Positions 1 through 64,000 of a stretch of DNA of 64,000 nt are shown in pieces. The notes beneath the pieces are model-generated. The model saw only the letters and a program-made list of their open reading frames with translations. It had not been told where the DNA came from and made no database searches. This DNA comes from Spironucleus salmonicida (Eukaryota). Every line of letters starts with the position of its first letter. Position 1 is the first letter of the stretch. Where the stretch lies: positions 744,001 through 808,000 of the forward strand of contig NC_090603.1 of NCBI RefSeq assembly GCF_000497125.1, written 5' to 3'. The translations under genes were made by a program, and so were the position numbers.

Positions 1-313
1 ATATAAAATCTATAGCTTCGGTAAAATATATATGCTCTACCATCGTACCCTGATACAGTGAAAAATCTTTGCCATTTCCACATACTAGACAGTCTCCCAA
101 CTGGCTGGATATACCAGGCCTCACCGCCCGTATCTCATTAGAAAATGGTTAGAATACACTACTTAGAATACCCCCAGCTGAAATCTTAGCTTAATTTCCG
201 TGATAAGGTACGAAAAAGTCAATTCGATTCTCGCTTACACGCCATACCATGGTATCTGATGCGAATAAATTCTTCCCTGCGTAAATGATTGGGCCGCATT
301 TTCCAGAAATTTT
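1..313 (-). repeat. Inner end of left arm of inverted duplication 1; reverse complement of 5107-5419; continues beyond window start
   Basis: Base-by-base reverse-complement match (pos x pairs with 5420-x), ending at 313/5107; carries a 5'-truncated piece of gene 4408-6087. Confidence 0.95.
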
Positions 314-405
314 CTAATTTTAAAAGTTTTTAAATATATTTAGCAAATTTTAAATCATATTTTATATAAGAATAAAGATATTATGTATCTTTCCAATCCT
401 CTAAA

Positions 406-1104
406 ATGGAAGAATTAGGATATTCGTTCTCATTAACAACCTTTTCTCCTACAGGATAACTTTGGTAAATTTAACATGCTATAGCTGCTACTAACCGCGG
501 CCGTCTTTCAGTTTCAGTTCAAACACCTTAGGGTTCGGTATTGCTTGTTTAGCGTAAAACAGATGAGGCATCAGAGAAGCTTATTGATCAATCGTCACTG
601 CGTTTAATTAGTAAAATTTCTTCAAAAATCGCTATTGCTTGCTCAGGTTTATCTGGAGATACTAGATCAGTAGTTTCAGCTGCCAGACTTTCTGCTATTG
701 AATTTTCAGCTACGTACGGCACAGAACCAACGGCATTTGAAGTCGTTAACAAACTTTCAAAGATTTTTTAGGAAAAAACTCGTGCAGGTGGTGTGAGGCC
801 TTACGGCGTATGCTGTGTAGTTGCGGATTTCAATTAATGTTTTCAGATTAATCCTTCTGGATCTTTTTATGAAGTTAAAGCATGGGCAAATGGAAATGAA
901 AGCGAAGCTGCTAGGTAGATTTTAGAAAAAAGAGGAGACTCTGAAACGTTAGGTGACGGTATTGTATTATGCCTAAGTGTAGCTAAAGAGGTTTGTTAGG
1001 TTGAGCTTAACAAAGGTGACTTCTAAGTATGTGTTGTTGATAAGGAAGGATTCAGAATGATTACTTAAGAGGAAATTGATGGATATTGGGCTGGGGTTGA
1101 GTGA
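406..1104 (+). CDS. PSMA2: 20S proteasome alpha subunit (alpha-2 type)
   Basis: Code 6: MEELGYSFSLTTFSPTGQLWQIQHA...GGVRPYGV...QINPSGSFYEVKAWANG; ends GAG-TGA. Confidence 0.92.
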
Positions 1105-1245
1105 ACTGGGAGTAACTTTTAATACTAAAAGAAACATCTATAAATATACATATTAAATGTATTATATTATTTAAATATGACTTTTTATTTTAGTTATAGG
1201 TTTTACAAATAATAGTATTATATGATCTATAATATTTATGTAAAA

Positions 1246-2058
1246 ATGAATGATTTAAAAAAGACTTCATATATCTGGACTATTTAGAGACTATTTTTAC
1301 TTTTATAAATTGTTTCAGCATTTTTTTCTCCAATATACCTTCCCATAATCTAAAAATTTAATAACTTACTAACAGAACAGCAATATTAAACATTTGCATA
1401 CTATTTAAAAGCTATCAATTTTTTTATCCACTCTTTCTGTCTTGTTTTATTTTAATCACATCCGAATTTATAATTTGTTATTATTATAGCATACTTATAA
1501 CGTATACTAGTCCCTCCGATTACATGTATTCCAGCGTCTTAACTATACTCATATGTAGGCTCTACTTGTTTTTTTGGTATTTTAGGGGCTTTATTTTATA
1601 GACTTAGTACTCATAGATTTGAATTACAACGACTCAAGCTAAAGGTTAGAGCAGCTAGAGTTATTAATCATTAAAGTTTTACTAATATTCGTTAAGAATA
1701 TTATTTAAAAAAGCATGAATAATGGTAAAAACGGAAAATTTATTAAAATTCTGCAGCAATTTTATTATTATTATGTTAAATAGCAACATTTTCAGTTACA
1801 AGACGAAGTACTAAGCTTAATTTACAGATAGTTAAACAATGTAAGTTAGGTCCAAATTGGTCGGATCATTTATTTTTAGTTACATTATTATTGAAAAATG
1901 AAGATTCATGTGTGCATGGATCATTTTTATTTTCTTATTGTTTTTCATTGGGATTAATCATTTTTAATTCAATTTTTGCACCATTTTTTAATGGTGATAA
2001 AATTGGTGAATAAAGTGAAAAAGAGGATGACTTATGGACAGAAGAAGATAGTAATTGA
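1246..2058 (+). CDS. Hypothetical multi-pass membrane protein
   Basis: 270-aa code-6 ORF from ATG to TGA with several hydrophobic stretches. Confidence 0.65.
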
Positions 2059-2080
2059 ATTAATTAATATATCCGCAATA

Positions 2081-2659
2081 TCACTCGAACTCAAATATTG
2101 GTTTCGTCTCATCCGAACATTATTCTGATGGTAACGGAAGACCAAATACTTTAGCAATACATAATTTAAATAATCTATTTACATTAACCCCCTTTTCAGC
2201 TGATACAAAAACTAGAGGAGCTGCCATAGTTTTAGCATACTTTCTTGCCATTGCAAGCGTTTCTGATCTCTATTTCTCATCTACACTCATAAACAAATCC
2301 CATTTAGCGCCAACTAAAACCGCATGTGCCTCTCTATTTATAGCTCTCACTTATCTATACCAAGATTTGACTGCAGCTAGTGTTGCAGGTTATGATAAAT
2401 CAAAGCAAAAAAGGATAACATGGGCTCCATCAGCTGAAAGAGGTATCATTGTTTAAAATTCAGCTTCACCTCCAATATCCCAAAGAGCCAATGTCACAGG
2501 TTAAGTACCAATATTTATCTATTTTTCACGAAAACCAACACCAAGAGTTTAAATATAGTTATGCGTATATTCTCCAGAAATATATCTGGTAAGAAGTGAG
2601 GTTTTACCAGTCTCTGCATTTCCAAATAGAGACATTTTGACCTATACAGTCTCCGTCAT
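2081..2659 (-). CDS. Spg1/Tem1-like small GTPase
   Basis: GNAETGKTS P-loop, YIQTLGVGFREK, LWDIGGEAEFQTMIPL, VLVGAKWDL, VSAEKGVNV; 192 aa. Confidence 0.85.
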
Positions 2660-2787
2660 ATTTTACCAAAGTGGAAAGGTAAAATAATTATATATATTAT
2701 ACTATATATAATTAATTTTATATTAACGTTTGTACAGTATTATAATTATTATATATAAAATAATATAACATATAAATTATAAAATTT

Positions 2788-4365
2788 ATGATTGAGTAAA
2801 GTATAATTAAATGGCTGGAATCACTGAAATAAGACTAGCTTATACCTGAAAATACAGTAATTTCAAATTTATTACTAGAGGCACTTTAGCTAGACGATAT
2901 ATCATCTGTCATTTGTTATCTCATTTTTGACTTATAAGATGAAATTCCTTAATAGAAACGTTTAAATTTTATCCAAAATTAGTTAGACTTGCCTGTAACT
3001 AGTATAGCAGATTTATAACAAAATAAAGATCTTTTTGAACTATTTTTAACGAAATTATCTTACAAAATAGCAGAAATGTCACGTGACTCTAATGTACTAC
3101 CATAATTTAAACTAGAATCACAAAACGAAGAATCGTTTGGTTCGTTTGAAGAGAAATCTCTTCATGAATAAGCATATGAAATTAATGTAGAGGATTCACC
3201 AAAACGTTAGAAAACAGAAGAAAGCCTTCCGGTTCCTTTAGAGCCATCAACAGCAATCTAGTAGGAATTAATATTTGAAATATAAAGTCTTAACACAGAA
3301 AATTAGAAACTCGCTTAAAAAGCCTTATTATATGATTAGATTAGAGTATTTTTCATAGAAACATATAATGTGGATTTAGTTTAGAATGATATATTTATGT
3401 CATCAGAAATTTTAAATCACTTTGACAAAGATTAAACTTAAATTAAATTTAACGAGCTTGAAATTGAAATTTCATTACCATAGTTAACCGATTAAAATCT
3501 CCTAAATTTACTATAATAACAGGTAAATGCGGAGCTTGAAATATCACCATTTTAAATTAATATTTTAAAAACAGATACACCAACATCAATTTAATACATT
3601 AAATAACCTTCAAATGATATTTCCTTCTATTAAACTTAAATTTAACAATTGTAAAATGAAATTTAAATACTTAAAAATAATTCTGTAATGCCAATTTTAA
3701 CTGCAGAGTCACCAAAATCCCGTAGTTCAAGCAATATGAGAAAATAAACTGTAAAAGAAAATGAATTTTCTGATATGTTTAATTTTAATGTTTTAGGAGA
3801 AGAAAATGAATAAATGACAAATTCATGTAGTAAGTTTATTATGGAGGATTTGAAAGATTTGATTGTTAGATTAAGTAAAAATGATGCCTAGTTTTAGGTG
3901 GTTTTGGGGCAAAATTTGAATGACTAAAATGTTATTTAAATGATTGAAGTTTTAATGAATTAGACTAGATAAATAGCTAGAAATGAGCTTAACAACGCTG
4001 ATAATTTAATAGCAGAGCTATAGTCATAAATTTAAATTTAGGAATTATAATCTACTAGAATTAAATAAACACCAGGCACTAAACTTTATAATAATGATAT
4101 GATATAATTCTAAAAGCTTGAGAAATAGCGAAATTTGATTTAGTAAAATATCAAAGAAAAGTTGATTTTGGAGAACTAAATCAAGGATTTAAAAATTTAA
4201 TTAGATGGATGGTAGCGTCGGTGCAGAGCTTTGTAAATTAACTATGAAAGTGAAAGATTAGCTAGTAAACGGGTTGTAAATGTTGATAAATATGGGCTAG
4301 AGCGGCTCCGAGCTGAACTGGCAGAGACAAGACGAATCGCTGAATTTAAAGGCATAAGAAAATGA
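2788..4365 (+). CDS. Hypothetical coiled-coil protein
   Basis: 525-aa code-6 ORF with Q/E/L-rich C-terminus. Confidence 0.7.
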
Positions 4366-4407
4366 TATTTAATATTTAATATGTTATTATTAACTGGTAT
4401 ATTTTAA

Positions 4408-6087
4408 ATGAAAATTTTTATTCCAACCTTATAATCTGTTTAAAATACTATAGTAATTTAAGCAGATATTTATATGCCAATATGTAATTTAATTGTAAAT
4501 ATGATAACTGATTAGCATGTTTACTAATGTTAAAATATTATTACAAATTTATTTTTTGTTAATAATTGTCTTGTTGTATTTCAAGATAGTTTAATTTAAA
4601 TTTTAAGCACTAATTTTAAGTTAATAAGGTCATACTTTTTGGATAATTCATATTAGTGCATTAAAATTTCATGTAATAATACAATTTTAATCTAGAGTGG
4701 TACTATTCTTTTAGAGATAACCACGGAGTTGGAAAAATAAACATTCATAATTCCTGATAGTTCTGATATTATTAACAAAATAAATGATACAATCGTACTT
4801 TTTAAAAATAATAAATTATTATTTATTTCTTAAGAAATACCTTTATCTTCATTATAATCAGTGTCTATACCACTTTATATATCTTCTTATACAAAATCAT
4901 CATACTTAGTAGTCTATAGTAATAAATTTATAGTTATATAAAATACTAAAGTTATAGCTGAAAAACAAATTTAAGGAATAGTAACTTCTGTATATTTAGA
5001 TGAAAATACTATCTTCTTAGGATTAAATGATGGAAGAACTTAATAGATTGATAAAATTTCATTAAATATATAAAAAGAAACTGCAGTATAAACCATGCTT
5101 CACTAAAAAATTTCTGGAAAATGCGGCCCAATCATTTACGCAGGGAAGAATTTATTCGCATCAGATACCATGGTATGGCGTGTAAGCGAGAATCGAATTG
5201 ACTTTTTCGTACCTTATCACGGAAATTAAGCTAAGATTTCAGCTGGGGGTATTCTAAGTAGTGTATTCTAACCATTTTCTAATGAGATACGGGCGGTGAG
5301 GCCTGGTATATCCAGCCAGTTGGGAGACTGTCTAGTATGTGGAAATGGCAAAGATTTTTCACTGTATCAGGGTACGATGGTAGAGCATATATATTTTACC
5401 GAAGCTATAGATTTTATATCCTTATTCCGACTAGATGGAGAGGCGTGTATAATTGCATGTGGAAAAGACAAGCTCTACATAAGGCGCCAATCTTAGTCGG
5501 ATCTGTACCAATTACCCCTCATATTGTAAGGTCGTGTTTAGCAGGTATAGGGGGTAACTAGTAGTGTATTCGTAGTTTTGTCTACCTCTGAAATTTTATT
5601 CTATGAGTTTTATAGCAACCAGTTCCGGGTTCTAAAGGCGATCAAAACTTCATAGGTTATTAAATCATTAATTTATCATCCAAAAGGAGCACTTCTGGTA
5701 TTCCTAGAAAATGCTCAATGTTGTATCTATGTATACCGGGATGGTGATATATTTGTTTCTGAGAACACATTGTTTCATCCCTTTATTCAGAATAATATTA
5801 CACTAGATACAACTGGGCTCTTCCTAGCCTATTTATAGGATGGTGGTGTCGTATTTGCAGAAACCATGAGTCGCCAATAGGTTGCGCTCCTAGAAGCAGT
5901 TGGTGCAGAATAACTTGGCTTCACCACAGATAACCGACTATGCTTTGGTGGAAAATACGGGTTCGTGATTGTGAGGTGTCCTGATGCAGTTGCAGATGTA
6001 GTGGAGGGATTCCTGCAGAATAGCATAGCATCTGGTCTCTCGATAGAGGAAGTGTATGATAGACATGATATGTGGTTGTGGAACTGA
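4408..6087 (+). CDS. Hypothetical beta-propeller/WD40-like protein spanning the 5107 breakpoint
   Basis: 559-aa code-6 ORF including track ORF 5296-5496; beta-strand-rich; TGA at 6085-6087. Confidence 0.65.
5107..5419 (+). repeat. Right arm of inverted duplication 1 (portion verifiable in this window; probably extends further right)
   Basis: Reverse complement of 1-313; GC rises from about 5107 onward. Confidence 0.93.
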
Positions 6088-6101
6088 AAATTTGAGAAAA
6101 T

Positions 6102-7928
6102 TCACTCAAACATGGAAAGAACACATGTTGCTGGACCACATTCAATGACCGCTCTATAGAAGGCATCGTGCACATCTTCCAAGGCACTGATATCATCGAT
6201 ATCAGCAAGCAGCCGTATTGTTGCTATCTTCAGCTAATCTAACTCCGTTCTATCATTCCGAGCCATAAACCCAACTAATAGGTCTGTGCTACTGACTGGA
6301 TCAATTAAGGTTTCAGACCCAAAAAGTATACTCCGTGCTGTCTGGGGTTCAAATATCATGCGTACATCGCGGGAGAATACTAGCAGTTACCTAATACGCT
6401 CCTTAGTAATAGGCCCATACCGCTCGCTCTCGCAATCTAATTCCATACTAATGAAGTTTTTCACATGTAAGCGGTTCTTCATCAATATCGCAATCTGTAC
6501 TTCACGCCGGTTTAGTCGGATTCCCCTGTTATTGTCAGTGTGAAGTTGCATGATACCTTCGTAAATTGTTTTTATGGCACCCTTGCAAAGCAACTGTACT
6601 TCAATAAAGGCATTACCTAGTGAAGATTCACAACAAGAGAACCGACTTGTAGCTGCGATCTCGTTCAGTAAGGGTGAGCATTTGAGCCCTAGACCCTTGC
6701 TCAGTTTAGCTACTTATTGCATACTCGGTAGACTGTATCGGGATAATAGTGGTCTGGGGAATTCAGTCAGAAAGCATCCACTATTATCACACTGGTTGGC
6801 TACAATTGCCAAGCGGTCTAATGGTAATATTATGAACTCAATGATTAGTTAGGAGTATGAGGCTAATACAAAGCCAAAGTAAGCGCAAACACGAGTTAAA
6901 ATACTGGAAGGTGCTACGAGTCCGTAACGCTACCGGAATGCTATCTCCGCTTGTTGTTCTGTACGGACGTCACGCTATAGCGTCCCAGATAAACGGGTAC
7001 TCTAGTACATGGATAAAGGGCGTGCATCTGGTGTCCTTGCACGCCTGAATTCGGTCGAGTTAGACCGTCCCAGACAGGTAACTTTCATTCCTAAAGCTGC
7101 ACGCTCTCCGTGCCACTAAGATAACGGTTGTTCCTTAGAAAGATGCTACTCGAGTCGCCTGCTGATTAGGAAGGTTTTGAATGTAGTACGAGAGGCCCCT
7201 TCTGGGAACACCAGTCCAACCAGCTGTTTAACAGGAGATGTTACTCTTGACAGTGCAAGTTATCCTTCAAGTTATACTGGACATCCAACTACAGCAAAAC
7301 TACAATGTTATATGGTTTTATAAGCGTTTTCAAAAGTGGGATTAATGGTGCCACATATAAGTGTGTAGATATCTATATTTTCATCTATCGTAGAGCCAAC
7401 TGAGGAAGAACGGATCTGATGCACACTTTTAGGGAAGTAATGTAACATCTTCGAGCGGTTATCTCGGAATGCTTGCACAATTTCGATAGCGCTTGCCCCA
7501 AAAAGCAGCTGGAGGTTGCGACAACAACCCATTAAGTTTATACTCTTGGGTACCAGTGCGTAAACTTTAGGATAGTTCTTATGTGAACGTATTAGATTTA
7601 ATGGCGGCATGTTAAAGTACTAGACGACGGCTTACTCGAACAGTTCTTAAAAAGCTGCCACCTGGAAACGATTGAAGAAACACAGTACGTCCGACAGCAC
7701 CTAATGTGGGGAAATAAATGCTCCGATACCGAAATAAAGATGTGATAGTTCATCTAGGATATTGTTAGTTGGTTATTAGAGTGTTGCATATCTCCGGATC
7801 TTAGGTAGAGGAACCAGGTCAGCGATTGAGGTTATATTCAATAGTTTTGTAATTTATCCATATTGCTGAGACAGTCCCAGAAATTTAGGGATAGTGAGTG
7901 GGCTGATAGCTTGCACGATCTAGTCCAT
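6102..7928 (-). CDS. Hypothetical protein (608 aa)
   Basis: One code-6 frame joins track ORFs 7308-7610 and 6387-6593; starts MDQIVQAISPL, ends GAG-TGA. Confidence 0.75.
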
Positions 7929-8022
7929 TTAGTGATGTGTGCTATGTATATTATTAGATATATAAAATATAATAGCATATCAGTAACTAACTATACTTAA
8001 CGTTCAATATATCCCTTTCCTA

Positions 8023-9255
8023 ATGGAACTACATAACTTTGCTCCAGACTTCGATCCAACCCATCCGTAGGTATAGTAGCTAGTCCACAACCTTCAACCT
8101 ACACATATCACCTTCCTTCCCGATGCTCATCTTGGCCCTACTGCCCCTGTAGGATTTGCTGCTAGGACGACCCGCGTGTGCCCCTCGGTAATTGGAGGTG
8201 ATGCAGGGTGTGGCTTCCTCATGTTAGAGGTAAAACCAGTGCGTGTAGATTTTCAAGCGCTATAAGAATTTCTCGAGCGCGTAGTTCCTTTTCAGGAAAC
8301 TCCCGTCCATACTGTTACTGTTGTCTAAGAATTCTTCGAGTTTGCCATGTCGATAACCTAGTGTCCCAATACACCTACCTTTTCAGAATTTACCACCCGT
8401 CGAAAACGCTTCGAGTACCAATTTCGATCTTCAATTCAACTTTCCTCTCTCGGGAGCGGTAATCACTTCGTAGAGATTGGTCGCTCCTCCACTTCAGGGA
8501 TGATGGCTGTAACAGTGCATTCTGGCAGCCGTAATGCGGGATAAGCTGTCTACTAACAGTTCCAACAAGTGTGCTAGGTTTTCGCTTTACACGGGGTGAA
8601 GTGTTAGACTGCTCTCTTCACCAAGCTGCTAGATGAGATCCATGCAGGGAACCAGGTGCATCTCCCTATACTGCTGCAGGGTCCCTTCAAGCGGGCAGTC
8701 TCTGCGAGGTTCCGGGGAGGGACACCCACAGCTTTATCCCTATTAAGGACCACAACGATAGAAGAAGAACAACAACTTGTGCTTCCAGACGAATACGTTC
8801 CATTGTATCGAGAGACAGTGGAATTTCTGACTATAGTTGCTCATGTGAACCGCGCGGCTATAGCTCTCCAGATCCGGAATTACTTAGGCATGGAACTTCT
8901 AAGTAGTATCACCGGACCGCACAATTTCATCCGGGGAGACATCCTACGTAAGGGATCGTAGGCAGCAGATGGTAAATTCATAGTGGCACTAAACTGCAGG
9001 GATGGAATTCTGGTGTGCTAGTCCAGTACAATAGAGTCCGCACCGCACGGAAGCGGAAGGGCTGGAAAGAAGACGGAGCTGAAGCATATACCAGATGAAG
9101 GAGAAGCCGGTGATGTTGTGAGGTTCTGGCGCGGCTATAACGAGGGCCCTGGCGGTTACAAGGACAGCACTGCGGCTATCCAGGCAATCAAAGCAATGGG
9201 TATCGACATTGTAGACAGAGTCATGCCACTGTTTAGCTACAAGCGGGGGAAGTGA
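8023..9255 (+). CDS. rtcB: RtcB-family RNA ligase (3'-phosphate/5'-OH)
   Basis: PDAHLG, IGGDAGCG, LGSGNHFVEI, VHSGSRNAG, HNFI, RKGS, SAPHGSGR, EGPGGYKD in the canonical order; 410 aa. Confidence 0.92.
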
Positions 9256-9296
9256 GAGTGCTAGCCACTGAGGCAAAGTGGTAGTATATTGATCAT

Positions 9297-11702
9297 TCAT
9301 CTCATCCCTGTGAAGTTGCTTCCGCCGCTGGAGTGGCTTTTAGTATCTTCCAGAGGACCCTCAGATACCGATTTAACCACAATAGCTGCCACTTGCTCGA
9401 CAGTAGGCCCCTCTGCCTTACTGAGCCTGTTGTATATGTCGTTGCACACAGATGCATACTTGTCCCTACAGCTGGGGCGCTTCACCTTCATCCCAGGCGT
9501 GAGTAACCCGTTCTCAGGGGTCCACTGTTCCGACTCTAATACAATTGCCTTGGGAATTTCATAACCCTTCATGGAAGAAGCCTTGCCAAGGGCGCGGAAG
9601 TCATTCATGATGGCAACGATGGCGTCAATACTAGTCGTAACCTGGTCGGTGGTTTTGACTTTCGTTCCGAGATAGTTCATGTTTGGAACTACCACCGCAA
9701 TTGGATATGGCTCATAACGAGAGGCGTATACGTACAATTGCTCCACAAACCTAGATTTGGAGAGCGCATCTTCAATCTAGTTTACCGAGATGAACTCGCC
9801 CTACGACAGCTTGAAAATACCGCGCTTTCTGTCTATAAGCTAGACCTGCTTCGTGACGGAATCGAATTCTGCTATATCCCCAGTGATGAACCAATCACCG
9901 TCAAACGATTCTTTTGTCTTCGCCTCGTCGTTCCAGTAGCCTTGAAACACGGACGGTCCTCGAATCAGGAGCTCACCCCTAGGATTCGTTACCTCCAGCT
10001 ATTTCCCAGCAAATGTGACGATCTTTTTGTCTTCAATCGTATATCCCATCTCTGGAACTGAGCGAATGCGCATCTGAGTCTCAGCCTCCAACGCCTCGCC
10101 TATGAAACCGTAGTTCATTGTGTGGATACTCTGCACCGCACCGTGCGCGGACGTCTCCGACATACCAAACCCTTCGAACAGATGCACGTTAAAACAAATT
10201 GCAATAAATTCACCATGAACCTATGATAATGGAGCAGAACCAGTAACAAAAAGACGGCATCTATTACCTAACATTGGGGGAAATTTTCTAAAAACAATAC
10301 TAGTCCATCTAGGGAAATCTAGCCTTCTTTAGTCAGTTGTTTAATGATTTATCTCGTGCTTTAACTCTTATATGGTTTTCTTACCATTATAAATATCAAG
10401 CAAAGTGTCGTTATACTCTTTTCTGAAAGACTCGTACCAATATTTTCTGCTGGCAAATGCCTTCGAAAACAATGTTCTTACAATAATGCTGCTTGCCTCT
10501 ATTTTGCTCATAATTCCCTCAACAATTTTTTAGCATATTCGGGGAACCAAAAAGAACATGGTAATCCGCAGCTCTTTTACGTCATCTAAAAGCCCGGTTG
10601 TAGCTCCTTGCCAGTAGCCGTTTGCAGCGCCGATGTACATTTCGACGCCCTGCAAAACGCGCATGTAAATGTGAGCCAGCGGCAAATAACTGATTCCGTA
10701 CTCCTACCTATGTGCCATTTTTTGCCCCAGACGGTTGTAGCTCTCCTTTTCCGGAATGACCCTGTTCATGACCATGTGGAAGCTGGTGTGGATGACGTTC
10801 TTTTGCGTCAGCATCACTCCCTTTGGCTTCCCGGTCGTCCCACTTGTATACACCAAAGTCATCAAATCGTCCTCTTTGGTTGCGGTTTCGTCGTACCGAA
10901 TCACGAGGTCTTCGGCCTCGAAAAGCTCCTCGCCAACGTCTCCGATGAGGCTCCAAAATGTGTGTGTGGCAAGTTGCACCTGCGGTGCAATTTTGATGTT
11001 TTTGGTCAAAATTTGGATTTCTGCCTCAGCAAGCAAATAGGAAAAGTTTTTGCCAGAAAAAGAGCTGCAAATGGCCGTTGCATCAGTTGCAAATTCTGGC
11101 GCAGGGTCGAAGCAGCCCTCGGCCTTGTCGAACTCGTCGAAGACGTCCTGGCCGCGCGGCTGAATGGGGACGGCGCCCGGGAGGTCAAATTTGAGCTCCG
11201 CCCGGTACTTCAAAATAGCGGCCCTTTCGTCGAGTCTGTCGTCCATGAGGATGACGTTCGTGAACAGGGGCGCCACCTGCGCCAGAGCGTTTATTCTGTC
11301 GACTGAGGCGAAAACGGTGTGGATTCCAGAGTCCTCGCACACGAATTTGATCTCAGCTTACGACTGCGTGTCGTATAGTGGGACCAGAATAATACCGCTC
11401 GCAGAGCATGCAAAATCAATAACTGACCATTCTGTACGATTTGGTGATATAATACCGGCCCTGGACCCTTTTTCGAGACCGATAGATTACAGTTTTCGCT
11501 GCAGAAGGGCTGTCATATGGTAAACATCTCTGTAAGAGTACCACTCGAAAGGGCCTCTTTTTCCCGAAGTTAGGAATTATCTCGTTCCCAGAAATCTTCT
11601 GTTGGGGTTGAGTTTAGCCTGTTTTAGAAGTAGTTTTGGGAAGGTATTGGAGTCATCAGGGATTAATTTAGTTGTTGCATCAAACTTACAGTCATAGTCC
11701 AT
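9297..11702 (-). CDS. Long-chain fatty acyl-CoA synthetase
   Basis: FLGTR...[53 protein letters not shown]; 801 aa in code 6. Confidence 0.93.
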
Positions 11703-11837
11703 TTGAGATTTAGGAGTGGTGAGTAGAGGATTGCATATTTACTCGGAAGTATATGATATATTGTGTTTCTAAAAATATAGGTTTTAGGAGAAAAGATAAG
11801 GCTTTTCTACAGCCAATATCTTTTATTTTTATAAATT

Positions 11838-11911
11838 TGCTTCTGCCGGGGCTCGAACCCGGGACCTAACCCATGTGAAGGGTACGTGCTAACCAACTAC
11901 ACCACAGTAGC
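11838..11911 (-). tRNA. tRNA-Val, anticodon CAC
   Basis: Cloverleaf GCTACTG-TG-GTGTAGTTGGTTAGCAC-G-TACCC-TTCACAT-GGGTT-AGGTC-CCGGGTTCGAGCCCCGG-CAGAAGC-A, followed on its strand by A/T-rich sequence; one acceptor-stem and one anticodon-stem mismatch. Confidence 0.9.
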
Positions 11912-11997
11912 AATAGCTAATATACATTTTAATAAAAATACATACTTTTAGTAATATAAATTATAAATAATTATAAAACTATATTTAATTTAATAAA

Positions 11998-12633
11998 ATG
12001 AACTATTCAACTATTTTAAATAAGTAAAATCTTATGCCTATTTAAACGTTTACTACATAAGCATAGTAGTTCTAAAGATAAAACTAAACAGCTACATTAA
12101 AAAAATTGTAGAACTCTCGTTTCTTATCTCAAAAACTTAAAGATTTTAATCATTCTGACATGTCTTAAAAATCTTCTATTAATAAAGACCTTATTACTAC
12201 AATATAGGATACTATTAAGCATGGTACGTCATAGTTAGTTCATACTTAGATATTGGATAAAACAAGATTACCCTCATTCACTGCGAATTATGTTAATAAA
12301 ATTTTTTAAACATATTCCGCAGATTTTTAAAGCAGTGAAGCCATGATAATACGAATTTGTGCTGATAGAAATTTATAGTTATCTGAGTTAGAGAAATATA
12401 TATAAAATTTAGAAGCTTTTCCGAACCAAACTGAAGTATCTTCAATAGTAGATACACCAACCTCGTAGTTTGCGGATCCAGAGGTTATTGAGTCTGTAAA
12501 TAGTAACAATATTTAAGGAGCGGATTTAGAAGTTTTAAGAAATGAGATTGTAAAATTAGTATAAGAAAATAATGATCTGTAACAGAAACTTTTTGATTTA
12601 GAAAGTGAAATTATGCTTAAAGAGCTAGAATGA
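11998..12633 (+). CDS. Hypothetical protein with C-terminal coiled coil
   Basis: 211-aa code-6 ORF ending ELE-TGA. Confidence 0.65.
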
Positions 12634-12657
12634 TTACATAAATTTGTATCTTTAATA

Positions 12658-13572
12658 TCACTCTATACCAAAAATATTACCAAACCAAAAATGCTACATT
12701 ACTGGCCATTTCCCAAATACTTCTTCGTTATAATGTCTTCTCATTCCTTTAAATATTTTTGCCCAGTTCATTCCATCTTTATAATGTATTTCAGAAATAA
12801 AAGGGCTATTAATTTCGAGTGAATAACTTTTAACTTCTATAATATTACTTACCATAAAAGCATATAGGTTTTTCTCTCTATATTTCATTATTTATGAATC
12901 ATCAAAAATAATTTTAACTGAGATATCGCTCATCGAAAATTAACTTGATCCAATTACAAACGGTAATAGATTATAGTCATCTACCGACCATGCTCCTCTA
13001 GAACCTGCTGGTTCCAATGTATAAATATTTTAAATTTTTAAAGCAATTTACATATACTTTGGGAATAAATTTAAAACAAATGATTGGAGATCTTCTTTTG
13101 ATCCTGCAATTCCAATTCTACAAAACGAAATAAACCAACATAAAAAGTTAAGTTCATGCCCAGTACCATAATCTAAACGACCATAAGAACCAAACATATC
13201 CATAAAATAATATTTAATTTCTATCCAGGCTTCTTCATGATTTAGTAAAACATCTTTATGTAATTCTTCTGATACTGTTTACAAATGCTCAATAAATTTT
13301 AAAAATGAAGGATTGCCGTATCTTGACTATCTTTATACTGGGGGTATAGATTCAAAAATATTCAATACTTTAGTCAATATTATATCTAATTTTGAAGTAA
13401 ACTCAGTTTACTCTACAGAATAACAATCTTATCCTTATGCTAATACACATAATGTATCTATAAAATTGTTTAACATCAAGAAAGTCTTAGAAAATTTAAA
13501 CTTGCTAAACTTATGCTTGTCATCACATATTAATTTTTGAGGTTGAACAAATGTAGTTGGAATGTCATTCAT
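12658..13572 (-). CDS. PTPA: PP2A phosphatase activator (PTPA/Rrd)
   Basis: FGSYGRLDYGTGHELNF, YTLEPAGSRGAWSVDDY, EVFGKWPVMQHFWFG. Confidence 0.92.
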
Positions 13573-13648
13573 TGCTATACAAAACATAAACATAAATTAT
13601 TATGTATAAATTATCATTTATTATCATTTTAATTTTCATTCCCTGCTA

Positions 13649-15490
13649 ATGGAATCAGAATCAGAATCATTAAACATGGACTTCATTGATGATGGTCATA
13701 TTGAAAATGTATCAACATTAAAATAAACACCTAAATCTGTTATTCTTAATGACCTCAACAAGTTCAATATTATTCTTGCTGATACAACCAAACCATCATA
13801 AGCTTTAGAAATATTTGAAGAGTTAATTAAAATCAATGCTAAGGCCAAAAACTACTTTACTGAACTCCCATATTCCTTCTGCTAATGTGTGTTAGATCTT
13901 TTTAATACGCAATTTGACGAGGCTATCTTTAATTAAAAACTTTAGAGAAAAGCCAAGTAAAAATTTGACCAATTATTAGTAGACTATGCATTTTTAAAAG
14001 ATAACGCAATTTAATAGCAGTCTAATACTTAAATCCAAGCTTAAACTGAACAAATATCTAAAAGAGATGATGATCTTGATATTAACCGTATTTACTCATT
14101 TTTTGGTATTTCGTTTTAAGAATCCGACGAAATTATTTCTGAATAAACTTAAATGGACGAATAATAGTCTATATAACAAATTTAATCTTCTTGTTTAACT
14201 ATTTATTAATAGGCTTTTAATATTATGACATACTCTCAATCACCATCTTGCAGGGCACATGCCGCACTTTCATACTTAGAAGGAACTCAAAATGAAACAC
14301 ATGATATTCTCCCAACTTTATCTTTCGCGTTCAGAGAAATTTTTGAAAACTCTTTGCAAGAACAATCTTTCACAGTTTAAAAGAAAAAGGAGGTTAGAAC
14401 ATACTATAATAGACTATTAGATGTAGGAGCTCATCTTTCACAGTTTTGTGATTGTTTAAACCATCTCATAATCATCCTTTACTTAAATTCGTCGGAATAC
14501 TTGTAATTAGTATATATTCCAGGATTTATCCGTTCCCTTGCTGATCAGACAGAAATTTCTGATAATTTCATCTTCTCAGAGCCCGAACACTGTGAGGTTT
14601 CTTATAAAGAGTCGATTCTTTTATCAAACTATTCTTATTATAACAATGATTTTAATTAATAATTCAATGAATTCTTAGCAATTTCTCCACTACTCTTTGT
14701 TACTGAGGCAATCAGTAAACTTAACTTTAAAACCAATAAGGTACCGTTTTTATATGCAGCTCTAACTTATATTACTCACGCTACACTTTAATAAACAGAA
14801 GAGTTTATGTCCTTATATTATTTCCCTACACCTGTTCAATAAGTTCAAAAAGTTGTTGAGGTAGCTAAAAAGTCTAATATTTTACCTCTGACAATAAATA
14901 TGGAAGAAGAAATTGTAGAGGAAATAACATTAACTGATATTTAAAAGCTATATTTTACAGTTTTAGCACGTCTTGCAATTAAGCAAATTAACCTATTGAA
15001 CACAAAAAAAGCAGCGTTAAATATCACTAAAATTCTCTCATTTGATGGTACTTTTGATAATAAATTTATCACGAAGTTCTCTCCTAAAAATATCAACAGT
15101 TTGCTCTTTTCTGCAATAGCATTGCGAGTTTTGGATGTTAAAATTTCAGACTTTTACGGTGATTAAAATTTGAAAGATGGAAACACTGAAAATGACTGGG
15201 GAATTATTAAGAAAGTAGTAGATGGTGGACAAGAAGTTGAAGTTAAGGTATTAAGAGCATTTATAAATATGGAGTATATTGGTTAAAATAGGGAAATGGA
15301 TTAAAATAACATATTTAGTGAAATCCCATGCTTTGATATTTTGAAGCCAGCTTTCGATGGAATGTCCGCTAGAGTATTTTTGATGGAAAATACAGGTATT
15401 TTAAGCGAAATTTCAGTTGACGGAGTAATTAGTTTCTTTGGAGTAAGCTAATAAGTTGCTCAAGCAGTTTTACAGCGTATATAGGAATGA
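13649..15490 (+). CDS. 613-aa protein, possibly divergent eIF3 subunit C
   Basis: Acidic N-terminus, then a helical region (ALEIFEELIKINAKAK...ELPYSFCQCVLDL...KAKQKF) resembling the eIF3c N-terminal domain. The ORF is solid; the family call is tentative. Confidence 0.5.
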
Positions 15491-15655
15491 AATTGAGGTT
15501 ATTTAAGATCATATTATATGTAAATATTATATAAATATTAACACTTTTTAGATGATAATTAGTAGTTAAAATTAATCAATAAACAATTGATGCAATAATC
15601 ATAAATTTTTGTGATTATAGTTTATGAATTATCAAATAGTTAATAGACAATAATT

Positions 15656-16537
15656 TCATGGTTTATAATAAACTTGACTTTTACTAATAAAATATTTTAG
15701 CCAGGTTGAAAAAATATTATTTTTGTAATTCGGTATATAATTTTTATGTTATATTTAAAGAATTAACAGAATTTTAGCACCAGTTGGAAGTGCGATCCAC
15801 TCGATCACGCATACTCTTTCTACGTCGATGACGAAGATCTGGGCGGTCGTGACCGAGAGAATGAAGCCCTCTCTGCTGAACAAAACTCCGAGGTCCTTCT
15901 GCATCTCTGGATGTTTTTGCATTACCGTTTCGAGCTGAACCGCGTCCTTGAGCGAGAGTGTCTGGTCGATGACGCTGTCCTCGACTGAGAAGGAAAAAAT
16001 CTTGCACGAGGGGCTGCATGCGTATATTTTGTTCCTGAAGAAGCAGCCACCGTGGAACGTATTTTTGCGGAGTTTGGTGCCTATCTGGACATCGGGGAGG
16101 AGCAAAAGCTTCGTGAGCGTGGAGACGATGATTTGGTGCTTGGACGAGTTGATCTGGACGATCGCGGAGTCGAACTGCTCGGAGAAAGCGACCTGGTCCG
16201 AGTCGATAGAGTACGTGAAGAGCTGCCCAGTGCTGGTCCCAAGGTACAGCAGCTCGTTGGCGAAGTGGATGGTGGTCACTCCCTTGACCTCGTAGGACGA
16301 GTGGTGGGTGGACTGGGTGAATATTTCGGTACCGAGGAAGCCCGTGGCTATGGTGAAGAACTGGAACGTGAGGAATTGTTGGACGACCTGCTTGATCTGG
16401 AGGGGGAGGCGCCTGCCGTCAACCGAGATCTGGGTGTCCGAGAGCTGGTAGACGAGGCCGTCGCGGGATACCTGGTACTGGTACTGGGGGCTGTAGTCCT
16501 TCGGCAGCGCGAATGAGCGCTGGGACTTGTGGTACAT
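15656..16537 (-). pseudogene. 3'-truncated copy of the HPS5/TECPR2-like gene with a tail from unique flanking DNA
   Basis: Matches 36423-37190 until 15770, then runs about 37 codons into AT-rich DNA to TGA at 15656; carries YACSP instead of YACRP. Confidence 0.75.
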
Positions 16538-16575
16538 TTTGAGGCTGGGCCGGATATACAGTGACAATATAATAA

Positions 16576-18444
<1,869 letters not shown>

Positions 18445-18464
18445 TTATTTAAATTTCTGCAAAA

Positions 18465-19577
18465 ATGTCATTCCAGCCTACACTTTTGCTGCCGCCGCTG
18501 CTCCCCCCGGCTTCCTGCTCGGCGGAGATAAATAAATTGCTGGATCAGACCCATTACTACTTCCAGCAGAGGAGCTTCCAGGAGGCCCGCACGCGCCTCT
18601 ACGAGGCCTACGCGCTGTTTCAGGAGCGGGACGCGCTCTTCGACTACTACAAGTGCTACTTCCACACGATGAACGGCTACCTGCTGTTCCTCATGGTGCA
18701 GTACGACGCGTACGCGGAGCTCACCCCGGACCCCGCGAAGTTCCTCCAGCTCGCCATGGTCTCGCTCATCGACGCGATCGACATCTCCCAGAACCTGCAG
18801 ACCGCCGACCGCGCCGTCCCGCGCTTCTACATCGGCTTCCTGTACTTCTCGCTGCACAAGTTCGGCCTGGCGCTCCGGTTCTTCCGGCAGGCGGAGACGC
18901 TGGCCCTCTCGGCCGAGGGCGCGTCCAGCGCGATCAGCACGATGGCGAGCTACGACGTGGCGGTGTGCGCGCTGCGGGGGCTGCAGAGCGGCCTGAGCGT
19001 GAAGTACGGGGAGCAGCGGATGGCGTACCAGAAGGAGAACCTGGTCGTCGTCCAGCCCGAGACCATGCGTCTGGACAACCCGCGCTTCGAGCAGCAGACG
19101 GAGGGCCGGTTCGATATCGTCGACACCGTGAGCCAGGCCGAGATCGAGCGCCTGGGCTTCGTCGGGCTGACGAGGGCGGAGGTCCCCGAGGGCCAGCTCC
19201 GGTTCGACTTCCCGGACCAGATGGACAACCGCAAGACCAAGCAGCACGTCCTGGCGCTGAACGAGGAGTTCCGGCGCCTGGGTGCCCAGTTCCGGCGCTC
19301 CGTCGGCGAGAGCCACGTCTACACCAACCAGTGCCAGCTGGCCGTCGCCGAGTGCCAGCGGCTGTCCGAGGCGGCGACCGAGCTGCTCGAGTACGACGGG
19401 GTGCTGCGGACGCGGCCCGCCGGCATCCTCACGGACATCCACGACCAAGGGGACTACGTCTCGCGGGCCCTGGACCAGTTCGGGGCCAAGTTCGCGAAGA
19501 TCCCCAAGCGCGCGCTGTACGTGGAGGTCAAGAGCGGGAAGAAGAAGGGCAAGAAAGGCAAGAAGGGCAAGAAGTGA
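18465..19577 (+). CDS. TPR-like helical protein with Lys/Gly-rich C-tail, copy 1
   Basis: 370-aa ORF with strong GC3 bias; TPR-like segment FYIGFLYFSLHKFGLALRFFRQA; ends KKKGKKGKKGKK. Confidence 0.75.
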   Translation: MSFQPTLLLPPLLPPASCSAEINKLLDQTHYYFQQRSFQEARTRLYEAYALFQERDALFDYYKCYFHTMNGYLLFLMVQYDAYAELTPDPAKFLQLAMVSLIDAIDISQNLQTADRAVPRFYIGFLYFSLHKFGLALRFFRQAETLALSAEGASSAISTMASYDVAVCALRGLQSGLSVKYGEQRMAYQKENLVVVQPETMRLDNPRFEQQTEGRFDIVDTVSQAEIERLGFVGLTRAEVPEGQLRFDFPDQMDNRKTKQHVLALNEEFRRLGAQFRRSVGESHVYTNQCQLAVAECQRLSEAATELLEYDGVLRTRPAGILTDIHDQGDYVSRALDQFGAKFAKIPKRALYVEVKSGKKKGKKGKKGKK

Positions 19578-19709
19578 GTGGCGAGTATTACGTTTACGCC
19601 TGCCTTCGGGCGTCGGCCCTGGGCTGGGACGGAACTGCGCGCAGCAGGGCCAGCGAGTGTAGGGGTGCTCTTTCCATGCCCGAGGGCGAGCTCAACTGAA
19701 AACAATCGA

Positions 19710-20357
19710 TCACTTCTTGGACCTCCTGATGAAGTAGAACGCGAGGCCCCCGCCGATGGCGCCCACGGCCACCAGGGCTCCGATCACGATGCCCACTGTC
19801 GCGCCGGTCGAGAGTTTGTTGCTGGGATCCGATGGGTCAGGAACGGGGGCAGGTGGAACTGGAATAGGGGGTTCTGGCTCTGGCTCTGGGTTAGGATTGG
19901 GGTCAGGCACGGGAACCGCCTCGGCTGTCACGCACAGTATTCCGACCATCTCATAGCCCTTTTCGCACAGCGTGCAGTCGCCGGTTGAGTCAGTGGTCAT
20001 GTGGGGGAGGCATTGGTTGCAGGAGAAGCTAGTGCTGTCCACAGCACAGTTTGCACAGTTAGTTTTCTCCCCACAGGTACAGGCCGATGTCGAGGCTGCT
20101 GTACAAACAGTAAGCACACTGTCATTGCAGAACTTCGAATTAACCACGGCACTACACGTCCTCGTGCAGGTGCCGGTGATGGTGGTGGTGCCCAACGTTT
20201 TCTTGCTGTCGCACTCTGCGCAAAACGTAGCGGAGGTGCACACCTTGCAGCCCGCAGCGCACGGCATGCACTTCTTGGTAGTCGTGTCGCAGTAGCCAGA
20301 GCCTCCGTCGCGGCACTCCTTATTCGTGGTGCAGTCGATTCCATCCGCTGCTTCCAT
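19710..20357 (-). CDS. Cysteine-rich membrane protein (CRMP1-type) A, copy 1
   Basis: CxxC repeats, one CxC, Pro-rich stalk, TM helix, RRSKK tail; start at MEAADGIDC inferred from the paralog. Confidence 0.88.
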   Translation of the reverse strand: MEAADGIDCTTNKECRDGGSGYCDTTTKKCMPCAAGCKVCTSATFCAECDSKKTLGTTTITGTCTRTCSAVVNSKFCNDSVLTVCTAASTSACTCGEKTNCANCAVDSTSFSCNQCLPHMTTDSTGDCTLCEKGYEMVGILCVTAEAVPVPDPNPNPEPEPEPPIPVPPAPVPDPSDPSNKLSTGATVGIVIGALVAVGAIGGGLAFYFIRRSKK

Positions 20358-20789
20358 TCTTGTTTCGAAATATCCTGAGACGCAGTATTGGAACGATACA
20401 GACCGGAATGCGTTTTTTCCAAAGCCGGCAATATGCATTTATAACAGATAATACCGATATTTAAAAACAAACATTTCTAGTATAACCCAGTATCAGGGCC
20501 GAACCGCAACATCCCGAGCATGTCGCTGCCGAGGCACGGGACCAGCCTTCTCGACCCATGCCCATGCTCCTAACACTCGCACCGCGGGCACAGTCGGCCG
20601 GCACGGAGTCGCACCTCGCATGCCGCGCAGTGTGCGCCGTCGGTTCCGGAGAGGCAGGGGACGCTGGGCAGAGTTTTCGGAGCCGGTGCCGGGCAGCGTG
20701 GGCTGGAGTATCTCAGCACCTAGTACCGCCCTCGGGCGCGTGGCCGACCCACCCGCGAGAGTCGGGAAGGACCAGGGACCAAAGCCAGC

Positions 20790-21581
20790 TCACTCCGCGC
20801 CTTCGTCCCCCAGCACCATGTTGCCGTTCAGCCGCGCCTCCACGCTGCCCAGGGCCCCGCGCTCCACGATGCGGTCGAACTCGTCGGCCTGGTACTCGGC
20901 GCCGAGCAGGAAGTCCGCCATGCCCACGAGCGCGCCGCCGCTCCGCACGTTGCGGTAGAGCGTCTCCCCGCTGAGCAGGGCGCGGTCGGCGTCCGCGCTG
21001 GAGGTGGCGACGCACGCGAGCGCGACGACCCCGGCGAGGCAGCCCTGGGCCATGGCGAGGTAGGCGTGGAGGTCCGCGAGCACGAAGCGGTCGCGGTTCA
21101 GCAGGTGCAGCGCCGCGAGGCCGAGCACGACCGCCGCGAGCGCGAGGACGGCCCGGACGATGGCCAGCGCCTCGCCCCGGAGCGTGCGGAGCCCCCGGAG
21201 GCGGTCCACGCGCGCCTGGAGGCCGAGCAGCTCGAGGGCGCACAGGCAGTCCGCGGCGCCGAGCAGGGTGTAGAGCCCCAGGAAGAAGTAGAGCGAGGGG
21301 CGCGCCAGGAACACCACGGCCGGGGACAGGAAGGCGAGCCGGTAGACCTGCCCGACCGCCGAGCGCACCTTCAGCACCTCGTAGGTGAAGACCTGCCGCG
21401 CCTGGATCTGGGCCGTGCCCGCCCCCCGCAGCGCAGCGAGCAGGGACATCTTGCGGGGGCGCTCCTCGGCCTCGGCGGCGGCCTGCTCGGCGCGGGGCGG
21501 CTGCTTGGCCGGCCTGGCGAACTCCGGGATGCGCTGGGGCTGGAAGGCGTGGCGGCCGTCCTGCGGCACGACGGTGTACAT
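20790..21581 (-). CDS. Hypothetical membrane protein, copy 1
   Basis: 263-aa ORF with 3-4 hydrophobic helices and GC3 bias; ends GAG-TGA. Confidence 0.72.
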   Translation of the reverse strand: MYTVVPQDGRHAFQPQRIPEFARPAKQPPRAEQAAAEAEERPRKMSLLAALRGAGTAQIQARQVFTYEVLKVRSAVGQVYRLAFLSPAVVFLARPSLYFFLGLYTLLGAADCLCALELLGLQARVDRLRGLRTLRGEALAIVRAVLALAAVVLGLAALHLLNRDRFVLADLHAYLAMAQGCLAGVVALACVATSSADADRALLSGETLYRNVRSGGALVGMADFLLGAEYQADEFDRIVERGALGSVEARLNGNMVLGDEGAE

Positions 21582-21803
21582 TCTGGAGTTCGGGCGGCGG
21601 GGGTATAATAATGGGGTGGAGCGGGCCGGATGGAGCGGCGGGTGCGGGCCCCCGAAGCCACCTTTACGCCCCGAAGCCGCGCGGCGCCGCCTCAGCGCGC
21701 GAGTCGGCGTGAGTTGCGGAAATCACAAATCCCGAGCGCGAGCCAATATTATGTCCTCCCCGCCGATCCCCGCCAAATCCAAATCCGCCACTCCCTCAAT
21801 CTC

Positions 21804-22712
21804 ATGACGGACATGAAGAACGCCAACTTCCCCGTGGACGCCGACAACAGGACGTACCACCTGTACCTCAAGCGCGGCGAGGTGGCCCCCAGGGTCATCA
21901 CCGTCGGCGACCTCTCGCGCGCGCTGCTCTTCGCGAAGCTGCCCGGCTTCAAGATCATGTTCGTGAGGCAGGCGCCCAGGCTCTTCACGACCATCACCGG
22001 GACCTACAAGGACGTGCCCGTCACCATCATCGTCTCGCTCATGGGCATCCCCAACATGGACTTCACCGTCCGCGAGCTCCGCTACGTCATCGAGGGCCCC
22101 ATGTCCATGATCCGCATCGGCTCCTGCGGCTCCCCCGCCCCGTTCACCAAGGTGGGCGACCTGGTGGTGCCCAAGTTCCACCACACCGTGCTCCGCCTGC
22201 CCGACGCGTACCTGTCCACCGACGTCAGCGAGAAGTTCCACATCTCCAAGGCCATGCAGGGCGACGACAAGCTCCACGAGCTGCTCATGGCGGAGTGCAA
22301 GAAGACCGGCAAGAAAGTCTACGACGGCCACAACATCTCCGCCTGCTCCTTCTACTCCTCCCAGGGCAGGACCGACGCCAACTTCCAGGACCACAACGAG
22401 GCGCTCATCGACTACCTCGTGGGCCAGATCCCCGACCTCGTCGGCATCGAGATGGAGTCCGCCCACCTCATCGACCTCGCCCGCATCGCCACCGTGCCCA
22501 TCTACGCCGCCGCCGGCCAGCTCGTGCTCGCCCAGAGGAAGTCCCAGGCCTTCCTCTCCAACGACGAGAAGCACGCCGTCGAGCGCGAGATCGGCATCGC
22601 CGCCCTCGAGACCGCCATCGCCTTCGTGATCCCGGGCATGGTCGAGCAGCCCGGCGCCGTCTGGAAGGAGTTCAAAGGTGAGATCCTCGGCGACGCCAAG
22701 GCCATCCAGTGA
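21804..22712 (+). CDS. Uridine/purine nucleoside phosphorylase (PNP/UDP family), copy 1
   Basis: RTYHL, ITVGD, MGIPNMD, IRIGSCGS, SFYSSQGR, IEMESA; ATG preceded by a C-rich tract. Confidence 0.88.
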   Translation: MTDMKNANFPVDADNRTYHLYLKRGEVAPRVITVGDLSRALLFAKLPGFKIMFVRQAPRLFTTITGTYKDVPVTIIVSLMGIPNMDFTVRELRYVIEGPMSMIRIGSCGSPAPFTKVGDLVVPKFHHTVLRLPDAYLSTDVSEKFHISKAMQGDDKLHELLMAECKKTGKKVYDGHNISACSFYSSQGRTDANFQDHNEALIDYLVGQIPDLVGIEMESAHLIDLARIATVPIYAAAGQLVLAQRKSQAFLSNDEKHAVEREIGIAALETAIAFVIPGMVEQPGAVWKEFKGEILGDAKAIQ

Positions 22713-22721
22713 CCGTGTTCC

Positions 22722-23594
22722 TCACTCCCCCCTGCTCTCCGCCGCGAGGCGCCTCAGCTCCGCCTCCACCTCGCGCCGCACGCGGCCGTCCGGGAAGGGC
22801 GCCGTGTCGTACTTCCCGGGGCCCAGGCCCTCCGCTCCCCGCGGCGGCTGCTGCATCCGCCGGTCGTGCTCGTTCACGCGCCACTCGGGGGCGTGGGCGC
22901 TCACCTTCTTGAACGCCGCCTGCACGCCCGCGTCGTAGTCCGTGCCCCGGCGCACCTTGAGCGCCTTGTCGGAGCGGTTGATGCCCGGCCCGCCCCCGGG
23001 GGCCTCGCGCCGCCCGCACTGCCCCACCTGGGCGCCCGCCATGGCCCGCTCGGCCCGCACGCCCAGCTTGCGCTCGCGCATCTCCTTCAGCCGCTGCCGG
23101 TCCGCGTCGCCCAGCGCCCAGGCCGCCAGGGGCCCGAGCCGGCTGGTCTGGAGCTGGGACAGCGGCCGCGGCCTGCCCCGCTGCTCGAAGTCGAAGCGGT
23201 ACGAGCGCGCGATGTAGGCGCTGGTCTTGCGCTCCTGCTCCGCGGCCCGCTCCCGCTCGGCCCGCTGCTGGGCGCGCAGCTCGGTGCCCAGGACGTAGGG
23301 GCGCTGCGTGCCGTGGCCGTGGAAGGCGCGGACGGCGCGGAGGAGCTGCTGCTGCTCGGTGGCGTGGTACTTGCCGATGTCCCGGACCACGCGCTCCTCG
23401 AAGTCGGAGGAGGAGGACTCGAACCACTGCCTCTTGGCGGGCGCGAGGTTGTTCTGGATGCGCTGCCGGTTCGTCGGCACGGGCCGGTGCTCCAGGTAGT
23501 GCAGGATGGCGTCCGCCTCCTCGCACACCACCTCCCGCGGCACCACGCGCACCGTGAGCTTCGCCGCCGAGGACAGCGAGCGCTGGGTCTGCAT
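22722..23594 (-). CDS. Hypothetical protein with a SHIPPO-like GPGKY motif, copy 1
   Basis: 290-aa ORF with GC3 bias; GLGPGKYD; ends GAG-TGA. Confidence 0.68.
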   Translation of the reverse strand: MQTQRSLSSAAKLTVRVVPREVVCEEADAILHYLEHRPVPTNRQRIQNNLAPAKRQWFESSSSDFEERVVRDIGKYHATEQQQLLRAVRAFHGHGTQRPYVLGTELRAQQRAERERAAEQERKTSAYIARSYRFDFEQRGRPRPLSQLQTSRLGPLAAWALGDADRQRLKEMRERKLGVRAERAMAGAQVGQCGRREAPGGGPGINRSDKALKVRRGTDYDAGVQAAFKKVSAHAPEWRVNEHDRRMQQPPRGAEGLGPGKYDTAPFPDGRVRREVEAELRRLAAESRGE

Positions 23595-23825
23595 TTTGGA
23601 GCGGGGTCGGCCCGGCCCCCAGCTGCCCGCACCGCGCCGCCAGGGCCGCCCGGAGCGCGTCGCTGGCCGCGGCGTCCCACTGCAGCTTCGCCCCCGCGAG
23701 CAGCCGCCCGAACGCCAGCACCACGTACGGCCCGCAGTCAGCGCCGTTCTCCTAAGCTAATTTATTCAATGTGAGATTATAATTTAACATTACTGAAACT
23801 AATTAATAAAGAATAAAACAACAAA

Positions 23826-24173
23826 TCATAACATTTCAATCTGATGCAACATAGCAGACACATCAATACTATTTAAAATTGCGACAGCACCTGCTGACCT
23901 CGATACTTAAGCAGCTCTACCGATACCTTCTTACTCAGATACAAATACGTAAGGTATACCTTTATCTTCACAAACTAATGGTAAAGCTAAAGCAACTTCT
24001 AATGGAGATGCATTAGCAGCAATAATAATCAAAGCTGCTTAACCACGCATTGCTTACTTTGTTGCTTCGTTTATACCAACTTTCAGACTAGACTGCTTCT
24101 AAGCGGTTTCGATAAGATTGTAAATTTATCCTTCAAGATTTTTAGTAGCAAGAGGAGTAGCGCGAGGGTCCAT
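23826..24173 (-). CDS. SNU13: Snu13/15.5K (L7Ae family) RNA-binding protein
   Basis: [58 protein letters not shown]; 115 aa. Confidence 0.85.
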
Positions 24174-24303
24174 TTGAGGAGTGGAGCGTGAAAAGCTAAT
24201 AATCACTTTTATATTATATAAAATGCATTATATTTTATGTAATTACTAGCTATTATTATACAATAATTTAAACTTTTAAATTAAATTTTACTTGAAATAC
24301 AAA

Positions 24304-25032
24304 ATGAATAGGAACCTATTCTGCACACTATACCAGCCAAAATAATTAATTGACAACACTTAGGAAGTACGGCGCCAGAAAGAGCTGAATCTAATTAACT
24401 AATTCCAAATTAACAGATAAATGCAATATTACAAACAATAATCGATCGCAGACCAGCCATAAATTCCTGAAAACTACATTGTGAACCAGCGAAATGCCCA
24501 AATAAGCGGCAAAAAGCTCGAAATCGCTCTCCTGAACACCCCGCAGCCAATCTACATCAACAACACGCCCAAAACGCACTGCCAAAATGACTCCCTCGCA
24601 ATCAACTACAAACTCTCTAAACCGACGCCATCGACCCCCAAAAACGTCAAAAAGCTCGCAAACGACGCATTTGCAGTCCTCGAAAAAACGAAAGTGAAAC
24701 AGCGCATTTTCGAGGGCAAAACTGCTTCGAAAATCGACTACAAAATCCACTTCGTGCCCGAGTACGAACGCCGCGCGAACGAGCGCAAAAAGTACGAAAT
24801 CGATGTCCAGCTTTTCGACATATTAATGTATTAAAGGCAGAATGGCACATTCGTAGAAACCGAAAAGCACGACAGAATACCGCTGATGCGCCAGTTCGAG
24901 GAGGTGGAGCAGGCGGTTCCGGAGGGGCTCAGGAAGTACAAGGACACGATGAGCCAGGAGCAGTTCCAGCAGCTGAAGCTGCAGAACAACCTGGCCGAGG
25001 AGGCGCTCAAAATCCTAGGCGCGCAGAAGTGA
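24304..25032 (+). CDS. Hypothetical protein (242 aa)
   Basis: Code-6 ORF containing track ORF 24481-24834; ends AAG-TGA. Confidence 0.72.
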
Positions 25033-25046
25033 AAATCGTGGATTGC

Positions 25047-26990
25047 TCACTGCGCGTATGCCGGAATCTCCATGCGGTCTATCGGGCAGACCCGGTTCTC
25101 GTCCAGCCAGCTCCTGAGGCAATCGGAGTGGAAAATATGGCCACAGGGCGTTATCCAGGCTTGGTAGGTTTCTTTCTCGATCAAGTTTTCGGATAATAGC
25201 TTTAATTCTTACTATTTGAATTTTTTTCCGCAAATATTCAAAATTTCGTACGCGTTTTGGGCCTTCAGGATTTCGACCTCAGCGAGGCAGATTTAGCAGG
25301 CTACTTTGATGTTTTCTGGGTGGATCAGAGCGAAACAGCAGGTATTTGCAAGGGGGAGAATTTGCTCGTATTTGTGCAGTTCTGGGACGTTTTGGTTGAA
25401 AAGCTCGCTGTGGGAATGACCTGGGTTGTCGCATTTCGAATTTCCCGTGAAAGGAACTGGAATTAAAGCAGAAAAGAAATCTGAAAATTGAATATTTTTA
25501 AGTGTCTCTGCGTTAAAATTCTGGCTATGATAAGAAAATTGGTTGACTTTCGCGTTGAAAAGCCCGAATCGAGGGCCTAAAAAGTACTAAAGGATGTAGA
25601 TTAGGTTCTGAATGAGCAAAACACATAAAATAGTGATTAACCAGGATTTACGAAATTCAAATTAAAATGCATTTTCTACTCCAAAGCAGTATATCAGCAA
25701 AAATACTTTTACCACACAATTTACTAGAGTGAAATATAGAGGATAACATACTTTGCCATCGGCTTTTATAAATTTATGCAAAATTGCAATTAGCAGGTAA
25801 CTGCTCATAATAAGACACAAAATTAAAGTTGCCAAATAAGGAACGAAAAATGCAATTAAAAGGAGAATTAGACCAGGACAAATCATAGAAAATGTTAGGC
25901 CTAGAAGTACGAATAAGTACTTTTTAAAGTTAGTCATAAATTAATTCGCAAAGATTTAAATTTTTAAAACTGCATGTAAGAGAACTGGCACAAGAACTAC
26001 AAATCCAAAGAATGCTAGTAAGGCAGCGATATTTCTGAGGCCTGGTATTTGAGAAGTTGAAATTATGAAAAGAATTGAACATAAATATTCTGAGTTCAGA
26101 TGGAAGATGACAGAAGGGAGTGAAAGTGCTTAAATTCTAGCTGGAGATTGATATTTAATAACATAAGTAACAGCTACAAATGCGAGTAAGAACTCAAGAA
26201 CAAGGAAAACTGCAAAAAAGCTAGCTCCCGCATGCTCACTTTAAGCTGAATTAGAAATGGGGCCTATCCCTGAAAATTCAAAAGAGCAGTTGTTAGAAAA
26301 AAGTTAGTATGTAATTTATGGCACTTCTTCTAAAGTATCAGATATTTTTTTAGATAGAATATGCCATTAGCGTCTTATTTGATTGTCTGGAAGGTATTAG
26401 GATGTTATACTGTTTCTAGTAGTTTTTCCATATTCAAAAAGGAGGTATACATCACATGACTTTCGTTTAATTTCGTTATTGTCTGCCTTTTCAATAATTT
26501 TTGGATCATTAGTATAAAATATATTAAGAAGTTAGCTGCTTGGGTTTTTGAGGAACTCGATGGCCTATGTTTCATTAAATGTTATTTTAGCAGACTCAAA
26601 AAGCGTGAAAAATACTCCCTATAAAATGCCTTTTTAAGTTTCTGGGTAGTATACTCCCTTAAAATCAAGTGCTTTTGACTGGTCGGATGAAAAGTTACCA
26701 TCTATGTAGAAAACAGATGCAGAAATATTTCTAGGTAAAGTTGCGCGGCTGGTCTTATTTTCTTGGGTCTCATTATAGAACTTTGTATCGAACGTTGTAT
26801 CAATGATACTGACACCTACTGGGAAACTTCCATCTTTAGCTGTACGCTTAAATGCAAGCAATTTTTATGAACCTTATGATAATTTAGCAGTAGTACCAAA
26901 TGATAGAGATGCTGATAAATCCTTCTAGTCAGCAATAACTGGATATACTGGAGGCTTTGGTCCATATGCTAAAATTAGTATAATCTACAT
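25047..26990 (-). CDS. Transmembrane RING-H2 E3 ligase, Tul1/Dsc1-like
   Basis: Lumenal N-terminus, multiple TMs, QYFLGPRFGL, CQIC...TPCGHIFHSDCLRSWLDENRVCPIDR; 647 aa. Confidence 0.85.
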
Positions 26991-27034
26991 TCAGTGAAAT
27001 GGTGATTGATAAATTTTATACCAATATATCTAAG

Positions 27035-29338
27035 ATGTATCGTGCTTTTTCATCCCACTAGTCTTTCTCAATGTCAAACAAATGGGAAATCTTACCTCCA
27101 AAATACTTTACTTTCACAGAAATCAATGCGTATACATTTCAAGAATAAGCATTATAATTCAAGGATTCAAATATAACAAAACCTAAACTTCTTTAAGTTA
27201 AGGCATAAAACAGAGTACCTGAACGTAATTACATCATTTATAATTAGCTTGAAAATTCTCTTAATACATTTAATTTGAATCATACTGAGCATATAAGTTT
27301 AGATTAGAGGCCACGACTATCTTCCTAATTTGTACCACCTAAATTGAAACCTCTGTAAATATAAATAGATATTTAGGCAAAATTAGATAAAATAAAGAGA
27401 AAATAGATGACTCTATTACCAATTAAAAAGGTTATCGAAAAACCTACAATATTATAGAATCTAAAAGACAGCACTATAGGAAAATAAATCACCAAACACC
27501 AGATTTAATAATAAACTTACGTGAAAGAAATAAAAGAGTAGTAATTTTTGTAACAACAACGAAAAATAGAGTTTGAATTTAATTCCAATCTATTTATAGA
27601 TGAAAATGAGTTAGAAAAAAATAGTAAGAAATATGTAAATTAGTTGGAAGTCGATGAATTAGTGTAATTACTTTAAGGAAAATATTAGCAGCCAGTTGAA
27701 ATTTAATAGATTCAAAAAGATTAAAAGCTTGAAATTTTAGCGTAAATTGCTAATGAATCTAGCATTTTAGATGATTAAACCTTATTTAACGATAACGTGC
27801 TTAGTATTTATTGTCAAGGGATGCATGCACCTTATACATTAAGTACATAGTAGTTCAACTATGGTGAATGGATGGATGATTAAGGAATTTTATTCGCTTT
27901 GGAAGATATTAATTGTAAAGATGCTTATTTTGTCGACCCATTGATTTTTTATAATGAAGAAATTCTTAAACGTGAAAGTGAAAAAATCAAACAATTTGAC
28001 TATTAATATATATGTGGTGCTGTATGTTAGCATGAGCATTGGATAGGAATATATTAATAGCGTGGTATAAATAAAATTTATTGCTTTGATGGATTGAATG
28101 TTGGTGTTGATGAAAGATCAGCAGATATGTTCCACAAGTTATTGACTTCTGGGGGAAGATTAATACAAGAACGTGAGAAATTTAAGCTAGTTATGATTGG
28201 AAATAGATTAGAGAGAAGATCTGAGATAAATGTAGATAAAATTAGAATCCCTGCTTAGGAGAACGGCGCTGACTGCGGGCCGTACGTGGTGCTGGCGTTC
28301 GGGCGGCTGCTCGCGGGGGCGAAGCTGCAGTGGGACGCCGCGGCCAGCGACGCGCTCCGGGCGGCCCTGGCGGCGCGGTGCGGGCAGCTGGGGGCCGGGC
28401 CGACCCCGCTCCAAAATGCAGACCCAGCGCTCGCTGTCCTCGGCGGCGAAGCTCACGGTGCGCGTGGTGCCGCGGGAGGTGGTGTGCGAGGAGGCGGACG
28501 CCATCCTGCACTACCTGGAGCACCGGCCCGTGCCGACGAACCGGCAGCGCATCCAGAACAACCTCGCGCCCGCCAAGAGGCAGTGGTTCGAGTCCTCCTC
28601 CTCCGACTTCGAGGAGCGCGTGGTCCGGGACATCGGCAAGTACCACGCCACCGAGCAGCAGCAGCTCCTCCGCGCCGTCCGCGCCTTCCACGGCCACGGC
28701 ACGCAGCGCCCCTACGTCCTGGGCACCGAGCTGCGCGCCCAGCAGCGGGCCGAGCGGGAGCGGGCCGCGGAGCAGGAGCGCAAGACCAGCGCCTACATCG
28801 CGCGCTCGTACCGCTTCGACTTCGAGCAGCGGGGCAGGCCGCGGCCGCTGTCCCAGCTCCAGACCAGCCGGCTCGGGCCCCTGGCGGCCTGGGCGCTGGG
28901 CGACGCGGACCGGCAGCGGCTGAAGGAGATGCGCGAGCGCAAGCTGGGCGTGCGGGCCGAGCGGGCCATGGCGGGCGCCCAGGTGGGGCAGTGCGGGCGG
29001 CGCGAGGCCCCCGGGGGCGGGCCGGGCATCAACCGCTCCGACAAGGCGCTCAAGGTGCGCCGGGGCACGGACTACGACGCGGGCGTGCAGGCGGCGTTCA
29101 AGAAGGTGAGCGCCCACGCCCCCGAGTGGCGCGTGAACGAGCACGACCGGCGGATGCAGCAGCCGCCGCGGGGAGCGGAGGGCCTGGGGCCCGGGAAGTA
29201 CGACACGGCGCCCTTCCCGGACGGCCGCGTGCGGCGCGAGGTGGAGGCGGAGCTGAGGCGCCTCGCGGCGGAGAGCAGGGGGGAGTGAGGAACACGGTCA
29301 CTGGATGGCCTTGGCGTCGCCGAGGATCTCACCTTTGA
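27035..29338 (+). CDS. Ulp1/SENP-family (C48) cysteine protease with an abnormally long read-through tail
   Basis: GEWMDDQGI, HEHWIGI, YCFDGL, PAQENGADCGPYV; crosses the 28253 breakpoint; first in-frame TGA is 29336. The true 3' end is uncertain. Confidence 0.75.
28416..29288 (+). CDS. Hypothetical protein with a SHIPPO-like GPGKY motif, copy 2
   Basis: Protein identical to 22722-23594. Confidence 0.68.
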   Translation: MQTQRSLSSAAKLTVRVVPREVVCEEADAILHYLEHRPVPTNRQRIQNNLAPAKRQWFESSSSDFEERVVRDIGKYHATEQQQLLRAVRAFHGHGTQRPYVLGTELRAQQRAERERAAEQERKTSAYIARSYRFDFEQRGRPRPLSQLQTSRLGPLAAWALGDADRQRLKEMRERKLGVRAERAMAGAQVGQCGRREAPGGGPGINRSDKALKVRRGTDYDAGVQAAFKKVSAHAPEWRVNEHDRRMQQPPRGAEGLGPGKYDTAPFPDGRVRREVEAELRRLAAESRGE

Positions 29339-30206
29339 ACTCCTTCCAGACGGCGCCGGGCTGCTCGACCATGCCCGGGATCACGAAGGCGATGGCGGTC
29401 TCGAGGGCGGCGATGCCGATCTCGCGCTCGACGGCGTGCTTCTCGTCGTTGGAGAGGAAGGCCTGGGACTTCCTCTGGGCGAGCACGAGCTGGCCGGCGG
29501 CGGCGTAGATGGGCACGGTGGCGATGCGGGCGAGGTCGATGAGGTGGGCGGACTCCATCTCGATGCCGACGAGGTCGGGGATCTGGCCCACGAGGTAGTC
29601 GATGAGCGCCTCGTTGTGGTCCTGGAAGTTGGCGTCGGTCCTGCCCTGGGAGGAGTAGAAGGAGCAGGCGGAGATGTTGTGGCCGTCGTAGACTTTCTTG
29701 CCGGTCTTCTTGCACTCCGCCATGAGCAGCTCGTGGAGCTTGTCGTCGCCCTGCATGGCCTTGGAGATGTGGAACTTCTCGCTGACGTCGGTGGACAGGT
29801 ACGCGTCGGGCAGGCGGAGCACGGTGTGGTGGAACTTGGGCACCACCAGGTCGCCCACCTTGGTGAACGGGGCGGGGGAGCCGCAGGAGCCGATGCGGAT
29901 CATGGACATGGGGCCCTCGATGACGTAGCGGAGCTCGCGGACGGTGAAGTCCATGTTGGGGATGCCCATGAGCGAGACGATGATGGTGACGGGCACGTCG
30001 TTGTAGGTCCCGGTGATGGTCGTGAAGAGCCTGGGCGCCTGCCTCACGAACATGATCTTGAAGCCGGGCAGCTTCGCGAAGAGCAGCGCGCGCGAGAGGT
30101 CGCCGACAGTGATGACCCTGGGGGCCACCTCGCCGCGCTTGAGGTACAGGTGGTACGTCCTGTTGTCGGCGTCCACGGGGAAGTTGGCGTTCTTCATGTC
30201 CGTCAT
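29298..30206 (-). CDS. Uridine/purine nucleoside phosphorylase, copy 2
   Basis: Same as 21804-22712 except GTYNDV vs GTYKDV. Confidence 0.88.
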   Translation of the reverse strand: MTDMKNANFPVDADNRTYHLYLKRGEVAPRVITVGDLSRALLFAKLPGFKIMFVRQAPRLFTTITGTYNDVPVTIIVSLMGIPNMDFTVRELRYVIEGPMSMIRIGSCGSPAPFTKVGDLVVPKFHHTVLRLPDAYLSTDVSEKFHISKAMQGDDKLHELLMAECKKTGKKVYDGHNISACSFYSSQGRTDANFQDHNEALIDYLVGQIPDLVGIEMESAHLIDLARIATVPIYAAAGQLVLAQRKSQAFLSNDEKHAVEREIGIAALETAIAFVIPGMVEQPGAVWKEFKGEILGDAKAIQ

Positions 30207-30428
30207 GAGATTGAGGGAGTGGCGGATTTGGATTTGGCGGGGATCGGCGGGGAGGACATAATATTGGCTCGCGCTCGGGATTTGTGATTTCCGCAACTCA
30301 CGCCGACTCGCGCGCTGAGGCGGCGCCGCGCGGCTTCGGGGCGTAAAGGTGGCTTCGGGGGCCCGCACCCGCCGCTCCATCCGGCCCGCTCCACCCCATT
30401 ATTATACCCCCGCCGCCCGAACTCCAGA

Positions 30429-31220
30429 ATGTACACCGTCGTGCCGCAGGACGGCCGCCACGCCTTCCAGCCCCAGCGCATCCCGGAGTTCGCCAGGCCG
30501 GCCAAGCAGCCGCCCCGCGCCGAGCAGGCCGCCGCCGAGGCCGAGGAGCGCCCCCGCAAGATGTCCCTGCTCGCTGCGCTGCGGGGGGCGGGCACGGCCC
30601 AGATCCAGGCGCGGCAGGTCTTCACCTACGAGGTGCTGAAGGTGCGCTCGGCGGTCGGGCAGGTCTACCGGCTCGCCTTCCTGTCCCCGGCCGTGGTGTT
30701 CCTGGCGCGCCCCTCGCTCTACTTCTTCCTGGGGCTCTACACCCTGCTCGGCGCCGCGGACTGCCTGTGCGCCCTCGAGCTGCTCGGCCTCCAGGCGCGC
30801 GTGGACCGCCTCCGGGGGCTCCGCACGCTCCGGGGCGAGGCGCTGGCCATCGTCCGGGCCGTCCTCGCGCTCGCGGCGGTCGTGCTCGGCCTCGCGGCGC
30901 TGCACCTGCTGAACCGCGACCGCTTCGTGCTCGCGGACCTCCACGCCTACCTCGCCATGGCCCAGGGCTGCCTCGCCGGGGTCGTCGCGCTCGCGTGCGT
31001 CGCCACCTCCAGCGCGGACGCCGACCGCGCCCTGCTCAGCGGGGAGACGCTCTACCGCAACGTGCGGAGCGGCGGCGCGCTCGTGGGCATGGCGGACTTC
31101 CTGCTCGGCGCCGAGTACCAGGCAGACGAGTTCGACCGCATCGTGGAGCGCGGGGCCCTGGGCAGCGTGGAGGCGCGGCTGAACGGCAACATGGTGCTGG
31201 GGGACGAAGGCGCGGAGTGA
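30429..31220 (+). CDS. Hypothetical membrane protein, copy 2
   Basis: Protein identical to 20790-21581. Confidence 0.72.
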   Translation: MYTVVPQDGRHAFQPQRIPEFARPAKQPPRAEQAAAEAEERPRKMSLLAALRGAGTAQIQARQVFTYEVLKVRSAVGQVYRLAFLSPAVVFLARPSLYFFLGLYTLLGAADCLCALELLGLQARVDRLRGLRTLRGEALAIVRAVLALAAVVLGLAALHLLNRDRFVLADLHAYLAMAQGCLAGVVALACVATSSADADRALLSGETLYRNVRSGGALVGMADFLLGAEYQADEFDRIVERGALGSVEARLNGNMVLGDEGAE

Positions 31221-31652
31221 GCTGGCTTTGGTCCCTGGTCCTTCCCGACTCTCGCGGGTGGGTCGGCCACGCGCCCGAGGGCGCTACTAGGTGCTGAGAT
31301 ACTCCAGCCCACGCTGCCCGGCACCGGCTCCGAAAACTCTGCCCAGCGTCCCCTGCCTCTCCGGAACCGACGGCGCACACTGCGCGGCATGCGAGGTGCG
31401 ACTCCGTGCCGGCCGACTGTGCCCGCGGTGCGAGTGTTAGGAGCATGGGCATGGGTCGAGAAGGCTGGTCCCGTGCCTCGGCAGCGACATGCTCGGGATG
31501 TTGCGGTTCGGCCCTGATACTGGGTTATACTAGAAATGTTTGTTTTTAAATATCGGTATTATCTGTTATAAATGCATATTGCCGGCTTTGGAAAAAACGC
31601 ATTCCGGTCTGTATCGTTCCAATACTGCGTCTCAGGATATTTCGAAACAAGA

Positions 31653-32300
31653 ATGGAAGCAGCGGATGGAATCGACTGCACCACGAATAAGGAGTGCCGC
31701 GACGGAGGCTCTGGCTACTGCGACACGACTACCAAGAAGTGCATGCCGTGCGCTGCGGGCTGCAAGGTGTGCACCTCCGCTACGTTTTGCGCAGAGTGCG
31801 ACAGCAAGAAAACGTTGGGCACCACCACCATCACCGGCACCTGCACGAGGACGTGTAGTGCCGTGGTTAATTCGAAGTTCTGCAATGACAGTGTGCTTAC
31901 TGTTTGTACAGCAGCCTCGACATCGGCCTGTACCTGTGGGGAGAAAACTAACTGTGCAAACTGTGCTGTGGACAGCACTAGCTTCTCCTGCAACCAATGC
32001 CTCCCCCACATGACCACTGACTCAACCGGCGACTGCACGCTGTGCGAAAAGGGCTATGAGATGGTCGGAATACTGTGCGTGACAGCCGAGGCGGTTCCCG
32101 TGCCTGACCCCAATCCTAACCCAGAGCCAGAGCCAGAACCCCCTATTCCAGTTCCACCTGCCCCCGTTCCTGACCCATCGGATCCCAGCAACAAACTCTC
32201 GACCGGCGCGACAGTGGGCATCGTGATCGGAGCCCTGGTGGCCGTGGGCGCCATCGGCGGGGGCCTCGCGTTCTACTTCATCAGGAGGTCCAAGAAGTGA
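31653..32300 (+). CDS. Cysteine-rich membrane protein (CRMP1-type) A, copy 2
   Basis: Same protein as 19710-20357. Confidence 0.88.
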   Translation: MEAADGIDCTTNKECRDGGSGYCDTTTKKCMPCAAGCKVCTSATFCAECDSKKTLGTTTITGTCTRTCSAVVNSKFCNDSVLTVCTAASTSACTCGEKTNCANCAVDSTSFSCNQCLPHMTTDSTGDCTLCEKGYEMVGILCVTAEAVPVPDPNPNPEPEPEPPIPVPPAPVPDPSDPSNKLSTGATVGIVIGALVAVGAIGGGLAFYFIRRSKK

Positions 32301-32553
32301 TCGATTGTTTTCAGTTGAGCTCGCCCTCGGGCATGGAAAGAGCACCCCTACACTCGCTGGCCCTGCAACGTGGGCTTAGGAGCAGCGACATGTTCGGGAT
32401 GTTGCGGTACTTCCCATATACTAAATTATACTAGAAACTTTTGATCTTAAATATCGGTATTACCACCTATAATGCATACTGTCGGCTTTGGAAAAAACAC
32501 ATTCCGGTCTGTATCGTTCCAATACTGCGTCTCAGGATATTTCCAAAATAAGA

Positions 32554-33258
32554 ATGCAAACAGTGGATGGAATCGACTGTACCACGAACAAGCAGTGCCG
32601 CGACGGAGGCTCTGGCTACTGCGATGCATCCACCAAGAAGTGCATGCCGTGCTCTGAGGGCTGCAAGGTGTGCACCTCCGCTACCTTCTGCGCAGCCTGT
32701 GATGCTGGAAGTGGTGCTGGCTTGACCACACTCAACGGGCAGTGTGCAACGGAGTGTAAGCAGTAGGTGGTCAACAAGGTGTGTCAGGATGGTGTTAGCG
32801 GCTTCTGCTCCGCGGACTCCCCGATCCCGTGCTACTGCGATGAGGCCTCCAACTGCGCTGCGTGCGACTAGGTGAATAACAACTGGTCATGCTATGCGTG
32901 CTTTAAGAACATGACCAAGGACGGGAAAGGGCTATGCTCACTGTGCCAGCCTGGCTTCGAGAAGGTCGGGGTCCTGTGTCTCGCGGTGGAAGTGGACCCC
33001 AATCCCAATCCGGACCCAAATCCGCCTGGTCCGGTTCCCGTGCCTGACCCCAATCCTAACCCAGAGCCAGCGCCAGAACCCCCTATTCCAGTTCCACCTA
33101 CCCCCGTGCCTGGCCCATCAGACCCATCTGACCCTGCAGATCCCAGCAACAAACTCTCGACCGGCGCGACAGTGGGCATCGTGATCGGAGCCCTGGTGGC
33201 CGTGGGCGCCATAGGCGGGGGCCTCGCGTTCTACTTCATCAGGAGGTCCAAGAAGTGA
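32554..33258 (+). CDS. Cysteine-rich membrane protein (CRMP1-type) B
   Basis: [19 protein letters not shown]...; two internal TAG=Gln join track ORFs 32488-32766 and 32872-33258; TM plus RRSKK. Confidence 0.88.
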
Positions 33259-33391
33259 TCGATTGTTTTCAGTTGAGCTCGCCCTCGGGGAATCGAAAGA
33301 GCACCCCTACACTCGCTGGCCCTGCTGCGCGCAGTTCCGTCCCAGCCCAGGGCCGACGCCCGAAGGCAGGCGTAAACGTAATACTCGCCAC

Positions 33392-34495
33392 TCACTTCTT
33401 GCCCTTCTTGCCTTTCTTCTTCCCGCTCTTGACCTCCACGTACAGCGCGCGCTTGGGGATCTTCGCGAACTTGGCCCCGAACTGGTCCAGGGCCCGCGAG
33501 ACGTAGTCCCCTTGGTCGTGGATGTCCGTGAGGATGCCGGCGGGCCGCGTCCGCAGCACCCCGTCGTACTCGAGCAGCTCGGTCGCCGCCTCGGACAGCC
33601 GCTGGCACTCGGCGACGGCCAGCTGGCACTGGTTGGTGTAGACGTGGCTCTCGCCGACGGAGCGCCGGAACTGGGCACCCAGGCGCCGGAACTCCTCGTT
33701 CAGCGCCAGGACGTGCTGCTTGGTCTTGCGGTTGTCCATCTGGTCCGGGAAGTCGAACCGGAGCTGGCCCTCGGGGACCTCCGCCCTCGTCAGCCCGACG
33801 AAGCCCAGGCGCTCGATCTCGGCCTGGCTCACGGTGTCGACGATATCGAACCGGCCCTCCGTCTGCTGCTCGAAGCGCGGGTTGTCCAGACGCATGGTCT
33901 CGGGCTGGACGACGACCAGGTTCTCCTTCTGGTACGCCATCCGCTGCTCCCCGTACTTCACGCTCAGGCCGCTCTGCAGCCCCCGCAGCGCGCACACCGC
34001 CACGTCGTAGCTCGCCATCGTGCTGATCGCGCTGGACGCGCCCTCGGCCGAGAGGGCCAGCGTCTCCGCCTGCCGGAAGAACCGGAGCGCCAGGCCGAAC
34101 TTGTGCAGCGAGAAGTACAGGAAGCCGATGTAGAAGCGCGGGACGGCGCGGTCGGCGGTCTGCAGGTTCTGGGAGATGTCGATCGCGTCGATGAGCGAGA
34201 CCATGGCGAGCTGGAGGAACTTCGCGGGGTCCGGGGTGAGCTCCGCGTACGCGTCGTACTGCACCATGAGGAACAGCAGGTAGCCGTTCATCGTGTGGAA
34301 GTAGCACTTGTAGTAGTCGAAGAGCGCGTCCCGCTCCTGAAACAGCGCGTAGGCCTCGTAGAGGCGCGTGCGGGCCTCCTGGAAGCTCCTCTGCTGGAAG
34401 TAGTAATGGGTCTGATCCAGCAATTTATTTATCTCCGCCGAGCAGGAAGCCGGGGGGAGCAGCGGCGGCAGCAAAAGTGTAGGCTGGAATGACAT
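33392..34495 (-). CDS. TPR-like protein with Lys/Gly-rich tail, copy 2
   Basis: Same as 18465-19577 minus one GKK unit. Confidence 0.75.
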   Translation of the reverse strand: MSFQPTLLLPPLLPPASCSAEINKLLDQTHYYFQQRSFQEARTRLYEAYALFQERDALFDYYKCYFHTMNGYLLFLMVQYDAYAELTPDPAKFLQLAMVSLIDAIDISQNLQTADRAVPRFYIGFLYFSLHKFGLALRFFRQAETLALSAEGASSAISTMASYDVAVCALRGLQSGLSVKYGEQRMAYQKENLVVVQPETMRLDNPRFEQQTEGRFDIVDTVSQAEIERLGFVGLTRAEVPEGQLRFDFPDQMDNRKTKQHVLALNEEFRRLGAQFRRSVGESHVYTNQCQLAVAECQRLSEAATELLEYDGVLRTRPAGILTDIHDQGDYVSRALDQFGAKFAKIPKRALYVEVKSGKKKGKKGKK

Positions 34496-34515
34496 TTTTG
34501 CAGAAATTTAAATAA

Positions 34516-36384
<1,869 letters not shown>

Positions 36385-36422
36385 TTATTATATTGTCACT
36401 GTATATCCGGCCCAGCCTCAAA

Positions 36423-38618
36423 ATGTACCACAAGTCCCAGCGCTCATTCGCGCTGCCGAAGGACTACAGCCCCCAGTACCAGTACCAGGTATCCCGCGAC
36501 GGCCTCGTCTACCAGCTCTCGGACACCCAGATCTCGGTCGACGGCAGGCGCCTCCCCCTCCAGATCAAGCAGGTCGTCCAACAATTCCTCACGTTCCAGT
36601 TCTTCACCATAGCCACGGGCTTCCTCGGTACCGAAATATTCACCCAGTCCACCCACCACTCGTCCTACGAGGTCAAGGGAGTGACCACCATCCACTTCGC
36701 CAACGAGCTGCTGTACCTTGGGACCAGCACTGGGCAGCTCTTCACGTACTCTATCGACTCGGACCAGGTCGCTTTCTCCGAGCAGTTCGACTCCGCGATC
36801 GTCCAGATCAACTCGTCCAAGCACCAAATCATCGTCTCCACGCTCACGAAGCTTTTGCTCCTCCCCGATGTCCAGATAGGCACCAAACTCCGCAAAAATA
36901 CGTTCCACGGTGGCTGCTTCTTCAGGAACAAAATATACGCATGCAGGCCCTCGTGCAAGATTTTTTCCTTCTCAGTCGAGGACAGCGTCATCGACCAGAC
37001 ACTCTCGCTCAAGGACGCGGTTCAGCTCGAAACGGTAATGCAAAAACATCCAGAGATGCAGAAGGACCTCGGAGTTTTGTTCAGCAGAGAGGGCTTCATT
37101 CTCTCGGTCACGACCGCCCAGATCTTCGTCATCGACGTAGAAAGAGTATGCGTGATCGAGTGGATCGCACTTCCAACTGGTGCTAAAATTTGTGAAAATG
37201 GTGTCTGTTGGGAACAAAATGGTTCTGTAACATTATTACAAATTATTGACGGCGATGAACCGGTTGTTTCTCCAGAAACACCTTAAATTTAAATATAAAG
37301 CGAAAAATAAATATCAAATATAAATTCTCCAGTTCCACATAAGATATTGACCCCAGACCCTTTACCTTTCTAAAGTTTTACTTATCACCCTTTCAATTCT
37401 TTTAAAATTTTACCAAATTCTCCACCAATCATCACCCCGAAAATTTTCACTTCTCTTTAGTTTTCGATCCCTAAAATTGTTTAGAAACCTAAACTTTTGC
37501 TTCCTTTCTTTCCATTTTTGCATCAGGAAACTGTTTAAGACTAAGGTATTGTAGCTGCAGCGCAAGCTTTTCACGTTCTCGGTGCATTGCCTGATTTTCA
37601 TGAAATTACATTAAATATTGATAACCTAAACTATGGAGGATGTTCAAGTACACGAGATGCTATTTCTAGTTTCTTTGCTCACCACTTTGAAATTGTTAAG
37701 ACCCTTATTTTTGAGGAGTGTGGCGATGAATTTCTCTGCTCTAACTTCTAGTAGATGATAAAGTGTTTATTTTATAAATTTGTTTCTGGGATTGAGTAAC
37801 TAGAATTGTAATCGTATTTAGAAAAGTTTGAATACCTTTTTGATGATTTTTCAATCTGCTATTTAGAGTTTAAATTTGGAATTGAAATTAATTAAAAACC
37901 TAGGAATTCTGTTAATCAAAACGAGCAAACTGAATTTATCAAGTACATGAAGAATGCATAAGCTTATATCAACGAACTTTCTCTAGATGATAATGACTTA
38001 AAAAACTATTTGTTGGATCAAAAATCAGACGTACTATATTAAAAAATTGGTTTATTTATCCGCAAAATCAAAGATATTTTTGGTTAAAATTACAAACTTT
38101 ACATTAAAAAATTACGGGTTTCAAATTAAAATCAATTTTTCACTTCATTATTAACAACTGATATAATATTGAAATTCATCTAAAAATGCGATTTGGCCAA
38201 AAAATCAAATTTAGAACTGAATTTTTCGGAAGATTCTATCTAACACTTAAAAAGGTATTTAGATGCAAATTTTTACGCAAAACTTGAAAATTACAAAACT
38301 TCTGAAAATACTTTGCTAATCGCACTTAAAAATGCAAATCAAATTCAAATTTTTGCTCCCGAAATGGCAGATTTGGGAATGTTAATAGACGTAAAAAGCT
38401 GTGAAAAATACGATAAACTTGAAGCTTTCAAAAAGCTGCTGAAATCGTGCAGAGCGCAGGACGTTGTGGAATGTTTTCAGGAGGAAATGCATACGAAAGA
38501 GTATCTCACTGCATGCATTGGGTGCGTTGATAGCAGCTTGCTGATTGAACGCTTTGCGAAGGTAGACGGGCTTCTTGGCGTAAAGGAATTCAGGGAGCTT
38601 ATGGAGTTTGCGATTTGA
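36423..38618 (+). CDS. HPS5/TECPR2-like WD40 protein, full length (731 aa)
   Basis: FDSAIVQI...IIVSTLTK...QIGTKLRKNTFHGGCFF...IYACRPSCKIF matches the HPS5/TECPR2 propeller pattern; frame open in code 6 to TGA at 38616. Confidence 0.72.
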
Positions 38619-39160
38619 GGAGCGATTTTGTTTTATATTAGTTATAATGAGTAAAAAATATCGGTAATATGAAATGAATACTTATATATATAAAACAATG
38701 TTTTATATTATTTTAAAAGAGAGAATTTAATACATCATTATGATTAGTTTTATAGCGTTATAATAATGAAAATATGATTTAATAGGCTTCTGCGAGTTAA
38801 TTGAATAAATCGTTGTCGAGACTGTTTAGTGGTAATAGTTAAGATGGATGAAGAAAAGTGATAAAGTCAGATAGTAAAAATTCTTGAGAACTTTTTAAAA
38901 ATAATTTTTATCCTAAAATCTGTACAAATTTCTTTCTAGTTATGTGCTTTTTAAGATGAATTTTAACGTTTCATTAAAAATATTATAGCAAAGTTTTATT
39001 ATTTAGTGTCATTCTGCAGACTAAATTAGGTTAATAATATAGATACTCAAATTATATGCTTTATAGTTTAATAATTAATTTAATGCAAATAACTATTTTC
39101 TGCAATTAACATAAAAATACTAATAAAGACTATAAATACTAATTAACACAACACCAGATT

Positions 39161-40759
39161 TCATTGGTTAGAATTTTCTGAATCTGAACTATATGTGTAA
39201 GTTTGATGCATTTTGCGATTTGTAGATCCTATTTATTTAATATTTAAAGGTTTTAACTTAAAACTATTTTCAGTTATCTCTGATGATTGATCAGTTGACT
39301 CAAACGAAGAAACATATTGCTATATAGACACTACCTATTGGGCTTCCATAGACTCACTATAACTCTCTTATTTAAGTTTAGTTGTAAGTTTGAATTATTA
39401 TTTAGATAAACTATTAGCAGAATTTTAATAAATCTTCTTTAGTTAAGAGGGGTCTATAGAAATCAAATTATTAAAATTTTCAAATTATTATTCTTAAAAT
39501 TATAATGCACCATAGTTTGAATTTTCATTAATAGAAAGGTATTTTTGGTCTAAAGCAGAAAAATCATCAATAAAAGTGAATTATGACTCTGTGTTACAGC
39601 TCGATAATTTATTTGCGCTCGTCTCTGAACTATTATTTACTAAAAAAACTGGCTTAATTACTTCATTTTAACTTTGTTCAAAACTAACCTCTGCTTAAGG
39701 ATAAAGGTATGCTAAAAGTCTATTGATATCATCTTCATGAAATATTTACTATACTGCAATCGAATTTTCCGCTACTTCTTAGTCTACAGATTTCTATTTC
39801 TCAATAAACTTTATTTCTTTTCGCTTTAGATGATTATTATTCTGATATATATTACTAGGTAGATAATGAGCTTTTGCTTCATATAACATAGACTCTATTC
39901 TTTAAAAAAATACAAATCTCAAAACAAACACTTATAATTTACTAGAAAGTTTAGAAATAAGTACTAATCTGTATTAGTGCAATATATAATAAATAAAAAT
40001 ACATCCTATAAAAACGGATAGAACCGTCCAAATTGTTCGATAATGTGGTGCAACTATATCATTAAATATATATTAATATTAATCGTTTAAAATAAGAGTC
40101 TATTAAATTAGTATAGATCTCTCCACACTAAACTTTAGTTAAAGAAAATTATGTGTAGGTGAAAATGGTGTAATTGGATATGTATGAATGCTTCCGTTTT
40201 AATATTAAAGCTTGATTTAAGCTTCTTCAATAACAATAAAACGATTAAAAATATCTAATAACTAAACATCAATTAGCGCATAACGAGAAAAGTAAGTCCT
40301 ACTAATATTAATAAGCAGAGCTTTCGGATATCTTTCACTATTAATTCTATCTATGAGAATAAACTTATATATTTTAAAATATGAATTTAATATATTCCCT
40401 GCTATTGAAACATCAAAATTCGTAACTCGTGGAGATTCATTATATAAACACGTATAAAGACAGACTGTTTATTTATCCTTAAAAAGATAAAGTTAAAATG
40501 ATGATTTCAACTTAAAATCGAGGCAAGTACTATCTGAATTAACTATGTTCATATAATTGTCATAGTTTCCATTCAAAATAGATACTTAATTAGACTGTAA
40601 AGAAACATCATCTATGGAAAATTTAACTTATGCTATCAACTCTTCTGACGTAAACTCAGTTACTTTTTCTAAACATAATTCTAGTGGTCTATTTATAACA
40701 ATACTTTATGGTACTAAAAAATTATTTAACGATATTTAAATAGTTACGAATAAACTCAT
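39161..40759 (-). CDS. Hypothetical single-pass membrane protein (532 aa)
   Basis: Long code-6 frame with central TM IWTVLSVFIGCIFIYYIL. Confidence 0.55.
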
Positions 40760-40861
40760 TTTCACAAGTATATACTTATATGTTATAATTTTACATATAT
40801 TTAACAAAAAATTGATATAATCAATATTATATCATATATTATATAATAATATTTTTATTAA

Positions 40862-41491
40862 ATGAAAATTGCGATTCCCAACGAATCTTTCTCAGGATAT
40901 GATCTACAAACACCAGCTAATGGTATATATAGATAATTTCCTTAAACAACGGTGACACATTAAATACAGCCTAAACTTCCACCAAAAATAAATACAAAAC
41001 CCCGTTCTAATAATCCGTTTTCAAGATAAAACCGTTAGCTAATTACCATAGACGACGTAGCACATTTTGCAATAAAGTAAGGAGCTTAATTTACTGATTT
41101 TATGACAGCTGCTATGGCACTAGTTTTTGCTGTCTTTTCTATTTGCTCTCTTATAAACCTACTATACACACTTTTCAAAGCATTCTCCGACCCAGATCAT
41201 TTTGTTTTAGGTTTTTCAAGCTAATAAAAAGTATTATCATCCTTTTTCTACGTTCTTATTGCTACAGAACTCCTGCATTCTTCTATGCTTCATTTTGATT
41301 AAAATTAACACTACGCCTCTGGAATGGTTTTTGTAGCTGTTACAGCGGTAGCCCGTAAAATAATTATTCTTGACTATAAACACGCGTCATTTAAGAAAAT
41401 AGCTGCAATGTCCGCCATTGTATCTTCCTTAGGAGTTATTTGTTTTGTTTTGCATAAAGTAGTTTTGAAAAAAAAAGTAAAGAAACACTGA
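40862..41491 (+). CDS. PsiE (phosphate-starvation-inducible E) family membrane protein
   Basis: FFYVLIATELLHS...MVFVAVTAVARKIIILDY...IAAMSAIVSSLGV; four TMs after a soluble N-terminal extension; 209 aa. Confidence 0.75.
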
Positions 41492-41741
41492 AACCGAGGT
41501 GATTATTTGGATGTTTAGAATTAATTGGTTTATCCTAGTTTAACAAGTCTTGTATATTTATACATAATTAAGTAATTTATTCTAAGTTTAATAACGACTT
41601 CTCTCTCAGATGTTAATTTCTTTTGGAGTAAGTGAATTATGGGTGTAAAAATATTATATTATAAATATTGTTGTTTATTGCTTTAAAATTTTTTAATTTG
41701 AAATAAAATTTGCTATATTTTATCTGGATACCTATAACTTT

Positions 41742-42254
41742 TCACTCTCCTAAGATTTCATTTAGTCTGGCCATTAGTACACCAAAAGTATCATGATTTA
41801 AATGATCCTCGCCAACAATTTCTTCTACAATATCTACTAATTTTTCCATCCCAATTCTGTCTTAGTATTCTAATTTTGCACAAATAACAAGAAATTCCTT
41901 CTTATCGATTCGTCCACTGCAGTCTAAATCTGCTGCATAAAATAACATATCCTCACGCGACATTTCTGGATCATTGTGTACAACTGCTACTATAAGAAAT
42001 CGTTTGAATTCATTAAAATCTAGTTAGCCATTAAAATCAGCATCTACTAGATAGATGAATGTTTTAATCTAGTCTTCTGACCATTTAATATCCATTTTTG
42101 CAAATCCTGTAGTAGCCTCTTATAATGAAATCTATTTATCATGATCTACATCTAGAGAATTAAAAATTTCTTTTGCATTATTAATAATTGTAGGTGATAC
42201 TTAGTTTGGTTATAAAATAGTTGGTTCTGGTTAGGTTTAACCACCGCAACCCAT
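41742..42254 (-). CDS. EF-hand calcium-binding protein with MGC N-terminus
   Basis: DVDHDKQISLQE, DADFNGQLDFNEF, DLDCSGRIDKKEF; MGCGG suggests N-terminal acylation. Confidence 0.88.
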
Positions 42255-42608
42255 TTGAAGTGAAATTTAATAGGATATATTAAAGATTTTTTAATATATT
42301 ATATTTTTGTTTGAATAATATTTATTATTTATAAGATAACATTCATGAAATGAATTATTGTTTATGTTTATTTAGTAAATTGTTAAATAAAAACAAAATA
42401 TTAAGATATTCTGAAAAATAGAAACATCGATTTTCATAGACTATTATAAGTCAATAATAATGATATATTTTTTCAGTATTATCTTTATGTAATTTTAATA
42501 ATAAAAGATAATTAATAAATTTAGAATTATATTATAATTATATTTATATATTCAAATCGGGTACTAATCTATAATATTAATTTTATATATTATAATTATT
42601 TATAAAAA

Positions 42609-43082
42609 ATGGATACTTGTGATACTCTTAAACATTTAATGGTTTAAAGAACCAAGGTATGTGATAATTAGATTGAAATATAGAGGTAGATATATAAAGC
42701 AAGTTTTGAAGAGTTAAAAAATTAATTTTTCTCAGTGTAAACTATAAAAGATGCTAATAACAAGTGCATTTCAAATTAAATAGTTTTACCGAGTATTATT
42801 TAAGAAATCGATGACTTAAATAAAAATATAGATATTTTGGAGAAAGATTAAATAATTGTCAACAAATATTTCAATAATGTTTTATCGAGACATAATGAAA
42901 AGACTCAACTGAGTTCTTAGATTAACAAGGACGTATCCCCACTTGAAACAGTTGATAAAGAATGCATAATCTAGAATCTTATTACTATTGTTGAATCAGT
43001 TAGTGTTGAAGAATAAAAAATTGAATCTAACTAGATTACTACTGAAAATCAAATACTTTAGAATGAGATATCTGCAGAGTGA
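42609..43082 (+). CDS. Hypothetical coiled-coil protein
   Basis: 157-aa code-6 ORF ending GAG-TGA. Confidence 0.6.
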
Positions 43083-43158
43083 CCTTGTATGAATATTCAA
43101 ATTTCCACACGTTTTATTAGTAATAATATATTTAAACATTAAATCACTTTCCTCATTA

Positions 43159-43584
43159 ATGCTTAAAACTGTCCCAGAACTTCGCGTATTTCTAAAAGGC
43201 AGAGAGTTTCCTAGTATATCTAATTAAACTTATAATAAGTAGTTTAAACTTTAATACTGTACTGGACCAGATGGGTTGCAAGCTATTACTACATATGAAA
43301 ATAACTATTAGAAAAAATCAGCGTATGATAATATTCTTGAGAGAACAGCAAATTTTAGCTAAGAAGAGGTTAATGTTTCTCTTTCCCGTTACAAATATTA
43401 ATCAAGTTTATATAAAAAATAATACGATATTAAATTATCTCAGCCTAAATAACAATCTAGATAATTTACCTAATCTAGTCTTGATAGATCAAAATTTCCA
43501 CTCAAAATAATTCCACTACCTTTACTATCTAATTCTTTAATTTCTTATGTTGCATTTTCAGCTAAAGATATGGATTTTAAGTGA
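43159..43584 (+). CDS. Hypothetical protein
   Basis: 141-aa ORF with C-rich upstream tract; ends AAG-TGA. Confidence 0.6.
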
Positions 43585-43688
43585 ATAGTTAAAGTATTTG
43601 ATTCAACTATATTCTGTAAATAAAAATACCATCAATACTAATAATTATATAGTGTCAATTCGCATTCACTTAATTTTCAAAATTTTAA

Positions 43689-44438
43689 ATGGATGAATAA
43701 CTTGAAGATGTCCCAGATTTATTTGCACCTTAATCATAACCATCTCTTTAGGATGCCTTTGAATAATTTAGATAAAAAAGAATATAATTAAATGCATTGG
43801 CTAGAAAATAGCTATAGCCAAAACATCGGACTCCGGAATAACTATAAATATTAAGGTAAAAGTTTATCGACACGGCATTTAAATATCTTGGAGTTCCTTA
43901 CAGAAAATGTGAGCACCCTGATGGTTCAGAGCTAAGTACTTACTATATTGAGTTAGATTGTTGTGGTCTTGTTAGACAAGTCTTGTATGATATGGAGGAT
44001 GATTTAGGCTTTAAACCTTTATTTTTTAATCAAGCTTATTAATTTGATACTTTGCCCTTAAGATATGACTCCCATGATAAAATTAAACCAGGGGATTTGG
44101 TATTTTATGCAGGGAGATATGAAGATACCTTTAAAAGACCCCAAAAACACAATATGGTACATGTAGAGATATATCTGGGCGGTAATGAAACTCCTGAGAA
44201 ATGTATTGGAAGTAGGTTTAGAAAAGGAGTTGTAAGTGTTTTTGACAGTTACAAGTTTCATTCTACAGCATGGGGACTTGAAAAAATGTATTTCTGCTCT
44301 ATTGATACTTGGCTTGACGGTGTTTGCTTCAGTGATTGTCCTCTCCATCAGTGGGAATAGGGTAGAATTAAAAGTCTCAAAGGGAGCATTTTTGACCCAA
44401 TTGGAATAGAAGATGAGATAGCGAATGAAGGAAACTGA
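43689..44438 (+). CDS. NlpC/P60-superfamily cysteine hydrolase
   Basis: AFKYLGVPY, LDCCGLVRQV, KPGDLVFY, HVEIYLG; 249 aa. Confidence 0.82.
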
Positions 44439-44529
44439 GCATATATTAATTTCATTTAAAAAATAACTTTGTTTTTATTCTATAAACATACTAATTATAT
44501 TATAATATAAATGATCCAGATATTATAAA

Positions 44530-45294
44530 ATGCTTGTTTTTCTATAGTGTAATTTATTAATAACTGATCAAAGCTTCATAAATAACGAAATATCTTTCAC
44601 AATTACTAGAGTTATATCTCCATCTTGCTTTGAATTAATAGGAAATTAAGAAATTAATATATCAATGGATGATGTTTTGACTTTTTAAATTCCAATTCAA
44701 AATTAACTTTTCGCGTCTTTAGATATCGGTCTTAAGGTAGTTTAAAAATGTCAATTTGATCTGTCTGGCCCATGTGCAAATTTGGTTTTTCAGATAAATA
44801 AAAGATTTGTAGAACTTGAATTTCGCTTATGTAATTTGATATAAAATGTTATATTTTAGCAATCTAAAGGAATTTATTTCACTGCGTAAAACAAATCACT
44901 TCAACTTATAAACTTATAAGCCACTGAAAATGCAATTTGCAGCTATTTTAACAACAGTGTTGAAACCTAATTTTAAATTCATTTTATAGAATCTCAACCT
45001 TATTCTTAATTGCCACTGTCTATTATATTTACTGCATAAATAGTCGTTACTTTATGTTAAGTTCACAATGTTAATGTACCTTTTATAATCTAAAACGATG
45101 TCAATCAGGCTTTTGCTAAGATCTCTACATTAACTGCAATCGTTGTATTAATTATTTTATTATTAGTCATTATTGTACTCTCAGTTATTTTGTTAACAAA
45201 AGAACTTTTATGGCGCACAAGTGTCAAGGCTGGATAAAGCCGAGCCGTTTTTGACGGTATTTATAAGAATATCAAAATAGACTCATTACAGTGA
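44530..45294 (+). CDS. Hypothetical type I membrane protein
   Basis: 254-aa ORF with a C-terminal TM (IVVLIILLLVIIVLSVILL); ends CAG-TGA. Confidence 0.68.
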
Positions 45295-45302
45295 AAATCT
45301 GT

Positions 45303-47072
45303 TCAGTCACTTAATGAAATAGCAAGATTTTGATTAGAAATCTCAGTACCTTTCGTATAAAATTGTATAAAATTTTTGCAAAAATTAATTCTCTTATTTG
45401 GGTTTTCTCCTACAATATAAACTAAAGCTCTAGACAAAACACAATATAAAAAATCTGTATCTGGTAATGATGTGTCTATAGCTATTTGGGATGTTTGATA
45501 TTCAATTTAGAGGTTTAAATATTAACTAAAAGTTAAATATTCTGGTTACTTTTTTCTATCTTATTATTATTGTATCTCGGTTATAGTAGATGAAAGATTA
45601 AGTGAAAATTCATTTTATATTAGAACCTCGGTATTTGTTATTAAAATATATTTTTTTGGAGTAGTAAGACAGAAAAATCGTGGGATATTAAAATTAAATA
45701 GAATGAGTGAAATATGTTAATTTTTGGTACCAGGAGTAAAATGATATGAACAATTTTAATTCAATTCTGTAGATGAATAAAGGCACTAGTCTTTAACTCG
45801 TGCAAATATACCGCATCTTTAGATTTCCCCTGTTACATTTAATTCTTGTAATCTATAAAGACCATTTTCCTAATTCGTATCATATTAAAATTTTCTGATT
45901 CCTAATTATATCTATACTTTCATATTGGACATTTTTAATCCTTAAAATTTTCTTAAGTTATACAAATCGAACCCTAAAATTTACTTTAAATGTTAAATAA
46001 AAGAATACTTTATTTCTTTAAAAATGATTAAATCTGAACTTAGTAATTAAAAAGCATTTTCATATTGGTTGAACATTATTTTACTTTTCTGTTAGATAAG
46101 AAATCTATCAATAACTGAAGAAATCTCAACTTAAGATTTTGGATTCTACAAATATTATAATAGTAAACTAATTAATAAAACATAAACTTACCTTTGAATC
46201 AAAATTAAATCCAAACAATGAGAAAGAAATGCATTTTCTCTAGAATTTTTCGTTAAAAATTTAGTTGTAGCTGTAAATTTTTAATTGCTAAAGATTCGGC
46301 TTCCAGAATCTTCCATAATTCCAATAGCATCGAAGTAAATATTTTCTGATTAATTAAACATAATTTCATTATATGCATACATTGATACTTATTTGTAGTG
46401 TGATTCTTTGTGGAACGAGCTTACAGAACGGGTTTTAAGTTCTACTATGAGCTTTAGATTCTTTTCTTTGCTATAACCAAAAACATCAATTTTACCCTAA
46501 AGGCCTATTATTGGGTTATTGATATGCATTTCATTTATAATTTCGCAATCATATTATTTTATTTAGGCTATAATATCTTAACATTTCTGGACTGATTCAC
46601 TTAATAGTTAGTCTGTCATTTTATCACTTTCTTTACAATTTTTGAAATAATCAGAATCGTAATACGCTTCAAGAATAGCAGATCTGATACCCACATCTAA
46701 TAAACCATTTTATACTCCTTCATGTAATGCAGAGCCATACTTCATAACATATGAATTTTAAGGTATACCTATAAGGTTATCAAAAATCTAAGTAACAAAT
46801 TATCCTGATTGTAATGATGTAGGTGAAGGGCAAGCTAATGGAAAAAATTATAAAAATGGGTCAGAGAATTAAAAATATCTTAAAATTGATACCGGTAAAT
46901 AAGTTTATTAACTGAGTAATATTTCATAATATGATATATCAAAATCCATTTAAAATTCTGATTCTAAGCTGTATCCATAGTCTAATATATGAGATTTCAA
47001 AGGCTTAAACAATAAACTGAAAGTTAACGGCCGTACATTAGTAATCTTAAATACTGTAAACTAAGGATGCAT
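45303..47072 (-). CDS. Dna2-like PD-(D/E)xK nuclease, short form
   Basis: MKYGSALHE, NEMHINNPIIGLQGKIDV, IVELKT, HYKQVSMY; 589 aa. Confidence 0.68.
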
Positions 47073-47133
47073 TAAATGTAAATATCTATATTTATTACCA
47101 CATATAACAATATAATATTGTTCCGCAACAAAA

Positions 47134-48870
47134 ATGTCTGACCTTTCTGACTCAGGGCTTGATATTGATTGCCCTGTACCGTAAAAAGCTAAACCATTTT
47201 CGAAAGTTTCGCTTACAAGTGCTAGAAAATCTATTACACAAAAAGAAATTTAGCCTCTTCCATCATAAAGTGAGAACTAATAAGTGAAAGACCTATTTTC
47301 TCGTGTACGAGCACTAGAAGAAGAAAACATTCAGCTAACAAACTAAGTACGTGCCAGCTCAAATACTACAAATAATGAATAATTCACCTTTCAAATGTCC
47401 TCAGAAGCTAGTAAAAAATTTTCGGAATTAACTGGGAAAAATAGGTAACTTAATGCTGCACTAGAGGTTTAAAAATCTAGGTTTTAGTAGCAGATATAAT
47501 TAATAAATCAATTACAAACAGAAAATTCACAGCTTTATTAAAATTTAGAAAAAGTTAATGGGAAATAATCTACAATATCTAAACTACCTATGGACGAAGA
47601 TATAGAACAGAGTTATAAAAACCAAATAAAAGAAAAGTCCAAAGAATCAGAGCATTTATTAGGAAAATTTGGTGAAATAAATGTAAAAGTTAACTAACTT
47701 CAATAAGAAAATACGAAATTGAAATAAATTATTTAAAAAGAAACTGGTTAAGAATATTCAAATTTGGATGTTAATTAATTCTAAGGACGTGCTGAAAAAA
47801 TACTTACTTTATAAAATAAGTTAAAATTACTTTAAGAATAATAAAAATCAACATAAAAGGTTCCATAAAATATACACGATATTTAAGCGGAAATTGAATA
47901 AAGATTTAGGGATACTATTGATTCACTTCAATAATAAGTTGAAGAATAGAAATTATATATAAATTAAGTATAGGAATCATAATTAATTACACAAGATAAG
48001 CTTAAAAAATCATAAACTCGTCTATAAGGTTTAGAAAATGAAAATCATTCAATTCGAGATAATATTAAAACTTTTACTAAAAAATCTCAATTAGATACAT
48101 CTATTATAAAAAAGCTTCGAATATTCTTATCTAAACCCGAAAATTATGAATTATAAAAGTCAAAAATCTAAGCAGCTGAAATGCGTGCTAAATAATCTGA
48201 AGATAAACTTTAAGGATTGATGTAAACAATGGCTGGGGGTGATTCACAGTTATAAATTATCGCTGCAGGAGCGTAGCTAGAAAGCTACCAATATAAAGAT
48301 ATTATCAATTAACTGAGAAGCGAAAATCAATTTCTTAAGTCATAACTGGCTGAATTTTATGAATCTATGCTAACAACTCAGGAAAGTGATGAAAATATCC
48401 TAAGACTATTTAGAGCAATGTAAAATGCTAATAATTCCACTTAGTAAACATCAGAATAAGTCATTGAAAACTTATTTACTATTATATAATAATTTAACTC
48501 TGCACTTTAATAAGATTCTTAATACTAATAGGCTTCGTAGGAAATGTAATATTAGACGCAAACTGTCACATAGCTTCTAGATAAAACATAGAGTGGAACA
48601 AGAGCTGTTCTATATGATAAATTAGCTGAATAGGCGCTGTAAAATAGACCCAGAAAACGTGTTAAAAAGGTTGAAAACATAGTAAGCCCTAAAGTTTTAA
48701 CCACTACAATTAAATAAGAAAAAACACCTGTAGAGAAATATAGAGATAGTTTATCAGAAAAATAACCGAAACCTATTGAAAAAGGTTAAACTTAAAAGCT
48801 AGACTAGTATGAAGATGAATACTAAGATGATGCAGCTATTCCAGAAGAATAACACGAATAAAGTGATTGA
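47134..48870 (+). CDS. CCDC13-like coiled-coil protein
   Basis: KFSELTGKNR, IIQKETG...FQGRAEKILTLQNKL; 578 aa. Confidence 0.65.
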
Positions 48871-49137
48871 TACTTATTTCATTATATATTATACAAAAAT
48901 GCATTTAGTTTTACCCAAAATATTCAAGGTTCACATTAAATCTTTACTAATATTATTTGAACTAAATTGATTATTAGATAGAACAGCATCATATATAAAG
49001 GATATTAGTAAAATTAGTAGTATACTTCTTTACATGATTATACAATCTTATTAAGTTTTTCAGCAGTAATAAAAAGTCAAATAAAATGATAAAACTATAC
49101 TTATTATATACATAATACTTAATTATTTATTATTAAA

Positions 49138-49896
49138 ATGCGTTTACCGTTATTTAATCCATTAGATTAATTTTTAACTGCAAAAAGAATTTTGCTTCGC
49201 CAAAGATCTTCACAACCTATATCAGAAACATCTATTACTGCACATATTTTAAGTCTTTAACAAACTTCTTTATATAATTATTATAGATCTAAGTTTCCTG
49301 AAGCTCCACCTTTATTTTTATATACTCGTGATGTTTTTAGATTATTTTATGGATTCTCACATCGAATCTCATAGGAATTTGATCCTTAATTGCTAGTATT
49401 AGCTTAAGGAATGGCTGGAAAAACTTCTGAAAATGAATTTCTTTAAAAGTTTTTAATTGCTAATCTTGGAGGATGTTTAGATATAAATACAGAATTACAA
49501 GCATTAGAATCAATGAATTTTAATGTAGGTTTTGAGTATTTTGAAGACTATGTTGATAGTGCGATTTAAAAATTATATTAAATTAAAAATAAAGAAATAA
49601 CTAGAGAAATCGAAAAATATTAAGATTTTTTTGTTATGCTATGTTAAGTTAGTGATATTTAAGTTAAAGAAAACCCTATTGATATAGCATGTTTTATTGC
49701 CGCGGAGATATATTTAATGAAAGAAGGTGGTATAAGAGAACATGTTTATAAGCTTTCAAAAAGATATGATACGCTTGTTAGGTTAAGATAGTATTTGGTG
49801 TTTGATCAAAATAACGCAGAATAGTTGTTACCGATGAATGGTGGTGGTTTAGATATCAGTATATATGAAATTTTTCTTAAAAATTTATTCGAGTGA
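49138..49896 (+). CDS. 252-aa protein, possibly a divergent transcriptional (H/C/K/T-class) cyclin
   Basis: FRLFY...EFDPQLLVLAQGMAGK...TELQALESMNFNV spacing resembles a cyclin box; ends GAG-TGA. The ORF is solid; the family call is tentative. Confidence 0.45.
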
Positions 49897-50352
49897 TAAA
49901 AAATAGATTAAGCATTATTAGATCTAACTAATAAATAGTTAGTTCTATTTTATAAATATATTATAAAATTTCGATGTATTAAATGGAATAATAACTGATG
50001 TGTTCCATACTTAAAATTAAAAATCTAACATGTTGACCATGTAAGAATCAGATAATTGTCATAGTTTAAGTATTAGTTACAATGTAAATTATAAATATAT
50101 AAAAGTATTGATTATAATAAAATATATTATGGAGGTTAACTATTTTCAATTTAAAGTAAAATAGTAATTTTTATAACAATAATATGGATTTAAATTTTGT
50201 TGTTGTATGATATCTCAAACTAAATATTTACTCCAAATATTAAAAGATTTGATAATAAGCTTTAAATAGATTTATGAAAACTAGTTTTATGATTAGCATT
50301 TGTTTGATAATTATTAAAATCATTAATAAATTTTTAAATATTTTAAATTAAG

Positions 50353-50910
50353 TCAATCACTATTTTCAGTGTATTTTAATTAAGTATTAAAGCAAAATCT
50401 ATGAGAGTATAATTTTATTTCTTTATATACGCTTTTACCTAGTATAAATCTATTGAAAATAGTTTTAAAATCATTAAAATCAATCAAATCTATATTCATT
50501 TAAAACTATAATATCCTAAATAGTTCAATAGTCATATATTTTAATTAATCTAATGTCCAAGTAAATCCTGCTAGCTACTACCATTTTCTAAAAACTATAG
50601 TATCATCTTCAAACATTATATTACTTGAAATTAATGCAGCAATGAAAACTTTTTAGGGGCAAACTAACCCATTTAATGAATCTGCAACTACCATTGTAGC
50701 TTTAATCACAAGAATAAACGCTAGTGTTATTACTACTGGATCTGTTCCTGTGTTAAGAAGATATTTTATTGTAGCTGTAATATTACATGAATCTGCTCCA
50801 TAAAAATCAATATGATCTAAATCTGTGCACTACTATGAATTAGGCGATATCAGTGTTAAAAAACCTTCACACAATTCAGCATACTGTTATGGACTAAATT
50901 TTAACTACAT
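50353..50910 (-). CDS. Pho80/Pcl (cyclin P/U)-like cyclin
   Basis: KVFIAALISSNIMFEDD...KWQQLAG...LDQLKYMTIELFRILQFQMNI; 185 aa. Confidence 0.58.
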
Positions 50911-50968
50911 TTTTTAATGTAGATAAATAGAAATTACAATATTAATATATAACAAATAAATAATTATA

Positions 50969-51945
50969 TCATTATTATTCAAACTTTCCAATTATATCTA
51001 TTAGACCACCATAATCTCTATAAATATGTTAGACACTACCCATACGTTCCAGTTCAAATTAATACATTATATTTTTAAGCTACTTATAATTACCTCCAAC
51101 TTTTTGTATTGCATCAATAATAGCTATCACAATGCCAATAGTTGGTCTGTGTATAACATCTAACTTTTAATATATTGATAAAAATATATCCATTATCTCA
51201 TGAGTTTTGCTTTTTTCGCAATAGAATAGCACTAATTCGTAAAATCCATCAACCATACAAAACTACGTTTCTAATAAAATATTTGATAAATATTAAAATT
51301 CATCTATATTAACTTCATTCTTACTTCTTTTAACTCTTAAAAGTTTATCAAATGCAAACTATAACTTAATAAACTATGGTGTTGCTTAAAATTAACACAA
51401 TGAACAATCACATGTAAATTTAAAGGATCTTAAATAATTTTAGCGTCCTTAAAGCCACCAAAAATTGTCACCATATAAATAACAACAACAAATTTCTTAG
51501 CCTTCCAAAATTTATTTTGCAGCAAATACATACATAAATTCTCCAGAATAAACTTAGATGATATTCGGTACACATGAATGATTCATAAATGAGGGTTCTA
51601 AAAATAATCCAATTTTATACTCTTCTTATAGATTTGGTATCATTTTAAATGCATTAATAACAAAAGCAGATGAAGGAGAATCTCCATACGATTTTTAAAG
51701 TTTTTAATAAGTTTCTTATTATAATGCAGTGAACTTTTAACTTTTAGTTCTAAATAAACTTTCAACTTATTATTCAGTTGGATTTGTAGTGGATATTATA
51801 GATTGGGAACATATTAAAAGTTCGTCTTTTTCTATTTTTTAATGGTAAAAATTCCTCGACCTTTATTAGTTTTAGTATCTGCTATTTGTATTTTCTCTGA
51901 GAAACATTTTTCGAAGCTATCAAAATTATGTTAAAACAACTTCAT
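50969..51945 (-). pseudogene. SMYD-type SET-domain methyltransferase with a 1-nt frameshift (error, pseudogene or recoding)
   Basis: KGRGIFTI lies in one frame; IEKDELL, INAF, GLFLEPSFMNHSCVPN, AAKQILEGQEICCCY and FTCDCSLC lie in another; span is 977 nt. Confidence 0.75.
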
Positions 51946-52050
51946 GAAGATGAAGTGAAAAAATAATTATCAATAAAATCATATTAAACTAGTTTATTTA
52001 AATGACCAAAATAAAAAAATATTGATTTAATATATATGAATTAGAATGTT

Positions 52051-55000
52051 TCACTTCAATGTATTTTATAGAAATTCATGATAAGTTGTAAATGCCATCA
52101 TAACCGCCATCCTAAAATCAGCATTGTCATATGCTATGAATTCTATTAGTAATGTATGAATATAAATCATTTTTTAAGTCTCAGCTGAAAAATCTTTTAT
52201 AAAATTAGATATGATTTTCATTAATAAGGTTACAACTTCTATATACTCTGGACTTGTGTTAAGGTTTCTAAAAAGTAGTAAGAAATCACAAATTACTTTA
52301 AATAATGAAAATTTTAAATCTGTATTAAATGTTAATGTTTCTTCTACAACGATAATCATTTATACGACATGGTTGCATAGTTAAATGGCATATTCTATAT
52401 TGATTGAATCGAGTTTTGTTGATTTAATTTAGGTTATTAATTATAAAAACATATTTATTATTTATTTAGTAAATTATGTTAAACATTAAGATTTTGATTG
52501 ATTTTCTACTTAAGAATAAATTTTTAAGAAAGATTAAAAAATTTCGACTAAATACAATTGCTTAAGGCTTTATTTAGTTGAAAATAAATCTTCAAGGTCT
52601 TCTTAATCATCATTATGTTGATTTTAATCAGAAATAATATTATTTATTATTTACTCTGAACAATTTAATAATTCGTCCACAAAAATACTATCTGTTTAGT
52701 TATGCAATAACAATGTACTATTAAGAGTAATTACTATTAAATTCTATAGTTTTAGTTATTGTGGATATTTTTGTAAGAATAAACTAGGAAATATATTAAT
52801 TAATTCTTTAGTAAGCCAACAATAACTTCTAGATTAGGCATTTTCTTTTAAATAAAGAACCAATTTACTAATAAGTGATTCATAAAAATCATATTATTTA
52901 ACTTATTTTTATTATAATATAACGGGTTGAATAGCTTATTCAAAAATTTACTTTAAATATACACCTTCTTAATTTTAATCTAAACATAAATTTAATATAA
53001 GGAAAATACTATTGGAAAATAAATTTAAATAACAATCAAGATTGAAATTAGATTTATTCTGAATGAAATCAATTAGTATATCATTAGAAAATTTGGTTAG
53101 TGCAAATATAAATTATTCTTTATTCAATTAAAATAGTTAATTTATTCCTTTTTCAAATTATTAAATTAATGAACTTTCAAACTTTAGTGAATAGAATTTC
53201 TAAAGCATTTCAATAATCTATAAAACCTATAAATTCAATTATATTGAATCTTCGATTTTCGAAGTTAAGAAATCTAAAATAAAAATAACCAACTAGTCAA
53301 ACTCTTCAGAAGACTCAAATTAAAATCCTTCTTTACTTTAAATAGATTAGTTTAACAGGGTATTGTTACATATGCTATGACAGCAAAAATCACAACTAAT
53401 AACGTTATCATAGTTTACTTTCTAAATTTATAATTTTAATAAAGCTGAATGACATAACGATAAAATAACATTAAAATCAGCAAATTTTGTATTTGTGGAT
53501 AAGAAGTGAATAATGAATTTAGCTATTTCGATTCTATTACATGCTTAGTTTGACGCAAGTATAATATGAGATAAATAACAAATAACTTAATCAATTAATT
53601 TATTATTATTTTACATAAATTACTACTAACAAATAAGACTAGATAATAAAATAAAATTACTATTAATCTACTAGTAACTAATTGCTGAAGTAGAAAATTA
53701 AGAAATATTAATTATTTGCAGAAGATATTATGAGATAACGTGCAAATAAATTTAAAATATATACTAATCCTAACCTTAAAGTTATATAATTGAATATTTT
53801 TCTAAATTTCTCTGATGTAGTACTTTATTTTTCATCCTAACATATTATTCAATAGTATTTGATTTAAAATATAAAAATTCTTTTGAATCTTATAATAGTG
53901 ATTCAAATTATAAATAAATAAGCCTCATTGCATTAAAGTTTGAAAGTTTAAACTTATACTATTTATTGACCATTTTTTCTATAACTACTTAATCATATGC
54001 AAAAATCTGCTAAATTAATAATAAGGATTAAATTGCCTTATGATTATCTATAATAAATAAAAATTCTAAATTTATTATTGAAATACCTGGAAACAAGTCT
54101 TATATATCTACAATTAATTTTTAAAATTAAAATATAAAACTGGATATAATTGGATAAGCTTATATAAATTGCTTTAAATAGCTTGCAGACTGACTTAATT
54201 AATATAAATTTTAATTTGTTGTTGATTTTCCAGATGAAACTAAATAAAGATTATATAATTAGCAAGCCACAAACATAGCTACTATATAACTATCATAGCT
54301 AGAATAAAATAAATCACAATCCTATTAGCTAAATAGAATATATGCAAGTACTATTTTATCTGAAATAAATTGCTAATTAAGTTTAAATGTTTCAATTTAA
54401 TCGAAGTCTTATTATAAATTAGGCAATAGATTATTCAATTTTAGATAATAATCCAATGATGGAAATATACCATGAAATATAATCATAAACTATGACGACA
54501 GCAAAGTAATAATACTAGATTTATAATACTGAAAGTCTTATTATACTATTGACAATCTGTATAAATGAAAAACTACTTCATTATTTAAATAAAACTCATG
54601 TTAATATACAGTTTTCTTTAAATACTCAACAATAGCCAGATAAATCATGTTATAATGATATTCAAGTATTGAAAATGAGAATGATTATACTGAAAACTTT
54701 TCAGATAAATTTTAAATATTGATATTTCTTGATTATGTTGGATTAATAGATAAATCTGTTGAACTGGGTTACTATGATGATAGATCTAGCTCATTATCAC
54801 CAGATTCATATATAAAGAATTGAAGCTCTTCTTTAATAAAAATTTATTTTAACAGTGACTTATTAATTTTTTATAAATTATATTCATAATATCCATCTTC
54901 CCCTTTAGCTAGGGTAAGTTTTGATAATTCTATCTCTTATAAAGTTATAGGATATTTTTATATCTCTTTATATAAAGTCATAAGAAATTTCTAACTAAGT

Positions 55001-56955
55001 TTATTGTCGGCGTTGTGTGTGTTCTATATAAATTAGTTTATACTCATTTTATTTTTAACTGATATGTTATGTATATCAGTATTGAGCATAAGCGTAGCAT
55101 ACGCTAAAAGATAAATAGTATCTTTTGTCAATTCAGATGAACGATCAGAAAACTATTAAGAAAAGAATTACAATATTCTATCAATTTATTAAGATTCTCC
55201 AGGAAGTTTGAAGTAATTTAAAAATGTTCTAAGTGCTACTATGAATGTTTGGGATTGTGTATAATCAACATCACCTAGTAATTTAAAAATTTAAACGCTG
55301 TATTCTTGTAACAAAGTTGCACTTATTTCTTTATTTTCACCGAATAATATACCAATATTTTTCTTATTAAGTATGTCATTGTTTTCAATTAAAAAGCTGA
55401 TTATACTGTTAGAGGTAGATTACATAAGATTATATTTAATAAATATATTAATGTCTTTTAAAGGTTGTTAACTATTATTAAAGAATTCAACACATTCTCT
55501 GAATTAAAAATATTTATGTGGTTGAGCATAAGTGATGAGTTTATTCTCAAAACATCTAAAAAATTTGACAAAAGCTAAAATCGTGAGCTCTTAAAGATTC
55601 TTTATTTATATATCTTTTCTTTCCTCTTAACAGTTGGACTATCTACTAAAATTTAATTCTAGCGATTTTAATGAATAGACTTTAAATTATGGAACTGTAA
55701 ACTTAATAGAATATTATTTATCTTACAAAATAAAGCATAATGTTTTAATAGTTGACATAAAAAATTCAATTCCATTGAAATCTAATAAATTGATATAAAC
55801 ATCAATTAATTTTAGTTATGTGCTACTAAAGAATAACTTAATAATGAACTTCAAAGCTTCCAATCTAAATTCTGCTTTTAATGAATTTTTAAGGACATAA
55901 AGAACAAATGTGTCGTAAATAATGAAAAATTCGTACCGCAGTTATTTATATTAAATAACTTATAAATTTATAGATTTTAGTAACATAAGACCTTACTTAT
56001 AAGAATCTATGCTATTGGCATAAAGAGAAAACAATAATATTTTACCAATAAGTAATAAGAGAAATATATAGATTTTTACTCTATGGATAGATTAATCTGA
56101 TGCTTTAATATAGTATTATATTTATTTAGACAAAATATCAATAAGCTATAATCCAAATGATATTTTTGTTTAAAAATACTATAATGTAACTCCAATTGCT
56201 TCAACAATTGCACTTTCTATGTTTGAATCATATGTTGTTTATACCTTACAATAATAATGATAGTTCATTATTATTTCAAAACTTGAAAATATAATACTTT
56301 AAAGATTTTATTCATTAATAATTTCCGTTGGAATTACTTTAGTAATTTTAGCTGTTCCATATTCTTTATATTCAATTTAACAAATTTTTGATAGTTTTAA
56401 TAAGTGATTATTGAAGTCTTTCTTAAAATACGTAGTACTTTAAAAATCAGAAATGAAATAAACAACACTGTCTTTATTTTCATATAAATGCGAGAAAAGC
56501 TTAATTAAATTATTTTTAATTATTTTATAACCTAAAATAATATCCAAACTAAAATTAACAGCAAAGCAACAAAGGCAAATATATAAAATTACTTTAACAT
56601 AGACTAATGAGTTGTGCTGAATAAATTAGTTTGTAAAATTCTGGAAATACTCTAAATATTTAATAATAGAATTTTCTTCGCATTATTTAAACATATTTTG
56701 AGATACTATTTGAATAACTATCATATAACTATGTTCATAAATTTTAAGCCCTTAGTCTTATTAATGATCAAATATTCCTTTAATAAAATTAAATAAATCT
56801 TCAACAAATATATGGTTTTAATCATCAAAAGGTAAGTCTGGCGATGCAATAGTAAATTTTAATAATTTTTCACAGCTTATTCTCATTTCTATTTATTTCT
56901 TAGGGATTCGTTTACAAATTGATTCAAGATTACTTGTAATCATCTATAAATCCAT
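52051..56955 (-). CDS. Large Sec7-domain ARF guanine-nucleotide exchange factor (BIG/GBF-like)
   Basis: ALRTFLNYFKLPGESQQIDRIL and LLAYATLMLNTDIHN in the same frame as the start and stop; 1634 aa (not every codon checked). Confidence 0.85.
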
Positions 56956-57263
56956 TTAACCTTATATTATATTAAAGCATAATATCATATATTATTTTAT
57001 TTTTGAAACCTCTACTACTTATATTTCAATATATATAAGTACACTTTTTGACTAATTATTTAAATATATCACATAGAAATTTTCTCATTATTGTCATATT
57101 TTAATTATTTAACTTTATCCAATACTGTATGTTCGTTTTTTCTACAAATTAGGATACATTTTTGACAATTTATCTCATTTTATTTTTATTCCTTTTTAAT
57201 TTTGTTTCATTATATAGTTTATTATTATATAAGATAATATAGTTTTAACTATTTCAAATTTTA

Positions 57264-59678
57264 ATGGCGGAAAACCCAGAACTCCCAAATGCAGCCCCAC
57301 CACTAGTTAACATAGATGCAGACGACTCAAACCCGTTCCTACTAGCTCCTGACCACTACCTGCTACTACCACTACAACAAAAGCTTAACCAGCAGCTAAC
57401 AGACCAAAATAACAAAGCCCACGAGTCGCTGCGCCAGCTTTTGAAACTGGAGCAGCAGCTATAGTTGCGCTAGGAGGATGCCGGTGTCATGCTGCATACG
57501 TTCCAGTCGCAACTTGCTCAAGCGCAGTCTAAAATTGACGAATTAGAGCAGAATTACGCCCAGCTCTCTGCTGCGCGAATTTCAATCTAGCAGACGCAGT
57601 AAACGACCTCTGAAACGCTTAAACTGCACGAAAACAACTATTAGGCCCTAAAAGTTGCTGAGGAAGAGCTGAGACAGCAGAACCAGCGGATTTCGCAGGA
57701 GGCGATCGAGCAAATGCAGAACAACACTGAAATGAAGTCAGACGCCATTGTGCGAAAGCGGTCCGTTTACAGGGCCGAGGAGCAGATTAAAAACCTCGAA
57801 AAACAGAAATAGCAGCAGGAGGAGTTTATTCAACTGAATCAGGATTAACTTAAGACATTTTAGGATCAGGAGACGTATTTGACTCGTTAATTGGATATTT
57901 AGCAGCAGGAGACGATTCAGGCGAATTCGATCTTGAATGAGGCCCAAAAGCAGATGAATATGATCAAATCGGACATCGACTAGCTTCAAATCAACTGGCA
58001 GCTGACGTTAAATCAAATTGAGAAAAATTCGACAATTTTGAAAAACGACTTAGAAAAAGAGCTCGCGGAATACGATTCTACTAAGATTTCGATGCAGCAC
58101 TCGATTGTTTCAGCGCGAAATGAAATTCAGAAATTAATAGAAAAAATCAGCAAAATCAGCGAAAGTATTCGAACGAAACAACAAATTCAAATCGGATTAT
58201 CTGAAAAATGTGAAAATTTGCAGAGTGTTGAAATAAATTAATTATTACAATAATTATAGGCATTAAAAGCTGCAAATGATGCTGCAAATGCAAGGCTAGC
58301 AAATGTGTATAAAGAGATTTAATAAGTAAATAAGGAAACCGATTAAATTAGTAAGGAAAATGACAATCAAAACAAAATATTGAATAGCAACGAAGATGCG
58401 ATTTTAATTAATAATGCACAATAGGCAGCTGATTCTAGACAACTTGCTGGCTTAATGCAAGAATTAAGAAGTTTGAAATAAGCTATTAAAGAGTGTTAGA
58501 GAGATATTGCTAAAACAGAAAATGAGGTCAGTAAGCGTAATTTGGATATTGTTGTAAGTGAGTAATGTGTAGACTCGCTAGAAAATGCACTAGAAGCATT
58601 AAAAGCAGAGTTGATTGATAAAGACAAATTAATTTCAAGCTATGAGACGTAAATTAAAAAGAATGCTAATGCTATTGAGTAGCGGAGTTCTGCAATCACT
58701 AGGTTAAACAAAAAATTAGAAGAATATAGCAGAGCACATCCTGAAAGTGATAATGGCCCTCTTTAGGCTATGTTGAATAATATTGGAAAAGAACTTAATA
58801 CTGCAGGAAAATTAATGAAAGATACATAATCAACGTGGTTGAGAGCATAAACTGATCTTGTGACTCTTTCTAGTAACTATAGAAAAGAACTAGAAGAAAT
58901 AGAGGAAAAAGAAGCCCAAAGAGATCTTTTAGATAGAAAACTAAAAGATTTAGAGTATGAAAAACAATCAAATGTTTTAAAAATCAATGCTATTAATAGG
59001 GATATTGAATTTTTGCATAAAGATATCTCAAATATGAATTCAAAAATAGCTGAATATGGCAAGAAAATGGTAAAACAAAATGAGAATAACTATGATTCAG
59101 AAACTACTTGTATAGAGAAAATTGATCATATCGCTGACGAAGTCATAACTTTTTAAAAGAATTTAGATCTAGCTAAAGAGGAAAAAGCGGATTGCTCAGC
59201 CTAATTAATTGAAGTAGAAGAGTAAATTATGCTTTGGTAAAGAAAAATCAATATTTAATATTAGCTTATGAAAAGTGTAATGGACAATTGTAACAGTAAT
59301 TCTGGAGGCGAGATTTCTGTCCTGGAAGGAGAGATTCATAGTTTATAAAATGATATATAATTATTAACGAAAGAATAGAAGAACTTGGTGAATTAATTAC
59401 AACGTGGAATTGATATTAGAGAAACTATTACAATCTCGAGTTAGACTAAAATGAAACTTGATACACTCAATAAGAGTGGAGCTAATAGCAAATCTGGTGC
59501 AAGCGTGGCGAGGGAAATCGAAACAATAAATTATAAATTAAATGAAAAGAGGGCTGAATTGGATAGAGTTAGAGGAGAACTTTAAGAAGCGGTGAGAAGA
59601 AAATAAGGTCTATAAGCTAGTAATGTTGAGTTTAATGGAATGATCGAGTAGATGAGAGGATAAGGTGAAGCAATGTGA
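57264..59678 (+). CDS. CCDC40: CCDC40-like axonemal coiled-coil protein
   Basis: LAPDHYLLLPLQQKLNQQL...QEDAGVMLHTFQSQLA; long coiled coil; 804 aa. Confidence 0.75.
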
Positions 59679-59859
59679 TGGCTTTAAAGTTTATATTTAT
59701 AATAGCATTAACTAGGTAGATAATAATAAGTTCAACATATTTTAACAATATGAGATTGAGTCGTAAATTTAATAGATTATACTTTATCTCAAGAAGTTTG
59801 AAATTCAGATGTAAAAAGTATATTTTAAATCTAAGAATAATTAAATTATATAGGAATAC

Positions 59860-60522
59860 TCACTTCATGATCACATGCTAATTATAGAAAGCATTTGTTT
59901 TTATTATATGTTTTCGTTTATCCTTTAGCTTATCATTGAAAAAGTCAATGGAGGTTTGATAGGTGATAAAATCTGTATTTACCAAAATACTTTTCCCCTT
60001 GGATAATTAGTTTTTGTAGTAGAATTAATTCAAATTTGATTCATCGATTTTATGATTTTTGCGTTTAAATTCAATAAAAAATTCTTATAAACTTTATATA
60101 AACTACTAAGTTATTCTTGCCTTTTAAACCATTACCATCAGATCAGAAAATTACTCGTTTTTGTTTTCAGGTTCAATTGGTAGAAGAAGATTTAGAATAG
60201 CAGCGACAAGCTCTAGAGCAGCTCGTTATTTTTCAATTTATGCCTCTATAAATATTTTATTTGCTTCTAATTCTAAATATTTGGTTTACTTTCTAGTTAA
60301 CTATGGGTTACTTTCAATAACCTGAAATGTCTATTTAAGATTAGAAATTTATTTTAACGGACTTTGAACCTTCATATTTAGATTTTCAATTTATTTACTA
60401 AGAGAAGAACTTCTCATAAATTTATTTTTATTTTTAATCTAGTAAGAGTTGTTGATTACTCTTAAAATAGGAGAAAATGTTCTGTTATTGTTTAAACGCA
60501 GGGATTCTTTAAGCTCGGTCAT
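59860..60522 (-). CDS. Hypothetical protein (220 aa)
   Basis: Code-6 ORF ending AAG-TGA. Confidence 0.6.
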
Positions 60523-60689
60523 TTAATTTAATACATCATATTATGTTATATTTATTATATTATTGTTTATTCAAAATTTAATTTATTAATTATTAATGTT
60601 TATAAATCTTTATTAATTTGTCTTCTTAGATTATAAACTGTCAATAACATTATTTATTATAAAGTATAATCAAATATCTTGAGTTAAAA

Positions 60690-61370
60690 ATGAAGAACTC
60701 TTTTACTGATACAGGAACTATTTTTAATAAAAAACAATCAATCTCACCTGGTCCAGCTGCATATAATATATCTTTAGCTGCATCATTCTTGAAAAAGGCG
60801 CATCCATCTTTTTCAATTTATAAAAAACCTCATGAAAAGCGTATTGATAAAGCACCATCCCCAGCTTCATATTCCATACCTTCTTCATATAATCAAAGTC
60901 ATGGATTATCTATTTAAAACCGTGGAAATTCTTATTTAGATACCATTCAATAGTAATCTAATCCAGAAATGTCTCCAGGAACATATACTCCAAAATCTTC
61001 GACCTTAGTATCTTATGATACTAAGATTAAAAATCGTTATAAAGAACTGATATAATAGAGCCCTGGCCCCAATGCATATAATTTAAGCTCGGCGCCTGCA
61101 ATTTAAGAGATTAAAATGAAATTTTCATCAAAAGACGTTTTTGCACCTTCAAAAGCTTAAATGGAAGCCCCCGCACCCAATAAGTATTATGTTAATACTA
61201 AATTTACTGCTAAATAAACTGGCGACATAACATTTTCCAAAGGCTCAGATACAGAAAAAATAGACTAGAAGCCATCTCCTAGCCAATATCACCCTAACTT
61301 CAATTATAGTAAGAAAGATGCACCTAGCTTTACGTTCGGAAGTCGCAGAAGCTGTGGAGAGACTTTGTGA
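60690..61370 (+). CDS. SHIPPO-repeat (PGP-Y) flagellar protein
   Basis: Repeated SPGPAAY, PSPASY, SPGTY, SPGPNAY, PAPNKY, PSPSQY. Confidence 0.85.
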
Positions 61371-61637
61371 TAAAATTTGTTGATATATATTTATTTTAAA
61401 CTTACAACTAAAATGAGAATAAGTATCATGTTACCGGTAATTAGAATTGAATATTAAGAAGAAAAAATATGGTTATTATGTTTTTAAGTATTTATTTTAA
61501 ATTTTATTAAATCAAAATATAGGTCATATAAATTTTACCATTTAGACTGGTTTGAAATAAATTTAGAATATACAGAGAAATTAAAAGTTAAGTATTTGCT
61601 TCACTGTATCATTAAATATATCCATATATTACGACAT

Positions 61638-62093
61638 TCATTCGACATAATTAATGTGTAACTCTTACCTAAGTTATTGAATTTTCTTTTCTAATAGTTA
61701 TTGTTTTGATAAGCATTTAGTTTAATACTAAATTTGAGAAGATTTATTACTTACAATATACTATTTACATTACACAGATGAACTGCTTAGTTAAGAAGCT
61801 TATAGTTATTGATATTAAATTTATTTTTGATTAGATATCTATTCTACATTTAAATTTAAATTATTAACCTTATTTAAAAATTAACTGTAACTAATTGGTT
61901 CTTTTCTTTGTGTCTATTTTCTAGTTTGCTTGAACGGTTCTATAAACGAACTTCTTTTAATCTTTTTACTCAGACAATAATATTCTGGTTCATCATGTAT
62001 TATTTACCTTCGTGTTACTATTGCTTATTGTTAAAGACTATCTAAATCTACAGCATTAAAAATATTAGGTGGTTTATAGCGCAATTATCTCAT
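61638..62093 (-). CDS. Hypothetical Gln/Lys-rich protein
   Basis: 151-aa code-6 ORF with an AT-rich upstream region. Confidence 0.45.
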
Positions 62094-62143
62094 TTAAAAA
62101 ATTATACATATACAATATATAATAAATATAGTTACCCATGAGC

Positions 62144-63613
62144 TCACTAAGTGAATTTTTCAAGTAAATCTTTTACGATATCGAATATGGGACCGACAGT
62201 GCTAATTTCGCAGTGTTCAGTAGGGCTATGAGGAGATATGATAGTAGGGCCGATAGAAATAGCATCCATACCTGGGTGAAGAGCACATATCATTCCTGCT
62301 TCTAAACCAGCATGAATAGCAGAAATTTTCACATCTTTAGCATGCTTAGCATAGACTTCTTAACAAATCTTAAGAAGGGGAGAATCTGGGTTAGCAGGCC
62401 ATCCAGGATAAGCACTTTCCATTCCAGTTATGTTCCATTTTACAAGTTAACATATACTTTTCAAACTCATATAAATGTGGTCTAATTCTTCAGAATAACA
62501 GCTCCTTCCACTACCCAAAAAGTCAACAGTACCATCTTCACAAGTTTTAACGATGGTAGTAGCAAAACTAGATTCTACAAAGTCTTTAACAGCTTAGGAT
62601 ATTCTTTAAGGACCATGAGGAAGAGTTAATATTATATTTAATATTTCTTATGTGTCTTCACTATTGAAACATTATTTTTCTTCAACAAATTTAGATGAAA
62701 TAGTAGCCTTCTTTTCTTCTACATACTACTTAGTAATTTTATCAAAAATAGATTATAATGGGCAAGATTCTTTACAGTCACAGTTGGATATTGCAATTCT
62801 AGCTTTACAAAAAGCAGGAATAGCATTATGAGTAGTACCTCCATTAATAGAGATAATTCTAGCGTCATAGCTAGCTGGAAGCAACTTAATGAGTTTTGCC
62901 ATTTGCTTAATTGCATTAGCTCTAAATAAGTGGATTTCGCATCCAGAGTGTCCACCAGAATATCCATCGATAGAGATTTCAATAACCTTTCTATCAGCTA
63001 CTTCAATCTTCTTGAATGTCTTACTGATATTAACACGGAATCCACCGGCACATGAGATACATATATCACCGAATTCTTCAGTATCCATATTAAGGAGATA
63101 CTTTGATTTCAAGCAAGGTGCAAGTTTAGATGCTCCAATAAGGCCAATCTCTTCATCAGAAGTGCATAGAATTTCAATAGGACCGTGCTAATAAGTTGAA
63201 TCAATGGCAAGAGCTAGAGCTGTAACTAACCCCATACCATTATCAGCGCCAAGAGTTGTATTTGTAGCATAAAGATATTCGCCTTCCTAACGTAGGACAA
63301 GAGGATCCTTAGAGAAATCGTGAACTTATTCAGGCTTCTTAACATCAACTTTATCAGTGTGATTTTATAAACAGATCCCTGGAACATTTTCATATCCTTT
63401 GGTGGCAGGAACTTTTATCAATACGTTAGAGGTCTCATCAACTGTATATTCGAGACAGTTTGTCTTAGCGAAATTAACCAACCAATTAGTGACTGGTTTT
63501 CTATTTCCAGAACCGTGAGGTACTTCGCAAAGTTCGAAGAATAATTCAAATATTTTTCTGTACTTGGCAGGCATCTTCTCAAGAAGGGCAGCATTGTTTG
63601 TGGTTAGGGCCAT
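62144..63613 (-). CDS. pepD: Aminoacyl-histidine dipeptidase (peptidase M20C)
   Basis: VPHGSGN, TTLGADNGMG, DEEIGLIGA, LNMDTEE, GGHSG, IHAGLEAG, SIGPTIISPHSPTE; ends TAG-TGA. Confidence 0.93.
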
Positions 63614-63808
63614 TTAATAGAAAGACTTAAATTGATTTAATGCAATTAGGATTAAACAGTATAATAATTAATTCTAATTAATTCACAAAAATGTATAGGT
63701 TTTCATAAATCACAATTATATTTAACTTTTATTATATTCTAATAATATAGATTTGAGTGTTTTGAATAAAATATAATTATTACAATTATTATATATTTAT
63801 AATATAGT

Positions 63809-64000
63809 ATGAAATCATTCTAAAAATCTATGTATGCTCCGCTTGTCAGATTTCTTGAATCATACGGGTATGACTAGCGTACTTAACTTTCCCCACTCTT
63901 ACTATTTAAAATACTTCAAACAACGATCCCTGATGACCTTCCATCCCCGATCCTTATACCCTCACTGACATAAAATCACCAAAATTAAGTTATTCTTCAA
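63809..64000 (+). CDS. 5' part of a hypothetical protein, runs off the window
   Basis: MKSFQKSMYAPLVRFLESYG..., open to the window end. Confidence 0.5.

What the first reader, a model, noticed from the sequence alone, without database searches (positions are those of the whole stretch)
27035..29338. Ulp1 protease crossing the palindrome junction has no stop and reads through the whole next gene
Seen: the C48 catalytic His and Asp are encoded in the AT-rich spacer, but the Gln/Cys motif (AQENGADCG) begins exactly at the arm boundary 28253. After the expected domain end (~28390) there is no in-frame TGA and no AGTGA signal. The frame continues about 310 Ala/Arg/Gly/Pro-rich codons over gene 28416-29288 in another frame and stops at 29336, past that gene's AGTGA. 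Inference: GC-biased conversion may have erased the stop (only TGA is available in code 6), giving a dual-coded region, a long disordered tail or a non-stop mRNA.
Basis: partly seen in the sequence, partly recalled or inferred. Interest (0 to 1): 0.7.

Follow-up and report, generated by a model that had tools for sequence, protein, structure and literature searches.

The report
Stop-less Ulp1 gene at palindrome edge
A protease gene of a diplomonad protist has no stop codon where it runs into a GC-enriched mirror-image duplication, and the long tail it then appears to read is a by-product of the neighbouring gene's extreme base composition, not a second layer of coding.

Summary
Under code 6, one frame is open from 27035 (or 26852) to the TGA at 29336-29338. 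It carries a weak but above-threshold Peptidase_C48 hit. The catalytic His and Asp lie in the AT-rich spacer. The Gln (a TAG codon) and Cys lie in the first 24 bases of the right palindrome arm, which starts at 28253. No in-frame TGA and no AGTGA follows the end of the domain (about 28405).

The GC jump coincides with all four arm edges and cuts through two genes, which fits GC-biased arm-to-arm conversion. This scan already reported that process on other pieces of the same genome. The 307-codon tail is not dual coding. Gene X (28416-29288) has 0 T among its 291 third positions, and those positions are the tail's first codon positions, so TGA cannot occur there. Codon-permuted gene X kept that frame open in 2000 of 2000 trials.

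What remains odd is the missing stop itself, which in this organism is also the poly(A) signal. The most likely cause is a stop/poly(A)-signal loss that leaves read-through, non-stop transcripts (inferred). The real 3' end of the mRNA could not be determined. Interest is modest.

The parts
27035..28414 (+). Coding part of the divergent C48 (Ulp1-like) protease gene: 460 codons, 406 in the AT-rich spacer and 54 in the GC-rich arm. An alternative upstream ATG at 26852 overlaps the divergent RING gene.
   Evidence: ORF under code 6. Pfam PF02902 scores 25.0/22.3 bits against a cut-off of 20.7. There are 0 in-frame TGA in 406 AT-rich codons, and 4 of 20000 shuffles reach that. GC3 periodicity in this frame holds up to 28414.
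28037..28090 (+). Catalytic His (28037-28039, in HEHW) and Asp (28088-28090, in CFDGL), both in the AT-rich spacer.
   Evidence: Read. These positions lie inside the Pfam-aligned stretch, residues 76-194 of the domain query. The motif consensus is recalled, not taken from a call.
28253..28276 (+). First 24 bases of the right arm, reading AQENGADC. The oxyanion Gln is a TAG codon (28256-28258) and the catalytic Cys is at 28274-28276.
   Evidence: Arm start, sequence. The 61-aa piece 28232-28414 alone scores 16.8 bits to C48 profile positions 161-206 of 217.
28379..28381 (+). In-frame TGC. It is the last T-first codon in the Ulp1 frame before 29306 and lies about where a C48 protein should end. 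It is a candidate relic of the lost TGA (GGTGC now, AGTGA then). This is speculative.
   Evidence: List of T-first codons in the frame. Profile position 206 of 217 falls at 28370-28372. The history is inference only.
28415..29338 (+). Shadow ORF: 307 sense codons plus TGA in the Ulp1 frame, lying over gene X. It is not a selected coding region.
   Evidence: First positions are G 162, C 136, A 6, T 3, and the three T lie after gene X's stop. GC3 is 0.51. No Pfam hit. It stays open in 2000 of 2000 codon permutations of gene X.
28416..29288 (+). Gene X, a 290-aa orphan protein with its own AAAATG start and an AGTGA stop/poly(A) signal at 29284-29288.
   Evidence: GC3 is 0.99; third positions are G 159, C 130, A 2, T 0. 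The only database hit is the window's own 290-aa protein. A contig of run X6 (guessed RNA) covers 28429-28677.
29298..30335 (-). Convergent PNP/UDP-family phosphorylase gene. Its AGTGA is at 29302-29298 and its poly(A) tail joins at 29286.
   Evidence: Pfam PNP_UDP_1, 95.5 bits. A contig of run X5 begins at 29286 and is preceded by a T-run and adapter (table 7).
28253..37190 (.). Right palindrome arm, GC-rich. It is the original copy, because both edge genes are whole on this side.
   Evidence: Pairs I1 and I2 are 100% complementary. GC steps are at 28253 and 37190. The HPS5-like gene 36381-38618 continues into the right flank.
15770..23757 (.). Left palindrome arm, the inverted copy. It carries truncated copies of both edge genes.
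   Evidence: The inner end is preceded by an L7Ae-family gene, not by a Ulp1 5' part. The truncated 5' copy of the HPS5-like gene is ORF 15656-16648(-).
23596..23757 (-). Orphan copy of the last 54 Ulp1 codons in the left arm, identical to 28253-28414, with no 5' part upstream.
23758..28252 (.). AT-rich unique spacer of 4495 nt. It holds the L7Ae-family gene, ORF 24223-25032, the RING E3 gene and the Ulp1 5' part.
   Evidence: A 4555-nt contig in runs X1 and X4 equals the spacer plus 30 nt of each arm.

Best explanation
What it is. A very divergent but intact-looking C48 (Ulp1-like) cysteine-protease gene of a code-6 diplomonad. The features here and earlier notes of this scan point to Spironucleus salmonicida. 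The gene starts at 27035 in the AT-rich spacer of a palindrome with 8-9-kb arms. Its last 54 domain codons (28253-28414) lie inside the GC-rich right arm.

Shown:
- The gene has no TGA at its natural end. In this organism TGA is the only stop and is also the core of the poly(A) signal AGTGA.
- The frame stays open for 307 more codons only because it lies one base off gene X. Gene X's third codon positions are 99% G/C with no T, so no T-first codon, and therefore no TGA, can arise in the Ulp1 frame. The tail is a passive shadow frame, not dual coding.

Inferred history:
- The right arm is the original locus.
- An inverted duplication with one breakpoint inside Ulp1 made the left arm.
- Repeated arm-to-arm gene conversion with a GC bias then rewrote everything inside the arms. 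For Ulp1, GC3 went from about 0.2 to 0.95 and the Gly/Ala/Arg/Pro share from 0.17 to 0.50.
- This process fixed an AT-to-GC change in the gene's stop/poly(A) signal. The change may have arisen first in the unselected orphan copy in the left arm.

Inferred consequence:
- Ulp1 transcripts lack a 3'-end signal of their own and run into gene X.
- They would be cut 9-14 nt after gene X's AGTGA, at about 29297-29302. That is 34 or more nt before the first in-frame TGA at 29336.
- They would therefore be non-stop mRNAs. The gene is impaired or at the start of pseudogenisation.
For: Gene and domain:
- ORF and C48 hit.
- Catalytic H, D, Q and C are in order and in frame across the junction.
- The arm-side 61 aa alone scores 16.8 bits to profile positions 161-206 of 217. 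The domain should therefore end near 28405, 11 nt before gene X's ATG.

No stop:
- The only in-frame TGA is at 29336 and the only AGTGA at 29284.
- There is no TGA in any frame between 28273 and 28920.
- The X1 contig covers 28253-30500 with 0 gaps.

Shadow frame:
- The GC3-near-1.0 signal sits in the Ulp1 frame up to 28414 and moves to gene X's frame from 28415.
- Gene X third positions contain 0 T of 291.
- Codon permutations leave the frame open in 2000 of 2000 trials.
- TGA-free off-frame ORFs of 300-400 codons accompany the other arm genes too.

Conversion setting:
- The arms are 100% identical over 4114 and 3796 nt.
- GC steps lie within 50 nt of all four edges.
- Inside the arm the HPS5-like gene has GC3 0.79 and 0 TAA/TAG Gln codons. 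Outside it has GC3 0.29 and 20 such codons.
- Ulp1 Gln codons: the spacer has 36 TAA/TAG against 9 CAA/CAG. The arm has 1 TAG, 4 nt from the edge, against 3 CAA/CAG.
- PMC9509377 (passages) reports duplicated regions at 44.7% GC against 30.7% for the rest of the genome.

Remaining constraint in the arm part: GC at position 2 is 32/54 and at position 3 is 51/54, Fisher p = 2e-5.

Poly(A) rule:
- PMC3916229 and PMC1805757 (passages) describe AGTGA overlapping the stop. The tail starts 9-14 nt after the stop in 122 of 134 ESTs.
- In this window a cDNA-type contig of run X5 shows the convergent gene's tail 12 nt after its stop.

Comparison: the other 11 genes examined in the arm and spacer all end in TGA at their expected end, 8 of them as AGTGA.
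Against: - No outgroup or ortholog was found. The searches gave 0 hits at E <= 0.001 among 1.84 billion representatives, 0 hits in the word-indexed search, and 0 relatives confirmed by tblastn among 116 pattern matches in metagenome contigs. So neither the existence nor the place of an ancestral stop is shown, and the AT-to-GC direction is not polarised.
- The mRNA 3' end was not observed. Only contigs could be laid, and contigs cannot show ends.
- The codon periodicity of the arm part and the intact catalytic residues suggest the gene is still under selection. That sits uneasily with a transcript that cannot be terminated.
- The C48 assignment rests on one modest profile score. The spacer part alone gives no hit, and the fold could not be checked (pLDDT 30).
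Confidence: 0.6

Rival explanations
1. The gene is already a dead relic. The C48 copy at this locus is a dispensable, lineage-specific paralogue that lost its 3' end signals and is no longer expressed as protein. Another SUMO protease elsewhere in the genome does the work.
For: - There is no stop and no poly(A) signal.
- The C-terminal 54 residues have drifted to 50% Gly/Ala/Arg/Pro.
- No sequence relative was found anywhere.
- Table S1 of PMC3916229 lists one 'Ulp1 protease family protein' among proteins without a Giardia homologue. I could not check whether that entry is this gene.
Against: - The 406 AT-rich codons have no TGA, and only 4 of 20000 shuffles reach that.
- All four catalytic residues are present.
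- Position-2 versus position-3 GC periodicity persists in the arm part, p = 2e-5.
- The genome could not be searched for paralogues, because none is held.
Confidence: 0.2
2. The gene is functional and its stop codon is made at the RNA level. Cleavage after an in-frame UG (28379-28380, or 28331-28332), followed by polyadenylation, would create UGA, as described for many nuclear genes of Blastocystis.
For: - The in-frame TGC at 28379-28381 lies about where C48 proteins end: profile position 206 of 217 is at 28370-28372. It is the last T-first codon before 29306.
- The arm part still shows coding periodicity.
- The mechanism exists in another protist (PMC4159000; search listing and start of the abstract only).
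Against: - No AGTGA or similar signal lies 9-14 nt upstream of either UG.
- The known signal in this organism is the TGA itself.
- No transcript end was observed here.
- The passages I read in the Spironucleus papers do not mention this mechanism.
Confidence: 0.1
3. The long frame is real. Either it is a dual-coded region or functional disordered tail over gene X, or a +1 ribosomal shift near 28410-28416 gives a Ulp1-gene X fusion that ends at gene X's AGTGA.
For: - The frame is open for 307 codons.
- Gene X's frame is exactly +1 from the Ulp1 frame, and it is open upstream to 28197.
Against: - The openness is forced by composition: 2000 of 2000 permutations, and 687 of 5000 plain shuffles.
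- Gene X's silent sites are saturated to G/C regardless of what that does to the tail's residues.
- The tail has GC3 0.51 and no Pfam hit.
- On a transcript ending at gene X's poly(A) site the tail has no stop anyway.
- No slippery or shift-prone motif was recognised at 28405-28418 (read).
Confidence: 0.03
4. This is a sequence or assembly artefact. An indel or base error hides the true stop, or the junction between AT-rich and GC-rich DNA is chimeric.
For: Identical arms could result from polishing with multi-mapped reads. GC-rich DNA is hard to sequence. In run X4 no contig was laid on 28283-28397.
Against: - The X1 contig covers 28253-30500 with 0 gaps.
- The 4555-nt contig in X1 and X4 equals the spacer plus 30 nt of both arms.
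- No TGA exists in any frame from 28273 to 28920, so no single indel could supply a stop before gene X.
- The C48 domain continues in frame across the junction, with a code-6 TAG at its conserved Gln.
- Arm genes also use TAA/TAG as Gln: UCH 7, CRMPs 1 and 2.
- Caveat: X1 may be the source sample, so this is a second assembly method, not an independent sample.
Confidence: 0.04

Closest known systems
GC-biased arm-to-arm gene conversion in large palindromes (primate X/Y palindromes; PMC8981503, search listing and start of the abstract only), and GC-rich duplicated regions of S. salmonicida (PMC9509377 and PMC1805757, passages)
   Same: Near-identical inverted arms that carry genes. GC is raised inside the arms only. 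The sharp G+C shifts and high-GC3 genes are already described for this species, and duplicated regions are reported at 44.7% against 30.7% GC.
   Different: The effect here is far stronger: GC3 goes from about 0.2 to about 1.0 within some 40 nt, inside a single ORF. It also appears to have cost a gene its stop codon. In the two genome papers the words 'gene conversion', 'palindrom' and 'inverted' had 0 occurrences wherever I searched for them, so the published accounts do not give this mechanism.
Dual-use stop codon / poly(A) signal (AGUGA) of Spironucleus, and WGURAA of Giardia (PMC3916229, PMC1805757, PMC11529991; passages)
   Same: Eight of the 11 neighbouring genes examined end in AGTGA. 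A cDNA-type contig shows a tail 12 nt after such a stop.
   Different: This gene has neither the TGA nor the signal. Losing the one motif removes both translation termination and 3'-end formation.
Stop-loss variants with C-terminal extension or non-stop mRNAs (for example PMC12817085, listing only)
   Same: The natural stop is lost and the next in-frame stop lies far downstream.
   Different: With only one stop codon in the code, and a downstream gene whose third positions lack T, no back-up stop can occur for 307 codons. The expected poly(A) site comes before it.
Polyadenylation-completed stop codons in Blastocystis nuclear genes (PMC4159000, listing and start of the abstract)
   Same: A nuclear gene without a stop encoded in the genome. 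An in-frame UG lies at the expected protein end.
   Different: There is no evidence here for cleavage at that site, and no associated motif was seen.
Shadow (off-frame) ORFs in GC-rich coding DNA (general knowledge, recalled; no paper read)
   Same: Long stop-free frames overlap real high-GC3 genes. They are seen for the other arm genes as well.
   Different: Here the shadow frame is joined in frame to a real upstream gene, because that gene's own stop is missing.

Membership tests
Peptidase C48 (Ulp1/SENP, clan CE) | Profile match above the curated threshold (Pfam PF02902) | tested here: met
   25.0 bits (domain query) and 22.3 bits (whole ORF) against a cut-off of 20.7. The margin is modest. 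The spacer part alone gives no hit, and the arm-side 61 aa gives 16.8 bits.
Peptidase C48 (Ulp1/SENP, clan CE) | Catalytic His, Asp and Cys with the oxyanion-hole Gln, in the order H-D-Q-C | tested here: met
   HW at 28037-28042, D at 28088-28090, Q (TAG) at 28256-28258, C at 28274-28276, all in one frame and inside the aligned stretch. The consensus motifs are recalled.
Peptidase C48 (Ulp1/SENP, clan CE) | Papain-like CE-clan fold | tested here: inconclusive
   The single-sequence AlphaFold2 model has mean pLDDT 30.1, so no fold search was made. phmmer against PDB sequences found no SENP or Ulp1.
Peptidase C48 (Ulp1/SENP, clan CE) | Detectable sequence relatives among known C48 proteins | tested here: not met
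   0 hits at E <= 0.001 among 1.84 billion representatives and 0 in the word-indexed search. Membership therefore rests on the Pfam profile and the motifs only.
Peptidase C48 (Ulp1/SENP, clan CE) | SUMO/Nedd8 deconjugating activity | not testable with these tools
   Needs an enzyme assay.
Palindrome homogenised by GC-biased gene conversion | Near-identical inverted arms with a unique spacer | tested here: met
   4114 nt and 3796 nt at 100%, spacer 4495 nt. The spacer contig with 30 nt of both arms is present in two runs.
Palindrome homogenised by GC-biased gene conversion | GC enrichment confined to the arms, including silent sites, with the step at the arm edges | tested here: met
   Steps lie within 50 nt of 15770, 23757, 28253 and 37190. 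There are GC3 steps inside two edge genes.
Palindrome homogenised by GC-biased gene conversion | Excess of AT-to-GC substitutions polarised by an outgroup | not testable with these tools
   No orthologous sequence was found.
Overlapping (dual-coding) genes | Constraint or coding signature in both frames | tested here: not met
   The tail frame has GC3 0.51, and its first positions are 97% G/C, dictated by gene X. It has no Pfam hit and stays open in 2000 of 2000 permutations.
Stop codon completed by polyadenylation (Blastocystis type) | mRNA 3' ends at an in-frame U or UG followed by poly(A) | not testable with these tools
   Only contigs could be laid. Read-level 3' ends are needed.

The most novel reading that the evidence does not exclude
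A still-functional protease gene in an organism with a single stop codon has no stop encoded in the genome. Either its UGA is created by cleavage after the in-frame UG at 28379-28380 plus polyadenylation (a Blastocystis-like mechanism not reported for diplomonads in the passages I read), or the cell routinely tolerates non-stop translation of this mRNA. More widely, GC-biased conversion in duplicated regions of this genome would then erode the combined stop/poly(A) signal as a matter of course, and the RNA-processing machinery would compensate.
Probability: 0.1. Interest if true: 0.75.

Novelty: new member of a known kind. Interest (0 to 1): 0.35.

Why it matters
The locus is a clean natural experiment. 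Within one ORF, and so within one transcript, silent-site GC jumps from about 0.2 to about 1.0 exactly where the DNA gains a partner to convert with. That argues against expression-linked codon selection and for a process that depends on the duplication.

It also shows a cost of that process in a genome where TGA is both the only stop and the core of the poly(A) signal. One AT-to-GC change can remove translation termination and 3'-end formation together, and the high GC3 of the next gene removes any back-up stop.

For annotators, it is a warning that very long Ala/Arg/Gly/Pro-rich extensions in GC-rich diplomonad regions are shadow frames. If the gene proves to be expressed and functional, it would open the question of how a diplomonad ends such an mRNA.

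Tried and rejected
- Whole-genome search for paralogues: no genome is held for this window.
- Sequence relatives of the protease: 0 hits in the word-indexed search restricted to 253-805 aa. phmmer of the 222-aa domain against 1.84 billion representatives gave 0 hits. PDB sequences gave only an irrelevant hit at E = 0.49. In metagenome contigs, 116 pattern matches gave 0 relatives by tblastn. The C-termini of orthologues therefore could not be compared. The self-protein was absent too, so these collections say nothing about how the gene is annotated publicly.
- Structure: the single-sequence AlphaFold2 model had pLDDT 30.1 and was unusable, so no fold search was run.
I did not pursue it.
- RNA: no RNA holder is listed. 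Runs X5-X8 are only guessed to be RNA. One X5 contig carries a T-run and adapter, which fits cDNA. All laid runs were contigs, which cannot give transcript ends, strand or level. In X5 and X6, most of 27036-28069 and 28275-28428 had no contig laid, and this is not evidence on expression. The X5 contig 28070-28274 passes the junction by only 22 letters, below the 31 needed to count as bridging.
- Earlier scan notes near this place: none. Word searches for stop loss in Spironucleus gave nothing relevant.
- Papers: the first broad palindrome/GC search returned unrelated papers. In PMC3916229, PMC9509377 and PMC1805757 I found no passage about genes lacking a stop. Supplement files 13-15 of PMC3916229 were not searched and file 7 is unreadable. 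The full gene tables may hold this gene's public model.
- An intron supplying the 3' end: rejected. Only 4 introns are annotated in the genome (PMC9509377 Table 1), and I saw no AT-rich intron-like stretch in 28253-28415.
- Foreign or contaminant origin of the GC-rich DNA: rejected (see the artefact rival).
Full report
**Setting.** The window alternates between AT-rich DNA (20-35% GC) and sharply bounded GC-rich blocks of 56-71% GC.
- The finding lies at the inner edge of a large palindrome. The left arm is 15770-23757 and the right arm 28253-37190. Two segments, of 4114 nt and 3796 nt, are 100% complementary, and the spacer is 4495 nt.
- In 50-nt windows GC steps from 0.16 to 0.44 at 15770, from 0.68 to 0.18 at 23757, from 0.28 to 0.68 at 28253, and from 0.46 to 0.34 at 37190.
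- A 4555-nt contig assembled from short reads in two runs equals the spacer plus 30 nt of each arm. The structure is therefore not peculiar to this assembly, although those runs may come from the source sample.
- The organism reads TAA and TAG as Gln, and most of its genes end in AGTGA. Together with earlier notes of this scan on the same genome, this points to Spironucleus salmonicida.

**Checking the observation.**
- Under code 6 one frame is open from 26852 to the TGA at 29336-29338. The ATG at 27035 is the first that does not overlap the divergent RING gene 25047-26990.
- The 406 codons from 27035 to 28252 contain no TGA, while the other five frames have 4-23. Only 4 of 20000 shuffles lacked an in-frame TGA.
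- Pfam Peptidase_C48 scores 22.3 bits on the whole ORF and 25.0 bits on the 222-aa domain, against a cut-off of 20.7.
- Reading in this frame, HEHW (His 28037-28039) and CFDGL (Asp 28088-28090) lie in the spacer. The arm begins at 28253 with GCT TAG GAG AAC GGC GCT GAC TGC GGG, which reads AQENGADCG. The conserved Gln is a TAG codon and the Cys is at 28274-28276.
- The 61 residues from 28232 alone score 16.8 bits to profile positions 161-206 of 217, while the spacer part alone gives no hit. Position 206 falls at 28370-28372, so the domain should end near 28405, 11 nt before the next gene's ATG at 28416.
- The only in-frame TGA is at 29336, and the only + strand AGTGA between 28000 and 29400 is at 29284.
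- All parts of the observation are confirmed.

**The tail is a shadow frame.**
- In the Ulp1 frame GC3 is 0.15-0.30 up to 28234 and 1.00 and 0.95 in 28295-28414. From 28415 on, the near-1.0 signal sits at the frame's first position, which is the third position of gene X (28416-29288).
- Gene X's third positions are G 159, C 130, A 2, T 0. The Ulp1 frame therefore has no T-first codon between 28379 and 29306 and cannot contain TGA.
- Permuting gene X's codons left the frame open in 2000 of 2000 trials. Even plain shuffles of the tail were open in 687 of 5000.
- The other arm genes are accompanied by TGA-free off-frame ORFs of 300-400 codons.
- The tail has GC3 0.51, is 73% Gly/Ala/Arg/Pro and has no Pfam hit.
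- Gene X is real. It has an AAAATG start and an AGTGA stop, GC3 is 0.99, a contig of run X6 (guessed RNA) covers 28429-28677, and the protein collection holds it as a 290-aa singleton.
- Gene X's silent sites have gone to G/C regardless of the residues this forces on the tail. The tail sequence is therefore not constrained, and dual coding is rejected.

**What remains odd.**
- The protease gene has no stop at its natural end. It is the only one of the 12 genes I examined in the right arm and spacer without one. The other 11 end in TGA, 8 of them as AGTGA.
- No TGA exists in any frame between 28273 and 28920, and the X1 contig covers 28253-30500 without gaps. A sequencing indel therefore cannot restore a stop before gene X.

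**History (inferred).**
- Both genes that straddle arm edges are whole only on the right. These are Ulp1 at 28253 and an HPS5-like beta-propeller gene, 36381-38618, at 37190.
- The left arm carries an orphan copy of the last 54 Ulp1 codons (23596-23757, minus strand), preceded by an L7Ae-family gene. It also carries a truncated 5' copy of the propeller gene.
- So the right arm is the original and the left arm an inverted copy.
- The compositional change follows the arm edges inside both genes. The propeller gene has GC3 0.79 and 0 TAA/TAG Gln codons inside the arm, against 0.29 and 20 outside. Ulp1 has 36 TAA/TAG against 9 CAA/CAG in the spacer, and 1 TAG (4 nt from the edge) against 3 CAA/CAG in the arm.
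- One mRNA cannot have two expression levels, so this points to a process that depends on having a partner copy. The best candidate is arm-to-arm conversion with a GC bias.
- The species' sharp G+C shifts and high-GC3 genes were described in 2007 (PMC1805757, passages). The higher GC of duplicated regions (44.7% against 30.7%) was described in 2022 (PMC9509377, passages).
- In those papers and in PMC3916229, the words 'gene conversion', 'palindrom' and 'inverted' had 0 occurrences wherever I searched for them.
- This scan has already reported GC-rich conversion palindromes on other pieces of the same genome.

**Mechanism of the stop loss (inferred).**
- In this organism TGA is the only stop, and AGTGA doubles as the poly(A) signal. 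The tail starts 9-14 nt after the stop in 122 of 134 ESTs (PMC1805757; PMC3916229; PMC11529991).
- In this window an X5 contig begins at 29286 and is preceded by a T-run and adapter. That places the tail of the convergent phosphorylase mRNA 12 nt after its stop.
- A single AT-to-GC change in AGTGA would remove termination and 3'-end formation together. Biased conversion could fix such a change, possibly after it arose in the unselected orphan copy.
- A candidate relic is the in-frame TGC at 28379-28381, in the context GGTGC. This is speculation.
- Without a signal of their own, transcripts should run through gene X and be cut at about 29297-29302, before the in-frame TGA at 29336. They would then be non-stop mRNAs.

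**Is the gene alive?**
- For: the ORF is intact, all four catalytic residues are present, and the arm part keeps codon periodicity (GC at position 2 is 32/54, at position 3 is 51/54, p = 2e-5).
- Against: there is no stop, the C-terminal residues have drifted to 50% Gly/Ala/Arg/Pro (0.17 upstream), and no relatives were found by any search.
- Table S1 of PMC3916229 lists one 'Ulp1 protease family protein' without a Giardia homologue. I could not check whether that is this gene.

**Limits.** No orthologue, no read-level RNA ends, no usable structure model (pLDDT 30.1) and no genome to search for paralogues.

**Verdict.** The long read-through is a compositional artefact. The missing stop is real and is best explained as collateral damage of GC-biased conversion in a code with one stop codon. 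This is a new example of a known process, of modest interest unless RNA data show that the gene is expressed and terminated in an unusual way.

Noticed in passing
window 1-316 and 5104-5419: A second inverted repeat, 316 nt at 100% with a 4787-nt spacer, whose left arm is cut by the start of the window. GC steps up at both inner edges (0.08-0.24 to 0.36-0.44), and the block 5104 to about 12000 is GC-enriched (0.38-0.50). It looks like another GC-rich palindrome.
   Followed up: partly
window 36381-38618 (+), with a truncated copy at 15656-16648 (-): An HPS5-like beta-propeller gene (Pfam PF23756, 43.5 bits) straddles the outer arm edge at 37190. Inside the arm GC3 is 0.79 with 0 TAA/TAG Gln codons; outside it is 0.29 with 20. 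The left-arm copy is a 5' fragment that runs 38 codons into the flank before a TGA.
   Followed up: yes
window 32367-33394 versus 19566-19643: The right arm holds about 1 kb more than the left, between the two perfect segments. The right arm has two tandem cysteine-rich membrane protein genes (31536-32300 and 32554-33258), and 131-162-nt partial repeats (I4-I6) link the regions. So the arms appear to differ in copy number.
   Followed up: partly
window 36381-36384: The TGA of the UCH (ubiquitin hydrolase) gene 34489-36384 overlaps the ATG of the next gene in the sequence ATGA. There is no intergenic DNA, and the expected poly(A) site lies inside the next gene.
   Followed up: no
window 29284-29302: Convergent genes with AGTGA signals 10 nt apart (+ at 29284-29288, - at 29302-29298). 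The phosphorylase mRNA's poly(A) junction at 29286 falls on the first base of gene X's stop codon, so the two 3' ends overlap antisense.
   Followed up: partly
window 29189 and 30000: Short-read contigs carry C where the window has G: at 30000 in runs X1 and X4, and at 29189 in X4. Both arms of the window are identical there. These could be allelic or arm-specific variants, or a polishing error.
   Followed up: no
window 24500-25100: A GC-richer patch (0.44-0.62 in 100-nt windows) inside the otherwise AT-rich spacer, at the convergent 3' ends of ORF 24223-25032 and the RING gene. It has no partner copy within this window.
   Followed up: no
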